Source: Spirochaetaceae bacterium
GTDB lineage: Bacteria > Spirochaetota > Spirochaetia > DSM-2461
NCBI GenBank assembly: GCA_965224705.1
Contig: OZ245056.1
Location: forward strand, 1,024,001 to 1,088,000
DNA: 64,000 bases
Direction of reading: 5' to 3'
A model generated the notes under the pieces. That model worked only from the letters and a program-made list of their open reading frames with translations. It had not been told where the DNA came from and did no database searches. The position numbers were made by a program, and so were the translations under genes. Within the stretch, counting starts at the first letter, position 1, and each line of letters begins with the position of its first letter. This document shows, piece after piece, positions 1 to 64,000 of the stretch.

Positions 1-1
1 G

Positions 2-331
2 ATTCTGGTTTACAAACCACATTCCATCCTCTCCCAGGCCATATTTCGTATTGCAGACAAAATTCTTGAGATGAAAGAAGATAAAACCGGTCCATTAACG
101 GACCTGGAAGCCGATGATAGATTTAGAGCAGCAGAATTGGAAGCAGAATCTGATTTCTCCGCAAAGGTATCTTCACTGGAAGAACTGCTCCATAGTGGTG
201 CTTTATCACAGGGTGACTTAATTGAAACGATTCGATCACAACAGATGGAAATTGAAGCCCTCAAGAAGGAAAGTCGATTTCTCAGGAAGAAAATTCTCAA
301 AGCGGCAGAAAAAGGATATAAGGATTTATAG
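2..331 (+). CDS. 3' part of probable MinD/ParA-family ATPase (runs off window start)
   Basis: Frame open from base 2: ILVYKPHSILSQAIFRIADKIL resembles a MinD/FlhG C-terminus, followed by a coiled tail. Confidence 0.5.
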   Translation: MLVYKPHSILSQAIFRIADKILEMKEDKTGPLTDLEADDRFRAAELEAESDFSAKVSSLEELLHSGALSQGDLIETIRSQQMEIEALKKESRFLRKKILKAAEKGYKDL

Positions 332-938
332 TGAGCAGCAAGTTTTGAGAACAGCTGTAACTGGAGAGGTCTTGCTGAAAGAAGCCTTTCGTAAATCCAT
401 CCATGTAACAATTGTTTTTGTTCCAGCCCTGGCAGATTGGAATTCATATCTTACAGTCACCTTACTTTGTACAGGTATTCTCTTTTATCTTATGAATGAA
501 ACAGCTCGTATTATTGGTGTTGAATATGGCTTGATCAGCCGAATTACGGCAATAGCTTCCCGGTCAACTGAACAGGGATTTTTATGGGGTCCGATAACAT
601 TGGGGCTTGGTGCTTTGACAGCTATGCTCTTCTACCCTGATCCTTCTGCGAGACTGGCTGTTTACGCACTTGCTTTTGGGGATGGTGTGGCAAGTCTTGT
701 TGGAAAGCTCTGGGGTCGGCACAGTATTCCATGGCCAGGTAACAAAACTTTTGTCGGTTCTCTGGCATGTTTTACAGCTGTATTCATCAGCTCCTATCTC
801 TACCTACATTCAGTATTGCCTGCTTTGCTAACAGCTGCAGTTGCCACTTTGCTGGAGCTTATTCCCATCAAGGACTTTGACAATATTATAATTCCTGCGG
901 GAACAGGATTCATTCTGTATTTAGTTTATAACCATTGA
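222..938 (+). CDS. SEC59/phytol kinase/phosphatidate cytidylyltransferase-like membrane protein (true start probably near 345)
   Basis: EAFRKSIH, LAFGDGVASLVGK, NKTFVGSLACF, DFDNIIIP motifs; multiple TM segments. Confidence 0.8.
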   Translation: MKRFDHNRWKLKPSRRKVDFSGRKFSKRQKKDIRIYSEQQVLRTAVTGEVLLKEAFRKSIHVTIVFVPALADWNSYLTVTLLCTGILFYLMNETARIIGVEYGLISRITAIASRSTEQGFLWGPITLGLGALTAMLFYPDPSARLAVYALAFGDGVASLVGKLWGRHSIPWPGNKTFVGSLACFTAVFISSYLYLHSVLPALLTAAVATLLELIPIKDFDNIIIPAGTGFILYLVYNH

Positions 939-1732
939 TAGATTTTGTGCATCATCCAGGAAAAACCAATCACTCCGACTGTCATCAATATGGTGCCAAT
1001 AATGGCCAGGGTAATATCTCCGAAGAAGCTCAGGTCACTGCCAATAATTATGAACAGCAGGAATAATACCAGTGGATAGTACCTGTTATTCATTCGATTG
1101 ATACTTGTACCAGCCATTGATACTATTGCAAGGAACTCCAATGATAAACATGAAAGTGTCAGGGTTTTATCGATACTGGTCCTGTAGAGAAGGTTTCCCA
1201 TGGGTTGTGTGATATCCAGCGGAATCAATACAGCGATAGCAAGGGAAGTCAATGCTCCCATACCAAGGACATAACCGGATTGTCGAAGAGGCATATTGGA
1301 AGAGTAAAGGCCTATATTCAACAGGGCGGTGATACCGGCAAACCGGCCAAACCATGCGATTCTTGTGGATGCAATTCCCATGTCAGTATTGAACGGCAAT
1401 ACTAACCGGGCGGCCTGCAATGGAAGAAGAAGGAGGAACAGTCGAAGAAAAAAGAGTTCTGATGAGTGATGGAAACCGAATCCTTTTCTGAATCCAATTT
1501 CACCAAACAAACTTAGAAGAAGATAGACTGTTATTGTGAACAGAGCTCCTGCCAGGTCTTTTTCAGTATATGCTCGAGTGATTCCCCACCATACTTTTGT
1601 TGTCGGTGGGGAAAAAGAAGAAATCAAATCCAGCTTAATCAGATCGTACCATACGAAAACAACAGCCAATACACCAATTATAGCTGATACGAAGAGGCTG
1701 TTTAGAAGTACGCGGCGAATCGGTAAAGTCAC
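926..1732 (-). CDS. hypothetical multi-pass membrane protein
   Basis: 268-aa ORF with about 8 hydrophobic segments. Confidence 0.7.
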   Translation of the reverse strand: MTLPIRRVLLNSLFVSAIIGVLAVVFVWYDLIKLDLISSFSPPTTKVWWGITRAYTEKDLAGALFTITVYLLLSLFGEIGFRKGFGFHHSSELFFLRLFLLLLPLQAARLVLPFNTDMGIASTRIAWFGRFAGITALLNIGLYSSNMPLRQSGYVLGMGALTSLAIAVLIPLDITQPMGNLLYRTSIDKTLTLSCLSLEFLAIVSMAGTSINRMNNRYYPLVLFLLFIIIGSDLSFFGDITLAIIGTILMTVGVIGFSWMMHKIYQWL

Positions 1733-1855
1733 CCTGTCAGAATGACATAAGAGTTAGATTTTGGCCAGAGATGCCCCGTGTATAATTCCCTCATTATTCA
1801 ATATCAAAACTGGCTGAAAGAAATACCTGTATGCAATGTTTTCTGACGCACTCAA

Positions 1856-2875
1856 TCAGTTTTCCACATTGTACTCATTACCCACTTTTCTTGCCCTGAC
1901 CGTCTTATCCAGATTTACTCCTGCAACCAGTCCTGCTTCGACAAGCAAATTCCACCCTGCGGCCAGATACACATACTCCTTCCAGGTTCCGTGAGCAGGA
2001 ACCTGAAGAGTGGGAAAGAGTGTATCCCTGTCCGCGATAGCAATGACAGGTAAACCCACACCATCGGCCAGGCAGTCTTTTATTTTTGCCTCTTCCTCTG
2101 AAAATGGATCGATCAAAACAAGTACATCATTTTCGCTCATAATCTCTTCAATACCATGAGAAACGTAAGTGCCTTCCAGGTAGTCGGACGGTTTCCTGAC
2201 AATTTCGTTGGTTTTCAGTGTAAGCTCCTCGGCTACACCATCATTGCGACCGGCAAAATAAATTGTTTTTGCTCCTGCAACAGTTCTGCTCAGTTCATCA
2301 GGAATTGTCAGATGCAATGCCTCTGCCACTCCATCCGCTCCGAATGCTGTGTCTGGGAATTCTCGATTATTCAATTTCGTTATAACTGCCTGCCAGACCA
2401 TGGCCTGCTCGACAACACTTTTCGTTGCGGCGACAGCATTTTCTGCTCCACAGTTAAGAATGTAAGCGGCATCAGAAGCCGCTTCCAGAGGTGTTCCAGG
2501 ATGGGACATTATACTGGCAAGCCCGGAATGCCCCTTCAGTCGAAGTTTTTTATACAGGCTGATCAATTCCCGCGTCCGTCCTGAGTTGGAGGCTCCGAGC
2601 AGACCGTAACCTTCCAGATTATACTCCATGGCCTGGGCGGCTCCTTCGGTCAAAGGAACAAGGGGGCCCGAGTTCTGCAATGCTTCCGCAATAGCCCTTT
2701 TGGCCGGAAATATCCGGCTTGAACCTTCACCTGTAATCATAATCGACAAATAACCGGATACGAGTTCTGCTAAATGATCCACCGAAGAAGCTTCAAACTG
2801 ACGCATAACATCCGGTGTTTCCAGCATTTCATGGCAAAGAGCGAATTGTGTATATCGATCATCTATTCTATTCAT
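1856..2875 (-). CDS. SIS-domain sugar isomerase/deaminase (GlmS C-terminal-like)
   Basis: EMLETP, TGEGSS, SNSGRTRE, AVAATKS, EELTLKTNE motifs; ATG at 2875 overlaps upstream stop. Confidence 0.8.
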   Translation of the reverse strand: MNRIDDRYTQFALCHEMLETPDVMRQFEASSVDHLAELVSGYLSIMITGEGSSRIFPAKRAIAEALQNSGPLVPLTEGAAQAMEYNLEGYGLLGASNSGRTRELISLYKKLRLKGHSGLASIMSHPGTPLEAASDAAYILNCGAENAVAATKSVVEQAMVWQAVITKLNNREFPDTAFGADGVAEALHLTIPDELSRTVAGAKTIYFAGRNDGVAEELTLKTNEIVRKPSDYLEGTYVSHGIEEIMSENDVLVLIDPFSEEEAKIKDCLADGVGLPVIAIADRDTLFPTLQVPAHGTWKEYVYLAAGWNLLVEAGLVAGVNLDKTVRARKVGNEYNVEN

Positions 2876-3647
2876 TGTGTCTCCTGTAACGAATATATTG
2901 ACTGAGTTCTTCCTGGAGTAAGGGATTTTTCTGGAACCCTCCCCCCAGATGCTGCCAGTAGCATTCCGCATATTCTACATTGACCATGGAGCCAAGTTCA
3001 GCACTGAACTTCCTCATTTCATCAAAAAAATTATCCATCCCCTGCATTTTCTTCATTAATTCCTGCTGGGATTCGTGCTGAGAGAGCATTGTCATCTTTG
3101 TATCCATGGGTTTGCCTGAAATATCAACAAAGAAATGGGGCTCAGGAACCGGTCCTCCCAGAGGATCTGTAAAACCCATAGGCATCCCATGGTAGAGGAG
3201 GGGGGTGAACTTCAATGGCTCTTCGTCCGATGGAACATTGGGAAGGGTTGAAATCATGGCGGACGCATCCACAATACGGCAGGTGGTACGGTGATCCTGA
3301 TGGTAGTCAAAAGGCGGATGAGTAATAACGACTCCAGCCCTCACTTTGCGCATCAGGGAAACCACTTCAATACGAATATCCATGGCATCGAATAAAAACC
3401 CATCCCGGCGGTTAAAACAATGGTAATCAGCACCGATAACAGCAGCGGCCTTCTCTGCCTCAGCCAGTCTTACCCTGATGGTTTCCTGCTCGTTCATACT
3501 TATTCCGCCAAGTCCGCCAGCCGTCATGGTTGCAATGAAAATTCTCCATCCCCTGTCAGCCAGCAGGGACAGGGTACCGGCACTCCAGGCCTCCGCATCG
3601 TCAGGATGGGCCTGAATAATGAGTAGATTCTCAGGAAGCCGATTCAT
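2868..3647 (-). CDS. PIG-L/LmbE family deacetylase
   Basis: AHPDDAE, RLAEAEKAA, THPPFDYHQDH motifs. Confidence 0.9.
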   Translation of the reverse strand: MNRLPENLLIIQAHPDDAEAWSAGTLSLLADRGWRIFIATMTAGGLGGISMNEQETIRVRLAEAEKAAAVIGADYHCFNRRDGFLFDAMDIRIEVVSLMRKVRAGVVITHPPFDYHQDHRTTCRIVDASAMISTLPNVPSDEEPLKFTPLLYHGMPMGFTDPLGGPVPEPHFFVDISGKPMDTKMTMLSQHESQQELMKKMQGMDNFFDEMRKFSAELGSMVNVEYAECYWQHLGGGFQKNPLLQEELSQYIRYRRHNE

Positions 3648-3664
3648 AGGTGATACTCCTTATA

Positions 3665-6235
3665 TCAATGTTCAAAACGCAAACCCCTGGAATCAGAATC
3701 CACTTTTATTCTGTTCCCCTCAATAAATTTACCGGACAACAACATTTTTGCCAGAGGATTTTCAACCAGATCCCGGATAGCCCTCCTCAGGGGGCGGGCT
3801 CCATAGGCGGGATCATAGCCCCGCCTGGCAATGAGATCCTTCGCATTATCAGTAAAAACAATACTCATGCGTTTTTCCTCTATCCTGGATGCCAGCTTAC
3901 CCAGAAGGATGTCCAGAATTGACCGGATTTGTTTCTTACCGAGGGACTCAAACACAATGGTTTCATCTACCCGGTTAAGGAATTCAGGTTTGAATACCAT
4001 CTTTAGGCGTTCATCCAGTATGGTTCTGGTTTCCTCATTAATTCCCTTTTCAAGAATTATATCAGAACCGAGATTGCTGGTCATGATGATGAGTGAATGT
4101 CGGAAATCAACAACCTTTCCCTGACTGTCCGTCAGGCGGCCATCATCGAGGAGTTGGAGGAGAAGGTCGAAAACATCTGGATGTGCTTTCTCTATTTCAT
4201 CAAACAAAATCACGGAATAGGGTCTGCGGCGAACAACTTCTGTCAACTGCCCTCCTTCTTCATAGCCCACATATCCCGGCGGGGCTCCCACCAGACGGGA
4301 AACAGCGAATTTCTCCATGTACTCACTCATGTCGATGCGGGTGAGGGCCTTTTCATCATCAAACAGGAAGGCAGCCAGAGTTCTGGCCAGTTCCGTTTTC
4401 CCGACACCGGTGGGACCCAGAAATATAAACGATCCCAGAGGTCTTCCGGGATCTGATAAACCACTTCTATTTCGGCGAACCGCATTGGCAACAGCCTGCA
4501 CAGCAGCATCCTGCCCCACCACCCGTTTCATGAGAATGGTTTCCAGTGTAAGGTACTTCTCCTTCTCCGAGGTCATCATTTTTGATATCGGGATGCCTGT
4601 CCAGGCAGAAACTATCTGAGCAATATCTTCCTCACCAATTTCTTCCCTGAGTAGACTTTTCTCGCCCTGAAGTTTTTTCAAATGACCTGTCTTTTCATCA
4701 AGGATCCCCTGGGCTGTTGGGAGCTTTCCATGAAGAATTTCTGCGGCTAAGGCAAGATTGCCATCCCTTTTTGCTATGGATGCCTGGTCATTCAACTCTT
4801 CAATTGTCTGCTTAATTTCCCTTATTTCCTCAATAGCTCCTTTTTCATTTTCCCATTGAGTTTTCAATGCATCCCGTTCGGCACTCAGGTCTGCCAGTTC
4901 CTGGCTCAGGGTTTTCAATCTTTCCAGTGATGCAGGATCGCTTTCCCTGTCCAAAGATTGCTTTTCAATCATCATCTGAAGAACTTTTCGATCAAGGGAG
5001 TCGAGTTCCACCGGCTGGCTTTCGATTTCCATTTTTACATGACTGGCTGCTTCATCCACCAGATCCAATGCCTTATCCGGCAGGAAGCGGTTGGTGATGT
5101 ATCTATTGGAAAGGGCGGCGGCAGCGATCAGGGCTTCATCCCGAATACGCACACCATGATGAACTTCATACCTCTCACGCAGGCCGCGCAGGATAGCGAC
5201 CGTGTCCTCCACTGTAGATTCCGTAACCATTACCTGTTGAAAGCGCCGTTCAAATGCCGCATCCTTTTCAATGTGCTTGCGGTATTCATCAAGAGTGGTG
5301 GCCCCTATGGTGTGCAGATCACCCCGTGCCAGAGCAGGTTTAAGGAGATTGGACGCATCTGTTCCGCCTTCCACCGCACCGGCACCCATCACCGTATGGA
5401 GTTCATCAATGAATAGAATAATGCTGCCCTCAGAGGAGGTGACATCCTGAATCACTCCTTTGAGACGTTCCTCAAATTCCCCCCTGAACTTCGCACCGGC
5501 AACCAGAGAACCCATGTCCAGGGCAAGAAGCCTTTTACCGCGAAGTGAGTCCGGCACATCCCCATCAACGATGCGTCCGGCCAGGCCTTCAATGATGGCT
5601 GTTTTTCCCGTTCCCGGTTCACCAATAAGAACCGGATTGTTCTTTGTCCGCCTGCTGAGTACCTGCATCACTCTACGCACCTCGGTATCCCGGCCTATCA
5701 CCGGATCGAGTTTCCCCTGACGGGCCTGGCGAGTGAGATCCACTGTGTATTTTTCCAGAGCTCTGAATTTGCTCTCCGGGTCCTGATCGGTTACCCGACG
5801 GCTTCCCCTGATCTCTTTGAGGGCATTGAGCAGTGATTTTTTCTCACCGCCATGTTTCTTGAGAATCTGGCCTGCCGGGGTATTCGATCCTGCTATTGCC
5901 AGAAGAATATGCTCAACGGAAATATACTCATCTTTGAAATTATCTGCTTCCTTTTCAGCGGTTTTGAGTACTTTCGCCGCTGCCGTTGTCAGGCTTACTT
6001 GAACAGTATCTCCATAAGTACGAGGTTTGGCCTTGAAGACAGACTGCAGCTCAGCGTCCAGTTGTCCGGGTTCAATTCCCAGTCTGGCAAGAAGATGGGG
6101 TACGATTCCATCCTCCTGGACAATCAAAGCAGCAAGAATATGTTCCACATCCAGCTGGGCATGTCCTGCGGCTTCAGCCAGTTTCCCGGCAGATTCCAGA
6201 GCTTCCCGGCTTTTAATTGTGTACTGATCCTGCAT
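3665..6235 (-). CDS. clpB: ATP-dependent chaperone ClpB
   Basis: 856 aa; two AAA+ modules ([16 protein letters not shown]), [11 protein letters not shown], coiled-coil M domain, YGARPL. Confidence 0.97.
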
Positions 6236-6435
6236 GCAGCTACCTCCCTGGGGTCTTTACAAATCTAGCATTATAACTGGCTTTAGACAACGTGAACCGA
6301 TTCACTCAATTCTTCCGGCTGCCCTTCAGCGAGATGAATCCATCTGATTTCAGGTTCAAAGCCTGGCTGCTGTTATCCTTCAATTTATCGGGTATGTATA
6401 TTTTCATTGCTCCACGTCGCCATTACAATGAATCC

Positions 6436-6873
6436 ATGAGTGAAAAACGAGAAATAGTATTACTGCTGGACTGCTTCACCAGGACCGAGGCTGAAGCCGC
6501 TCTGTCCATGTATGCGGAAACTGGTGAAGACGCCTCAGTTGTCAGCGTTGCTCCTGTTACCGAACTGGTTGCAGCGCAGAATACTTCCGAGGCCATTGAA
6601 GCCGTGTTATCAAAACAGTGGCCTGGAGGAACACCCAGGACAGGAAATCGCCAGGGAGCATTGATTTCCGGGGCAGACAAACGAAGTGCTGTTATTCTCA
6701 TGCGTTGTTTCAAACAGGTACTGCCGAAGGATTCTGATCCTGCTTTTGCAATGGTTACCGAAACAGGTTTAACCTGGACAGTTGAAGAATACCTGGCTCA
6801 CATCCGAAAAGAGCATGACTTCATGAAAACGGCCAATCCTGCTGACGACCCGGATATGCGGGCCATGGATTAA
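6436..6873 (+). CDS. DUF3783-like hypothetical protein
   Basis: C-terminal FAMVTETGLTWTVEEYLAHIRKEH pattern; ATG at 6436. Confidence 0.6.
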   Translation: MSEKREIVLLLDCFTRTEAEAALSMYAETGEDASVVSVAPVTELVAAQNTSEAIEAVLSKQWPGGTPRTGNRQGALISGADKRSAVILMRCFKQVLPKDSDPAFAMVTETGLTWTVEEYLAHIRKEHDFMKTANPADDPDMRAMD

Positions 6874-6923
6874 TGATCCGCTGAAAAAAAATACACCGCT
6901 TCCCAGCGAAAAGCTGAAAAGCG

Positions 6924-9230
6924 GTGCAAACTATAATAGTTTCCAGGACAGGCATCAGGGGAAAGGAGGAAACCCCAAGCCTTCATAGTTTTTTAGAAGT
7001 AAAACCACGAAATGCAGAAAAGGTTACGAAATTGAGCAAAAAAACTTCACGTACGATTTATCTTTCTCGCTCAGAACGCAGAACAGGCGGACGACTTTAT
7101 CTCCGTTTCACAGCGATGAATGGTCTGAGTATAACATTTCTAGGGGAATCGACAGTGATACTGCTGGCCATGCATTTTGGGGCCCGGAATATTGAGCTAG
7201 GATTCATTTCAGGTATGATGCACATCTCCGGAATCATTCTGCTGATTATTCCCCGCCTGTTCAGGGATAGGAATATTGTAACGGTGGGATTCTGGGCGTG
7301 GATGATCCGGGGTCTCGCCAGTGTTCCTTACATTGCACTGTTTTATATTGAAGGCCGGAACGCTGTCATTCTAATCATGAGTCTGTACGCACTTTTCTGC
7401 GTCTCAAGAACAACCGGTATCTCCATGGTTACGACTGTTCAAAAACGCTTGTTATCCAATCGTACACTGGGAGAAGGGATATTCCGTGCTAGTTCATCAT
7501 TTCAGAGTACACAAATAGTTTCACGTCTTGTGAGCTATGGAATACTGTCTCTGAGATTCCTCTCGGATCTTAATGGATTGCTCATTCTTCAGGGACTTGG
7601 ACTTATTTCCAATACTCTGTCTGCCCTATCATTCAAGAGAATCCCCAATCGAACCCGGGTGGAGTATAAAAAGGGGAAGAATCTTTTTGTTATACTGGCA
7701 GAAAGTATTAAAAATCCCCAGCATCGCCGCATCCTTTTTCTTCGCTGGATCGCCCTGGGGCAGTTGATACTTTTTTCAATGTCCATTCCTTTTCTACGCC
7801 GTTCTGCTGGTTTTTCATCAGCCTCAATCTTTCTCTTCACCATCTCCCTCTCACTGGCAGCCTTGCTATCGAGTTTATCGCTCAGGCCCATAGTCAAGAG
7901 GGCAGGAAGTCGGCCCATACTCATTTTTGTCACCATACCAGCAGCAATTCTATTCTTCTGCTGGGCAATTCTTCCCACCTCTCTTTCATCTGAGTTCTTC
8001 ATCATTTTTGGTTTCAGTACTTTGTTCTTCTTGAACTCATCGCATCTGGCAGTCAATCAGATGCTGATGAGCATCACTCCTGATGACAATGCCGTCGGAT
8101 TTAATTCAATGGAAACCTTTGTTACCTCCCTGCTGGCCATCATACTTGGTTTCAGTGCCGGTTACCTGGCCGATCTATCCCCTACAATCTCTACCATATT
8201 GCCGATTAATGATTTCGGTCTGGTTTTCGTGCCTGCCTGTATTGGATCTGTGATTCAATCTTTACTGGCCTTGAAGATTTCGGAACCAGGAAGCATGAGT
8301 CTAAAAGACGCTGCAAGGATTATTACCCGGGTGGACAATTTGAAAATGTGGCAAACTATAGCCAACCTGGAAACTACAGCAAACCCGGTAAAAAGGAAAA
8401 CCCTGATCCATACTATGGGCCACAGCAATGCCCCTGTCGCATCTTCGGAAATAATCAAAATTCTCTCCGAACCCCTCTCGGTTGAAAAAGGTGACCTCAT
8501 TGAAACTCTCTTCTTCACTCCTCGTCCGGAACTCCTGGAGTTTCTTTGTGAAGAAGCTCTGAATAAGGAATCTTTTTACCGTGACAAGGCTGTTTTCGCT
8601 CTTGGGGCCTATTTTGACGACAGATCGATTTCTGCTCTGGAAATTCTGCTTGATGATGATGATCAATACATACAATCCATAGCCGCAAAGAGTCTCGGGC
8701 GATTGAGATCAACCAGGCATCTTGGAGCAATTCAACAGCGATGGAAGAAGTCCAGAAGTATTCAGGAAAGGTTGAATTACATGATCGGGCTTTTTCCTCT
8801 TGACCCCCACCGATTGTACATTGACGATCTTTTTTCACAGAAGATTGCAGATACAGGTGAACGAAGTCAGCAAACTTGTTTTACACTTCTGTCTCAACAG
8901 TTTGGTATGATTCCTCCACTGGGTATTTTATATAGAGATGAAGCAATGAGTTATGGTAAGGGATTGGAACTGCTGCTGGAGGAATCAAGGGACACCAGGT
9001 TTTTACTCGATCATGGGGAAGAGTTGGCCTTGTTATGGAAGGAGGGGCAGTACAAAAAGATCTGGGATTTGAATAAGGAGTTCCTTGACGGCCTGAACCC
9101 TCCTGCGGATATACTTCCGCTTGTTCGTGGGTTGCAGGGTTTTCCAACTGAAGGAGGGGATGCAGCCAACAGCCTGGCTGGTCTATATTTCTCCTATCAA
9201 ATTTCTACTGCTGAAAATGTTACTAAGTGA
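6924..9230 (+). CDS. MFS-type transporter fused to HEAT-repeat domain
   Basis: About 12 TM segments followed by HEAT-like AVFALG...AAKSLGRL; start uncertain. Confidence 0.75.
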   Translation: MQTIIVSRTGIRGKEETPSLHSFLEVKPRNAEKVTKLSKKTSRTIYLSRSERRTGGRLYLRFTAMNGLSITFLGESTVILLAMHFGARNIELGFISGMMHISGIILLIIPRLFRDRNIVTVGFWAWMIRGLASVPYIALFYIEGRNAVILIMSLYALFCVSRTTGISMVTTVQKRLLSNRTLGEGIFRASSSFQSTQIVSRLVSYGILSLRFLSDLNGLLILQGLGLISNTLSALSFKRIPNRTRVEYKKGKNLFVILAESIKNPQHRRILFLRWIALGQLILFSMSIPFLRRSAGFSSASIFLFTISLSLAALLSSLSLRPIVKRAGSRPILIFVTIPAAILFFCWAILPTSLSSEFFIIFGFSTLFFLNSSHLAVNQMLMSITPDDNAVGFNSMETFVTSLLAIILGFSAGYLADLSPTISTILPINDFGLVFVPACIGSVIQSLLALKISEPGSMSLKDAARIITRVDNLKMWQTIANLETTANPVKRKTLIHTMGHSNAPVASSEIIKILSEPLSVEKGDLIETLFFTPRPELLEFLCEEALNKESFYRDKAVFALGAYFDDRSISALEILLDDDDQYIQSIAAKSLGRLRSTRHLGAIQQRWKKSRSIQERLNYMIGLFPLDPHRLYIDDLFSQKIADTGERSQQTCFTLLSQQFGMIPPLGILYRDEAMSYGKGLELLLEESRDTRFLLDHGEELALLWKEGQYKKIWDLNKEFLDGLNPPADILPLVRGLQGFPTEGGDAANSLAGLYFSYQISTAENVTK

Positions 9231-9239
9231 GATATCTGT

Positions 9240-10301
9240 ATGAAGCTTAAGCCGAACATTGCATCCATGGAAGCCTATGTTCCTGGAAAGACTTCTCATG
9301 GGGCTGTCAAACTATCCTCCAATGAAAATCCTCTTGGTCCGTCTAAAAAGGCAATCCATGCCATCCAATCATCTCTGAATCAAATCAATCGTTATCCCGA
9401 TGGAGCATCCACGCAGCTGCGGCAGAGCATTGCCCATCTTTGGGAAACCTCACCGGCAAACCTTGTAATCGGAAATGGGAGTGATGAGGTGATTTCTCTT
9501 ATGGCAGCCGCCTGGCTGTCACCGGGAGAGAATGCTGTTGGCACCAGGCAAACTTTCAGCCAGTACCGCTACGCTGTTGCACTCTTCGGGGGAGAAATGA
9601 GGGAAATTGATTTGAGGTATGGGAAATACGATCTGGACGGCATGGCAGATTGTGTGGATGAGAATACCCGGTTGGTGTTCATCTGCAATCCCAACAATCC
9701 CACCGGCACCTATCTGAGCCACAATGCAATTTCCAGATTCATGGATAATTTGCCGGAAAGTGCCATTGTTATAATCGATGAGGCCTATGCCGATTTTGTG
9801 GAAGCCGGGGATTTTCCAGATTCAAAATTGTTGCTGAAACAGTATAAAAACATTGTAGTTGTCCGCACTTTTTCCAAACTTTACGGCCTGGCAGGAATAC
9901 GGGTAGGTTATGGTGTTGGAGATTCCATTCTGACCTCCGGAGCAGAACGGGCTTCCATGCCTTTCAATGTTAACAGCCTTGGTCAGATTGCCGCATTGGC
10001 TGCCCTTGAAGACGAAGACCATCGATGCCAGACCCTGAGTCTTATCCATAAGGAAAAGGCTTTTCTTACCGGGGAATTGAACCGACGTGATATATTCTAC
10101 TATCCCACCGAGGCCAATTTCATCTGCCTCGGTTTGGGCCGGGAGGTCTCCCATATCTGGGATTCTGTTGCCCTGGGTGGAATTGCTGTCCGGGATTTGA
10201 AATCATTTGGATTGCCGGAAATGATGAGGTACACATTCGGCACCCGCGAAAACAACAGGCGTCTCCTGTCTATTATCGATAAACTGCAGGCAGAAAAATG
10301 A
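9240..10301 (+). CDS. hisC: histidinol-phosphate aminotransferase
   Basis: KLSSNENP, GNGSDE, CNPNNPTG, DEAY, RTFSKLYGLAGIRVGY. Confidence 0.95.
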   Translation: MKLKPNIASMEAYVPGKTSHGAVKLSSNENPLGPSKKAIHAIQSSLNQINRYPDGASTQLRQSIAHLWETSPANLVIGNGSDEVISLMAAAWLSPGENAVGTRQTFSQYRYAVALFGGEMREIDLRYGKYDLDGMADCVDENTRLVFICNPNNPTGTYLSHNAISRFMDNLPESAIVIIDEAYADFVEAGDFPDSKLLLKQYKNIVVVRTFSKLYGLAGIRVGYGVGDSILTSGAERASMPFNVNSLGQIAALAALEDEDHRCQTLSLIHKEKAFLTGELNRRDIFYYPTEANFICLGLGREVSHIWDSVALGGIAVRDLKSFGLPEMMRYTFGTRENNRRLLSIIDKLQAEK

Positions 10302-10987
10302 GCGTCTTTCAGGGGGGCGCTGCCGTTTTAGCCGCAGTCTCATTCTGCCTTATATTTGCTTACAGAATTCAATATCATTTCATCCATCGGAAACAATCGA
10401 GAAATCTTGTTCTGAAGCTGTTCATCATTGGTCTCATGCTGCCCATTGCGGCTGTTTTGATTGAACTTATCGTCATTCCTCTCTGCCGCCTTTTACCTTC
10501 GCCGTTTATCATCCCGGCAACAGCCTTCCTGGGAATTGCTTTCGTTGAAGAGTTTGTTAAATTTGGAGGTATAGCACTTCTTCTTAAGCGGTATAGAGGC
10601 TCAATCAGTGTTTTTGATGGAGCATTATTCGGCATGGCTGCTGCTTCTGGCTTTGCCCTGGTTGAGAACATCATCTATGTAATTGGCTCTGAATCAGCTT
10701 TGAATGCTGCCCTGCTTCGAAACTTTACCGCATTGCCGCTTCATATCCTCACAGGGAGTTTTCTGGGAATTGCCTGTGCCCGGGAAAGAAAACCTCCCCT
10801 ATGTAATGCAGGAGAAGTGTTCTTCCTTGCCGCCGTTGTTACTCATGGTGCGTATAATTGGGTACTCAAGGAGAATCGCCTCCCTTCGATTCTGGCAGGA
10901 GCTATTCTTATTGTCGGATGGGCCATATTGATCGTCATTCTCCATCAAAACCGTAATACTGGAAGTGACGAAAAGGTGTTGACATAA
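10298..10987 (+). CDS. PrsW-family intramembrane metalloprotease
   Basis: EEFVK, GFALVEN, PLH, HGAYN motifs. Confidence 0.85.
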   Translation: MSVFQGGAAVLAAVSFCLIFAYRIQYHFIHRKQSRNLVLKLFIIGLMLPIAAVLIELIVIPLCRLLPSPFIIPATAFLGIAFVEEFVKFGGIALLLKRYRGSISVFDGALFGMAAASGFALVENIIYVIGSESALNAALLRNFTALPLHILTGSFLGIACARERKPPLCNAGEVFFLAAVVTHGAYNWVLKENRLPSILAGAILIVGWAILIVILHQNRNTGSDEKVLT

Positions 10988-11022
10988 TGTTCGCACTGAA
11001 GTATCTTCGTCAGCATATTCAA

Positions 11023-11095
11023 CGCAGGGTAGAGCAGTTGGCAGCTCGTCGGGCTCATAACCCGGAGGTCGCAGGTTCGAGTCCTGTCCCTGCTA
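11023..11095 (+). tRNA. tRNA-Met(CAT), initiator type
   Basis: Cloverleaf, anticodon CAT, unpaired C1, three G-C pairs in anticodon stem, GTTCGA T-loop. Confidence 0.95.
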
Positions 11096-11248
11096 GATAC
11101 TTTTTTTCGCCTGAAAAAAGAACACAAAAAGCTCTCTTCTGCGGCACAAGTTATTCCTGAAACTGGAATTTCAGTCATAGTGTAATCGGCTTCAGTGGAT
11201 TAACAGGTTGACCTTTTTCAGGAACTTTGATAATTTGAATGAACTTTC

Positions 11249-11322
11249 GGGGGTGTAGCTCAGTTGGCTAGAGCGCGTGAATGGCATTCACGAGGTCGTG
11301 GGTTCGACTCCCTTCACCTCCA
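11249..11322 (+). tRNA. tRNA-Ala(GGC)
   Basis: Cloverleaf, anticodon GGC, G3:U70 pair. Confidence 0.95.
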
Positions 11323-11439
11323 TAACCCGGTTTGAGGACCCGGTCGTTCAGGGAAAACCACGGCCGGGAAACCTGGCGTCACCCTGCTCTACGGGGAGCC
11401 TCTCGACTCGGATGAGGCTCATCTGCACGAAGCTGGCCC

Positions 11440-11530
11440 TGATGAAAGAGGAACTGAGGAACCGGGAGAATTTGACCACTCTTTTCGATTATCCTGATGA
11501 AATCCGAACGATCATTGACATTGCGAATCC
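11440..11530 (+). pseudogene. IS256-family transposase fragment
   Basis: ENLTTLFDYPDEIRTII resembles the IS256 FF.YP.EIR.IIYTTN motif; cut off by the adjacent MITE. Confidence 0.5.
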
Positions 11531-11533
11531 TTG

Positions 11534-11694
11534 GAGTCTGTCGGACTTTGAGACTTCGAGGCGATTTTTGATGATTTTTTCCTGATGCAAGGCGACAAAA
11601 ACGGAGCGTAGCTGGGCTACGTGAGTATTTTGGCAACGCAGCAGCAGGAAAAAAGGGCAAAAATCGAGCCGTGAGACATAAGTCCGACAGACTC
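11534..11694. mobile_element. MITE-like non-autonomous element
   Basis: Terminal inverted repeats GAGTCTGTCGGACTT/AAGTCCGACAGACTC; flanking CTTG duplication; related copies at 41328-41611 and 58526-58564. Confidence 0.75.
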
Positions 11695-11799
11695 CTTGAA
11701 CAGTGTAATCCGGGAATCAATCAAAAATCGCAGCGATATATCTTTGTAAGATATGTTTTCCAGTCCATCTTAAGTTACCCTTATCGAATTTCCGCTCTT

Positions 11800-11838
11800 G
11801 CTTCCATTCCCCATAGCATTCCGCTATAATGCAATACT
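11800..11838 (+). promoter_or_regulatory. duplicated promoter region with TATAAT (second copy 13629-13667)
   Basis: GCTTCCATTCCCCATAGCATTCCGCTATAATGCAA directly precedes both AAA genes, a few nt before ATG. Confidence 0.55.
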
Positions 11839-13593
11839 ATGCAAACCTTGCAACTGGGTATATCGGACTTCAAAGAATTCATCGACGTAGGCTGCTATTT
11901 TGTCGATAAGACCCATTTGATCGCCTATCTTATCAACAATCCCGACAAGGTTCATTTAATCACCCGTCCCCGCCGCTTCGGCAAAACCTTGAACTTAAGC
12001 ATGATTCGCTATTTCCTGGAGGCCCCATCTCCGCCAAAAGGGCCAAAATGGCTTGCCCGGTTTCGCCTACGCCGAGCTATTCCATCCAATGCCTATTTGT
12101 TCAAAGACCGTTTCATCGCCTCCCATCCGCACTGTACCGAGTTCATGGGGCAGTATCCGGTTATTCACTTGAGCTTCAAGAATGCAAAAAATAACTCATA
12201 CACCAAAACAATCAACCTCGTAAAAGAGGTTATCGCCATTGAATTCGACAGGCATGGATATCTAGCCGAACAAGGATGCTTAAACAGCAGGGAAGAAGTT
12301 TTCTTCACTAGCATAGTCAACCAGGAAGGTACAGATGAAGACTATGCAAAATCTATTAAATGGCTCTCCGCCTGGCTCCACCGCGCCTACGGCAAACCGC
12401 CCTACATCCTTCTGGACGAGTACGACACCCCCCTGCACTCGGCCCATGTAGACAAGTACTACGACCAGATGATCGCCTTTATCCGCAGCTTTATGGTGCA
12501 AACCTTCAAAGACAACCCCCACCTGAAGCAGGCTGTGCTCATCGGCATACTGAAAATTGCCCAGGAGAGCATCTTCAGCGACTTCAACAATCCCAGAGTC
12601 TCCACCATCCTTTCCTCGGCCATGAAAGACTGCTTTGGATTTACCGAGGCGGAACTTGAAAAAATGACCTCATACTTCGGTCTGGAAAGCAAAATGGACG
12701 GAATCAAGGAATGGTACAACGGCTACATCTTTGGCGGGGACACCGTCATCTACAATCCCTGGAGCATCGTCAATTACTTAAGCTCCCCCGATGAAGGATT
12801 GAAACCGCACTGGATAAGCACCAGCGACAACAGACTTGTCAAGGAAGTCATCAAATTAAAGCGCCGGGATGCGATAATGACAACGGAAAAACTCCTGCGG
12901 AAGGAGGAGGTGCGCAAGCCGCTATTAACCAACATTCCCTACACCCAGATAGAAAACGATCCGGATGTTGTATGGAGTTTTCTTCTCCACAGCGGCTACC
13001 TCAAGGCCTCCGAAAGGCAGCAGGAACACACGCATATAACATGGAGACTCTCCATTCCCAACCTAGAAGTGGAGACGGCCTGGGAGACCGTGGTGCTTAA
13101 CTGGCTGAAGGAGGATCTGTCCGTTAACGAGGATTTTACGGACTTTGTCAGCGGCATCAGAGAAGCCAATCCCGGGCTGATTGAACGCGGCCTGAAGAGA
13201 ATCCTCTTCGGCCTGGCCAGTTATTACGATAGCGTACGGGACGAGGAGGAGAGACGGGAAAACTTCTACCACGGTCTGGTACTGGGTCTTCTGGCCTATC
13301 TTGGTTCGGCCTATGCCGTAGACAGCAACCGGGAGTATGGGAGAGGCCGCTCGGACATTGTGGTGGTCAGGAAGGGAAGCGATCCTGCCCAGGCCGAAGA
13401 GGCTTTTGTGTTCGAGTTTAAGCAGGGAAATACGGCCGCGGATACATCACTGGAGGCCTTGGCCCAGGACGCTTATGCCCAGGCGGTGGAGGGATACCTT
13501 GAGGGTGTCAGGGAGAAATGGCATCCGAAGGAATTAATGGTTCTGGGGATTGGTTTCCGGGGGAAGGAACTGTCCCTGTATAGCGAGGCATAA
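11839..13593 (+). CDS. AAA-ATPase-like protein with C-terminal PD-(D/E)XK nuclease domain
   Basis: YFVDKT, RPRRFGKTL, LLDEYDTP, WYNGY, YNPWS, NREYGRGRSDI...FEFK. Confidence 0.9.
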   Translation: MQTLQLGISDFKEFIDVGCYFVDKTHLIAYLINNPDKVHLITRPRRFGKTLNLSMIRYFLEAPSPPKGPKWLARFRLRRAIPSNAYLFKDRFIASHPHCTEFMGQYPVIHLSFKNAKNNSYTKTINLVKEVIAIEFDRHGYLAEQGCLNSREEVFFTSIVNQEGTDEDYAKSIKWLSAWLHRAYGKPPYILLDEYDTPLHSAHVDKYYDQMIAFIRSFMVQTFKDNPHLKQAVLIGILKIAQESIFSDFNNPRVSTILSSAMKDCFGFTEAELEKMTSYFGLESKMDGIKEWYNGYIFGGDTVIYNPWSIVNYLSSPDEGLKPHWISTSDNRLVKEVIKLKRRDAIMTTEKLLRKEEVRKPLLTNIPYTQIENDPDVVWSFLLHSGYLKASERQQEHTHITWRLSIPNLEVETAWETVVLNWLKEDLSVNEDFTDFVSGIREANPGLIERGLKRILFGLASYYDSVRDEEERRENFYHGLVLGLLAYLGSAYAVDSNREYGRGRSDIVVVRKGSDPAQAEEAFVFEFKQGNTAADTSLEALAQDAYAQAVEGYLEGVREKWHPKELMVLGIGFRGKELSLYSEA

Positions 13594-13667
13594 TCTCTCA
13601 CGGAACGAGTTCACGGAGATTACTCAAGGCTTCCATTCCCCATAGCATTCCGCTATAATGCAAAATT

Positions 13668-15470
13668 ATGCAAACCTTGCAACTGGGCATATCGGACTTC
13701 AAAAAATTTATCGACCTGGGCTGCTATTTTGTCGATAAAACCCATCTTATCTGTTACCTTATTGAGAATCCCGACGAAGTCCATCTTATAACCCGCCCCC
13801 GCCGCTTCGGCAAAACCCTGAACTTAAGCATGATCCGCTACTTCCTGGAAGCTCCCCTGCCGTCCCATACCGGCAATCCTTTTTTTGCCCCCGAAAACAC
13901 CGCTTTCCCCCCGCCTGAAACCTTGCGCTTCAACACTTTGCCCTCCGGTCAATCCAGCACTCACCACGCCTACCTTTTTGAGGATCTTGCAATCGCCTCC
14001 CACCCGCGCTGTGCCGAGTTCATGGGACAGTACCCGGTTATTCATTTAAGCTTCAAAAATGCAAAAAACAACGCATACACCAAAACAATCAACCTTGTAA
14101 AAGAAGTTATCGCCATTGAGTTCGACAGGCATGGATATCTAGCCGAACAAGGAATCTTAAACAGCAGGGAAGAAGTTTTCTTCACAAGCATAGTCAATCA
14201 GGAAGGTACAGACGAAGACTATGCAAAATCCATTAAATGGCTCTCCGCCTGGCTTCACCGCGCCTATGGCAAACCGCCCTACATCCTTCTGGACGAGTAC
14301 GACACACCCCTGCATTCGGCCCATGTGGACAAGTACTACGACAAGATGATCGCCTTCATCCGCAGCTTCATGGTGCAAACCTTCAAGGACAACCCCCACC
14401 TGAAACAGGCTGTGCTTATCGGCATATTGAAAATCGCCCAGGAGAGCATCTTCAGCGACTTCAACAATCCCAGAGTGTCCACCATCCTTTCCCCGGCCAT
14501 GAAGGACTGCTTTGGATTTACCGAGGCGGAAGTTGAAAAAATGACCTCGTACTTCGGTCTGGAAGACAAAATGGACGGAATCAAGGAATGGTACAACGGA
14601 TACATCTTCGGCGGGGAGACCGTCATCTACAATCCCTGGAGCATCGTCAATTACTTAAGCTCCCACGAGGAAGGACTGAAACCGCATTGGATAAGCACCA
14701 GCGACAACAGACTCGTCAAGGAAGTCATCAAACTAAAGCGCCGGGATGCGAAGATGACAACAGAAAAACTTCTGCGGAAAGAGGAGGTGCGCAAGCCGCT
14801 CTTAACCAACATTCCCTACACCCAGATAGAAAACGATCCGGATGTGGTATGGAGTTTTCTTCTCCACAGCGGCTATCTCAAGGCCTCCGAAATGCACCAG
14901 GAAGAACTGGGGACCAGCTGGAGACTTTCCATTCCCAACAAAGAATTGGAGACGGCCTGGAAAACCGTTGTGCGGAGCTGGCTGAAGGAGGATCTCTCCG
15001 TCAACGAGGATTTTACGGACTTTGTTAACGGCATCAGAGAAGCCAATCCCCAATTGATTGAACGCGGCCTGAAGCGAATCCTCTTCGGCCTGGCCAGTTA
15101 TTACGATAGCGCACGGGACGAGGAGGAGAGACGGGAAAACTTCTACCACGGCCTGGTGCTGGGTCTTCTGGCCTATCTTGGTTCGGCCTATGCCGTGGAC
15201 AGCAACCGGGAGTACGGAAGAGGCCGCTCGGACATTGTGGTGGTCAGGAAGGGAAGCGATCCTGCTCAGGCCGAAGAGGCTTTTGTGTTTGAGTTTAAGC
15301 AGGGAAACAGTGCCGCTGATACCTCACTGGAAGTGCTGGCCCAGGCCGCTTATGCCCAGGCCGTGGAGGGATACCTTGAGGGGGTTAGGGAGAAATGGCA
15401 TCCGAAGGAATTGTTGGTTCTGGGGATTGGTTTCCGCGGGAAGGAACTGTCCCTGTATAGCGAGGCATAA
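13668..15470 (+). CDS. AAA-ATPase-like/PD-(D/E)XK protein, tandem paralog
   Basis: Same motifs; nearly identical to the upstream gene apart from two variable patches. Confidence 0.9.
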   Translation: MQTLQLGISDFKKFIDLGCYFVDKTHLICYLIENPDEVHLITRPRRFGKTLNLSMIRYFLEAPLPSHTGNPFFAPENTAFPPPETLRFNTLPSGQSSTHHAYLFEDLAIASHPRCAEFMGQYPVIHLSFKNAKNNAYTKTINLVKEVIAIEFDRHGYLAEQGILNSREEVFFTSIVNQEGTDEDYAKSIKWLSAWLHRAYGKPPYILLDEYDTPLHSAHVDKYYDKMIAFIRSFMVQTFKDNPHLKQAVLIGILKIAQESIFSDFNNPRVSTILSPAMKDCFGFTEAEVEKMTSYFGLEDKMDGIKEWYNGYIFGGETVIYNPWSIVNYLSSHEEGLKPHWISTSDNRLVKEVIKLKRRDAKMTTEKLLRKEEVRKPLLTNIPYTQIENDPDVVWSFLLHSGYLKASEMHQEELGTSWRLSIPNKELETAWKTVVRSWLKEDLSVNEDFTDFVNGIREANPQLIERGLKRILFGLASYYDSARDEEERRENFYHGLVLGLLAYLGSAYAVDSNREYGRGRSDIVVVRKGSDPAQAEEAFVFEFKQGNSAADTSLEVLAQAAYAQAVEGYLEGVREKWHPKELLVLGIGFRGKELSLYSEA

Positions 15471-15574
15471 TCCGGCTGATAGGCATTTACGGGTCGCTTG
15501 CTGTTTGAACGGTGGTGCTATTTTTTTAAGTACGAAGGCTATTTGAAGGAGGACGAGATGTCGGTACGTCCTCC

Positions 15575-16273
15575 TTATCCCTCAAGAACCGCCTGTGTCG
15601 CAAGATTCAGAGAGTCTTCCACCGTCTTTCCAGGTGCCGCCTTACCCGCGGCACCCGCCGCCGAGATAGGCGCAGAACCCTTCACCGCATCCCTGGACGC
15701 TTTTTCATAACCGCGCTTCTCCGCCTCAGCGATTAACTCAGCGATCCTCTTGCCCTTCTTAAATATTTCATCCTGATCCTTTCCGGCCAGAATGAACCTG
15801 TCTTCTTCCTTGATTCCACAGCGCTCAGCCGCTAAACCCAGACATTCACCGAGGAACTTTTCCATACGCTCAGATTCCGCGCGCTTCTGTTTTTCCGCAC
15901 GTTCAGCCTCTTCCGCCTTCTTGCGCTCCTCTTCAGACATATGCTGTTTACGCAATTCCGCCATTTCTTTTTCGATGGCGGATACCCGCCTGGCCTGCCC
16001 GTCGCGGTCGGCCTTGAGCTTTTTCAGCTCCTCTTCCTTTGACTCAAGCTGTTTAGCCAGCTCGTCAGGTTTTGGAGCATTGAGCAGCTTCTCTTGCTCT
16101 TTGAGCTTTACAAGCTCTTCCTCTTTCGCCTTCAGCTGTGCTTTCAGTTCCTCCGGCTTCAGCCCTTCGCCGCCGCCTTGAGGCCCCGTATTACCACCCT
16201 GGCTCCCTTCGCCTCCGGTGCCGCCTGCAGCGCCTGCAGCGCCGGACTCTGGTGCCAACAGAATTTTGAACAT
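15575..16273 (-). CDS. phage capsid scaffolding protein-like
   Basis: Gly-rich N-terminus, Glu/Lys coiled coil, lies downstream of a MuF gene. Confidence 0.65.
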   Translation of the reverse strand: MFKILLAPESGAAGAAGGTGGEGSQGGNTGPQGGGEGLKPEELKAQLKAKEEELVKLKEQEKLLNAPKPDELAKQLESKEEELKKLKADRDGQARRVSAIEKEMAELRKQHMSEEERKKAEEAERAEKQKRAESERMEKFLGECLGLAAERCGIKEEDRFILAGKDQDEIFKKGKRIAELIAEAEKRGYEKASRDAVKGSAPISAAGAAGKAAPGKTVEDSLNLATQAVLEG

Positions 16274-16381
16274 TTCTCCTCCCCTGGTTTGCTCAAAAGC
16301 ACACCCCAGTTGATTTTTTAGAGGGTAGAAGGATTGCTATGGACAAAACTAGAGAAGTTTTGTCATTTTGTTGAAATCTGG

Positions 16382-16410
16382 TTGACGTTCTTCTAAAAGG
16401 AGGATATATT
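16382..16410 (+). promoter_or_regulatory. sigma70-like promoter
   Basis: TTGACG-17 nt-TATATT. Confidence 0.55.
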
Positions 16411-16415
16411 CAAAG

Positions 16416-16495
16416 AGGAGGGGGGGGCTACGAAGTTCTTAGGAGCGGATAACCCTCTGCCGCCCGGCTGGGGTGTACTCCCAGCCATTTTTTTT
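16416..16495 (+). ncRNA. candidate small RNA convergent on the CdiA-like toxin gene
   Basis: Lies between the promoter and an intrinsic terminator (GGCTGGG/CCCAGCC stem plus T run); no ORF. Confidence 0.4.
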
Positions 16496-16901
16496 ACTTC
16501 TTCCACTTCAGTATCGCTGCCCTGGAATATCTAGTAACTGTTCTATCTTTTCTAATAACGGCAACCTCACGAATACTTGTATTCTGACGGATTCTGTCAG
16601 ATACAGCATCTTTGAGTTCAACTTCTTTTATCTCTGATTTTATATTCAGAATTATATTATCTGCTTGCTTTGCCGCAGTTCGGATGGATCTTTTTACAGT
16701 ATTCTTATTTGGAGCCGTTATAGTTTTAATCTCCCACTTTACCCCATCAATAAGCACATCTGCTGTTTTTTGCCCCTTAACATTGCTGGTGGGGCCAATA
16801 AACTGCACCATATATCCATCATTGGCCAGCACCGATGCGGCGGCAATATTTTGTCTATACTCGATATGCTCTTTATTAATACTATTAGGAATCCAAACCA
16901 T
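16494..16901 (-). CDS. CdiA C-terminal-like (tRNase-type) PD-(D/E)XK nuclease toxin domain
   Basis: KTADVLIDGVKWEIKT...RTAAKQADNIILNI pattern; overlaps the MuF 3' end. Confidence 0.7.
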   Translation of the reverse strand: MVWIPNSINKEHIEYRQNIAAASVLANDGYMVQFIGPTSNVKGQKTADVLIDGVKWEIKTITAPNKNTVKRSIRTAAKQADNIILNIKSEIKEVELKDAVSDRIRQNTSIREVAVIRKDRTVTRYSRAAILKWKK

Positions 16902-17871
16902 CCCGCCATTTTTCCCTACCCTTTAAGCTGAAAAATGGATCACCTCCGGCTTCCTTTGCCTTTTTCCATGCATCATACCCTATCCAGGGCCGCTTTCCAT
17001 CACCCCGCACATACCGCATTTGCGGCGGATACCCGGGTATTTGGGCACGCAGACTGCACCGGCAATGAATATCAAAGCTGGCGACACCCGACTGCAGCGG
17101 CGCCGCCACCTTACCCACCGGTGTATTGAAGAAGCCGTCCTCCCCGCGCTTCTGCCCATCGAGTTCCCCATGAGCGGCCCTGGTGCGCTTATCCAACGCG
17201 GCATCCCATACATACTCCAGTTCAATACCGAGCCCCTCAGCCTTCGCATACGCCGCCTGTTGGCCCTCAACGGCAGCACGCTGACCTTCCGTCCGTGCGA
17301 TCCTCGCGGATTTATACGCAGCACCCCTGCCCGCGTAACGGCCATTCTCCCTAAATCCCAGCACATCCCCAATCCGCTGACTCATCTTCTGGTAGGACTC
17401 GCCCCTCACAAGAGACAGCGTAATTTCGTTACGCACCTTATTGACCTTGACCGCCCTGTCAGTTGCCAGATCCTTGGAGTCAGAGAGCTTCGAAAGCGGA
17501 GATTTGACAATTGACGCAACGGTCTTATCCGGCACGGCCCCCCACACGAAAGCAAACCCGGCATCCTGATCAATTGCCCAGGCATGGCGGTTAAAAGAGT
17601 CCTTAAAAACAGCGATAGTCTGTTTTTCAATGTATGCATCAACATCCCGGAGGTTCTTGCCAAGCATATCCTTGATGCTTGCCTCCAGGGCCTGCAGCCG
17701 TTTATACCGGTTCATCTCCGTCCAATAGAGCTTTCCATCCTTTGCGTATTTTCGGTATAACTTTGCAAGGTCCTGCTGTATTGATTCGAGTGGTTGCGGA
17801 TGCACTCCGTTTTCTGATGTGTTATGTTTTCTGATTCCCAGGTACATACTCGTCGTAATTGCGCGCAGCAA
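16885..17871 (-). CDS. phage minor head protein MuF/SPP1 gp7-like, N-terminus probably replaced at a repeat
   Basis: ARIARTE, WDAALDKRTRAAHGELDGQ, DIHCRC motifs. Confidence 0.85.
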   Translation of the reverse strand: MLRAITTSMYLGIRKHNTSENGVHPQPLESIQQDLAKLYRKYAKDGKLYWTEMNRYKRLQALEASIKDMLGKNLRDVDAYIEKQTIAVFKDSFNRHAWAIDQDAGFAFVWGAVPDKTVASIVKSPLSKLSDSKDLATDRAVKVNKVRNEITLSLVRGESYQKMSQRIGDVLGFRENGRYAGRGAAYKSARIARTEGQRAAVEGQQAAYAKAEGLGIELEYVWDAALDKRTRAAHGELDGQKRGEDGFFNTPVGKVAAPLQSGVASFDIHCRCSLRAQIPGYPPQMRYVRGDGKRPWIGYDAWKKAKEAGGDPFFSLKGREKWRDGLDS

Positions 17872-18674
17872 AGCCGCCCGTTTCCAGGCGGCTCTTCTGT
17901 TCTCCGACCTCCCCGGGCCTTACGATTCATCAATCGGGTTTTCATAGTCGGGAACACCTTCTTCATCTATCGGATACAGCTTCCCGGCTATCCGCGCCGC
18001 TTCCCGGCCGTCATCCAGCACCACCACCAAGTCGTAGACCGGCAGCCCGCTGGTGTCCGCCGCGGCAATCTCCTCCTTGGTAACCCCCCGCACCGGGCGC
18101 CCGGAATAGTCGGTGTCTAATCCTTTTTCAGTCATCCCATCACCTCAAACAACGTGTCGATCTCCTGGGCGATCGGCACAAACTCATCGTGTGTCCACTG
18201 TCAAGTCTAATACCCGAATTCTCCGAATGCAAGCATCGTGTTCAGCTGATTCTTCATCGTCCGGTTGTCGCTTTTTCAGGCAATATACTGGTTGCGGATG
18301 CACTCTGTTTTCTGATGTGTTATAATGCACTTTGAATTGTTAAAATAGACCGCCTGGGACGCCGACTGCCGTCCGTAAACCATGCCCAAAGGCAGGCCCA
18401 GTGTATCCGGGATAGAACTCTCCACTGCACAGGCGGCCTATTGCCAGTATCGGAGATTGACGGGGGAATGTCAATTGATCGATTGCAAAAACATTGATTG
18501 GACGGAAATTGAAGGGGGAAAAGCTGGATTTCATCTACAAAGAGGCCCGAACTCTTCAGGAAAACCTTGGCAGGGACAAAGTGGCACTGCAGAACAATAC
18601 GGCGGCATTTCTTGCCGCCAGTGTGCCCGCCTTGAGCAGTTGGCGGATGCACTCCGTTTTCTGATGTGTTATAA
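17791..18674 (+). repeat. three direct copies of a ~35-bp repeat (17791-17825, 18289-18325, 18643-18674)
   Basis: Core GCGGATGCACTCYGTTTTCTGATGTGTTAT seen three times. Confidence 0.85.
17920..18135 (-). CDS. small acidic hypothetical protein (phage-like context)
   Basis: 71 aa with GAGG RBS and a downstream hairpin near 17870-17895. Confidence 0.45.
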   Translation of the reverse strand: MTEKGLDTDYSGRPVRGVTKEEIAAADTSGLPVYDLVVVLDDGREAARIAGKLYPIDEEGVPDYENPIDES

Positions 18675-18759
18675 TAGCTGCTGAGGGAGGGGGCTATGAT
18701 TGAAGGGAACATGAGTACCTAAAAGCAGATAAAACAGGAATCAGAGGAGAAAGTTTCTG

Positions 18760-20934
18760 ATGGCCAATTATTATGCCCATAGCAAAGAAAATATTGGAAC
18801 GGATCAATGGCATCTGCTGGAAGATCACCTAAAGGAAGTCGCCGGGATTGCGTCGGGATTCGCAAGCACATTTGAGGCGAAAGATTGGGCGAAGATCGCC
18901 GGAGAGTTTCATGATCTGGGAAAGGCCACACGGCTCTGGCAGGCCTATTTAAGAAAGGTCAATGGCATCGACGATGAGTTTGCAGGGGACTACGCAGGGC
19001 ATCCCACCCATGCCGATGTGGGCGCACGATTTCTTTACCAACGTTCCAGTGACGTGGGAATGCTTCTCGCCTATGTCATTGCCGGGCATCATGGGGGAAT
19101 GCCTGACTACCACGGGAAATCCGCGGGGACAGGTCTTAAAAGCAGACTGGAGAACAGCGGTGATTCGATATCAATGCCCATACCTAAGCCGGAGTTTCCA
19201 GAGAAGCCCCCATTTGACTTGAGCGATGCCGACAGAAGCGGGTATCAGCTTCAATTTTTCACCCGAATGATATTCTCCTGTCTGGTCGATGCGGATTGGC
19301 TGGATACCGAAAGGTTTATGGATGTGGATCGGGCCAATGGGCGCGGCGGGTTCCCCCTCCTTAAAGAACTGCATGACCGCTTTTGGGATTCCTTTAACCG
19401 TTTAAGGAGTCAGACCGATCCAAAGTCTCCTGTTAACCGGCAGCGTGAAGTCGTTTTGCAAGATTGCATCGACGCAGCCCAAAAGGAACCAGGGATTTTC
19501 TCTCTGACTGTTCCAACAGGCGGAGGCAAAACCCTGGCATCTCTGGCTTTTGCCCTGAATCACGCGAAGAAATATCACAAAACACGTATTATATACATAA
19601 TCCCCTTTACAAGCATCATCGAGCTGAATGCCCGGGTGTTCAGAGAGCATTTAGGGGAAGACGCGGTTTTGGAACACCACTGCAACTTTGTTCAGGATGA
19701 CGCGCAGTGGAAAACGCGCCTGGCATCGGAGAATTGGGAAGCTCCCATTGTGGTGACAACCAACGTTCAATTCTTTGATTCATTTTACGCTAACAAGCCC
19801 TCCCGCTGTCGAAAACTCCACAACATCGCCCAGAGTATCGTCATTTTTGATGAGGTACAGGCCATTCCGGTTGAAAAACTCAAGCCCTGTCTTGAAGTTA
19901 TCAAGGAACTCTCCCTAAACTATGGGGTAACCTCTGTGCTCTGCACGGCTACCCAACCGGCGGTGGAATATTCTGAGGATTTTCCCTCCGGTCTCAAAAA
20001 TGTCCGAGAGATTGTTCGGGATGTTCCCGATCTTTTTAGTCAGCTCAAAAGAACCAGGGAAGAATTCATTGGGGAACTTGATGAAGAAACCGTTGCCAGC
20101 CGTATCGCGGAACACGAACAGGTGCTTTGCATTGTCAACACCCGGAAACACGCCCTTGATATATTCAACGCCCTCCCGGATTCTGACGATGACTTCCACC
20201 TCAGTGCCCTCATGTATCCCAAACATAGAACGAAGAAACTCAATGAGATCCGTCAACGGCTTGGTGAGGGAAAGCCCTGCCGGGTTGTCAGCACCCAGCT
20301 CATTGAAGCCGGAGTGGATGTGGATTTTCCCTGTGTTTACCGGCAGGTCGCGGGAATCGACAGCATTGCCCAGGCTGCCGGTCGATGCAACCGCAATGGG
20401 AAGAGCGATACCGCCCAACCAGTCTATGTTTTTCGTCTTTCCGAGAAACATAGTACGTCATTCTTCCGCCAGGCCGCGCAATCGGCGGAAAAACTGTTTG
20501 AGTCCTATGCGGGAGAATTGACCAGCCCGGACTGCGTGAGGGCCTACTTTGAGGATTATTTCTGGAAGAATGAACAGAGGATGGATGGCGATGATATAGG
20601 CCGAAAATGCAGCCAGGCGGTCATGGGGAAGATACCATTTAAGGAAATTGCCGAGTTTCAGATGATTAAGAACGCGACTAATCCTGTCATTATCGCCCTG
20701 GACCCAGAGGCTTCCCGCCTGGTGGACTCTCTGAACTACAGCGAAAAGAATGGGGGGATACTTAGAAAGCTTCAGCAGTATACGGTGCAGATCTATCCCT
20801 ATCAAATGCAGGAAATCCAGGAATGGCTGGAAAATCCCCAGGAAGGAATACGTGTGCTAAGGGATCCGCAACTGTATTCTGATCAGACGGGGCTGGAGTG
20901 CCGGGCTCCTCAGGGGGAGGCGTTTTTCGCGTGA
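18760..20934 (+). CDS. cas3: CRISPR helicase/nuclease Cas3 (type I-C)
   Basis: HD domain (FHDLGK), VPTGGGKT, DEVQ, STQLIEAGVDVDF, QAAGRCNR. Confidence 0.95.
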   Translation: MANYYAHSKENIGTDQWHLLEDHLKEVAGIASGFASTFEAKDWAKIAGEFHDLGKATRLWQAYLRKVNGIDDEFAGDYAGHPTHADVGARFLYQRSSDVGMLLAYVIAGHHGGMPDYHGKSAGTGLKSRLENSGDSISMPIPKPEFPEKPPFDLSDADRSGYQLQFFTRMIFSCLVDADWLDTERFMDVDRANGRGGFPLLKELHDRFWDSFNRLRSQTDPKSPVNRQREVVLQDCIDAAQKEPGIFSLTVPTGGGKTLASLAFALNHAKKYHKTRIIYIIPFTSIIELNARVFREHLGEDAVLEHHCNFVQDDAQWKTRLASENWEAPIVVTTNVQFFDSFYANKPSRCRKLHNIAQSIVIFDEVQAIPVEKLKPCLEVIKELSLNYGVTSVLCTATQPAVEYSEDFPSGLKNVREIVRDVPDLFSQLKRTREEFIGELDEETVASRIAEHEQVLCIVNTRKHALDIFNALPDSDDDFHLSALMYPKHRTKKLNEIRQRLGEGKPCRVVSTQLIEAGVDVDFPCVYRQVAGIDSIAQAAGRCNRNGKSDTAQPVYVFRLSEKHSTSFFRQAAQSAEKLFESYAGELTSPDCVRAYFEDYFWKNEQRMDGDDIGRKCSQAVMGKIPFKEIAEFQMIKNATNPVIIALDPEASRLVDSLNYSEKNGGILRKLQQYTVQIYPYQMQEIQEWLENPQEGIRVLRDPQLYSDQTGLECRAPQGEAFFA

Positions 20935-21092
20935 ATTTAGCAGGTGAGCGGATTATATGCGTGGCGGATGAACTGCCCGGCAGGAACACGAGGGAGATAC
21001 AGAAGGTGGTCGAAGCGGTAGCGGGGCCTTGAAGTAGCTCGATCTGGCAACATTGGCACTACGGGGCATGCCCAAGGGCAAATTTTTTTAGA

Positions 21093-23061
21093 CCGAAGTT
21101 TTTGGCGCAAAATCCAGTTAATTTCTTTTTCTGAAAAAAGTTACAAGAATATACCGCTAAAAAAACAGGAAAATGTACGCATGTAATATGAATTTTTCTA
21201 TTGCTAATAGCTTGACATATAAATAATACATGCTATAATGCAGCACATGTATATCCAGTATATCAAAAATAGAAACTCTCCAGGCTGTTGGCTCCTTCGA
21301 AAATCAACCCGCGTCAATGGAAAACCCACGACTACAACAATAGCCAATCTCACTGATTGGCCGGCTGAGATTAGAGAAGGATTTCATGCTCTGCTTAAGG
21401 GGGCAAGAATTATCTCTCCGGATAAAATGTTCACGATTGAACGATCCTACGCTCACGGACACTCTTTGGCCATCATTCAAACCATGAAACAACTCAACAT
21501 AGAGAGTCTTCTTAAAGGCGTGTCTCCTAGAAACCTGATGCTGATTAAGGCGATGATCGCCCAGAGGATTATTCATCCTGCATCAAAGCTTGCGACCGCT
21601 TATGCTCTTGATGAAAAGAATACACATAGCTCTTTGAACCGCATTCTTGGTCTGGGAGAAGTCAAGCCTGCTGATCTTTACGGAGCACTTGATAATCTGG
21701 AAGAGCAGTGGGGAAGTATTGAACAGCGATTAAGAAACCGTCATCTCAAGGATGATACGATCTTGCTGTACGACTTGAGTTCCTTTTGGTATGAAGGTTC
21801 TCACTGTTCACTTGCCGAATACGGATATAGCCGGGACGGGAAAAGGGGTAAACGGCAAATAGAGTTAGGTGTCATGACAAATCGATACGGCGTTCCGGTT
21901 GGAGCTCAAGTATTTAAGGGCAATAGAAGTGACAGCACTACCGCAGCAGAGCAGCTTGAAAAGTTAAGGAAGCTGGGCAAAGCAATAGTGTTTGTCGGTG
22001 ATCGGGGAATGGTTACAGCCAAAAACATTAAAGAAGAGATGCTTGACAATGGGGATTGGGTAAGATGGCTTGGAGCCTTGAGTGCTCCAGCGGTCAAGAA
22101 ACTGGTTACTACCCAGAGTATTACCCCGGAACTCTTTGATGAAACGGATTTATGGGAAATACACAGCGAAGACTTTCCCGGAGAACGGCTTATCGTGTGC
22201 CGCAATCCTTATCTTGCTCAGGAACGCAGGAACAAACGGCGGGAACTGTTGAGTGCAGCTGAAGATAAGTTAAGTGCCATCCAGAAAGCCGCAAGAAGGG
22301 AAAAAAGAGCTTTACGGGGCAAAGTGAAGATTGCCGAACGCTATGGCCGAATTATTGGAAAGTATAAAATGGGCAAGCATTTCAATGTAGAGATCAGGGA
22401 CGATGACTTTTTGTTTTCTCGAAACGAAGAATCCATCGGACAGGAAGAGGCCTGTGACGGTATTTATATCCTGCGTACCAATGTGGAAAGCGATAGAATG
22501 CAAACACCAGAATGTGTGGAGAACTACAAAAATCTTCAACGAGTGGAGGAAGTGTTTCGCTGCTTGAAAATAGCCGGACTACAGGCCCGTCCCATTCATC
22601 ATCGTCTTGCAAGTCGGGTTAAAGGGCACTTTTATCTGTGCTTGCTTGCCTATTACGTAGAGTTTGCTATGAGGGAAAAACTCAAACCTCTGCTGTTTAT
22701 GGATGAGTATCAAGACAGAAGCAGGCAAAGCTCACCGGTGAGGAAGGCTTTGCGTTCACCTCATGGCAATCACAAAGCAGAACATAAAGTTAACGAAGAA
22801 GGATATCCCGTGATGAGCTTTCGATCCCTTATTGATTCTCTTTCGGCTGTAGCCATCATCGACATTCGACCTGCCGTGGATAACGCCCCCTGCTACTCGC
22901 AGGGAAGTGAGTTAAATCCTTTTCATACAAAGGTATTTGAGTTGCTAAACGTACAGTACAATCCCATGCGAATAGGGAGGTGTAAGCAGTAAACAACACA
23001 GAATTTATTTGTAAATCTTTTTTTGATAGAGAATTACTAACTTCTTCGCCAAAAACTTCGG
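21093..23061 (+). mobile_element. IS1634-family insertion sequence
   Basis: IRs CCGAAGTTTTTGGCG/CGCCAAAAACTTCGG; 6-bp target duplication TTTAGA. Confidence 0.9.
21238..22992 (+). CDS. IS1634-family DDE transposase
   Basis: LYDLSSFWYEG, GYSRDGK, VGDRGM, YKNLQRVEEVFR, RPIHHR. Confidence 0.9.
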   Translation: MQHMYIQYIKNRNSPGCWLLRKSTRVNGKPTTTTIANLTDWPAEIREGFHALLKGARIISPDKMFTIERSYAHGHSLAIIQTMKQLNIESLLKGVSPRNLMLIKAMIAQRIIHPASKLATAYALDEKNTHSSLNRILGLGEVKPADLYGALDNLEEQWGSIEQRLRNRHLKDDTILLYDLSSFWYEGSHCSLAEYGYSRDGKRGKRQIELGVMTNRYGVPVGAQVFKGNRSDSTTAAEQLEKLRKLGKAIVFVGDRGMVTAKNIKEEMLDNGDWVRWLGALSAPAVKKLVTTQSITPELFDETDLWEIHSEDFPGERLIVCRNPYLAQERRNKRRELLSAAEDKLSAIQKAARREKRALRGKVKIAERYGRIIGKYKMGKHFNVEIRDDDFLFSRNEESIGQEEACDGIYILRTNVESDRMQTPECVENYKNLQRVEEVFRCLKIAGLQARPIHHRLASRVKGHFYLCLLAYYVEFAMREKLKPLLFMDEYQDRSRQSSPVRKALRSPHGNHKAEHKVNEEGYPVMSFRSLIDSLSAVAIIDIRPAVDNAPCYSQGSELNPFHTKVFELLNVQYNPMRIGRCKQ

Positions 23062-23082
23062 TTTAGAGATTGGAGGTTTTGA

Positions 23083-25455
<2,373 letters not shown>

Positions 25456-25463
<8 letters not shown>

Positions 25464-26319
25464 ATTAATTCAAAATCGTTATGAGTTTGTCATTCTGTTT
25501 GATGTAAAGAACGGGAATCCCAACGGAGATCCCGATGGAGGAAATCTTCCGCGGATTGATCCGGAAACCGGATACGGGATTGTTACCGATGTCTGCGTTA
25601 AGCGGAAAATAAGAAACTATGTTGAAATCGTCAAGGGCGATCAGTCGCCCTATTGCATCTATGTCAAGGAAAAATCCATTCTGACGGAACGGCGAAAACC
25701 TGCCTATGAAGCGGTGAAAGATGTCAAGGAAAAACAGGACAAAGTGAGTCAGGGCCGCCAGTGGATGTGTCAGAATTTTTTTGATGTCCGTACTTTTGGC
25801 GCAGTGATGAGTACAAAAGAAAATAACTGTGGCCAGGTCCGCGGTCCGGTGCAGATTGCGTTTTCCCAAAGCGTCGATCCCATTGTGCCTCTGGAAGCCA
25901 GCATCACCCGCATGGCTGTGGAGACCGCCAAAGAGGCCGAATCACAGGACGGTGATAATCGTATGATGGGAAGAAAGACCTACATTCCCTACGGCCTGTA
26001 CCGGGGACATGGCTTTGTTTCCGCGCCTTTTGCCAGGCAGACCGGGTTCTCCGAAGAGGATCTTGAGTTGTTGTGGACGGCATTGGCGAATATGTTTGAT
26101 CATGATCATTCCGCCTCCCGGGGGGAGATGGCGATACAGAAATTGATTGTCTTCAAACATAACTCCGAGTTGGGGAGCGGGCCATCCCATAAACTTTTTT
26201 CTTTGATCAAGGTAGAGAAAATCAACGGGGATCTTCCGGCCCGTTCCTTCACCGATTATAAGGTGACTGTCGATAAAGAATCAGCGCCCAGTGGTGTCGA
26301 TATTATTGAGAAGATTTGA
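25456..26319 (+). CDS. cas7c: type I-C Cas7c/Csd2
   Basis: NGNPNGDPDGGNLPRID, FDVRTFGAV, VRGPVQ. Confidence 0.95.
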
Positions 26320-26933
26320 GTGTGTCAACGGATTTTCTTCCCCTATCGGCGCTTCAGCATTTTGTCTATTGTCCCCGGCAGTGCGCGTTGATCCATCTGG
26401 AACAGCAGTGGACCGAAAACCAATTCACCGCCGAGGGGCGAATTCTGCATGAGAGGGTTGACCGGCCGGAAAATGAAACCCGCGATGGAATAAGAAGGGA
26501 GTATGCGGTGCGTATCAGTTCTTCAAGTCTGGGACTGGTGGGTCAGGCCGATTCTATTGAGTTTTATCAGGACGGAAAATGCTGTCCCGTGGAGTACAAG
26601 CGGGGTCGTCCCAAGTTTACCCACTGTGACTGGATTCAGCTTTGTGCCCAGGCTCTCTGTCTTGAGGAAATGATGGGTATCGATATTCCTGAAGGGGCGA
26701 TTTTCTATGGACAGCCTCGACGCCGTCAAGTTGTCGAGTTTACACAGGAATTGAGGGAGGAAACGGAGAAAACAGCAAGAAGTCTACATCAGCTCATGGA
26801 GGCAAAAGCAACACCTCCGGCGAGATATGAACGGAAAAAATGCGAATCCTGTTCTCTGCTGGAAGTGTGTATGCCAAAGAAGCACCTCTCCGTTGATTCC
26901 TATATACGGAAATTACTTCAGGACGATTCGTGA
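26316..26933 (+). CDS. cas4: Cas4 exonuclease
   Basis: YCPRQ, PVEYKRG, QLCAQALCLEEM, C-terminal CxxCS...C. Confidence 0.95.
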   Translation: MSVSTDFLPLSALQHFVYCPRQCALIHLEQQWTENQFTAEGRILHERVDRPENETRDGIRREYAVRISSSSLGLVGQADSIEFYQDGKCCPVEYKRGRPKFTHCDWIQLCAQALCLEEMMGIDIPEGAIFYGQPRRRQVVEFTQELREETEKTARSLHQLMEAKATPPARYERKKCESCSLLEVCMPKKHLSVDSYIRKLLQDDS

Positions 26934-27967
26934 AAAAGCTGCTGAATACCTTGTATGTTACCACCCAGAATGTGTATCTGCGTAAGGAGAGGGAGTCTGT
27001 TGTTGTGAGTCTTGAGCGAAAAGATATTCTCAGGCTCCCCATTCACACTTTGGATGGAATTGTTTGTTTTGGCGCGGTTTCTATGAGTCCGTTTCTTATG
27101 TATCATTGCGCGGAAAACAATGTAGCGGTGAGTTTTCTGTCCGAGAATGGGAAATTTCTGGCTCGGATTCAAGGACCTGTTTCCGGCAATGTTCTGCTTA
27201 GGAGGCAGCAGTACCGCATGGCTGATTCTGAGGACTCCGCGGTGAATATAGCGCGGCATTTTCTTATCGGAAAGCAGGCGAATTGCCGGACTGTTTTGAG
27301 CCGGGCATTGCGCGATCACGGGAATAAGATTGAAGCGGATGCGCTTAAGGCTGCTCGGAAGCGATTTAAAATATATCTGAAACAACTTGAAGTAAAATCT
27401 ATGTCCATGAGTCAACTGCGAGGTTACGAGGGGGAGGCCGCGTCATGTTATTTTTCGGTTTTTTCCGATTTGATTACAGTCAATGGAGGGGGTTTCGAAT
27501 TCACTGGGCGAACCCGGCATCCGCCACTGGACCCCGTCAATGCCCTGATGTCTTTCGCCTATACTCTTCTTACCCATGACTGTCGATCTGCATTGGAAGG
27601 TGTCGGTTTGGATCCATCCGTTGGCTTTCTTCATGCTGATCGCCCGGGAAGACCGTCTCTGGCGCTTGATTTAATGGAAGAATTCCGTCCTTTTCTGGCG
27701 GATCGATTAGTTCTTTCTCTTATCAATCGCCGTCAGATACAGCGTAATGATTTTGTCTGTTTCACAAACGGAGCGGTCTCCATGAGTGATACGGCACGTA
27801 AAACAGTTTTAGAAACATGGCAGAAGCGTAAGCAGGAAATGATTACTCATCCGTACCTTGGAGAAAAATGCAAGGTAGGCCTTCTCCCTCATCTACAGGC
27901 CCAGCTTTTATCGCGGCATATTCGGGGCGATTTGGAAGCGTATCCACCGTTTATATGGGGTCCTTGA
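26930..27967 (+). CDS. cas1: Cas1 (type I-C)
   Basis: LLNTLYVT, LRGYEG, DPVNALMSF, LALDLMEEFR. Confidence 0.97.
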   Translation: MKKLLNTLYVTTQNVYLRKERESVVVSLERKDILRLPIHTLDGIVCFGAVSMSPFLMYHCAENNVAVSFLSENGKFLARIQGPVSGNVLLRRQQYRMADSEDSAVNIARHFLIGKQANCRTVLSRALRDHGNKIEADALKAARKRFKIYLKQLEVKSMSMSQLRGYEGEAASCYFSVFSDLITVNGGGFEFTGRTRHPPLDPVNALMSFAYTLLTHDCRSALEGVGLDPSVGFLHADRPGRPSLALDLMEEFRPFLADRLVLSLINRRQIQRNDFVCFTNGAVSMSDTARKTVLETWQKRKQEMITHPYLGEKCKVGLLPHLQAQLLSRHIRGDLEAYPPFIWGP

Positions 27968-28260
27968 ATGCTTGTTCTGGTGAGCTATGATGTATCAACC
28001 GTCAATAGGGCGGGAAGTCGTCGGCTAAACCGTATCGCAAAAACCTGCCTGGATTATGGCCAGCGTGTTCAGAATTCGGTTTTTGAATGCCTTGTTGATC
28101 CCGCCCAATGGACGAAATTGCGTACAGAACTTCTAGGATTGTATAACAAGGATGAAGACTCACTCAGATTCTATTTCCTGGGTAAGAATTGGGAAAAAAA
28201 GTTGAACACCATGGAACCAAAAAAAGCCCAAATCTGGAAGCAGATACGTTGATAGTTTGA
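27968..28260 (+). CDS. cas2: Cas2 with apparent frameshift in an A7 tract near its 3' end
   Basis: LVSYDV, YGQRVQNSVFEC, DSLRFY; typical tail VEHHG...LIV lies in another frame after 28194-28200. Confidence 0.9.
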
Positions 28261-28438
28261 ATTGCGAACATCAAGTTGGTGGAGCAGGCCGGGTAGGTTC
28301 GCTGTTTTGTTATTTCTTTATTCAATAATGAAATAATATTTTTTCTTTGTTGGCCATGTTTATTTTAGGATGTCTGTAGCCAGGGTTCGCAAAATCAGGG
28401 ATATTGACAATTATCTGTAAAGGACTTAATAAGAAGGT
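28261..28438 (+). promoter_or_regulatory. CRISPR leader
   Basis: AT-rich noncoding stretch with GCGAAC/GGTTCGC motifs between cas2 and the first repeat. Confidence 0.75.
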
Positions 28439-32575
<4,137 letters not shown>

Positions 32576-32639
32576 ATGTGTTATGTTAATTGTATAGACC
32601 AGAGGAGGTTGTTTAGAGTTGTGAAGATGCCCCAAGTAG

Positions 32640-32940
32640 TTGATGCAAGCATACACGACTAGTACCGATGGATCCGCATGGAATGCCCTGACGAGAAGAC
32701 ACGAGAAAAGGGAAATGATTGACACCATAAGGCATGTCCAACAGGAAAACTCCTATAGGACAGATCCTCCCCGTGTGCATGAGGAACTAAAGAAGAAGGG
32801 GTTCGGTCGCAGCAAAGTGGCCCGCCTTATTTAGTGAAAACGATTTAAAATGCCGCACTAAAAGAGTTTATATCAAAACAACTGTATCGGACCCGGCAGA
32901 AGGAATCAACTCCCGATTTGTTGCGGAGAGACTTTGCTGC
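32640..32940 (+). pseudogene. degraded IS3-family transposase fragment
   Basis: PRVHEELKKKG..RSKVARL and downstream PDLLRRDF-like sequence with frameshifts. Confidence 0.6.
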
Positions 32941-33060
32941 CAGAGGGCATGAGAAGGTGTTTTTTCAGTTGATGTGTGGAGTTCTTTGTCTTAACGCACA
33001 AAAGATACTTCAATATTACATTCTGCCAGCCCTGAACAAAGAAGCGGCATTGAAGTAATA
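32941..33060 (+). pseudogene. C-terminal fragment of another transposase
   Basis: RGHEKVFFQLMCGVLCL resembles DDE transposase tails. Confidence 0.35.
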
Positions 33061-33238
33061 GGAAGAAGTATATCTAAAACAGAGAAAAATGGCTTTTTTC
33101 ATATAAAAGGCTTGACAAAAGCTTTATTTTTAACGAAAACTTGGCCAAAGTAGCATCAGGGGCAGCGACATTTCTTGCTCTAACTGATACCTTATAGAGG
33201 GTTTTTGAATGAGTTCCGTCACTTAACGAGACAGGAAT

Positions 33239-33892
33239 ATGTGTAAATATCAAATTTCAATGGAGATTTCAGGAATTCTGGCGATGTGGGCCAGGCCTGA
33301 TACTGGTTCAAGCCCAACTTCTTATCCCATACCCACATGGTCAGCAGTTAAAGGGCTATTTGAATCAATCGCTTTTTTAAAAGATGGTCGGGCTTGGGTT
33401 AACCCAACTCATGTTGAAGTGTGCAAGCCTGTTAATCAGCAAAGTCATGGTGAAATCCATTATCAAAAGTACATGACCAATTATGGCGGGCCATTGAGAG
33501 AAACGACTCTGGTTAACAATGGTAATAACTACCAATTTCCTGCTTTAATGGTGGCTAACCCTTGTTACCGTCTATATGCCAAAATAGAAAATGGTTCTGG
33601 GAAGCCGATGAAGCGTGGTGATAATCCCTGCCATACTTTGCAGGGAATTTTTGAACGGCGCTTGCATAAGGGGCAGTGCTATCATACGCCTTGTTTAGGT
33701 TGGAGTGAGTGCGTACCCGGCTACTGGGGTGAATTTAGGGAAGGTACCGAAGTTGATAAAAAAATAAATATCAATTTGGTATCTGTATTGAAAGGCATGT
33801 TTGATTCTCCTTTAAATGGTCAATATGCACCACATTTCCAGCAGGGTGAGGATGCATGGATAAAAGAAGGGGAATTTCGTTATGCTGAATGA
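33239..33892 (+). CDS. cas5: divergent Cas5 (I-C-like)
   Basis: EISGILAMWARPD...SYPIPTWSAVKGLFESI; GQCYHTPCLGWSE. Confidence 0.85.
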   Translation: MCKYQISMEISGILAMWARPDTGSSPTSYPIPTWSAVKGLFESIAFLKDGRAWVNPTHVEVCKPVNQQSHGEIHYQKYMTNYGGPLRETTLVNNGNNYQFPALMVANPCYRLYAKIENGSGKPMKRGDNPCHTLQGIFERRLHKGQCYHTPCLGWSECVPGYWGEFREGTEVDKKININLVSVLKGMFDSPLNGQYAPHFQQGEDAWIKEGEFRYAE

Positions 33893-35989
33893 GTTAGCAC
33901 TTATTCGCAATGGGATTGCGGAACTGGATGGAACCTCATTAAAACCTATCCATAAACAATTGCATGAACCGGGTAAAAAAATCTTTTGCGGGTGGTTTTA
34001 TCAGTTAACAGCTCAACCAATGCTGTGGAAATTGCAGAACTTGATTATTTGTCGGGAGATAGAAATAAAAAATATTGGAGCCAGGGTGACGGCAATAAAA
34101 ATCAATTCCCGGCAGTGAAATTGGAATTCCCTCTACGCCCTGGCGGAGTAAGAGCTTATCAAGATTGGAAAGCAGCCAATAAAAAACCATCGTCTGACAG
34201 TTGGTTGAAAGCACTAGCGCAAATCAGAAAAAAATATCCTCTGGATATTTCCAAAACCCAAAAATGGCCTTCTTACAGAAGCAAATTAAAGGAAAAAAGA
34301 GCCAAGTTATACCAAGGATTGAAAGCTGATGCATATGTCATAAAACAATTATTGGATACCTTTCTAAGTACTAACAACTTACTAGTTAAATTGGATGAAA
34401 AATTACTGGATTATTGCCAACGTAATGCAGATAACAACAAATTGAAACTGGCTGCACTTATTTGGTTTGCGGATGGCAAAGTAGATGCTAAAGGAAATAT
34501 GCCTGATGGTGGCAGGCCGACCTTATTGCTGGATATGCAAGCAAATGGCAGTTGTTCAGCAGCGCATATACATTGGCGGCAGGTGCTTTCAGACTTTTTG
34601 TTTGAACAAGAATCAACAGACAAAGGCGATTGTGTGATCAGTGGCAAACAAGACACTTCTATCATCACAGACACCTTTCCAGCCGTTAAATGTGATCATT
34701 TAGGTGATGTAAAACTGTTTTCGCGTAAGAAAGAAACGCCAACTTATCAACGCTATGGGAAAGAAGGTGCTGCCAGCATGGCTGTTTCTGCTGCATTAGC
34801 CGATGAAATGGCAAGTGCATTACGTTATTTAAATGAAAAAGAAAGAGGTACAACCAGAGATGTGGTTCCTGGTGAGACAGGAGTAGGTGATCTATTGATA
34901 ACTTTTTGCCGCCAACTGCCTGATGTGGAACCCGTTCGTTTATTAACCCATAATGCAGAACCTTTGGATGACGAAGATGCCTATGAAGTGGAGGCAGAAC
35001 AAATTTGTAAGGCGTTCAAAGGCAAAGATAATACATTGATGGCCCAGGTTGATTTTCTGATTATCCGCAAAATCAATGATGGTGTGCAAAAAGCGATTTT
35101 TTCATCCTCACAATCGCTGGCTAATCTGGAAGCTGGGGCTAAACATTGGACACGAGCTTGCCATAACACGCCAGAAATAAAGCTGGCTTTATTCAAGAAA
35201 GGCGATAAAACACCGCGTTTCACGAAACCTAAGTCAATCTCCCCTAAGCAATTTTCAATTTTGTTCAAAAAGCACTACACGCAAGATATTGGCAATAAAA
35301 CGCCTGAAGTACCTGGACTGCCGTTTGCTGAGGCAATGCAGTTATTTTTGTACGAAATACCTAATGTTAATTTGGCAACCAGGTTATTACAGCGCTTGCT
35401 AAAACAGTTTTCCAATTTGCTGGTAAAAGCCGCACTGAAACAAACCAAACCCATTAAGCATCATCAAGATGCACTTTACGTTATTACTGCTATCGGATTG
35501 TTGCTACATAAAGCAGGCCGTAAGAAGGAGTTATATATGAGCGAACTTGCCTATAAGCTAGGGCAGTTTTTTTCCGCCCTGGATGAAATCCATATTGGTT
35601 ATTGCAGCAGCGAATGCAATGGACAAATTCCGCCCCGTTTAATCGGTAATCAGGCCTATGCAACAGCAGTGACAAACCCAGCAAAAGCACTGGAAATTAC
35701 CGCACAGAGATCAGCGGTTTACCAAGCCTGGGCAAAAAGAACAAGCGAAAAGGCAGATGAAAAAATATCAGATAAAAAAGTTAAAAATGCCAAATATGCC
35801 TATCGATGGCTGCGTAAGCATTGTGCCGATTTACATTTGTTGGCACCCCAGCTTATACAGCCGCCTTCCACAACAGATAAAGCTGAACTTTTGCTGGGCT
35901 ATATGGCAGGCAGGCCATTTGCGGGTAGTAATAATAATTCAGAAAATAGCAATAATGAACAACCTAATGATTCACGAGGAGAGTATTAA
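33882..35989 (+). CDS. divergent Cas8c-like large subunit, frameshifted at A7 tract 33975-33981
   Basis: Position between cas5 and cas7; CVISGK motif; AYKLGQFFS..DEIH..YC; KAELLLGYMA. Confidence 0.7.
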
Positions 35990-35991
35990 TC

Positions 35992-36903
35992 ATGGAAAAT
36001 CATTCTGTACCTTTTAACCGTTGTATTGGCCTGGCCGTTTTGGAAGTGGTGATGTCTAACCCAAATGGCGATCCTGATATGGAATCTGATCCTCGCACAA
36101 TAGACACTAACGGTCATGGCTTGATTACGCCTGTTTCTTATAAGCGTAAATTTCGTGATCTGGTTGAGGACAACGAAGGTCTTGTTTTTCAAACCGCCAA
36201 AGAAAAATTGAGTTTGGATGAAAGCCGATACAAGATTTTGGAATCCAGGGGGCGGAATCGTAAAGCAATCCTTGACATGGATAAACAAGAATTTAAAGAT
36301 ACTTATTGGGATGCCCGATTGTTTGGTAACACTTTTCTTGAAAGTCTAAAAGATAAAGATCTGAGTACTGAAGAAAAGACGCGTAAAAAAAACGGTGGTT
36401 ATGCGCATTTTATTCGTACCGGTGCAGTTCAAGTTGGGGTCGGTACATCTGTAGCACCTGTTGAAATTGAACGCCTAACCATGACCAATAAATCCGGTGT
36501 ACAAGAAGATAAAGACCGAGGCATGGCGCCTTTGGCTTTTCGCGTGGTGCGGCATGGTATTTACACTATTCCTTTTTATATCAACCCGTCGATTGCACAA
36601 AAAACAGGTGCGGATGCTAAGGATTTAGAACTCTTTAAGTTTTTGGCACCTCTGGTATATCAGCACACCGCTTCGGCTATTCGTCCGCAGGTTAATACCT
36701 TGCATGTTTGGTTTGCAGAGCACAAAAGTCCACTGGGTTCATGCCCTGACCATTTACTGATTGATGCCTTAACGCCTGTTGTTAAGGAAGATATTGATCA
36801 ACCTGGTGCACGAAGTGATTATCAGGTGCCAACACGGAGCGATTTAGACGAAGCAACCAGCCAGCGTTTTAATCAGATTGTTGACCTGTGTAATGTCAAA
36901 TAA
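35992..36903 (+). CDS. cas7: divergent Cas7 (Csd2/Csh2-like)
   Basis: SNPNGDPD..SDPR, YKRKFRD, YWDARLFGNTF, TGAVQ. Confidence 0.85.
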   Translation: MENHSVPFNRCIGLAVLEVVMSNPNGDPDMESDPRTIDTNGHGLITPVSYKRKFRDLVEDNEGLVFQTAKEKLSLDESRYKILESRGRNRKAILDMDKQEFKDTYWDARLFGNTFLESLKDKDLSTEEKTRKKNGGYAHFIRTGAVQVGVGTSVAPVEIERLTMTNKSGVQEDKDRGMAPLAFRVVRHGIYTIPFYINPSIAQKTGADAKDLELFKFLAPLVYQHTASAIRPQVNTLHVWFAEHKSPLGSCPDHLLIDALTPVVKEDIDQPGARSDYQVPTRSDLDEATSQRFNQIVDLCNVK

Positions 36904-39238
36904 TTATGCAGCACATTCATCACCCAAAGACCGGCCTGAAGATAATCCGCATAGCTATGCGGATCATGTTCGAGCCGTCGAACGCCTTGGTTTGCGCCAT
37001 GCGCGAAATATGTTCAAGTATGCAAACTTATCGCCTGAGGGGATTGCTAAATATACGCAATCATTAAACTGTGCGTTACGTATTCACGACATAGGCAAAT
37101 TGGAAGCAGGCAATCAGGCCGTACTGAGTGGCAAAAAAACCGGCAAATTACCCTATGACCATGTGGATGCGGGGGTAGCAATTGCCTTGGCACAGCAGGA
37201 TCAATTGACTGCTTTACTGATACGCGCCCATCATGCACCAGGTTTGGCGAGCACCAAAGATGAGGGATTATTAAAGCGGCGTTTAGGGGAAATAAACTTG
37301 CTGAGAGGCAAACGGCATCAGCGAAATAGTGTTGAAGCCCTGTTTCTTGAAGAACATAAAAAACTTATCGATAGAACGGATGCTTTGGTCAATCAATTGC
37401 GCATAGCGCATGAAAGTTCATGCGATGATGATTTGACCAAAACAAGTATCACGGCGTTAAAAGAAGGCGAGGCATTAACAATAAGATTGTTGCTTTCTTG
37501 TTTGGTCGATGCTGATCATAGCGATGCAGCAGCCTATTATGCCAGGCAAGCCGCCTCGCTGTGTGATGATTTAGTCAAGCCCAAATGGTCAGAACGCTTG
37601 CAGCAACTCACACGAAAAATAAACGCATTGCAAGGCGATGACCCTGAACGTCAAGTGTTGCGCGATGAACTATTTAGTCAATGCCTAAACAATGACAATC
37701 ATAAACCTATTGTCACATGTGCCGCACCAGTCGGCTTGGGTAAAACCACAGCAGTAAGTGCTAATCTATTACAGCGTGCTATTCAGCATGATTTGCGCAG
37801 AATTTTTGTTATTGCGCCTTTTACCAATGTGATTAGTCAAACCGCTAAACGTTTACGTGACTATCTAGTGTTAGATGGCGAAGACCCTAATACCGTCATT
37901 GTTGAGCATCACCATCGTGCAGAATTTGATAGTGTTGAAAAACGCCAATATACAGAAACCTGGCAGGCACCGATTATCGTAACAACTGCGGTGCAGTTTT
38001 TTGAAACCTTAGCCAGTGCATCACCGACCCCATTGCGTAAATTACATCAACTACCTGGATCAGCGATCTTTATTGATGAAGCACATGCCTGTGTGTCGCC
38101 TCATTTAATGCGCCAGACTTGGCATTGGATCAAACAATTGGCGGCTACCTGGTCATGCCATGCGGTGTTGGCTTCTGGCTCGTTGGTGAAATATTGGGAA
38201 GACCGAGAAATTGTTGGCGGGGATAATGCGGTGAGTTTGATGAGTTTGCTGCAGCAGGACTTTTTTCAGGTAACCCAAGCTGCAGAGCATAGTAGATTAA
38301 AGTTTGCTCGGTTGAATGACGGGAAGGATATTGATAAAAGCGCCTTATTAAATGCCGTAGCAGAAACTGATATACAAGGCAGCCGCTTGATTATTTTAAA
38401 TACTGTGCAATCAGCCGCTGTGATAGCCCAGGCCTTACAACAGATGCTGCAACCGGATATTGGCCAATCGATTTCACTGGCTGAACGTAAAGTATTGCAC
38501 TTATCGACCGCTTTAGCACCGGTAGATCGTGCAAGAGTTATTGATGAATTAAGTAGCCGTCAACGAAAAGATAGTTATTGGAAGAATAAAGATTGGTTCT
38601 TGGCGGCAACCAGTTGTGTAGAAGCTGGCGTTGATCTGGATTTTGATTTCGGCTTCCGTGAACGTTGTTCCATGACCAGCTTTTTGCAAACTGCCGGACG
38701 CATTAATAGAGAAGGTTTAAATCCAAATAGCACCCTTTATGATTTCTTCTTGTCGAGTGATGAAGGTATTTTGCACCATCCTGGCTTTAAGGATTCGATA
38801 CAAATATTCGATAACTTTTGGGAAAAACTCATAGCAAAACAAGATCCCCTTGATGAACTATCAACTTTAGCAATTAAAGAAGAAATTAGAAGAATAGAGG
38901 CAAGTAAAGAAAAAACGGTAACCCGTTTAGCAAAAGATGAAAATAACCATAATTTTCAACAAGTACAAAAAACATTCAAAATTATTTTATCCGATACAAT
39001 CACGGTAATAGTGGACGAAGAATTAAAAGAGTCCATAAGCAAAAACATTCCAGTCAGTTATAAAAAAATTCAAAATCAATCTATCCAAATATGGCGTAAT
39101 AAAATTGAGCAGTTTGGCATCACGCCCTGTGAACAGGAATCAGGAATTTATTTTTGGAATTATGGTTACGATCCTGATTTTTTGGGTTATATGAAAGACA
39201 TGGATAGAATGATTCGGCATAGCGGGTGGATTATCTAA
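36893..39238 (+). CDS. cas3: second Cas3 (HD plus helicase)
   Basis: IHDIGK, SCLVDADH, APVGLGKT, DEAH, TSCVEAGVDLDF, QTAGRINR. Confidence 0.92.
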   Translation: MSNNYAAHSSPKDRPEDNPHSYADHVRAVERLGLRHARNMFKYANLSPEGIAKYTQSLNCALRIHDIGKLEAGNQAVLSGKKTGKLPYDHVDAGVAIALAQQDQLTALLIRAHHAPGLASTKDEGLLKRRLGEINLLRGKRHQRNSVEALFLEEHKKLIDRTDALVNQLRIAHESSCDDDLTKTSITALKEGEALTIRLLLSCLVDADHSDAAAYYARQAASLCDDLVKPKWSERLQQLTRKINALQGDDPERQVLRDELFSQCLNNDNHKPIVTCAAPVGLGKTTAVSANLLQRAIQHDLRRIFVIAPFTNVISQTAKRLRDYLVLDGEDPNTVIVEHHHRAEFDSVEKRQYTETWQAPIIVTTAVQFFETLASASPTPLRKLHQLPGSAIFIDEAHACVSPHLMRQTWHWIKQLAATWSCHAVLASGSLVKYWEDREIVGGDNAVSLMSLLQQDFFQVTQAAEHSRLKFARLNDGKDIDKSALLNAVAETDIQGSRLIILNTVQSAAVIAQALQQMLQPDIGQSISLAERKVLHLSTALAPVDRARVIDELSSRQRKDSYWKNKDWFLAATSCVEAGVDLDFDFGFRERCSMTSFLQTAGRINREGLNPNSTLYDFFLSSDEGILHHPGFKDSIQIFDNFWEKLIAKQDPLDELSTLAIKEEIRRIEASKEKTVTRLAKDENNHNFQQVQKTFKIILSDTITVIVDEELKESISKNIPVSYKKIQNQSIQIWRNKIEQFGITPCEQESGIYFWNYGYDPDFLGYMKDMDRMIRHSGWII

Positions 39239-39239
39239 T

Positions 39240-39320
39240 TCCCACCTGTACCCCCATCGCAGGCCCGAATGGTGTAGGTAAGACCACTTTCGCTTTGCGT
39301 CATCTGCCTTCGGTTGCTTG
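39240..39320 (+). pseudogene. N-terminal remnant of a P-loop (zeta-toxin-like) ATPase
   Basis: Translates as IAGPNGVGKTTFALRHLP. Confidence 0.5.
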
Positions 39321-39400
39321 CTCCCTTGATAAAAAAGGGAGTTTTGTGCTTTTATATTTTTGAAGAACAGGAAAGAGAACTTTCTTCATTAGAGGTATCC

Positions 39401-40240
39401 TTGAGCAATACGAAACGCGCGGCTGCCATAATGCTTTTCTGCCTGAGTGGAACACTGTTCGCGCAGTCTCCTGATGATAGAGAGGCTGTGCCGAAGGAGC
39501 CGGACACTCACTCCGAGCTTGATGTGGGTTTGGGGCTGTCAACGTCCGTTATGGCGGATACGGTTTACGCTTATCTGTACAAAGTTCCCGTGATTGGAAG
39601 ATTGCGATTGGAATACAGTCATACCAAGGGGATTGTAAACCATCAGGTGGGACTGGGCGGCGGGATAGGCCGTCTTTTTTCCCCCTATGAGAGTACGCCC
39701 GGTTATGCCTCACCGGATGATTTAACTTTTTTGATGGAAGCTTACTACACCCCGCGTTTCCGTTTTCTTCATACCGGAGGCCTTTCCCTGTACGCGGGTC
39801 CGGGCGTTCATCTGTACGGCAGCGGTTGGATTCCCGACAGCGGCGAAGTCGATGTGCTGCGCTACGCCTGGTCCATTCATACCGGGTTAGGGGCTTCATT
39901 CTTCCTGAATTATGCCCCGAAGAAAGGCGGACAGATCAATTTGAGTCTGTACATACCGGTGTTTGGTGTGTTGTGGAGACCTCCTTATTCAGGCTATACC
40001 CTGAGGGAGGAGAATCTCCTGGAAACCGAGGGCATGCTCAGCGCAATCTTTGCCAATCCTTTATTCGCATCCTTCCATAACCTTCTGAGTGTCACTCTCC
40101 GCTTCAGCTACGAACTGCCGCTTTCCCGGCTTATCGCCCTGAAGTTTGAATACAGTGCTCTCTTCGAATATATTTCCGTTCCCAGAGAACGAATGGAGTT
40201 TCAAAACAATGTCAGTGCGGCTGTATCGTTTCGATTTTAA
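39401..40240 (+). CDS. putative outer-membrane beta-barrel protein
   Basis: Signal peptide, alternating aromatic strands, C-terminal Phe. Confidence 0.6.
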   Translation: MSNTKRAAAIMLFCLSGTLFAQSPDDREAVPKEPDTHSELDVGLGLSTSVMADTVYAYLYKVPVIGRLRLEYSHTKGIVNHQVGLGGGIGRLFSPYESTPGYASPDDLTFLMEAYYTPRFRFLHTGGLSLYAGPGVHLYGSGWIPDSGEVDVLRYAWSIHTGLGASFFLNYAPKKGGQINLSLYIPVFGVLWRPPYSGYTLREENLLETEGMLSAIFANPLFASFHNLLSVTLRFSYELPLSRLIALKFEYSALFEYISVPRERMEFQNNVSAAVSFRF

Positions 40241-40250
40241 TCGGTTCAGA

Positions 40251-41327
40251 ATGCCTCTCCACAGGGGATTAAGTCTGCTCGTCTCCCTGGGATTGTGGGT
40301 CATGACGGCGGCATGCACCGGCAGCTTCGGATCGGATTTTGAGAACACGCCGAAAGGCAACTATGATTATTTCTTTTACGATCTGAACAAAACCTACGCT
40401 TATTGGGATTACACTTTCGATGGAAAAACCCTCTCTCAAATCCAAAGTGAGGAATCCTCCGGTATAGACAGCTCCTGGGATTCTCTGCAAACCGCTCTGG
40501 ACAGAGTCATCAACTTACGCATTCGAGACCCCCATCTTTATTCCAAATACTCTCCGATACCGGATATCGATCTGGCCGAAGACACATTGCTCAAAAATGA
40601 GCGGCAGAGCGATTTTAGTGACTACGTGCCGGGTGAAATCGACGATATAGAATGGCTGGAGCGAGAGCAGTTTCTTTTTTTCGGCATCGTGAAGACGTCC
40701 CAGAAAATCGGGTATGTTTTTGTGGATAGCCTTGTTGACAACGTGGGCGGAAGCCAAAGGCTAAGCGATTCGCAGGACTTCGGTGCCATTACGGACAGCA
40801 TGTTAACCCAATTCCAGTCCCGCGGTGTCGAGAAGCTTATCTTTGATGTTCGCTCGCCAGCCGGGGGAGCGGTGCACAGAGGCAAGGCCATCAGCTCCCG
40901 GTTCGTATCGTCCCAAAAGGTGTTCATGATTTCCGAAGCCCCGGACACGTCGGGAGAATATAAACGCCGGGAAGAAACTATCTCGCCCGCAGGCAATGCC
41001 TATTACCGGGATAAACCGCTGGTCATTCTGACCAATACCAATACCTGCAGCGGAGGGGAAATGCTCGTTCTCATGCTCCGGCAGGCCGATGGCTACATCA
41101 AAACCATCGGAAAATCGACAAGGGGATGCGCGGGAACCATCATCGACCGGGAATTGCCCAACGGATGGATAATCCGTGTAACATCCAGCCGAACATTCAT
41201 GCCCGAAGAAAAAGAGTATTTCAAGGTTGGCATTGAACCTGAACAGATTGAAGATTTTGACTGGAAAAACGATGAGGAAGATACCGTACTGGGCGCGGCC
41301 ATTGAATTACTCGAAAAGACACAGTAG
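40251..41327 (+). CDS. S41-family peptidase lipoprotein
   Basis: Lipobox-like TAAC, DPHL, LIFDVRSPAGG, TCSGGEM, ELPNGW. Confidence 0.8.
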   Translation: MPLHRGLSLLVSLGLWVMTAACTGSFGSDFENTPKGNYDYFFYDLNKTYAYWDYTFDGKTLSQIQSEESSGIDSSWDSLQTALDRVINLRIRDPHLYSKYSPIPDIDLAEDTLLKNERQSDFSDYVPGEIDDIEWLEREQFLFFGIVKTSQKIGYVFVDSLVDNVGGSQRLSDSQDFGAITDSMLTQFQSRGVEKLIFDVRSPAGGAVHRGKAISSRFVSSQKVFMISEAPDTSGEYKRREETISPAGNAYYRDKPLVILTNTNTCSGGEMLVLMLRQADGYIKTIGKSTRGCAGTIIDRELPNGWIIRVTSSRTFMPEEKEYFKVGIEPEQIEDFDWKNDEEDTVLGAAIELLEKTQ

Positions 41328-41611
41328 GGCGCCTCTAAAAACCCGCTTTCGGAATCTGGCGCAGAGATTTTTCACTGATGCAAGGCGACAAAAACGGAGC
41401 TAGCTGGGCTGCGTGAGCATTCTGGCAACGCAGCAGCAGGGGATGCGAGTCTATGGACTCGCATCCTGAGAGAGTGCCGAGCGATAGCGAGGAAAAGCCG
41501 CCACGGATGGCGGCGAAAACGAACGAAGGCGGCTCTCCAGAAGCAAGCAGGAGGCTTGCTTCTGGAGAGAAGGGCAAAAATCGAGCCGTGAGGCGTAAGT
41601 CCGACAGACTC
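41328..41611. mobile_element. MITE-like element with extra internal palindromes
   Basis: Shares core and right end (AAGTCCGACAGACTC) with 11534-11694; different left end. Confidence 0.6.
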
Positions 41612-41634
41612 CTGGCTGCCGTTCAGAGGATAGA

Positions 41635-42285
41635 ATGAAAAAAGCAGCGCTAATGATATTACTCGCCGTTACAGGTTCGTTGTTTTCGGAAGAACCAATT
41701 CCGTTCAACGTCAAGATGATGTACTACTATGAATATCAGTTCCCAGACATAGTTGAGCTAACAATTGATTACCTCAATAGTGAATCATCACTTGAAGACA
41801 AGTGGGCTCATAAGCTAATTGCTTTCTACATAGCTCTCTTTGAGAATGATTCAACAGTCCGGTCAAAAGTCAAGAACTCGATAGACAGAATTTCCAGCAA
41901 TCGGTATGTAATCCAAAGAAGTCTGGACAAGACACCGTCTGATTATCTTGATCAGTTTCCTCCCTCACCCACAAAGAACGATTTATTCTGGAGCATGTTC
42001 TTCGCAACCGGTGATGGGGAGTACCTGAACTACCTTATCAAGAATATTCCTCTATATGAAAATCGAAAAGACTTGAATTTGTTCATGACTGGATCAACAG
42101 CGATATGGTCATTATCGGCTAACTCCAAACAACATGAGGCCGTATCTGAGTATATCGGAAGTATTAAAACCGAATCAGAATATGTCGGGCATTGGTTAAA
42201 CCAAATTCTAGAGCTTGATATAGGCGATTTTCGCGAAAATGTTGTGACGATTATAAAAAACCAGAAGGAACTCGGAATATGGTAA
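41635..42285 (+). CDS. secreted hypothetical protein, probable orphan gene cassette
   Basis: Signal peptide; followed by attC-like start AGCTAAC AGCTGTTAATGCGCTCCGG. Confidence 0.7.
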   Translation: MKKAALMILLAVTGSLFSEEPIPFNVKMMYYYEYQFPDIVELTIDYLNSESSLEDKWAHKLIAFYIALFENDSTVRSKVKNSIDRISSNRYVIQRSLDKTPSDYLDQFPPSPTKNDLFWSMFFATGDGEYLNYLIKNIPLYENRKDLNLFMTGSTAIWSLSANSKQHEAVSEYIGSIKTESEYVGHWLNQILELDIGDFRENVVTIIKNQKELGIW

Positions 42286-42405
42286 TCGAGAATGGCAGCT
42301 AACAGCTGTTAATGCGCTCCGGTCCTTCGGGCACAGATTATTCCGCCTGTCGTAAATAGCGCTTGACAGAACAAGACTGATATACCATCTTACGGCTCTT
42401 TCTTC

Positions 42406-42678
42406 CTAATACACATCACCGTAATCCCCCACGCTCACAAGGATGATACGCTCTCTTTCCAGGATAAGCTCTATGGTTATCCGGTAGGAGATATTGATGG
42501 AAATAGAGTGTAATTCCTTTAATTTGCCTTTCAGGGGATGGAGACGCAAAGAGGGGTGAGTTGGATTTAATCGTACCAATTTCAGGCATTTCTCATAGGA
42601 AGATAGCAGTTCGGGGTGTTTTCTGAAAAACTTCTTAGCTCGCCTAACATAGCTTTCCGTATAGACGAGTTCTCTCAT
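42406..42678 (-). CDS. RelE/ParE-superfamily toxin
   Basis: 90 aa; HPSLRLHPLKGKL..HSISINISYRI. Confidence 0.85.
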   Translation of the reverse strand: MRELVYTESYVRRAKKFFRKHPELLSSYEKCLKLVRLNPTHPSLRLHPLKGKLKELHSISINISYRITIELILERERIILVSVGDYGDVY

Positions 42679-42929
42679 TGTTTCAATGTCTTAATATGTT
42701 CGTCCACATCTCCGGTGATAAACTGCCCTTCGGCAATATCCCGACGGGTTTCCTCCAGGGCAGTATCCAGTTCACATTCACGCAGATGATTGTACTTTTC
42801 AAAGGTCATAACCACGTAGCGTTTTTTCCCCCTAACCGTGATTACCGCTTCCTCTTCCGAACCGATAACCCGTTCAATAAGGGATACGCCTCCAGTTTTC
42901 AGTTCATTGGCTGTGATTGTATTATTCAT
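42675..42929 (-). CDS. Phd/YefM-family antitoxin
   Basis: ITANELKT, AVITVRGKKRYVVM; overlaps the toxin start. Confidence 0.85.
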   Translation of the reverse strand: MNNTITANELKTGGVSLIERVIGSEEEAVITVRGKKRYVVMTFEKYNHLRECELDTALEETRRDIAEGQFITGDVDEHIKTLKQ

Positions 42930-43103
42930 AGCACTGCAAATAGTATTGAAGATAAAACGATTAGTCAAGGCCGTAGGCGGCAAAAGAACACAATGAGCTG
43001 ATACGGGAGACTGACTTAAAAGCGGCATGAAGCTGTATCGACTTAGGGACCATTATAGTGCCGCATTACAACAAGAATACCTCAAACATACATTTTCACA
43101 CAA

Positions 43104-43343
43104 AGTCTTCCGCTCTGAATAAATCAAGAACCTATCATTGCCTGACTGGCAGGGGATTGATTTTAACCTTACCGGTACGGAGATAGCGGATGCCATGGAC
43201 AGCCGCGGCGGCGGCACTGGTTGTGGTTGTGTAGGAAATCTTCAGCGATACGGCTTCTGTTCTCATATCCTCGTCTCCAATTCGGCTGAACCGGCCGCTG
43301 GGCGTGTTGATGAGAAGCTGAGTCCGGTTGGAACGCATGTAGT
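43104..43343 (-). repeat. 240-bp copy of the carB 3' end and downstream sequence (direct repeat of 51109-51348)
   Basis: Encodes MRSNRTQLLINTP...NPLPVRQ, near-identical to the CarB C-terminus. Confidence 0.95.
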
Positions 43344-43412
43344 TTGTTGAACCTGGGTTAAGAGCGCAGAGTGGGTTAGAGATCTCCTTGATGCATAGAC
43401 CGATTATAATGT

Positions 43413-43823
43413 ATGGTTATCATTGTGAATGTTGAAATCAAAGGATTCGACAATCAGCTTGCTGTAACAATCCCCTACAATAAGGTGTTGATCGATTCAG
43501 TAAGGAGTGTTTCCGGGAGAATATGGGACAGCAAGAGGAAATTTTGGCTGATTCCAGGCCGTACACCAGACTCCCACCTTTCTGTCCGCTCTGCCCAGGC
43601 GGTGTTTGACAATGCCTGCGAAAAATGTGAAATAACAAAGAAGGTCTCCATCCATTCCCTGCGCCACGCCTTTGCCACTCATCTTCCTGAAGAGGGTGTT
43701 GATCTTCGCTATATCCAGGAACTTCTGGGACATGTCAGTTCAAAGACTACAGAAATCTATACTCATGTATCCAAAACAGGGGTCAGGCAAATTATCAGTC
43801 CTTTGGACAGGGCGAGGGGTTAA
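43413..43823 (+). pseudogene. internally deleted tyrosine recombinase
   Basis: [27 protein letters not shown] present; N-terminal segment joined directly to the late catalytic part, box I missing. Confidence 0.85.
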
Positions 43824-43859
43824 GTGTATGAAATTCGTGGAGATAAGATTTAGTTATGT
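43821..43859 (+). other. attI-like cassette insertion site, array 1
   Basis: TAAGTGTATGAAATTCGTGGAGATAAGATTTAGTTATG is identical to 61850-61887 (reverse); identity stops just after the GTT core. Confidence 0.7.
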
Positions 43860-43930
43860 TCAATGCCCGGCTTAAGAGATTTGTAGTTCTCGGCCATCCG
43901 TGGCCTCGGGGGCAAAGGGAGATTTCTTTG

Positions 43931-44887
43931 ATGAATGATTTTTTTCAATATCCACCAGATCTATTTGATCTTATAGTACAAACTATTCCATTATTGAATC
44001 GTTCAAAGAAATCCGTTTTACTCTTTTTTAAAGGATCGGGTGTTTCAGAAAGTTTATATTCAGATATTTCAGATCAACTTTCATCTAATAAAGATTCCAT
44101 AAATAAATATGCTATCACAAGAACAATTTTAGAGCGAATCAATGAAGATTCAGACAAATATCTAAGAGAAAGAAGAGAACTACTAAAAAGAATTATAGAA
44201 TTTGAAGCATTTAGCACTTGCTGGGAAAATGACATTTTAAAAGCAAAAGGTTTGGTTTCTGAAATACAAAAGGTAGTAAATGTTAAAGATTCATTTACTC
44301 GTATGAATCAAGAAAGAGAAAAAGAACGAAAGAAAAAAACAGATGAATATTTGAAAAAAATCAATGAGATTAAAGTAAAAGAAGACAAAATAGCCAAACT
44401 TAAAGATGACTTTTTTAAATTGTTTGGAAACATAGAACCACATAAAAGAGGGAAAAAATTAGAATCAGTTTTGAATAGTCTTTTTTCGATCTATGAAATC
44501 TTAATTAAAGAAGATTTTAAACGAGTTTCAGAGAACAAAGAAGGTATTGTTGAACAACTTGATGGTGTCGTTGAAATTGACAATCAGATATTTTTAGTTG
44601 AAATGAAATGGAAAAAAGACTCAATTGGAAGCGATGATATATATGCTCATTTAGTGAGAATATATCATAGAACGAATGCTCATGGTTTTTATATTTCAGC
44701 TTCAAAATATACTCCATCTGCAATTGAAGCAGCAAAAGAAGCTCTGGTTAAGGGGACACTGCTCTGTTTTATTGATCTTGAAGAAATTGTTCAGTTACTT
44801 GAAAAAAAAGATAATTTGGTACAATTTTTTAAAGAAAAAATTCATGCAGCAATAATTGAAAAACAACCATATAAAGGGATTAAATAG
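43931..44887 (+). CDS. Mrr-like restriction endonuclease (cassette gene)
   Basis: RGKKLE, EQLDG...LVEMKW, ISASKYT; AT-rich. Confidence 0.8.
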   Translation: MNDFFQYPPDLFDLIVQTIPLLNRSKKSVLLFFKGSGVSESLYSDISDQLSSNKDSINKYAITRTILERINEDSDKYLRERRELLKRIIEFEAFSTCWENDILKAKGLVSEIQKVVNVKDSFTRMNQEREKERKKKTDEYLKKINEIKVKEDKIAKLKDDFFKLFGNIEPHKRGKKLESVLNSLFSIYEILIKEDFKRVSENKEGIVEQLDGVVEIDNQIFLVEMKWKKDSIGSDDIYAHLVRIYHRTNAHGFYISASKYTPSAIEAAKEALVKGTLLCFIDLEEIVQLLEKKDNLVQFFKEKIHAAIIEKQPYKGIK

Positions 44888-44954
44888 CAGGAATAAGAGA
44901 CTAAAAATCCGTCCATGGGTTTTTAGAAATTACAACCAAGCCGCCGGGCACTAA

Positions 44955-45039
44955 ACATAACAAGGCTTTCATGGCTCCAGCCTTCGGCTTCCGGCCCAAA
45001 TTGCCTTTGGCAACTTCATGAAAGCCTGAGACGTTAGGT
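44955..45039 (+). other. attC site
   Basis: ACATAAC...GTTAGGT with internal palindrome AGGCTTTCATG/CATGAAAGCCT. Confidence 0.85.
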
Positions 45040-45135
45040 ATAATACTCGACAAATTACATCTTTAGTCTTCGGCCATCCTTGGCCTCAGAAGAATAATAA
45101 TATAAAAACCATGATTGGTAGAATGAGGAAGTAAA

Positions 45136-45800
45136 GTGGCAAACAATTATTTTCAAGATGATGAACGCGAAAATGCTATGATTGAATTATTTGGTCTATA
45201 TAAGGCTGACGATGAGGGGCGTTCTGGTATAGATGCATTTCTTGAAATCGATGGTAAAAATCTACCTTTTGAACTTAAGACAACATCTACTGGGTCTGTT
45301 ACAACGGTAAGAGATTTTGGCCCCGATCATATAAAAAAATGGAAAAATAAGCACTGGTTAATTGGATCTTTTATCAGAGATCGGGAATTTTATTTGTATG
45401 GTTCACCGGAAAAAATGGCCACTTGGATTGAAGAGAAAGAGAATTATATTTCAACAGATTTCAAACTTGCTGATTTAATTCCACAAAAAATATCACTTTC
45501 AGATATGTTTGAAATTATCGGGAAAAAAGAAAAATATTCACTCGAGAATGCAAAGTCTATTCAAAAGAAGCAATATAAAATTGCAGAATATATACAAATG
45601 CAAGATATGGAAAATGGGTATTCACCAGAGAGGATGTTAAGAATTTTACAAGACCGTGCTAATTATTTAATACAGAGAGGAAGTACTCTTAATAATCTCA
45701 TATACCATATAGTTATTTCGACGGCTGGACAGAAATAACACACAATCATAAAAACAAGCTTCGAGAAATGGTTCAAGAGTATTTAAATTCAATTAATTAA
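45136..45800 (+). CDS. putative type II restriction endonuclease, apparent frameshift near 45695
   Basis: GIDA...PFELKT motif; convergent with a methyltransferase; a plausible tail continues in another frame. Confidence 0.65.
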
Positions 45801-46980
45801 ATGCTTTATGAACATTTTTGGCGACATTATATGCAACAGGTGGAGCAACAGAATTACCGATCTGACCTAAAACCTGATAAACAGCACCACCAAATTTCCA
45901 AGACTCAGGAAAGCCTTGTAGTAAAGCCACATCTTGTACTGATAATCTAAAATGTCCGTTTTTTGCAGGAAAAGCTGATGCTTTTTGTCTATCAGCCTGA
46001 ACACCATTGGGCCAAATTTGTAAGTCACCCCATGATTTTTGACCAGCAGTGCTATTTAAAATTGATGTTGTATTCCTCTTCCCGGTAAATGCACTTCTCA
46101 ATGTTGGGGATAAATTATCGTACTCTATATTGGGTAGACCTAATGCTTCCCTAACGCCTTTAGTCATTGGTAGCATTTCATTAAAAAAGTCTTTTGTTAA
46201 ATAATCATTATTCTTAAATCTATTCCAATTGTGTGTAGGAATTGGAATCTCGAAATTAGAGAAGTGCTTTTCATTTCTAAAACCTACAAAAAATACTCTT
46301 TTTCTTATTTGAGGAACACTAAAATCTGCTGTATGCATTTCAAACATTTTTATTTTATAATCTGATAATGGTTTTAGTATGTATTCATCAACAAACCCTT
46401 TGAATTTAGGAGAAATCAATCCCAAAACATTTTCCGCGACAAAACCATCAGGTTTGATTGTATTTACAGCTCTATTGAATTCTCCCCACATATTTCTTTC
46501 ATCATTTTTACCTTTTTGTTGTCCAGCAATTGAAAAAGGCTGACAAGGAGGACCGCCATGAATTATATTTACTTTACCTTTATATGAACCCCAATCTATT
46601 TTTGTCACATCCCCATTTTCAGGTCCACAAAATACTTTCCAATCAGGCTTATTTATATTGAAAGTTTCTCTGCAAATTGGAATTAACTCAAATGAACCTA
46701 TATGATTAAATCCTGCTTGATCAAAACCGAGATCTAATCCACCTCCACCGCTAAACAGACTTAAAGAAGTTAATGTGTTGTTTGTGATATAAGGCATTAA
46801 ATCCATAGGATTATACTGAGGAGTATTTACTTCATGCATTGGTTCTAAAAAACCTTCCATTGCTTTTTTCTTTGCAATCATAGACTCATATGATAGTTCT
46901 TTATAATACTTTCGTTTCTCATCAGTAATGTCATAATTTTTAATTGGTCGGTTTTTGTAAACAGTTGCTTTTGTAGGCAT
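45793..46980 (-). CDS. DNA (cytosine-5) methyltransferase
   Basis: SLFSGGGG, GGPPCQPFS, ENV, QIRKRVF, QIGNSV. Confidence 0.95.
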   Translation of the reverse strand: MPTKATVYKNRPIKNYDITDEKRKYYKELSYESMIAKKKAMEGFLEPMHEVNTPQYNPMDLMPYITNNTLTSLSLFSGGGGLDLGFDQAGFNHIGSFELIPICRETFNINKPDWKVFCGPENGDVTKIDWGSYKGKVNIIHGGPPCQPFSIAGQQKGKNDERNMWGEFNRAVNTIKPDGFVAENVLGLISPKFKGFVDEYILKPLSDYKIKMFEMHTADFSVPQIRKRVFFVGFRNEKHFSNFEIPIPTHNWNRFKNNDYLTKDFFNEMLPMTKGVREALGLPNIEYDNLSPTLRSAFTGKRNTTSILNSTAGQKSWGDLQIWPNGVQADRQKASAFPAKNGHFRLSVQDVALLQGFPESWKFGGAVYQVLGQIGNSVAPPVAYNVAKNVHKAFN

Positions 46981-46982
46981 TT

Positions 46983-47180
46983 TTACTCCTTAGAATTAGA
47001 ATCAATTTGCTTTATTGTGGGAAATAGCTCTTTTTGATCTCCATAACTAATTAGTTCGGAAGCTTCTTTTACAAACCACTCTTTCATGGTTTTTTGATTC
47101 TTCTCTAAGGCCATATATAAATTACGTTTTAATTCAGGATCAATTTCTAGTACGATTCTACCTGATTTTCCTCTTGCCAT
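46983..47180 (-). CDS. small putative DNA-binding regulator (ribbon-helix-helix-like)
   Basis: RIVLEIDPELKRNLY..L; directly upstream of the methyltransferase. Confidence 0.55.
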   Translation of the reverse strand: MARGKSGRIVLEIDPELKRNLYMALEKNQKTMKEWFVKEASELISYGDQKELFPTIKQIDSNSKE

Positions 47181-47295
47181 AAGATCTCCTATGTAACATA
47201 TGTAATATAACATAGAAATCCAATTCTTACAAGCCTTTCAGAAAAGTACATCCGTGTACTTTCCTGAGCATTATTCTAAAGCTGTCGAGTACTAC

Positions 47296-47336
47296 ACCTA
47301 ACAGCGTCTATGCGTTGCGACCTTCGGTCTTGGCCC
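47296..47336 (+). other. left part of an attC interrupted by a group II intron
   Basis: TGTCGAGTACTACACCTAAC complements the cassette start GTTAGGTATAATACTCGACA. Confidence 0.75.
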
Positions 47337-49373
47337 ATCAAGTAGGAGGCACCCTGCGAAAGCAGGGATGCCGTCCTCTCACAGAACCGTGCGTACGGGT
47401 CCGTACACGGCTCCTCATGCATGTGTTCATATTTCTTTCAGTCTCAGGCTGAATAGATAAACTGCCCGAGTTCTTCAATGAAATAGCGATTGGGAAAAGC
47501 TTTGTGCATAGCCGGACTCCTTGAAGTCGCCCAGATACTCATATTGTTGATGATACGATTGGCCCCATACTCTGATACTCCCCTTTTTAACAGGGTTCGT
47601 TTCAGATTCCGGGGCCTCTTGTGCTCATACACTATTCGGGATCTCAATCGCCTTCTGGCATGGGCTTCTACCCTTTGAAGCTGGCGCTTATCTTCGGTTA
47701 TACCGTAATATCCACTCCAGCCCCGGTACCAGATATTCAGCTTTTCCACTGTAGCTTCAATAGACTGATTCGTTCGTCTGGGTATCAATTCACAAAGCCT
47801 ATCATTGGCTCTGCTCATTGACATCGACGAAATCGTAATCATTCCGGCCACAATGGTCATACCCAAAAACTTGATAACTTCGGCCTTTCCTGTTTTGCTC
47901 TTCTCCTCGTTGACAACGAGTTTCAGTTTCTTTTCAATGAAGGTTGAAATACTTCCCATCACTCTATCCGCCGCCTTTTGGGACTTAACGAATATGCTGC
48001 AGTCATCAGCAAATCGACAAAACTCCAGTCCTCGCTTTTCCAGTTCCCTGTCCAACTCGTCCAGAATCACATTGCTGAGCAATGGACTTAATGGACTACC
48101 CTGTGTCGTTCCGACAAAGGTATTTTCTTTCCGTCCATTCACCATCACCCCGCTCCGCAGAGTCAGGCCGATCAAACGCAGAATCCGGTTGTCGATCTTA
48201 TTGACCGTTCTCAGCTATCTGATGATTCTATCGTGGCTGACCCTATCAAAGAACTTCGACAGGTCGATATCCACCACAAAATCCTTACCGCTGCTGACTA
48301 TCGACTGAGCCTTTTCAATAGCCTGTTTCTGACTTCGTCCAGGACGAAAGCCAAAACTGCTGTCTGAGAAGGTGGGGTCGATAATGGGTTCGAGCAGAAA
48401 TTTGATGGATGCCTGGACCACTCTGTCACGCACACACGGCACGCCCAGAAGTCTCACTCCTCCTCCCAGTTTCGGGATCTCCACTCGTCTGACCGGCTGA
48501 GGTTTGCAGCTCCAGGCTTTCAGCTCCGCTGAGAGTTCCCGGATTTCCTGCTCAAGATTGGCTTTGTAATCCTCTACAGTGATCGCGTCGATGCCTGATG
48601 ACCCCCTGTTCTTACTCACCTCTCTAAAGCCTTGCCTCAATACCGATGGACGGCATAATTCCTCAAAAAGTCTCATGCTGTCCACTTTGAACAGTTCTCC
48701 TTGTCCCAATTTTCTCTCCTTCGGTCACAGACGAATATTTCTGCGTGTTCCACATCTCTTTTCCTTGTTTACGTCAGGAATGGGTGGAACACTCCCTAAT
48801 GGCTGGTTTCGTCTGATCTGATACTCATCGTTCCAACAGAACGTCTGCATGTTCCCCCCTTCACCTTTAACCTCCTTGTCCTTTGATTCCTGTTTTATCC
48901 TCAATATATGTTGCCATATCGTCACAGGCAGAAATCTTTACGGCTACTATGGGTTCTTCTGACTGCCGGTGGAAGATTACCCTACATCCCTGCACGGCTT
49001 AGGAAATCTTATGGCGCTGTTCCACAGTTTCCATTCCACAGGCCCTCCCCGGGTAAGACCAATCTCCATTTCATATCCCGCCTGCCTTCTGCACAATTAT
49101 GGGGTTACGTAAAGGATATGGGACTTCGATAGCCGAAGGTATCTCATCCTCCATAACTGCCTTTCAAAGGTTCACTCTCGTTCAGGCGAATATTTTGACT
49201 TAGACTTCCTTCAGATTCCTCATTGGGAAAGACAATCTCCATCTGGTCAGCAGGCATACTCTCAATGCGTTGTCTATCTTTCTTCGGACACCCTTGTCTT
49301 TGTCTACAAATTCCCTCCTTTCAGGGCTTTGTCGGGATTTTCACCCGCTGGATATTGGTCATGCCGGGCACAC
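47337..49373 (-). mobile_element. group II intron (class C-like)
   Basis: 5' GTGTGCCCGGCATG; domain V GAGCCGTGTACGGACCCGTACGCACGGTTC; domain VI ending CCTACTTGAT. Confidence 0.9.
47444..48709 (-). pseudogene. ltrA: intron reverse transcriptase/maturase with in-frame TAG at 48215-48217
   Basis: RRVEIPK..G.RLLGVP, SFGFRPGRS, DLSKFFD, QGSPLSPLL, RFADD; no endonuclease domain. Confidence 0.9.
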
Positions 49374-49509
49374 TTCGCACAACACAGTATATCTGGCTCG
49401 CTCGTGCCCTCGCTCGACCCATATTTGCCAAAAACTTATTGATTTTCAGAAATATCGCCTTTACTATCAAAGGCAAATCTGTCAATCTTGAGAAAAAGGA
49501 GACAGAATT

Positions 49510-49812
49510 ATGGCAATTTCAGATGTCAAAACAGACGGTTCTTGGATTATCGTTTACGATGATTCAGGAAAAGAAAAAAAACGAATGGGTGGTAGTCGTA
49601 AAGAGGTTGTAGGTATGACAGGTGATTTTTTTGTTACACTTGAAGGTTCTTGGATAGTAACTTACGATGAAAACTGTAAAGAAATCAAAAGGATGGGTAG
49701 TTCAAATAAAGTTGTTAGAAGTGCCGTTGGTTCAACATTTACAGTGAAGGAAGGCAGTTGGATTGTCACATACGATAAAAACTGCAAAGAGCAGGCCCGA
49801 AGGGGGGCATAA
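49510..49812 (+). CDS. small repeat-containing hypothetical protein
   Basis: Three copies of GSWI.(T/V)YD...KE; AGGAG RBS. Confidence 0.7.
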   Translation: MAISDVKTDGSWIIVYDDSGKEKKRMGGSRKEVVGMTGDFFVTLEGSWIVTYDENCKEIKRMGSSNKVVRSAVGSTFTVKEGSWIVTYDKNCKEQARRGA

Positions 49813-49941
49813 CTTTCTTCTATAAAATTGGCTGGCGACACTTCCTATATTATCCTCATCAAGTATTTGCGTTTTTACTTTAACAGAAGCTATGATAGTG
49901 TGAGATTATCAAATGTTGTGTAATTTAGGAGTATATGATTC

Positions 49942-50649
49942 ATGAACAGGACAGAAAAATACAATGATGAGCTACTTAAAATAGAGCATTATAGTACCCA
50001 TCCTCAAATGATTCCTTTTGTTGGTAAGTATTGGGGAGATTACTGTAAGAAATTGCTTGTTTTAGGGGAAAGTCATTATTTGCCGCTAAGTAGCTCTCTT
50101 GAAATGATAAAAAATTGGTATAAAACTCCATACAAAAGTTTATCTCAGGAAGAGCAAAACTGGACTACAACGGCAAGAATAATTGATGATGAGGGTTATC
50201 CATACGAAGAAGGAGGGAAAATATATCCTGAAAAACCTCATGGTATTTATAAAAATATAGAGACTGCTATACGATCCATAAGCAGTAATGATCTGCAAGT
50301 TGAGGAGAACATGCTTCGTTATATTGCGTTTATGAATTTTTTTCAGCGTCCTTCTCAAAAAACTGGAGATAGTATAGACTGTGATTTAGAAGATAGGCAA
50401 AAAGCGAATGATACTTTAAAATCAGTTATTGCTATAATAAAACCTGACTACATCTTCTTTGTAAGTAGTAAATCTTGGGACTACTATGATAAACAATCAT
50501 TTCCAAAGAATAAGACAGGTCACAGTTGTCATCCTACCTGTCACTGGTGGAATAGAGAAAGTTATAAATATACCCGGTTCGGAGACTCACCTGTGACAGG
50601 ACGAGAATCTTTCCTCCAGTTTTTATCAACGAATGAAATTATGAAATAA
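49942..50649 (+). CDS. hypothetical cassette protein, possibly uracil-DNA-glycosylase-like fold
   Basis: PFVG, LLVLGESHY, FMNFFQRP, HP motifs; followed by a truncated attC (GCCTAAC 50684). Confidence 0.55.
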   Translation: MNRTEKYNDELLKIEHYSTHPQMIPFVGKYWGDYCKKLLVLGESHYLPLSSSLEMIKNWYKTPYKSLSQEEQNWTTTARIIDDEGYPYEEGGKIYPEKPHGIYKNIETAIRSISSNDLQVEENMLRYIAFMNFFQRPSQKTGDSIDCDLEDRQKANDTLKSVIAIIKPDYIFFVSSKSWDYYDKQSFPKNKTGHSCHPTCHWWNRESYKYTRFGDSPVTGRESFLQFLSTNEIMK

Positions 50650-50887
50650 AATAAAGGCTTTGAATCCTGAAAATAATTACTTCGCCTAACAGCCGATAAG
50701 TCTCCGTTCGCTACGCTCACTTCGCCCTACGGGGAAATTGCCCTTTGGGGCTGTATCAGTAACACTCTGACAACCGAGCAGACAATGGCCCTCTCAATTG
50801 TTGTTCAAAATCCTCATTATTTTTAACATAAGCCAGAAGAATCGTTCCACTGGCAAATAACCGGCTAATACAAGCCACAAATGGGAT

Positions 50888-51108
50888 GTTGTCACACAAG
50901 TTAAGTCCACTTAGGAGGAGACAACATGCAGCGCTGCAGTGTTCAAGTTAGGAATACTATCATGCAAAAGATGATCGGCCCGGAGAAACGGAAGGCAGCT
51001 GATCTCTCAGAGGAATTCGGGGTTTCTGCAGCCACAATCTATGGGTGGAAATCAAAGCTGAAAGACGCTACCCTTTCAGTTAAGGGAAATGAATCAACCA
51101 GTCATGAG
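50888..51108 (+). pseudogene. IS3-family left end and orfA fragment
   Basis: Near-identical to 57963-58180 and to 62401-62620 (reverse); HTH EEFGVSAATIYGWK. Confidence 0.75.
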
Positions 51109-51139
51109 AGTCTTCCGCTTTGAATAAGTCAAGAACCTA

Positions 51140-54100
51140 TCATTGCCTGACCGGCAGGGGATTGATTTTAACCTTACCGGTCCGGAGATAACGGATGCCA
51201 TGGACAGCCGCGGCGGCGGCACTGGTTGTGGTTGTGTAGGGAATCTTCAGCGACACAGCTTCTGTTCTCATATCCTCGTCTCCAATTCGGCTGAATCGGC
51301 CGCTGGGCGTGTTGATGAGAAGCTGAATCCGGTTGGAGCGCATGTAGTCTACAACATTGGGATGACCTTCATGCACTTTCAATATAACCTCGGCAAATAT
51401 GCCATTTTCCCATAAGTACTGTGCTGTTCCACGGGTGGCACAAATGTTAAAACCAAGTTCTACCAGATCTTTCACTATGGGTAGAATACTATCCCTGTCT
51501 CTCTTGTGCACCGAGACAAATACCCGCCCCTTAATCGGAAGAATGCTGCCCACCGCAGCCTGGGATTTCGCAAAGGCTTCGCCGAAGCTTTCACCAGTGC
51601 CGATAGCTTCTCCTGTGGACATCATCTCCGGTCCCAAAACCGGGTCCAGGCCGGAAAATCGGTCAAACGAGAAAACGGCCTCTTTTATTGCCCAGCCGGT
51701 GAGGCAGTTCCCCTCACCGTAGTTCTCCTTGTTGATCAGTCCCTGCTCAGCCAGAGATTTTCCCTCCCAAACCTTGACTGCAGCGGCAATCAGGTCAACA
51801 CCCGAAACTTTGGAAAGAAATGGAATCGTGCGGGATGCCCGGGGATTCACTTCAATGACATAGAGAATACCATCCTTCACCGCGAATTGGATGTTCAGTA
51901 ATCCGACAATCTCAAACTCCCGGGCAATGCTTTGTGCGGCCTTCCGCATTGCTTCCAAAATATTCGGTGTCGATTTGTACGGCGGAAACACCGTTGCCGA
52001 ATCTCCTGAATGAATGCCCGCTGCTTCGATGTGCTGGAGAATGCCGCCGATGTAAATATTCTTTCCATCCGCAACGGAATCAAGGTCGTATTCAAAGGCA
52101 TCCTCAAGGAATTGATCCACCAGGACCGGACTTTCTGCCGTTACAGGAATATTTCCCGTAATGAATCCCTGGAGATCTTCTTCGCTGTAGGCAATCACCA
52201 TACTGCGTCCTCCCAGAACAAAGGAGGGCCGGAGCAGTACAGGGAAACCAATGTCCTGAGCCAGAGTCACCACTTCCTCCCGGCAGACAGCGATGCGGTT
52301 CTTTGGCTGCCGCAGCCCCAGCCGGATGATGGCTTCGGAGAAGAGCTGCCGGTTTTCGGTCCGGCGGATTTGCTGGACGCTGGTACCGATAATGCAGGCA
52401 CCGGTCGCCGCAAGTTCTTCTGCCATATTCAGCGATGTCTGTCCTCCTAATTGTACGGCGACATGCCGTGCCTTCTCCTTGCTGAGAACATCCAGGACAT
52501 GCTCGCTGGTGAGCGGCTCCATGTAGAGTCGATCCGATGTGTTGTAATCAGTGGAGACGGTCTCTGGATTGCTGTTGATCATCACTGTCTTTCGGCCCAT
52601 TTTTTGCCATGTCATGGATGCCAATGTGCAGCATGTATCGAATTCCAGTCCTTGCCCAATCCGATTCGGCCCCGAAGAGATAATGACGACACTGTCTTCT
52701 CCGAGAGCCTCTCCCTCGTCTTTTTCTCCCCAGGTAGAATAGAAATACGGCGTTGCCGCCTCAAACTCTCCCGCGCAGGTGTCCACTAGGTGGTAGCAGG
52801 GCATTAAGCCGTTTGTTTTGCGCAGGGATTGCAAGGCATGGACGCTTGTTCCGGTTAGTGAAGCTATGCGCTTATCCGATAGTCCCATACGCTTCGCATC
52901 CAGATAATCTCTTGTGCCGAGTTTTTTACCGGCCTTGGACAGGAATGCTTCCAAGTCCACCTGGATAAGTAATTGACTGAGAAACCAGATGTCAAAGCCG
53001 GATTTTTTGGACACAGGCAGCAGGGCCTTTTCCCCCTTCCTTTTAAGCACTGTGAATGCGGCCTGCAGTCGGCGGGGATGGGCGTTCTGGAGAATCATCT
53101 CCTCTTCATTCCGGCTGACTTTCAATTCTTCCATGCCGTCGACTCCGAACTCCGAGGCTCGTAAAGCCTTGTTGAGCGCTTCAAGGGCCGTCCGTCCCAG
53201 AGCCAGGGATTCACCAACGGATTTCATCTGACTTCCCAGCGCGCTATAAGCGGTGGGAAACTTCTCCATTTCAAATCGAGGAACTTTGACCGCGCAGTAG
53301 TCCAGTGTCGGCTCGAAGGCTAATGCGGTCTTGCCCGTGATTTCATTGAGTATCTCATCTAATGTGTAGCCTACAGCCAACTTAGCTGACCCCCGTGCAA
53401 TGGGGAATCCCGTGGCCTTGGATGCCAATGCGGACGAACGGGACACGCGGGGATTCATTTCAATGACGACCATTCTATTTGTTCCGGGTTGAACGGCGAA
53501 CTGTACATTGGAGCCGCCGCAGTCTACCCCGACCGCCCGAAGTATCCTGATGGCCGCGCTGCGCATCTTCTGATACTCACGATCCGAAAGGGTTTGGGCT
53601 GGAGCGATGGTGATGGAATCACCCGTATGAATACCCATGGGGTCAATATTTTCTATGGAACAGACGATTACCGCATTATCCATCCGATCCCGCATGACTT
53701 CGAGTTCAAACTCCTTCCAGCCTATAAGAGATTCCTCCACCAGCGCCTCGCCCGTTGGGCTTTCCCGAAGGGCTCGTTCCACCATAGATGCCAATTCTTC
53801 TTCATGATAGGCAATGGCACCGCCCATTCCGCCCAGGGTAAAACTGGGACGGATAATCAATGGAAATCCAATGTCCCGGGCCATGGCCCAGGCTGTTGAG
53901 ACATTGCGGCAAATGGCTGAGCGGGGTGATTCCAATCCCAGGGATTCGATCAGTTTCTTGAAGCTATGCCTATCCTCTGCTTTGCGGATAGACTCAACAG
54001 AGGCACCGATTATCTCAACATTGTATCGATCCAGAATCCCAAGCTCTGAGAGTTCCAGTGTGAGGTTCAATGCCGTCTGCCCTCCCATGGTAGAGAGAAC

Positions 54101-54355
54101 CGCATTCGGCCTTTCACGCTGAATGACGGCTTCAACATACTCGGGCCGCAAGGGTTCGACATAGACACTTCGAGCGGTTCCGGGTGTTGTCATCATCGTC
54201 GCGGGGTTGGGATTGAGCAGCACAACCCGATGTCCATCTTCCTCCAAAGCCCGGACGGCCTGGACACCGGAATAGTCGAATTCACAGGCCTGTCCTATAA
54301 TAATAGGCCCCGATCCGATGATTAAGATGGTTTCAAGATCCTTTCTTGCCGGCAT
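51140..54355 (-). CDS. carB: carbamoyl-phosphate synthase large subunit
   Basis: GSGPIIIGQACEFDYSG, HTGDS, EMNPRVSRSSALASKATG, MGS-like C-terminus. Confidence 0.98.
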   Translation of the reverse strand: MPARKDLETILIIGSGPIIIGQACEFDYSGVQAVRALEEDGHRVVLLNPNPATMMTTPGTARSVYVEPLRPEYVEAVIQRERPNAVLSTMGGQTALNLTLELSELGILDRYNVEIIGASVESIRKAEDRHSFKKLIESLGLESPRSAICRNVSTAWAMARDIGFPLIIRPSFTLGGMGGAIAYHEEELASMVERALRESPTGEALVEESLIGWKEFELEVMRDRMDNAVIVCSIENIDPMGIHTGDSITIAPAQTLSDREYQKMRSAAIRILRAVGVDCGGSNVQFAVQPGTNRMVVIEMNPRVSRSSALASKATGFPIARGSAKLAVGYTLDEILNEITGKTALAFEPTLDYCAVKVPRFEMEKFPTAYSALGSQMKSVGESLALGRTALEALNKALRASEFGVDGMEELKVSRNEEEMILQNAHPRRLQAAFTVLKRKGEKALLPVSKKSGFDIWFLSQLLIQVDLEAFLSKAGKKLGTRDYLDAKRMGLSDKRIASLTGTSVHALQSLRKTNGLMPCYHLVDTCAGEFEAATPYFYSTWGEKDEGEALGEDSVVIISSGPNRIGQGLEFDTCCTLASMTWQKMGRKTVMINSNPETVSTDYNTSDRLYMEPLTSEHVLDVLSKEKARHVAVQLGGQTSLNMAEELAATGACIIGTSVQQIRRTENRQLFSEAIIRLGLRQPKNRIAVCREEVVTLAQDIGFPVLLRPSFVLGGRSMVIAYSEEDLQGFITGNIPVTAESPVLVDQFLEDAFEYDLDSVADGKNIYIGGILQHIEAAGIHSGDSATVFPPYKSTPNILEAMRKAAQSIAREFEIVGLLNIQFAVKDGILYVIEVNPRASRTIPFLSKVSGVDLIAAAVKVWEGKSLAEQGLINKENYGEGNCLTGWAIKEAVFSFDRFSGLDPVLGPEMMSTGEAIGTGESFGEAFAKSQAAVGSILPIKGRVFVSVHKRDRDSILPIVKDLVELGFNICATRGTAQYLWENGIFAEVILKVHEGHPNVVDYMRSNRIQLLINTPSGRFSRIGDEDMRTEAVSLKIPYTTTTSAAAAAVHGIRYLRTGKVKINPLPVRQ

Positions 54356-54360
54356 GATTA

Positions 54361-55521
54361 TTAGTCCAGAGTCTCCATGAAGGAATCGAATACCCAGGAC
54401 GAGTCGGATGGTCCTGGTTTCGCCTCGGGATGATGCTGGATGCTTATCAGGCGAAGTTCCTGATTCTCAAAGCCCTCGACACTCCCATCGTTGGCGTTGC
54501 GGAAGCGCACTGTAAATCCTTCCGGCAAGCTGTCTTCATTCACCGCGAATCCGTGATTCTGGCTTGTAACAAAAACCCGGTTGGTTTTTTCATCCCGCAC
54601 CGGATGGTTCAGACCGTGATGCCCAAAGCGCATCTTGTAGGTACTTCCCCCCACTGCTTTGGCGAGGATTTGGTGTCCCAGACAGATGCCCCAAAGGGGT
54701 AAGTCTCCCATAAGATTCTTTGCAAGATTCACCTGGGATTCCAGGGGGCTGGGGTCGCCCGGACCATTGGAAAAGAGTAGGGCATCGGATTTTACCGCCC
54801 GGACACTGGCGGCATCGCTGTCGGCGGGCAAAATTGTCACTCGGCATCCTCGATCAACAAGTTCCTCTATGATGCCCCTTTTAACGCCGCAATCCAGTAA
54901 TACCACATGAGGCGAGCCTTCCGGGTTGACTGTTTCAGTTTTCAGCGTTCCCGCTTCACCGATCAGATTAAGTCCGTTCATATCCGGTATCCTTTCCAGA
55001 TATTTCAAGGCTGCCTGCAGTTCAGTTTTGGTCGGGCCGTCTGTGGAAGAGGATGCAAGGATCATACCGTTCTGACTCCCCGTCTTTCGAATCTTGAGGG
55101 TAAGACCGCGGGTATCCACTTCGCTGATTCCACAGACTCCATGCTGTGCCAGAAATTCCCCAATTCCGATTCGCCCATCAGGCGTGGGGCCGTGGTAGAC
55201 GGAGCGAAGCACCAGCCCGGAGGCTTTGATGCCCCTTGCCTGGAGACGGCCTGATTCCGGTCCAATTTCCGACCAGTCATCCGTGCACCCGACATTCCCG
55301 ATGTGAGGATAGGTCATCATAACAATCTGACCGGTATAAGATGGGTCTGTCAGAATTTCATGATAACCAGTCATACCGGTGTTGAAAATGACTTCCCCTG
55401 CGCAGGCCGCGGTACCTGGAGCAGCTGATAGATCGGCTGCCGTCGGCGGCGGGCAGCCAAACGAATATCCAGGCCAATAATCAGCATCTTCAAGTACGAG
55501 ATATGCGTTGGGATTCATCAA
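54361..55521 (-). CDS. carA: carbamoyl-phosphate synthase small subunit
   Basis: GEVIFNTGMTGY, SNGPGDP, GICLGHQ, QHHPEA. Confidence 0.97.
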   Translation of the reverse strand: MMNPNAYLVLEDADYWPGYSFGCPPPTAADLSAAPGTAACAGEVIFNTGMTGYHEILTDPSYTGQIVMMTYPHIGNVGCTDDWSEIGPESGRLQARGIKASGLVLRSVYHGPTPDGRIGIGEFLAQHGVCGISEVDTRGLTLKIRKTGSQNGMILASSSTDGPTKTELQAALKYLERIPDMNGLNLIGEAGTLKTETVNPEGSPHVVLLDCGVKRGIIEELVDRGCRVTILPADSDAASVRAVKSDALLFSNGPGDPSPLESQVNLAKNLMGDLPLWGICLGHQILAKAVGGSTYKMRFGHHGLNHPVRDEKTNRVFVTSQNHGFAVNEDSLPEGFTVRFRNANDGSVEGFENQELRLISIQHHPEAKPGPSDSSWVFDSFMETLD

Positions 55522-55969
55522 CGGAGGTTTTACAGGCTGAACGGTATTCTGTCAACTATGAGTCTCCTATGATAACGAACAGGAATGCATTATCGATTGG
55601 CCGGAAGCGGGATATTTCCAGACTGATGAAATCGGTTATCGCCTGATTTTTCGTAATAGTACTTGAAAGGGGTCTTTGCTGCCAATATCGTCCGACTGAA
55701 AAAAAGCAGGGAAGATGATTTTAGCACCTGAACCAGCAGGATCTAAGCGGCGAGAAACATGTCTATATCAGGGTGGAAAGCTTGTTGGGGAACGGCTGTC
55801 ATCTTCGGAACCCGTTAATATCATAAGTGCAAATACAAGAAAGAATTATGGAATTACGGAGATGTATTGACTCTTATGGTGGAAGGTGATATTATGTGAA
55901 GAAGAGATAGTTCATGCAAGACGACTATGGTTAATTTCTGATCTTGAACAAGAACAATGAGGCGAATAC

Positions 55970-56413
55970 ATGTTTGAGAATTTTTGGTGGGTCTTTGTAG
56001 TTGTTGGAATAGTGCTAATAATTTTTGAGATTTTTACACCTGGATTTGTAATAATGTGGTTTGGTATAGCTGCACTTGTAACAGCAATACCAGCATATTT
56101 GAATGCGCCAACATGGAGTATTGTTTTAACCTATGCCGTTTCTCTTTTTGTTTTGACAATATATGGGAGAAGAATTACTCTTAAATTATTTTCAAAATCA
56201 AGTTCAAATCTGAAAACGAATTCTAATAGCATTATTGGTAAGAAGGGATTTGTTGTAGAAGATATTGATGAGATGAATTCCTCTGGCAGAGTAAGGGTTG
56301 ATAATGAGCTCTGGACAGCAGTATCTATGAAAAATGAAATCATAAAAAAAGATACCAGAATAATAGTGAAAGAAATTAATGGTGTAAAATTAGTAGTAGA
56401 AAAGGAGTCATAA
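55970..56413 (+). CDS. NfeD-family membrane protein
   Basis: EIFTPGF, GRVRVDNELW, OB-fold-type tail; adjacent to SPFH gene. Confidence 0.9.
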   Translation: MFENFWWVFVVVGIVLIIFEIFTPGFVIMWFGIAALVTAIPAYLNAPTWSIVLTYAVSLFVLTIYGRRITLKLFSKSSSNLKTNSNSIIGKKGFVVEDIDEMNSSGRVRVDNELWTAVSMKNEIIKKDTRIIVKEINGVKLVVEKES

Positions 56414-57436
56414 ATGAGTGTAAGTTTGATAATTGTTTTAAGTGTTACATTTCTTGTTGTTGCTGTATCTTTGACTGGGGTTAAACAGGTCCCTCAAGGT
56501 TTTGCCGTGATAATTGAGAGATTGGGTAAGTATCATAGAACCTTGGATTCTGGATTAAGCTTTACAATTCCCTTTTTGGATAGAATGAGAATTGTAAGAT
56601 CTGTTAATTTGAACCCTGAAAACTTAAAGCCAGTATATCTGGATTTAAGAGAGCAGGTGTACGATATCCCATCACAAAGTGTAATAACTCAAGATAGTAT
56701 AAATCTAACTGTTGATACTTTAATCTTTTATCAAATTATTGAGCCGTATAAAGCATGCTATGAAATTAAAGAATTAGTCCTTGCCATTCGAGAGTTATCA
56801 AAAACAACAATGAGAAATATATTTGGTGAATTGGATTTGGATGCTAGCTTGTCAGCAAGGGAATCAATAAATTCAAAACTACGGGGCATACTGGATGAAG
56901 CCACAGATAAATGGGGTACTAAAATTCTGAGAGTGGAAATACAAAATATAATTCCACCATCTGGTTTGAAAGATGATATGGAACGTCAAATGAAGGCTGA
57001 GCGCGCAAGACGGCAGGACATTACAATTGCAGAAGGAAAGAAGCAGGCTGCAATTTTAGAGGCTGAAGGTAGAAAGCAGCATGATATATTGACAGCACAA
57101 GGGGAAGCTGAGGCTAAGGTCTTGAGAGCTGAAGCAAACAAAAAGGAAAAAGTTCTTATCGCGGAGGGTGAGGCAGCGGAAATAAAACTCGTTCAAGAAG
57201 CAAATGCAACTGGTTGGGAAGAAATAAGGAAAGTTTTTAGTTCTGACAAGGGAGTAGATAATTTAGTTATATTGGAAATATTAAAATCCCAAAATGAAAT
57301 CGCAAAATCACTGTCTGTTGGAGATAGCCAAAAGATTTATTTGCCTAATGATGTAGCTGGTTTCTTCGGTGCTATTGGAGGAATGAAGGAATTACTGGCT
57401 GCAAAAGATAGAATAAAAAGTGATTCAAATAACTAA
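56414..57436 (+). CDS. SPFH/band 7 (stomatin-like) protein
   Basis: IERLGKY, QSVITQD, WGTKILRVE, QMKAER. Confidence 0.92.
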   Translation: MSVSLIIVLSVTFLVVAVSLTGVKQVPQGFAVIIERLGKYHRTLDSGLSFTIPFLDRMRIVRSVNLNPENLKPVYLDLREQVYDIPSQSVITQDSINLTVDTLIFYQIIEPYKACYEIKELVLAIRELSKTTMRNIFGELDLDASLSARESINSKLRGILDEATDKWGTKILRVEIQNIIPPSGLKDDMERQMKAERARRQDITIAEGKKQAAILEAEGRKQHDILTAQGEAEAKVLRAEANKKEKVLIAEGEAAEIKLVQEANATGWEEIRKVFSSDKGVDNLVILEILKSQNEIAKSLSVGDSQKIYLPNDVAGFFGAIGGMKELLAAKDRIKSDSNN

Positions 57437-57747
57437 AACTCAGCAGAGTCATCGAATAGTTGCCTTTTCAACCTATGGCCTGTGAAGGCGCAATTCATGG
57501 CAGCCGTTATGTGCCAAAAAAAGCAAAGAATAAAATTATTGCTTTGCCCGGCATGGACGGCAGGCGGCTACTTGATTGTACCGGCTATACATATTTGGCG
57601 CTGGGCATTTTCATTCATGCCTTGTCTTCTATAGGCCAAGCAGTTAAACCGCCTGAAATCTTCGGACTCTTCCAAGCGGACTTTCCACGCATTGCATCGC
57701 TCTTTTCCAGAAGCAACTATTTTTTTCACCATTAATAGTTTTGGATA

Positions 57748-57945
57748 GAGATATTGTCAAATGTTGTGGATGAAAAAAGTGCGAAATCCTCCAATTTATG
57801 CAGCTTTCCCAATGAAATTTCCATCTTTACAAAAAACTCCCTGAATAACTTTCGGGATCAGCTTGTAACCCTTCATCTTCTTCCAGGTCTTCTCCGCCTC
57901 ACAACATAGCTTCCAAGCCATCGTGAGAGTCGCAATTCTACTCCC
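57748..57945 (-). pseudogene. IS256-family transposase C-terminus and terminal repeat
   Basis: Reverse translation SRIATLTMAWKLCCEAEKTWKKMKGYKLIPKVIQGV. Confidence 0.6.
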
Positions 57946-57950
57946 CGCGC

Positions 57951-58525
57951 TGTGCCAAAGTAGTTGTCACACAAGTTAAGTCAACGTAGGAGGTGACAAT
58001 ATGCAGCGGTACAGTGTTCAATTCAGGAATACTATCTTGAAAAAGATGATCGGCCCGGAGAAACGGAAGGCAGCTGATCTCGCAGAGGAATTCGGGGTTT
58101 CTGCCGCCACAATCTATGGGTGGAAATCAAAGCTCAAAGACGGTACCCTTTCAGTTATGGAAAATGAATCAACCAGTCATGAGAGAAGACCGTCGGAGAA
58201 GCTCATGCTTCTACTCGAGTCAAAGAATATTTGTGAAGCAGAAATGGGTGAATGGCTTCGCCGAAATGGTCTGCATTCTGAGCATCCTGGGCTATGGGAA
58301 CAAGAACTCCGGGCCCTTGTTGATCAGAAAGGTGGGGATAAGTCCCGGGAGATGAAGGAGATTCGCAAGGAACTGAAAAAGAGGGATAAAGAGCTTAACC
58401 GTAAGGACAAGGCTCTTGCAGAGATGTCGACAATCATAGCACTTCAAAAAAAAACATCTCTTCTGTTTCAGGAAGGACGAGTGACTCATCGTAGTGTGAA
58501 GAAACAGATTGTTTCTGATATAAAG
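57951..58525 (+). mobile_element. truncated IS3-family element (orfA from 58001)
   Basis: HTH, WLRRNGLHSEH, ELNRKDKALAE, A9 frameshift motif; cut by the MITE end at 58526. Confidence 0.75.
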
Positions 58526-58564
58526 GAGTCTGTCGGACTTACGCCTCACGGCTCGATTTTTGCC

Positions 58565-58706
58565 GGTTAACCAGCATCGACCGTTTACGTATAACACTCT
58601 ACCACAGCCGCTAGAATCTGCAAGATCTATGACAGAGGCGAATGTGCCCGAAGGGCCGGAGGCAATAACGCAAGTTATCGCCGGAGCGCATCAACAGCTG
58701 TTAGAT
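58565..58706 (-). other. truncated attC site
   Basis: Minus strand GTCATTTCATCTAAC complements the cassette start GTTAAATGAAATGAC. Confidence 0.7.
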
Positions 58707-58751
58707 GAAATGACAGCCGAAGAACCGTTCCCTAAGAAATCAATTGGAGAA

Positions 58752-59228
58752 CTAGGGAATCCCCAGCTCCAACATCTTCTTATGAATACCCCCGAGAACA
58801 TTGTTTTTTCGTTGCATGGTGTTGCTTTCATCGTTCCCGGAGTAAATGTCGGATATCGAGTCTAAGTATTTCGTGGATTGTATGAGTATCTCATCAATAC
58901 TAATAATCTGCCCGACTTTAAATCCCATGCATCGCATGATCCTGGTATCGATATGATTGTTGAATTCTTCTTTCCCATTGAAGTCCACTCGGTGTTGAAT
59001 TGTGTCAACGCATTTACCGAACTTCAACATTTTGCAGTTCCTACAGATATCATCCGACTTAACGACTAGCCTGATCTTAGATACTCTATTTTCGTATATC
59101 AGATTCCCTACGTTGTGATAGGAATGCCCATATGGGTGTTCGACCAAGTCTTTTCCTATTCCGTAATCACGAATTATGTCGAAAAAGTGATGTATTCTCA
59201 GTTCAACCATTTCACGGCCTTGTAGCAT
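58752..59228 (-). CDS. DUF1284-like cassette protein
   Basis: LRIHH, DDICRNC motifs. Confidence 0.6.
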   Translation of the reverse strand: MLQGREMVELRIHHFFDIIRDYGIGKDLVEHPYGHSYHNVGNLIYENRVSKIRLVVKSDDICRNCKMLKFGKCVDTIQHRVDFNGKEEFNNHIDTRIMRCMGFKVGQIISIDEILIQSTKYLDSISDIYSGNDESNTMQRKNNVLGGIHKKMLELGIP

Positions 59229-59276
59229 TCGTTCTTCTGAACATCTTCTAGACTTTCATAATAACATCGTCATTTC

Positions 59277-59480
59277 ATTTAACGGCCCGCTGTTATCTGA
59301 CGTTTGCCGCCCCGAAGGGCTGGCCCAGATTTTGCCAATTATCCAGTAACAACTGTTCTCTGAACAAGACTCTACCACGACGAAACCAATTCTGCAAATC
59401 TGTGACAGAGGCAAATGCGGCCGAAGGTCCGGAGGCCGACGACGAAGTTGGCGGCCGGAGCAGATCAACAGCTGTTAAAT
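59277..59480 (-). other. long attC site (~204 bp)
   Basis: Minus strand ATTTAAC AGCTGTTGATCTG...CAGATAACAGC...GTTAAAT. Confidence 0.75.
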
Positions 59481-59519
59481 GAAAAAGACGTTGTGAATGC
59501 TATTTGACTGAGCAGGGAC

Positions 59520-60425
59520 CTACAAGAGCTTTTCGACAGCAGAAATTCGATCTTCAACATAAGCCTGGTCAATCGAATCGGGGAAATCTCGAAGGCGAAG
59601 GAACAAGCGCAGGGCTCGTTCATAGTTTGCGGACGCCATCTCAGCCATCGCCAAATTATTGATTATTATGTAGTCATTTGGCTCAAGTTCATATGCTAAG
59701 GATAGATAATGTGCCGCCTGGGCATGATTGTCGATCGCGGAATAGTAGTAGGCAATGATGTTGTATCCAAAAACATTCTGTGGATAGAGTTCAATCTGCA
59801 GTTTTGAAGTTTCATACAAGGCAGAAAGGCTTTCGGGAGATGAGACTCGTAACCATGCGGAGTAGTAGTCCTGTATTACACTGAGAAAAAATTCTTGAGT
59901 ACCAGGCGTTGGTTGATTTCGAGACCATAGCCATTTATTGTTGTTTGTCAACGAATACCTCAATGCACTCTTTAGTACCAGCGATTGGTTTTCGTACTCA
60001 CCGATTTGCTGCAAGGTGTGTATTAACCCGAATCTCATGTCCAGACGATCCGGAAATTTCTTGATTCCGTTCTGGATTACGTCGATTGCAGAGTTTTTAT
60101 TTCTCTCTTCATAAGTTATGCGGTCGTACATGTAGCCGACGACCTCATCATCTCCGTCCTTTGTGAGCTCCATATAACGCCCGTCAGGAGGCGGGTACCG
60201 ATACGTTCCAGTAACGGTGTCACGACCGAGTGCCAGGTAGTAATTGAAATACCCCACATAGACTTCGGGATCATCTGGATACTTCGAAATCCATTGATCC
60301 AAATGGGCTTTCATTTCGTCGAGATTTCCATCTTTATAAAGGCTATCGAAAGTATCTTTGTTGTCTGCAAATGAAACTGATGCGATGGTTATGACAAGTA
60401 CGAATACAAGATATCTTATTCTCAT
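59520..60425 (-). CDS. secreted TPR-like cassette protein
   Basis: Signal peptide; FPDRLDMRFG; C-terminal TPR-like helices. Confidence 0.7.
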   Translation of the reverse strand: MRIRYLVFVLVITIASVSFADNKDTFDSLYKDGNLDEMKAHLDQWISKYPDDPEVYVGYFNYYLALGRDTVTGTYRYPPPDGRYMELTKDGDDEVVGYMYDRITYEERNKNSAIDVIQNGIKKFPDRLDMRFGLIHTLQQIGEYENQSLVLKSALRYSLTNNNKWLWSRNQPTPGTQEFFLSVIQDYYSAWLRVSSPESLSALYETSKLQIELYPQNVFGYNIIAYYYSAIDNHAQAAHYLSLAYELEPNDYIIINNLAMAEMASANYERALRLFLRLRDFPDSIDQAYVEDRISAVEKLL

Positions 60426-60444
60426 TCGAAGAATTCCCTTTTTC

Positions 60445-60535
60445 ATTAAACGTTCCGACAATATGTGAAGTCTAGCACGAAGTGGTAGACTTGGCGAAGC
60501 CCGAAGCGAAGCGGAGCATATATTGTCTGTTATAG
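60445..60535 (-). other. attC site
   Basis: Minus strand CTATAAC AGACAATATATG...CATATTGTC...GTTTAAT. Confidence 0.8.
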
Positions 60536-60551
60536 GATGTATTTGGAGTGG

Positions 60552-60983
60552 TTAGAAGATACTTCTTTGCCAGGTCCCCTCATTTATTTTTTGATTTGAT
60601 TCACCTTTTGAAAATCCATTTTGATCAAAGTGTAACTCTATAATAGGATATTTTCCATAATAAGTGTCTTGTCCTGCTTCAAACCTTAAATAAAAATATG
60701 GAGCGTCACTAGCTGAAGCATAGGTACCATCCCATAGTAATGAAAGTGTATGGTAGTGAATTGATGAAATCCTCTTTATTATAGCATCGGGAACTGTTAT
60801 TAGTTTATGGGGTAAAGATATTAAAATAGACTGGATTTCATTCTGACTAAAGGATATTTTTATTTCCTCTCCTGTAGAGTATGAAATCGTAATATCCCTT
60901 GGATTTTCAAATCTATCCTTATGAGCACGTACAGGACTGATTATCAGAACAAAGAAAATCAAAAAATAAAGATTTCTATTCAA
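60552..60983 (-). CDS. secreted hypothetical cassette protein
   Basis: Signal peptide; lies between two attC sites. Confidence 0.7.
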   Translation of the reverse strand: MNRNLYFLIFFVLIISPVRAHKDRFENPRDITISYSTGEEIKISFSQNEIQSILISLPHKLITVPDAIIKRISSIHYHTLSLLWDGTYASASDAPYFYLRFEAGQDTYYGKYPIIELHFDQNGFSKGESNQKINEGTWQRSIF

Positions 60984-61007
60984 TAGAGATATCCCTCCAA
61001 ATATTTC

Positions 61008-61152
61008 CTATAACGTTTTGCCGTTATACGACGTTTTGTGTTCTTGCCAAAGGCAAGATTGGCGGAAAAATTGCGAACTGCAATTTTTGTGACAAAACAA
61101 AATGTGCCGCAGGCCAAGGGCGAAGCCCGCAGCGTATGAACGGCTGTTATGC
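61008..61152 (-). other. attC site
   Basis: Minus strand GCATAAC AGCCGTTCATACG...CGTATAACGGC...GTTATAG. Confidence 0.8.
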
Positions 61153-61168
61153 GTTGTTTTTCCTTAGT

Positions 61169-61822
61169 TTAAAACACTTGATCATATTCTTCAAATATCT
61201 TGTCTATATTGAAATATATCAGCTCCCCATTAAAGGCTTCGCTTGGATGAACCTCAAAGACATCAAACATATGCCCATCATACTCTTGAAGGCTCTGCGA
61301 TACATAGTCAATATTATTCATTCCCATGAAGATATACTCTTCATTTGTAGAAATGACCGGATAGGCTGTTGATGATGTTAATCCGTCCCCTGAATGTGAT
61401 ATTGAATCGAATAATCCCCAAAATACATATCTAAAAAAATCTAATTTTTCATCTTCGGTAGCTACCAAGGCAGGTATTGCATGATAAATAAATTGCAATT
61501 CACCCAAATGATTTCTAACATTTTCTTTGATTAGCTCTACAGCAGATATGAATTCTTCCTGTTCATTCAAGGTTTTCAATTCCTTTGAAATAGCAGAACC
61601 ATAAACATTATAATATTCTGTATCCCCATACTTCATGCGCAGATCAAAAAAAGAAACTGCCTCACCAGAAAGACATTTTTCAACAAGGATACTGTAGCTT
61701 TCGTCATTTTCTGTACCTTCATCACCTGATAAGAGGGTGGGTTGCAGACTCAGCGAGAAGTACCCCAATAAGATGATTTTGAACCAAGTTAAGGAAAACA
61801 TTTTATCATTTCTCAATTTCAC
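61169..61822 (-). CDS. DUF4919-like secreted cassette protein
   Basis: SGDG...AYPVISTNEEY...YFNID pattern. Confidence 0.6.
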   Translation of the reverse strand: MKLRNDKMFSLTWFKIILLGYFSLSLQPTLLSGDEGTENDESYSILVEKCLSGEAVSFFDLRMKYGDTEYYNVYGSAISKELKTLNEQEEFISAVELIKENVRNHLGELQFIYHAIPALVATEDEKLDFFRYVFWGLFDSISHSGDGLTSSTAYPVISTNEEYIFMGMNNIDYVSQSLQEYDGHMFDVFEVHPSEAFNGELIYFNIDKIFEEYDQVF

Positions 61823-61848
61823 CGCTTTATCTCCTTGTCAAAAATAAC

Positions 61849-61887
61849 GCATAACTAAATCTTATCTCCACGAATTTCATACACTTA
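61849..61887 (-). other. attI-like site, array 2
   Basis: Same sequence as 43821-43858; core GTTATGC complements GCATAAC of the first cassette's attC. Confidence 0.7.
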
Positions 61888-62116
61888 ACCCCTTGCTCTG
61901 TCCAAAGGGCTGATAATTTGCCTGACCCCTGTTCTGGATATAGCGAAGATCCACACCCTCTTCAAGAAGATGAGTGGCAAAGGCGCGGCGCAGGGAATGA
62001 ATGGAGACATCCTTTGTTATTTTACATTTTTTGCAGGTATTGTCAAACACCGCCTGGGCAGAGTGGACAGAAAGGTGGGAGTTCGGTGTACGGCCTGGAA
62101 TCGGTCTATGCATCAA
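61885..62116 (-). pseudogene. second, further deleted copy of the tyrosine recombinase
   Basis: [22 protein letters not shown]; lacks the LGH and catalytic Tyr segment. Confidence 0.8.
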
Positions 62117-62160
62117 GGAGATCTCTAACCCACTCTGCGCCCTTAACCCAAGTTCAACAA

Positions 62161-62400
62161 ACTACATGCGTTCCAACCGGATTCAGCTTCTCATCAACAC
62201 GCCCAGCGACCGGTTCAGCCGAATTGGAGACGAGGATATGAGAACAGAAGCCGTATCGCTGAAGATTCCCTACACAACCACAACCAGTGCTGCCGCCGCG
62301 GCTGTCCATGGCATCCGTTATCTCCGGACCGGTAAGGTTAAAATCAATCCCCTGCCAGTCAGGCAATGATAGGTTCTTGATTTATTCAGAGTGGAAGACT
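62161..62400 (+). repeat. inverted 240-bp copy of the carB 3' end
   Basis: Encodes YMRSNRIQLLINTP...NPLPVRQ. Confidence 0.95.
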
Positions 62401-62632
62401 TTCATGACTGGTTGATTCATTTTCCTAACTGAAAGGGTAGCGTCTTTCAGCTTTGATTTCCACCCATAGATTGTGGCCGCAGAAACCCCGAATTCCTCTG
62501 AGAGATCAGCGGCCTTCCGTTTCTCCGGGCCGATCATCTTTTGCAAGATAGTATTCCTGAATTGAACACTGTAGCGTTGCATGTTGTCACCTCCTACGTT
62601 GACTTAACTTGTGTGACAACTACTTTGGCACA
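62401..62632 (-). pseudogene. IS3-family left end and orfA fragment
   Basis: Reverse copy of 50888-51108 and 57951-58180. Confidence 0.75.
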
Positions 62633-62679
62633 GCGCGATTTGGCGAAGCCCAAGCCGAAGGCGCAGCACATAGTTGTTG

Positions 62680-62969
62680 TTATATGCCGTTTTTTTTGAA
62701 TTTATGATAAGAAAATATATTTAGTGTTATTATCATAATAATTATAGATATGGACAAAGTAATTATTATTTCTTCAATAACCCAATTATCTTTTATACTA
62801 ATGAATTTTATAAATATAAATATAGTGTAGGTAACAATTTCAATAATACCAGCTATAATGAGAATAATTCTGTTTGTATTAACCTTTAAAAAAATCCTTG
62901 CAAGAAACATTATCAATACAAATGAAAATGAAAATATCACAGGAATAAATAGAATAAGATAAAAAAAAA
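62680..62969 (-). pseudogene. 3' part of a membrane-protein cassette gene cut by ISL3, with partial attC at 62636-62685
   Basis: Stop lies within ATATAAC, followed by GCTTCGCCAA shared with attC 60445-60535. Confidence 0.55.
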
Positions 62970-64000
62970 GGATCTTCCGGGTATCATGTGGAACAAGGCA
63001 TCAAATCCAGTCCTCCCAAATGGAAGAGAATGGCAGTTTTGAACCGCTCTTTATTGCGATATCCACAAGCTATTTTTTTGATTCTCTGAATACGCGCATT
63101 TTTGGCTTCCACCATGCTGTTATTCGCTTTTAAACGAATCGCATTAAGAATACCCCACAAATTCTTCTTAATAGTTTTATAAACCGCAATGATGGGCTTC
63201 AGTCTGGAATGGCTCATCCAATACAGCAGTTTTTTCCATTGTTTTTCAGCAACTCCCATATATGTATAATCCCAGAGAAGTGAAGCGGCTTCTTTAATTC
63301 GCCAGGCTCTTGCCGTCTTAAGATTCATCTTTGTCAGTGCCATAAAATCTTTCCGCCGGGAGCTTCTATTGTCGGTTTTTGAAGAACTTCTCAGCCATTG
63401 ATGTTTTGAGCGAATCAGTGTGCGGATGCCTTCATTCATTAATTGCCTATTCTCCTGTAATCGTACCCTGTCAAGGGCTTTGCCCAGATGCATTGAGACA
63501 TGAAACCTGTCGAAAGCGATTATTTCGGCTCCATTGGCGAAGTGCTTTTTCACCGCACTGATGAAAGGCTCCCACATATCCATGGAAATACTTCTTACGG
63601 TTTCTAGATCAAATATTTCTTGTTCAATAAACCACTTATTCAATGTTGATGCCTTTCTGTCATCAAGAATATCCATAACACAGTCCTTCTCTTTGTCCAG
63701 AAGGACCGTGACATATTCATGCCGTTTTTGAAACGAAGTCTCATCAATTCCCATGTCTCTCACATTGACTTTTTTTCGTCTTGCAAGCCCTCTTTTCACG
63801 GCTCTGCATTGTATGCCGTCCACCTCGTCCCAGCTCAATTCAAAACGTCTGGCTACTTTGGAAATCGATGCCTCCTCCAGCCACTCTATAATCCGGGACT
63901 CAAATTTTGCCGTGAATCGAGACCTGTCCTCAGCCCATGGAACTTTCACTTGTTTGATGCCATGTTCCGTACATTCCACTCCTGGGACTTTTGCCTCAAT
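62970..64000 (-). mobile_element. ISL3-family element; transposase ends at 62984 and runs off the window end
   Basis: VPWAE..SRFT, GIDETSF, SMDMW, FDRFH, ACGYRNKERF; terminal GGATCTTC. Confidence 0.9.

What the first reader, a model, noticed from the sequence alone, without database searches (positions are those of the whole stretch)
43413..50750. Integron-like cassette array behind a tyrosine recombinase with no visible IntI insertion
Seen: a recombinase remnant is followed on the same strand by a 38-bp site ending GTTATG and then attC-bounded cassettes. The identical site follows the second recombinase copy (61850-61887), and the two loci diverge right after the GTT core into unrelated cassettes. 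In both loci the first cassette's start is complementary to its own attC left end (GTTATGT/ACATAAC; GTTATGC/GCATAAC), as expected for insertion of circular cassettes. Known: classical IntI carries an extra segment (ending ...RRHH) just before the HxxR box and is usually divergent from its array. Here that region reads PG...HLSVRSAQ as in Xer-like enzymes, though a deletion removes upstream sequence. Inference: a distinct integrase family running attI/attC arrays that standard tools would call integrase-less clusters.
Basis: partly seen in the sequence, partly recalled or inferred. Interest (0 to 1): 0.85.

Follow-up and report, generated by a model that had tools for sequence, protein, structure and literature searches.

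The report
Integron-like array, HARP-domain recombinase
This is a broken-down example of a widespread gene-capture system that is laid out like an integron, but whose recombinase lacks the segment thought essential for integron chemistry and whose hairpin sites are built differently, so standard integron finders would overlook or mislabel it.

Summary
Observation largely confirmed. 43413-43823 is a dead remnant (internal deletion of about 220 residues) of a roughly 350-aa tyrosine recombinase. A 38-bp site starts at its stop codon and cassettes begin at G|TT. Seven copies of the site occur in the genome; the five with a core readable as GTTRRRY head different first cassettes, and one cassette is second in one array and first in another. 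Only one hairpin site in 43413-50750 is complete; the rest is decayed (group II intron, IS). Full-length relatives lack the IntI insertion and carry an N-terminal HARP-like domain. Co-oriented arrays follow them: 94 sites downstream versus 4 in control strands (52 loci). In a held-out metagenome set, 9 of 12 HARP-bearing and 0 of 14 HARP-less relatives had sites. The sites differ from IntI attC (right spacer 2-4 nt longer, usually no L-box extra base). 22 of 27 genomes tested have no IntI. Best reading: a second integron-like system with its own recombinase family; recombination itself is untested. Ten literature searches found no description. The scan noted this class before on other DNA (62 findings).

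The parts
43104..43343 (-). Duplicated 3' fragment of carB joined in front of the recombinase remnant (also in front of the second copy); rearrangement debris
   Evidence: 95% identical to 51109-51348
43413..43823 (+). Remnant of a HARP-like-domain tyrosine recombinase: residues 1-44 match the N-terminal domain, the rest the C-terminal 90 residues; about 220 residues (SAM domain, catalytic Arg and Lys) deleted; not functional
43821..43858 (+). attI-like site starting at the recombinase stop codon; inferred crossover between G43853 and T43854
   Evidence: same position of a matching core in relatives
43854..45033 (+). Cassette 1, ORF 43931-44887 with an Mrr_cat nuclease domain; 30.5% G+C against 47% for the genome
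   Evidence: PF04471 E 3.8e-7
44955..45039 (+). Complete hairpin site (type B): 11-bp unbroken stem, 1-nt left and 5-nt right spacer
   Evidence: z -2.8
45034..47336 (+). Cassette 2: C5 DNA methyltransferase 45793-46980(-), frameshifted ORF 45136-45738(+) inferred to be the partner restriction nuclease (no family hit), small ORF 46983-47213(-); start GTTAGGT matches ACCTAAC at 47296
   Evidence: PF00145 E 1e-54, TIGR00675
47296..47336 (+). Left half of the second hairpin site, cut at the intron
47337..49373 (-). Group II intron with a broken reverse transcriptase/maturase frame; two further full copies elsewhere in the genome at non-array sites
   Evidence: RF00029, RF02001; TIGR04416 in two pieces
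49377..49441 (+). Left half of a third hairpin site; no valid right core
49510..50649 (+). Two low-G+C ORFs (100 aa, 235 aa) without family hits; cassette-like, but boundaries cannot be paired
50684..50748 (+). Left half of a fourth hairpin site, followed by unrelated DNA and an IS end (50888-51110)
61888..62102 (-). Second, shorter recombinase remnant with two further deletions
61850..61887 (-). Identical attI-like site; inferred crossover after G61855
61014..61854 (-). Locus 2 cassette 1 (DUF4919 ORF); its hairpin site spans 61152-61008
   Evidence: z -6.0
60451..61013 (-). Locus 2 cassette 2 (143 aa; site 60535-60445); a 99.3% identical copy is the first cassette behind the attI-like site at G000:1194632, with the junction exactly at G|TT
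59283..60450 (-). Locus 2 cassette 3 (TPR protein; 204-nt site 59480-59277)
   Evidence: z -2.8
58560..59282 (-). Locus 2 cassette 4 (DUF1284) with the left part of its site from 58706, truncated

Best explanation
The window holds two decayed copies of a chromosomal gene-cassette platform that works like an integron but is run by a different tyrosine recombinase family (about 345-390 aa: HARP-like domain, SAM-like domain, catalytic domain without the IntI insertion). The gene is followed on the same strand by its attachment site. Shown from sequence: new cassettes sit at G|TT directly behind the gene; each cassette's start is the complement of its own hairpin's left core, as expected if it moved as a circle; the hairpins have a conserved, covarying stem of their own geometry. 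Inferred mechanism (about 0.65): four recombinase subunits join the double-stranded attachment site to the folded bottom strand of the hairpin site, exchange one strand at G|TT, and replication resolves the junction, as in integrons. The asymmetry that IntI reads through its I2 helix and the extrahelical base is here supplied by the 2-4 nt longer right spacer and a bulge beyond the 9-11 bp stem. More speculative (about 0.35): the HARP-like domain binds the single/double-strand junction or bulge and takes the place of I2. In this genome no intact copy remains, so the arrays are frozen and are being eroded by IS elements and a group II intron.
For: Relatives of 344-418 aa lack the insertion (motif spacing 65-69 in 112 of 120, against 106 in IntI). 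52 insertion-less loci from the phylum: 94 type-B sites downstream on the same strand in 228 kb, against 1 on the other strand and 2+1 in 184 kb upstream; 23 of 26 loci with at least 2 kb have one. Held-out set with the detector fixed: HARP-bearing 24 sites in 56.5 kb (9 of 12 loci with at least 1 kb), HARP-less 0 in 43.9 kb (0 of 14). Circle test: left core matches the cassette's own start in 42 of 46 informative pairs, its own right core in 1 of 46. The first site's core recurs within 320 nt of the stop codon in 27 of 37 loci and 12 of 13 held-out HARP loci. Geometry: 107 of 109 chain-validated sites have offset 2-4 and 103 no extra left base; 6 of 6 IntI-array sites have offset 0 and an extra base. 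Genome G015 holds both systems, with 11 type-A sites at its IntI and 3 type-B plus 1 type-A at its insertion-less enzyme. No match spanning the insertion in G000 or in 22 of 27 genomes. Stem positions 3-11 pair in 60-76 of 78 sites with several pair types; G:T pairs fall on the bottom strand 28 times and on the top 6. One cassette occupies two positions with an exact junction.
Against: No recombination was measured. The window's own enzyme is dead and its distal array cannot be parsed. Only one member (L101) of the remnant's closest clade had enough downstream DNA to test. Two of the four complete window sites carry an extra left-arm base, and one type-A site lies in a type-B array (L102), so the two systems may exchange cassettes. 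The same-genus genome G009 has an IntI, so one may have acted in this lineage. The detector was shaped on the window, L101-L103 and the g56 arrays and slightly favours bottom-strand G:T pairs; 8 of the IntI-less genomes are one genus and have masked bases. The array-linked enzymes are not shown to be one clade. The HARP fold match is weak (E 0.083; Z 4.5). Three of 26 loci with long flanks had no type-B site.
Confidence: 0.76

Rival explanations
1. The family runs the arrays, but as an ordinary double-strand (Xer-like) recombinase with two strand exchanges, reading the inverted repeats as protein-binding sites or cruciforms and not as a folded single strand.
For: It lacks I2, which is described as what confers single-strand recombination (PMC7790495, passages). 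Structurally the model is as close to archaeal XerA (Z 20-21.5) as to VchIntIA (Z 18.7). The stems mostly lack the L-box extra base.
Against: The distance between the two cores varies from 59 to 225 nt, stem sequences vary while pairing is kept, and wobble pairs favour the bottom strand: features of a structure-read site.
Confidence: 0.1
2. A classical IntI, elsewhere in the genome or since lost, built the arrays; the insertion-less recombinase is a passenger or merely supplies a secondary site.
For: IntIs occur in the class and in the same genus; cores are the canonical GTTRRRY; CALINs are commonly explained this way (PMC4889954, passages); some mixing of site types.
Against: No IntI in G000 or in 22 of 27 genomes, 13 of which have two or more type-B sites; IntI arrays use another geometry even in the same genome; arrays start within 320 nt of this gene across Spirochaetota and Bacteroidota loci and follow the HARP-bearing forms only.
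Confidence: 0.09
3. In this genome the repeated site and its varying neighbours are only products of IS-driven duplication and deletion; the hairpins are terminator- or REP-like repeats.
For: The genome is full of repeats and IS pieces; the remnant travels with a carB fragment and IS ends; three copies of the site lack the remnant.
Against: Junctions fall exactly at G|TT; 7 of 10 cassette starts checked in G000 match their own left core at 7 of 7 and 3 at 6 of 7 (read); intact relatives show the same layout without this decay.
Confidence: 0.05

Closest known systems
Sedentary chromosomal integrons (IntI, attI, attC; VchIntIA 2a3v; reversed-orientation spirochaete integrons)
   Same: Tyrosine recombinase next to an attachment site; GTTRRRY/RYYYAAC cores; co-oriented cassettes that move as circles; hairpin sites; cargo of nucleases, methyltransferases and unknown ORFs; 2a3v is the top Foldseek match (E 1.4e-14).
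   Different: No IntI insertion; extra N-terminal HARP-like domain; site always downstream of the gene; hairpins with offset spacers and usually no L-box extra base.
XerC/XerD and archaeal XerA (NF040815; 4a8e, 5hxy)
   Same: Insertion-less catalytic domain; NF040815 is the best NCBIfam family (205-248 bits, cut-off 220; over it in 5 of 14); top VIA-align matches.
   Different: HARP-like domain; linked to cassette arrays; G000 has separate Xer-like genes; Xer-like controls show background site counts (4 in 166 kb).
CALINs (Cury et al. 2016, PMC4889954)
   Same: Clusters of attC-like sites with no IntI nearby.
   Different: Here a specific non-IntI recombinase and an attachment site head the cluster; the paper's passages seen offer loss, rearrangement, secondary-site insertion or an unknown mechanism, not a second recombinase family.
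Homology-independent gene insertion in Riemerella anatipestifer (PMC13148043, section 11 read)
   Same: A gene inserts site-specifically with a short 5' and a 140-bp attC-like 3' flank; the mechanism is stated to be unresolved; Bacteroidota loci here carry 125-135 nt type-B sites.
   Different: No recombinase was identified in that section; the link to this family is my inference and was not tested.

Membership tests
Integron (IntI) | Tyrosine recombinase catalytic domain (PF00589) | tested here: met
   99 of 99 relatives; the remnant keeps only the C-terminal part
Integron (IntI) | IntI-specific insertion (I2 helix) before the HxxR box | tested here: not met
   TIGR02249 under cut-off in 14 of 14; insertion profile at most 5.9 bits. 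IntegronFinder's own intI_Cterm model was not available.
Integron (IntI) | attI with GTTRRRY core adjacent to the recombinase gene | tested here: met
   27 of 37 and 12 of 13 related loci
Integron (IntI) | attC with R''/R' cores and a folding strand | tested here: met
   fold z -2.8 to -6.0 for four complete window sites; conserved pairing
Integron (IntI) | Canonical attC unpaired features (matched spacers, extra base in L'') | tested here: not met
   107 of 109 sites with offset 2-4, 103 without extra base; IntI arrays 6 of 6 canonical; no type-A site in G000; two window sites have an extra base one position earlier
Integron (IntI) | Cassettes mobile as circles, inserted at G|TT | tested here: met
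   sequence signature only: 42 of 46; one cassette in two positions
Integron (IntI) | Pc promoter driving the array | tested here: inconclusive
   1 promoter-like match in 43300-44000, 1.2 expected by chance
Integron (IntI) | Bottom-strand single-strand recombination with replicative resolution | not testable with these tools
   only the wobble bias 28 to 6
XerC/XerD/XerA | Curated family score | tested here: inconclusive
   far under XerC/XerD cut-offs; NF040815 over cut-off in 5 of 14, under in the closest relatives
XerC/XerD/XerA | Acts at a dif site for chromosome dimer resolution | not tested
   separate Xer-like genes exist in G000
CALIN | Two or more attC found by the IntegronFinder model, no intI nearby | not testable with these tools
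   IntegronFinder and its attC model are not available; my canonical-geometry scan missed most type-B sites
HARP domain (PF07443) | Profile and fold match | tested here: inconclusive
   57 of 99 at E up to 0.01, best 4.1e-8; Foldseek top hit 4o66 E 0.083, prob 0.96; Z 4.5, rmsd 1.9, 47 aligned, rank 23

The most novel reading that the evidence does not exclude
A second, undescribed class of integron, widespread in Spirochaetota and Bacteroidota, in which an insertion-less recombinase recombines folded single-stranded sites of a different geometry and a HARP-like DNA-junction-binding domain replaces the I2 helix. It would be either a convergent invention of single-strand cassette recombination or a living stand-in for the pre-I2 ancestor of IntI, and could explain gene capture in lineages thought nearly free of integrons.
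Probability: 0.5. Interest if true: 0.92.

Novelty: new variant of a known kind. Interest (0 to 1): 0.8.

Why it matters
Integron integrases are defined, and found by software, through the I2 insertion, which is held to be necessary for cassette capture (PMC7790495, passages), and a lack of natural intermediates is named there as the obstacle to studying their origin. A natural family without I2 that heads long cassette arrays makes that question directly testable. It would also expose an uncounted pool of mobile cassettes (defence, restriction-modification, toxin-antitoxin and unknown genes) in phyla where integrons are reported as rare (PMC9024848, passages), offer an explanation for part of the CALINs, and could give a new structure-specific recombinase for engineering. 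This particular locus is a dead example; its value is as a pointer and for its internal record of cassette movement.

Tried and rejected
A scan with canonical attC geometry found only 1 site near the window and few at related loci, which first suggested that Bacteroidota and most phylum members had no arrays; this was a detector failure, corrected. A strict fixed-register detector missed the g56 arrays, and its attI pattern was wrong (7 of 37), so those counts are not used. An nhmmer profile of left halves gave only weak scores in G000 (best E 2). Rfam has no family for these sites. PADLOC named only the methyltransferase. An exact pattern scan for the attI-like site in metagenome contigs found nothing. 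No full-length relative was found in the 13 other genomes of the genus; 2 of 38 genomes of the family have one. The wide structural search of the N-terminal domain alone could not be run, so its fold rests, where unrelated small alpha/beta folds score as high. Public contigs show higher depth over the remnant and site than over the cassettes and loose ends just behind GTTA, consistent with several copies heading different cassettes; the skipping joints have short sides and unknown middles and are not taken as excision evidence. The intron as an attC-specific element was rejected: its other copies sit at non-array sites. The careful tree did not finish; the quick tree (125 rows; 22 short-flank loci and proteins under 250 aa left out, remnant not included) is unrooted and shows no order of events.
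Full report
WHAT IS IN THE WINDOW. The window is G000:C1:1024001-1088000 (3.0 Mb, 47% G+C). The ORF 43413-43823 encodes 136 aa that match the C-terminal end of tyrosine recombinases (PF00589; TIGR02249 positions 235-314 only) and, weakly, HARP at its start (E 0.003). Against full-length relatives its first 44 residues align to the N-terminus and the rest to the last 90 residues, so about 220 residues, with the SAM-like domain and the catalytic Arg and Lys, are deleted. The 38 nt from its stop codon (43821-43858) are identical to 61887-61850 on the minus strand, behind a second, shorter remnant.

Cassette 1 (43854-45033, Mrr_cat ORF) starts GTTATGT and its site starts ACATAAC; cassette 2 (methyltransferase, presumed nuclease, small ORF) starts GTTAGGT and its site starts ACCTAAC at 47296. 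Only the first site (44955-45039) is complete. The second is cut by a group II intron (47337-49373, minus strand), and those at 49377 and 50684 are left halves; the two distal ORFs cannot be paired with a start. Locus 2 has three complete sites of 145, 91 and 204 nt (z -6.0, -3.5, -2.8). Cassettes are 30-43% G+C against 53% for carB.

COPIES IN THE GENOME. Seven copies of the site have at most 6 mismatches in 35 nt; four lie behind recombinase remnants. Reading, 7 of 10 cassette starts match their own left core at 7 of 7 and 3 at 6 of 7; the cores of the copies at 992360 and 994903 are degenerate and were not paired. The cassette 61013-60451, second in locus 2, is first behind the site at G000:1194632 (99.3% identical), the junction falling exactly at G|TT; the two copies share 9 more bases beyond the right crossover. 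This is what insertion of one more cassette at the attachment site, or its excision, would leave. G000 has no intact recombinase of this family and no IntI: TIGR02249 matches never cover the insertion, tblastn with five IntIs of relatives finds only Xer-like genes and the remnants, and an insertion profile gives at best 17 bits in a 69-aa unrelated frame.

THE INTACT ENZYME. The 120 best longer relatives are mostly 344-418 aa with PF13495 and PF00589, many with PF07443; two of the named close ones are from Spirochaetales assemblies. All 14 scanned stay under the integron-integrase cut-off. The spacing from the KxKxR motif to HxxR is 65-69 in 112 of 120 (8 not scored), against 106 in IntIs of related genomes. 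An alignment shows both parts of the insertion missing, about 31 aa before and 10 aa after the WLFP motif. The model of P0084 (pLDDT 90) matches VchIntIA 2a3v and archaeal XerA about equally. The separate N-terminal domain (pLDDT 94) has SMARCAL1 HARP as top Foldseek hit, weakly; VIA-align puts it among XPB N-terminal, MotA C-terminal and HARP domains at Z 4.5-5.3, below one unrelated match. Pfam HARP hits 57 of 99 relatives. That HARP binds single/double-strand junctions is recalled, not from a call.

ARRAYS FOLLOW THE FAMILY. 48 of 401 genomes of the phylum have a full-length relative. Comparing arms without assuming geometry revealed two site types: type A at IntIs (3/3 spacer, extra left base after 5 bp) and type B behind the insertion-less enzymes (right spacer longer, unbroken 9-11 bp stem, later bulge). 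With a fixed classifier, 52 insertion-less loci gave 94 type-B and 1 type-A sites downstream on the same strand (228 kb), 1 on the opposite strand and 3 in 184 kb upstream; 11 IntI loci gave 21 type-A and 2 type-B upstream on the opposite strand and 1 type-B downstream; 27 long relatives from other phyla, mostly Bacteroidota, gave 21 downstream (97 kb) against 1, 4 and 5; 24 short relatives 7 against 4, 2, 3; 24 Xer-like controls 4 against 1, 6, 4. Because the classifier was shaped on some of these loci, it was applied unchanged to 80 new metagenome loci: 38 HARP-bearing gave 24 sites in 56.5 kb downstream (2 opposite, 5 upstream in 141 kb; 9 of 12 loci with at least 1 kb), 32 HARP-less gave 0 in 43.9 kb (0 of 14), 8 cut at the 5' end gave 7, and 2 had no motif. 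The left core matched the cassette's own start in 42 of 46 informative pairs and its own right core in 1. The first site's core was found within 320 nt of the stop codon in 27 of 37 and 12 of 13 loci; a given 7-mer is expected there in a few percent of cases (my estimate). Among 109 chain-validated sites 107 have offset 2-4 and 103 no extra left base; stems keep pairing while their sequence varies. Of 27 genomes chosen for having the enzyme or its remnant, 4 have an IntI over cut-off and one a split IntI; 22 have none, and 13 of these have two or more type-B sites; 8 are one genus and several have masked bases. In the quick tree IntIs form one group (SH-aLRT 99); the array-linked enzymes lie in a 90-row group (88) that also holds 15 short recombinases without arrays; the remnant's closest relatives form a group of 10 (100), of which only L101 could be tested and has 6 sites.

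MECHANISM. Shown by sequence: position of the attachment site, crossover at G|TT, movement as circles, a conserved hairpin, linkage to the HARP-bearing insertion-less enzyme, independence of IntI. Inferred: integron-type single-strand exchange on the folded bottom strand with replicative resolution (variable core distance, covarying stem, wobble bias 28 to 6, with the caveat that my score slightly favours bottom-strand wobble). Speculative: the HARP-like domain substitutes for I2. Rivals are a double-strand Xer-like mechanism by the same family (0.10), IntI in trans (0.09) and mere IS debris (0.05).

COMPARISON WITH WHAT IS KNOWN. It works like a sedentary chromosomal integron but fails two membership features: the I2 insertion and canonical attC geometry. 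It is not a XerC/D by score or context. Papers seen: PMC4889954, 10.1101/2022.02.06.479319, PMC5737381, PMC7923331, PMC7790495, PMC8352920, PMC9024848, PMC3789691, PMC5331189 (passages only; the last two irrelevant); PMC3607928 (first of four parts; it states that Treponema is the only spirochaete clade known to carry integrons); PMC13148043 (passages and section 11). Ten full-text searches returned no description of such a system; the library lacks most subscription journals and no supplements were read, so CALIN tables of the IntegronFinder papers may list some of these arrays. The scan's own notes report the same class on other DNA (62 findings in at least 56 genomes); they agree with the reading I recorded before seeing them and prompted the second look at Bacteroidota loci, but they are not evidence.

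VERDICT. Real feature; decayed local example of a probably undescribed integron-like system with its own recombinase family and site geometry. New variant of a known kind; interest 0.8; confidence 0.76 that this family runs the arrays by integron-type chemistry or close to it.

Noticed in passing
window 42297-42375 (+), 41635-42285 (+), 42406-42940 (-): A further left half of a hairpin site follows a 216-aa ORF upstream of the remnant, next to a Phd/RelE-like toxin-antitoxin pair on the other strand: probably more cassette debris.
   Followed up: no
window 62620-62690 (-); G000 about 994100 and 870924: The same IS end interrupts hairpin sites at a similar point in three places; it may target these hairpins.
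   Followed up: partly
window 47337-49373: The group II intron's copies share a TTCG flank, a motif common just before the left core and in inner loops of the sites; its two flanks here come from different sites, implying a deletion of at least one cassette.
   Followed up: partly
window 45136-45790: The presumed restriction nuclease is frameshifted near 45696 in this assembly, while contigs of runs X3 and X5 differ there by one base, so the break may be recent or an assembly error.
   Followed up: partly
G000:1088497 (just beyond the window), 1750803, 1194632, 992360, 994903, 870145: Other copies of the attI-like site or of type-B sites with their own cassettes; at least three remnants share the same internal deletion, so cassette differences arose after the enzyme copy beside them was already dead, pointing to action in trans.
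   Followed up: partly
L100 (G009:C1:214841-215200): A same-genus genome has an 86% identical C-terminal remnant and a similar site, interrupted at the core by another repeat element, with no array.
   Followed up: partly
L101 first three cassettes; L111 upstream array: Short cassettes without an evident ORF, in both the insertion-less and the IntI array; in L111 a unit of about 400 nt is repeated many times.
   Followed up: no
window 41366-41627: A miniature repeat family with well over 100 partial copies in the genome.
   Followed up: no
window 35992-39238 (+): ORFs of 303 and 786 aa look like type I-C Cas7 and Cas3 (recalled motifs, not tested).
   Followed up: no
L041, L076: Two short (270-283 aa) HARP-less relatives from Patescibacteria each had two type-B calls downstream; chance or a further variant.
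   Followed up: no
L022: Two HARP-domain recombinase genes in tandem in an archaeal assembly, at a contig end.
   Followed up: no
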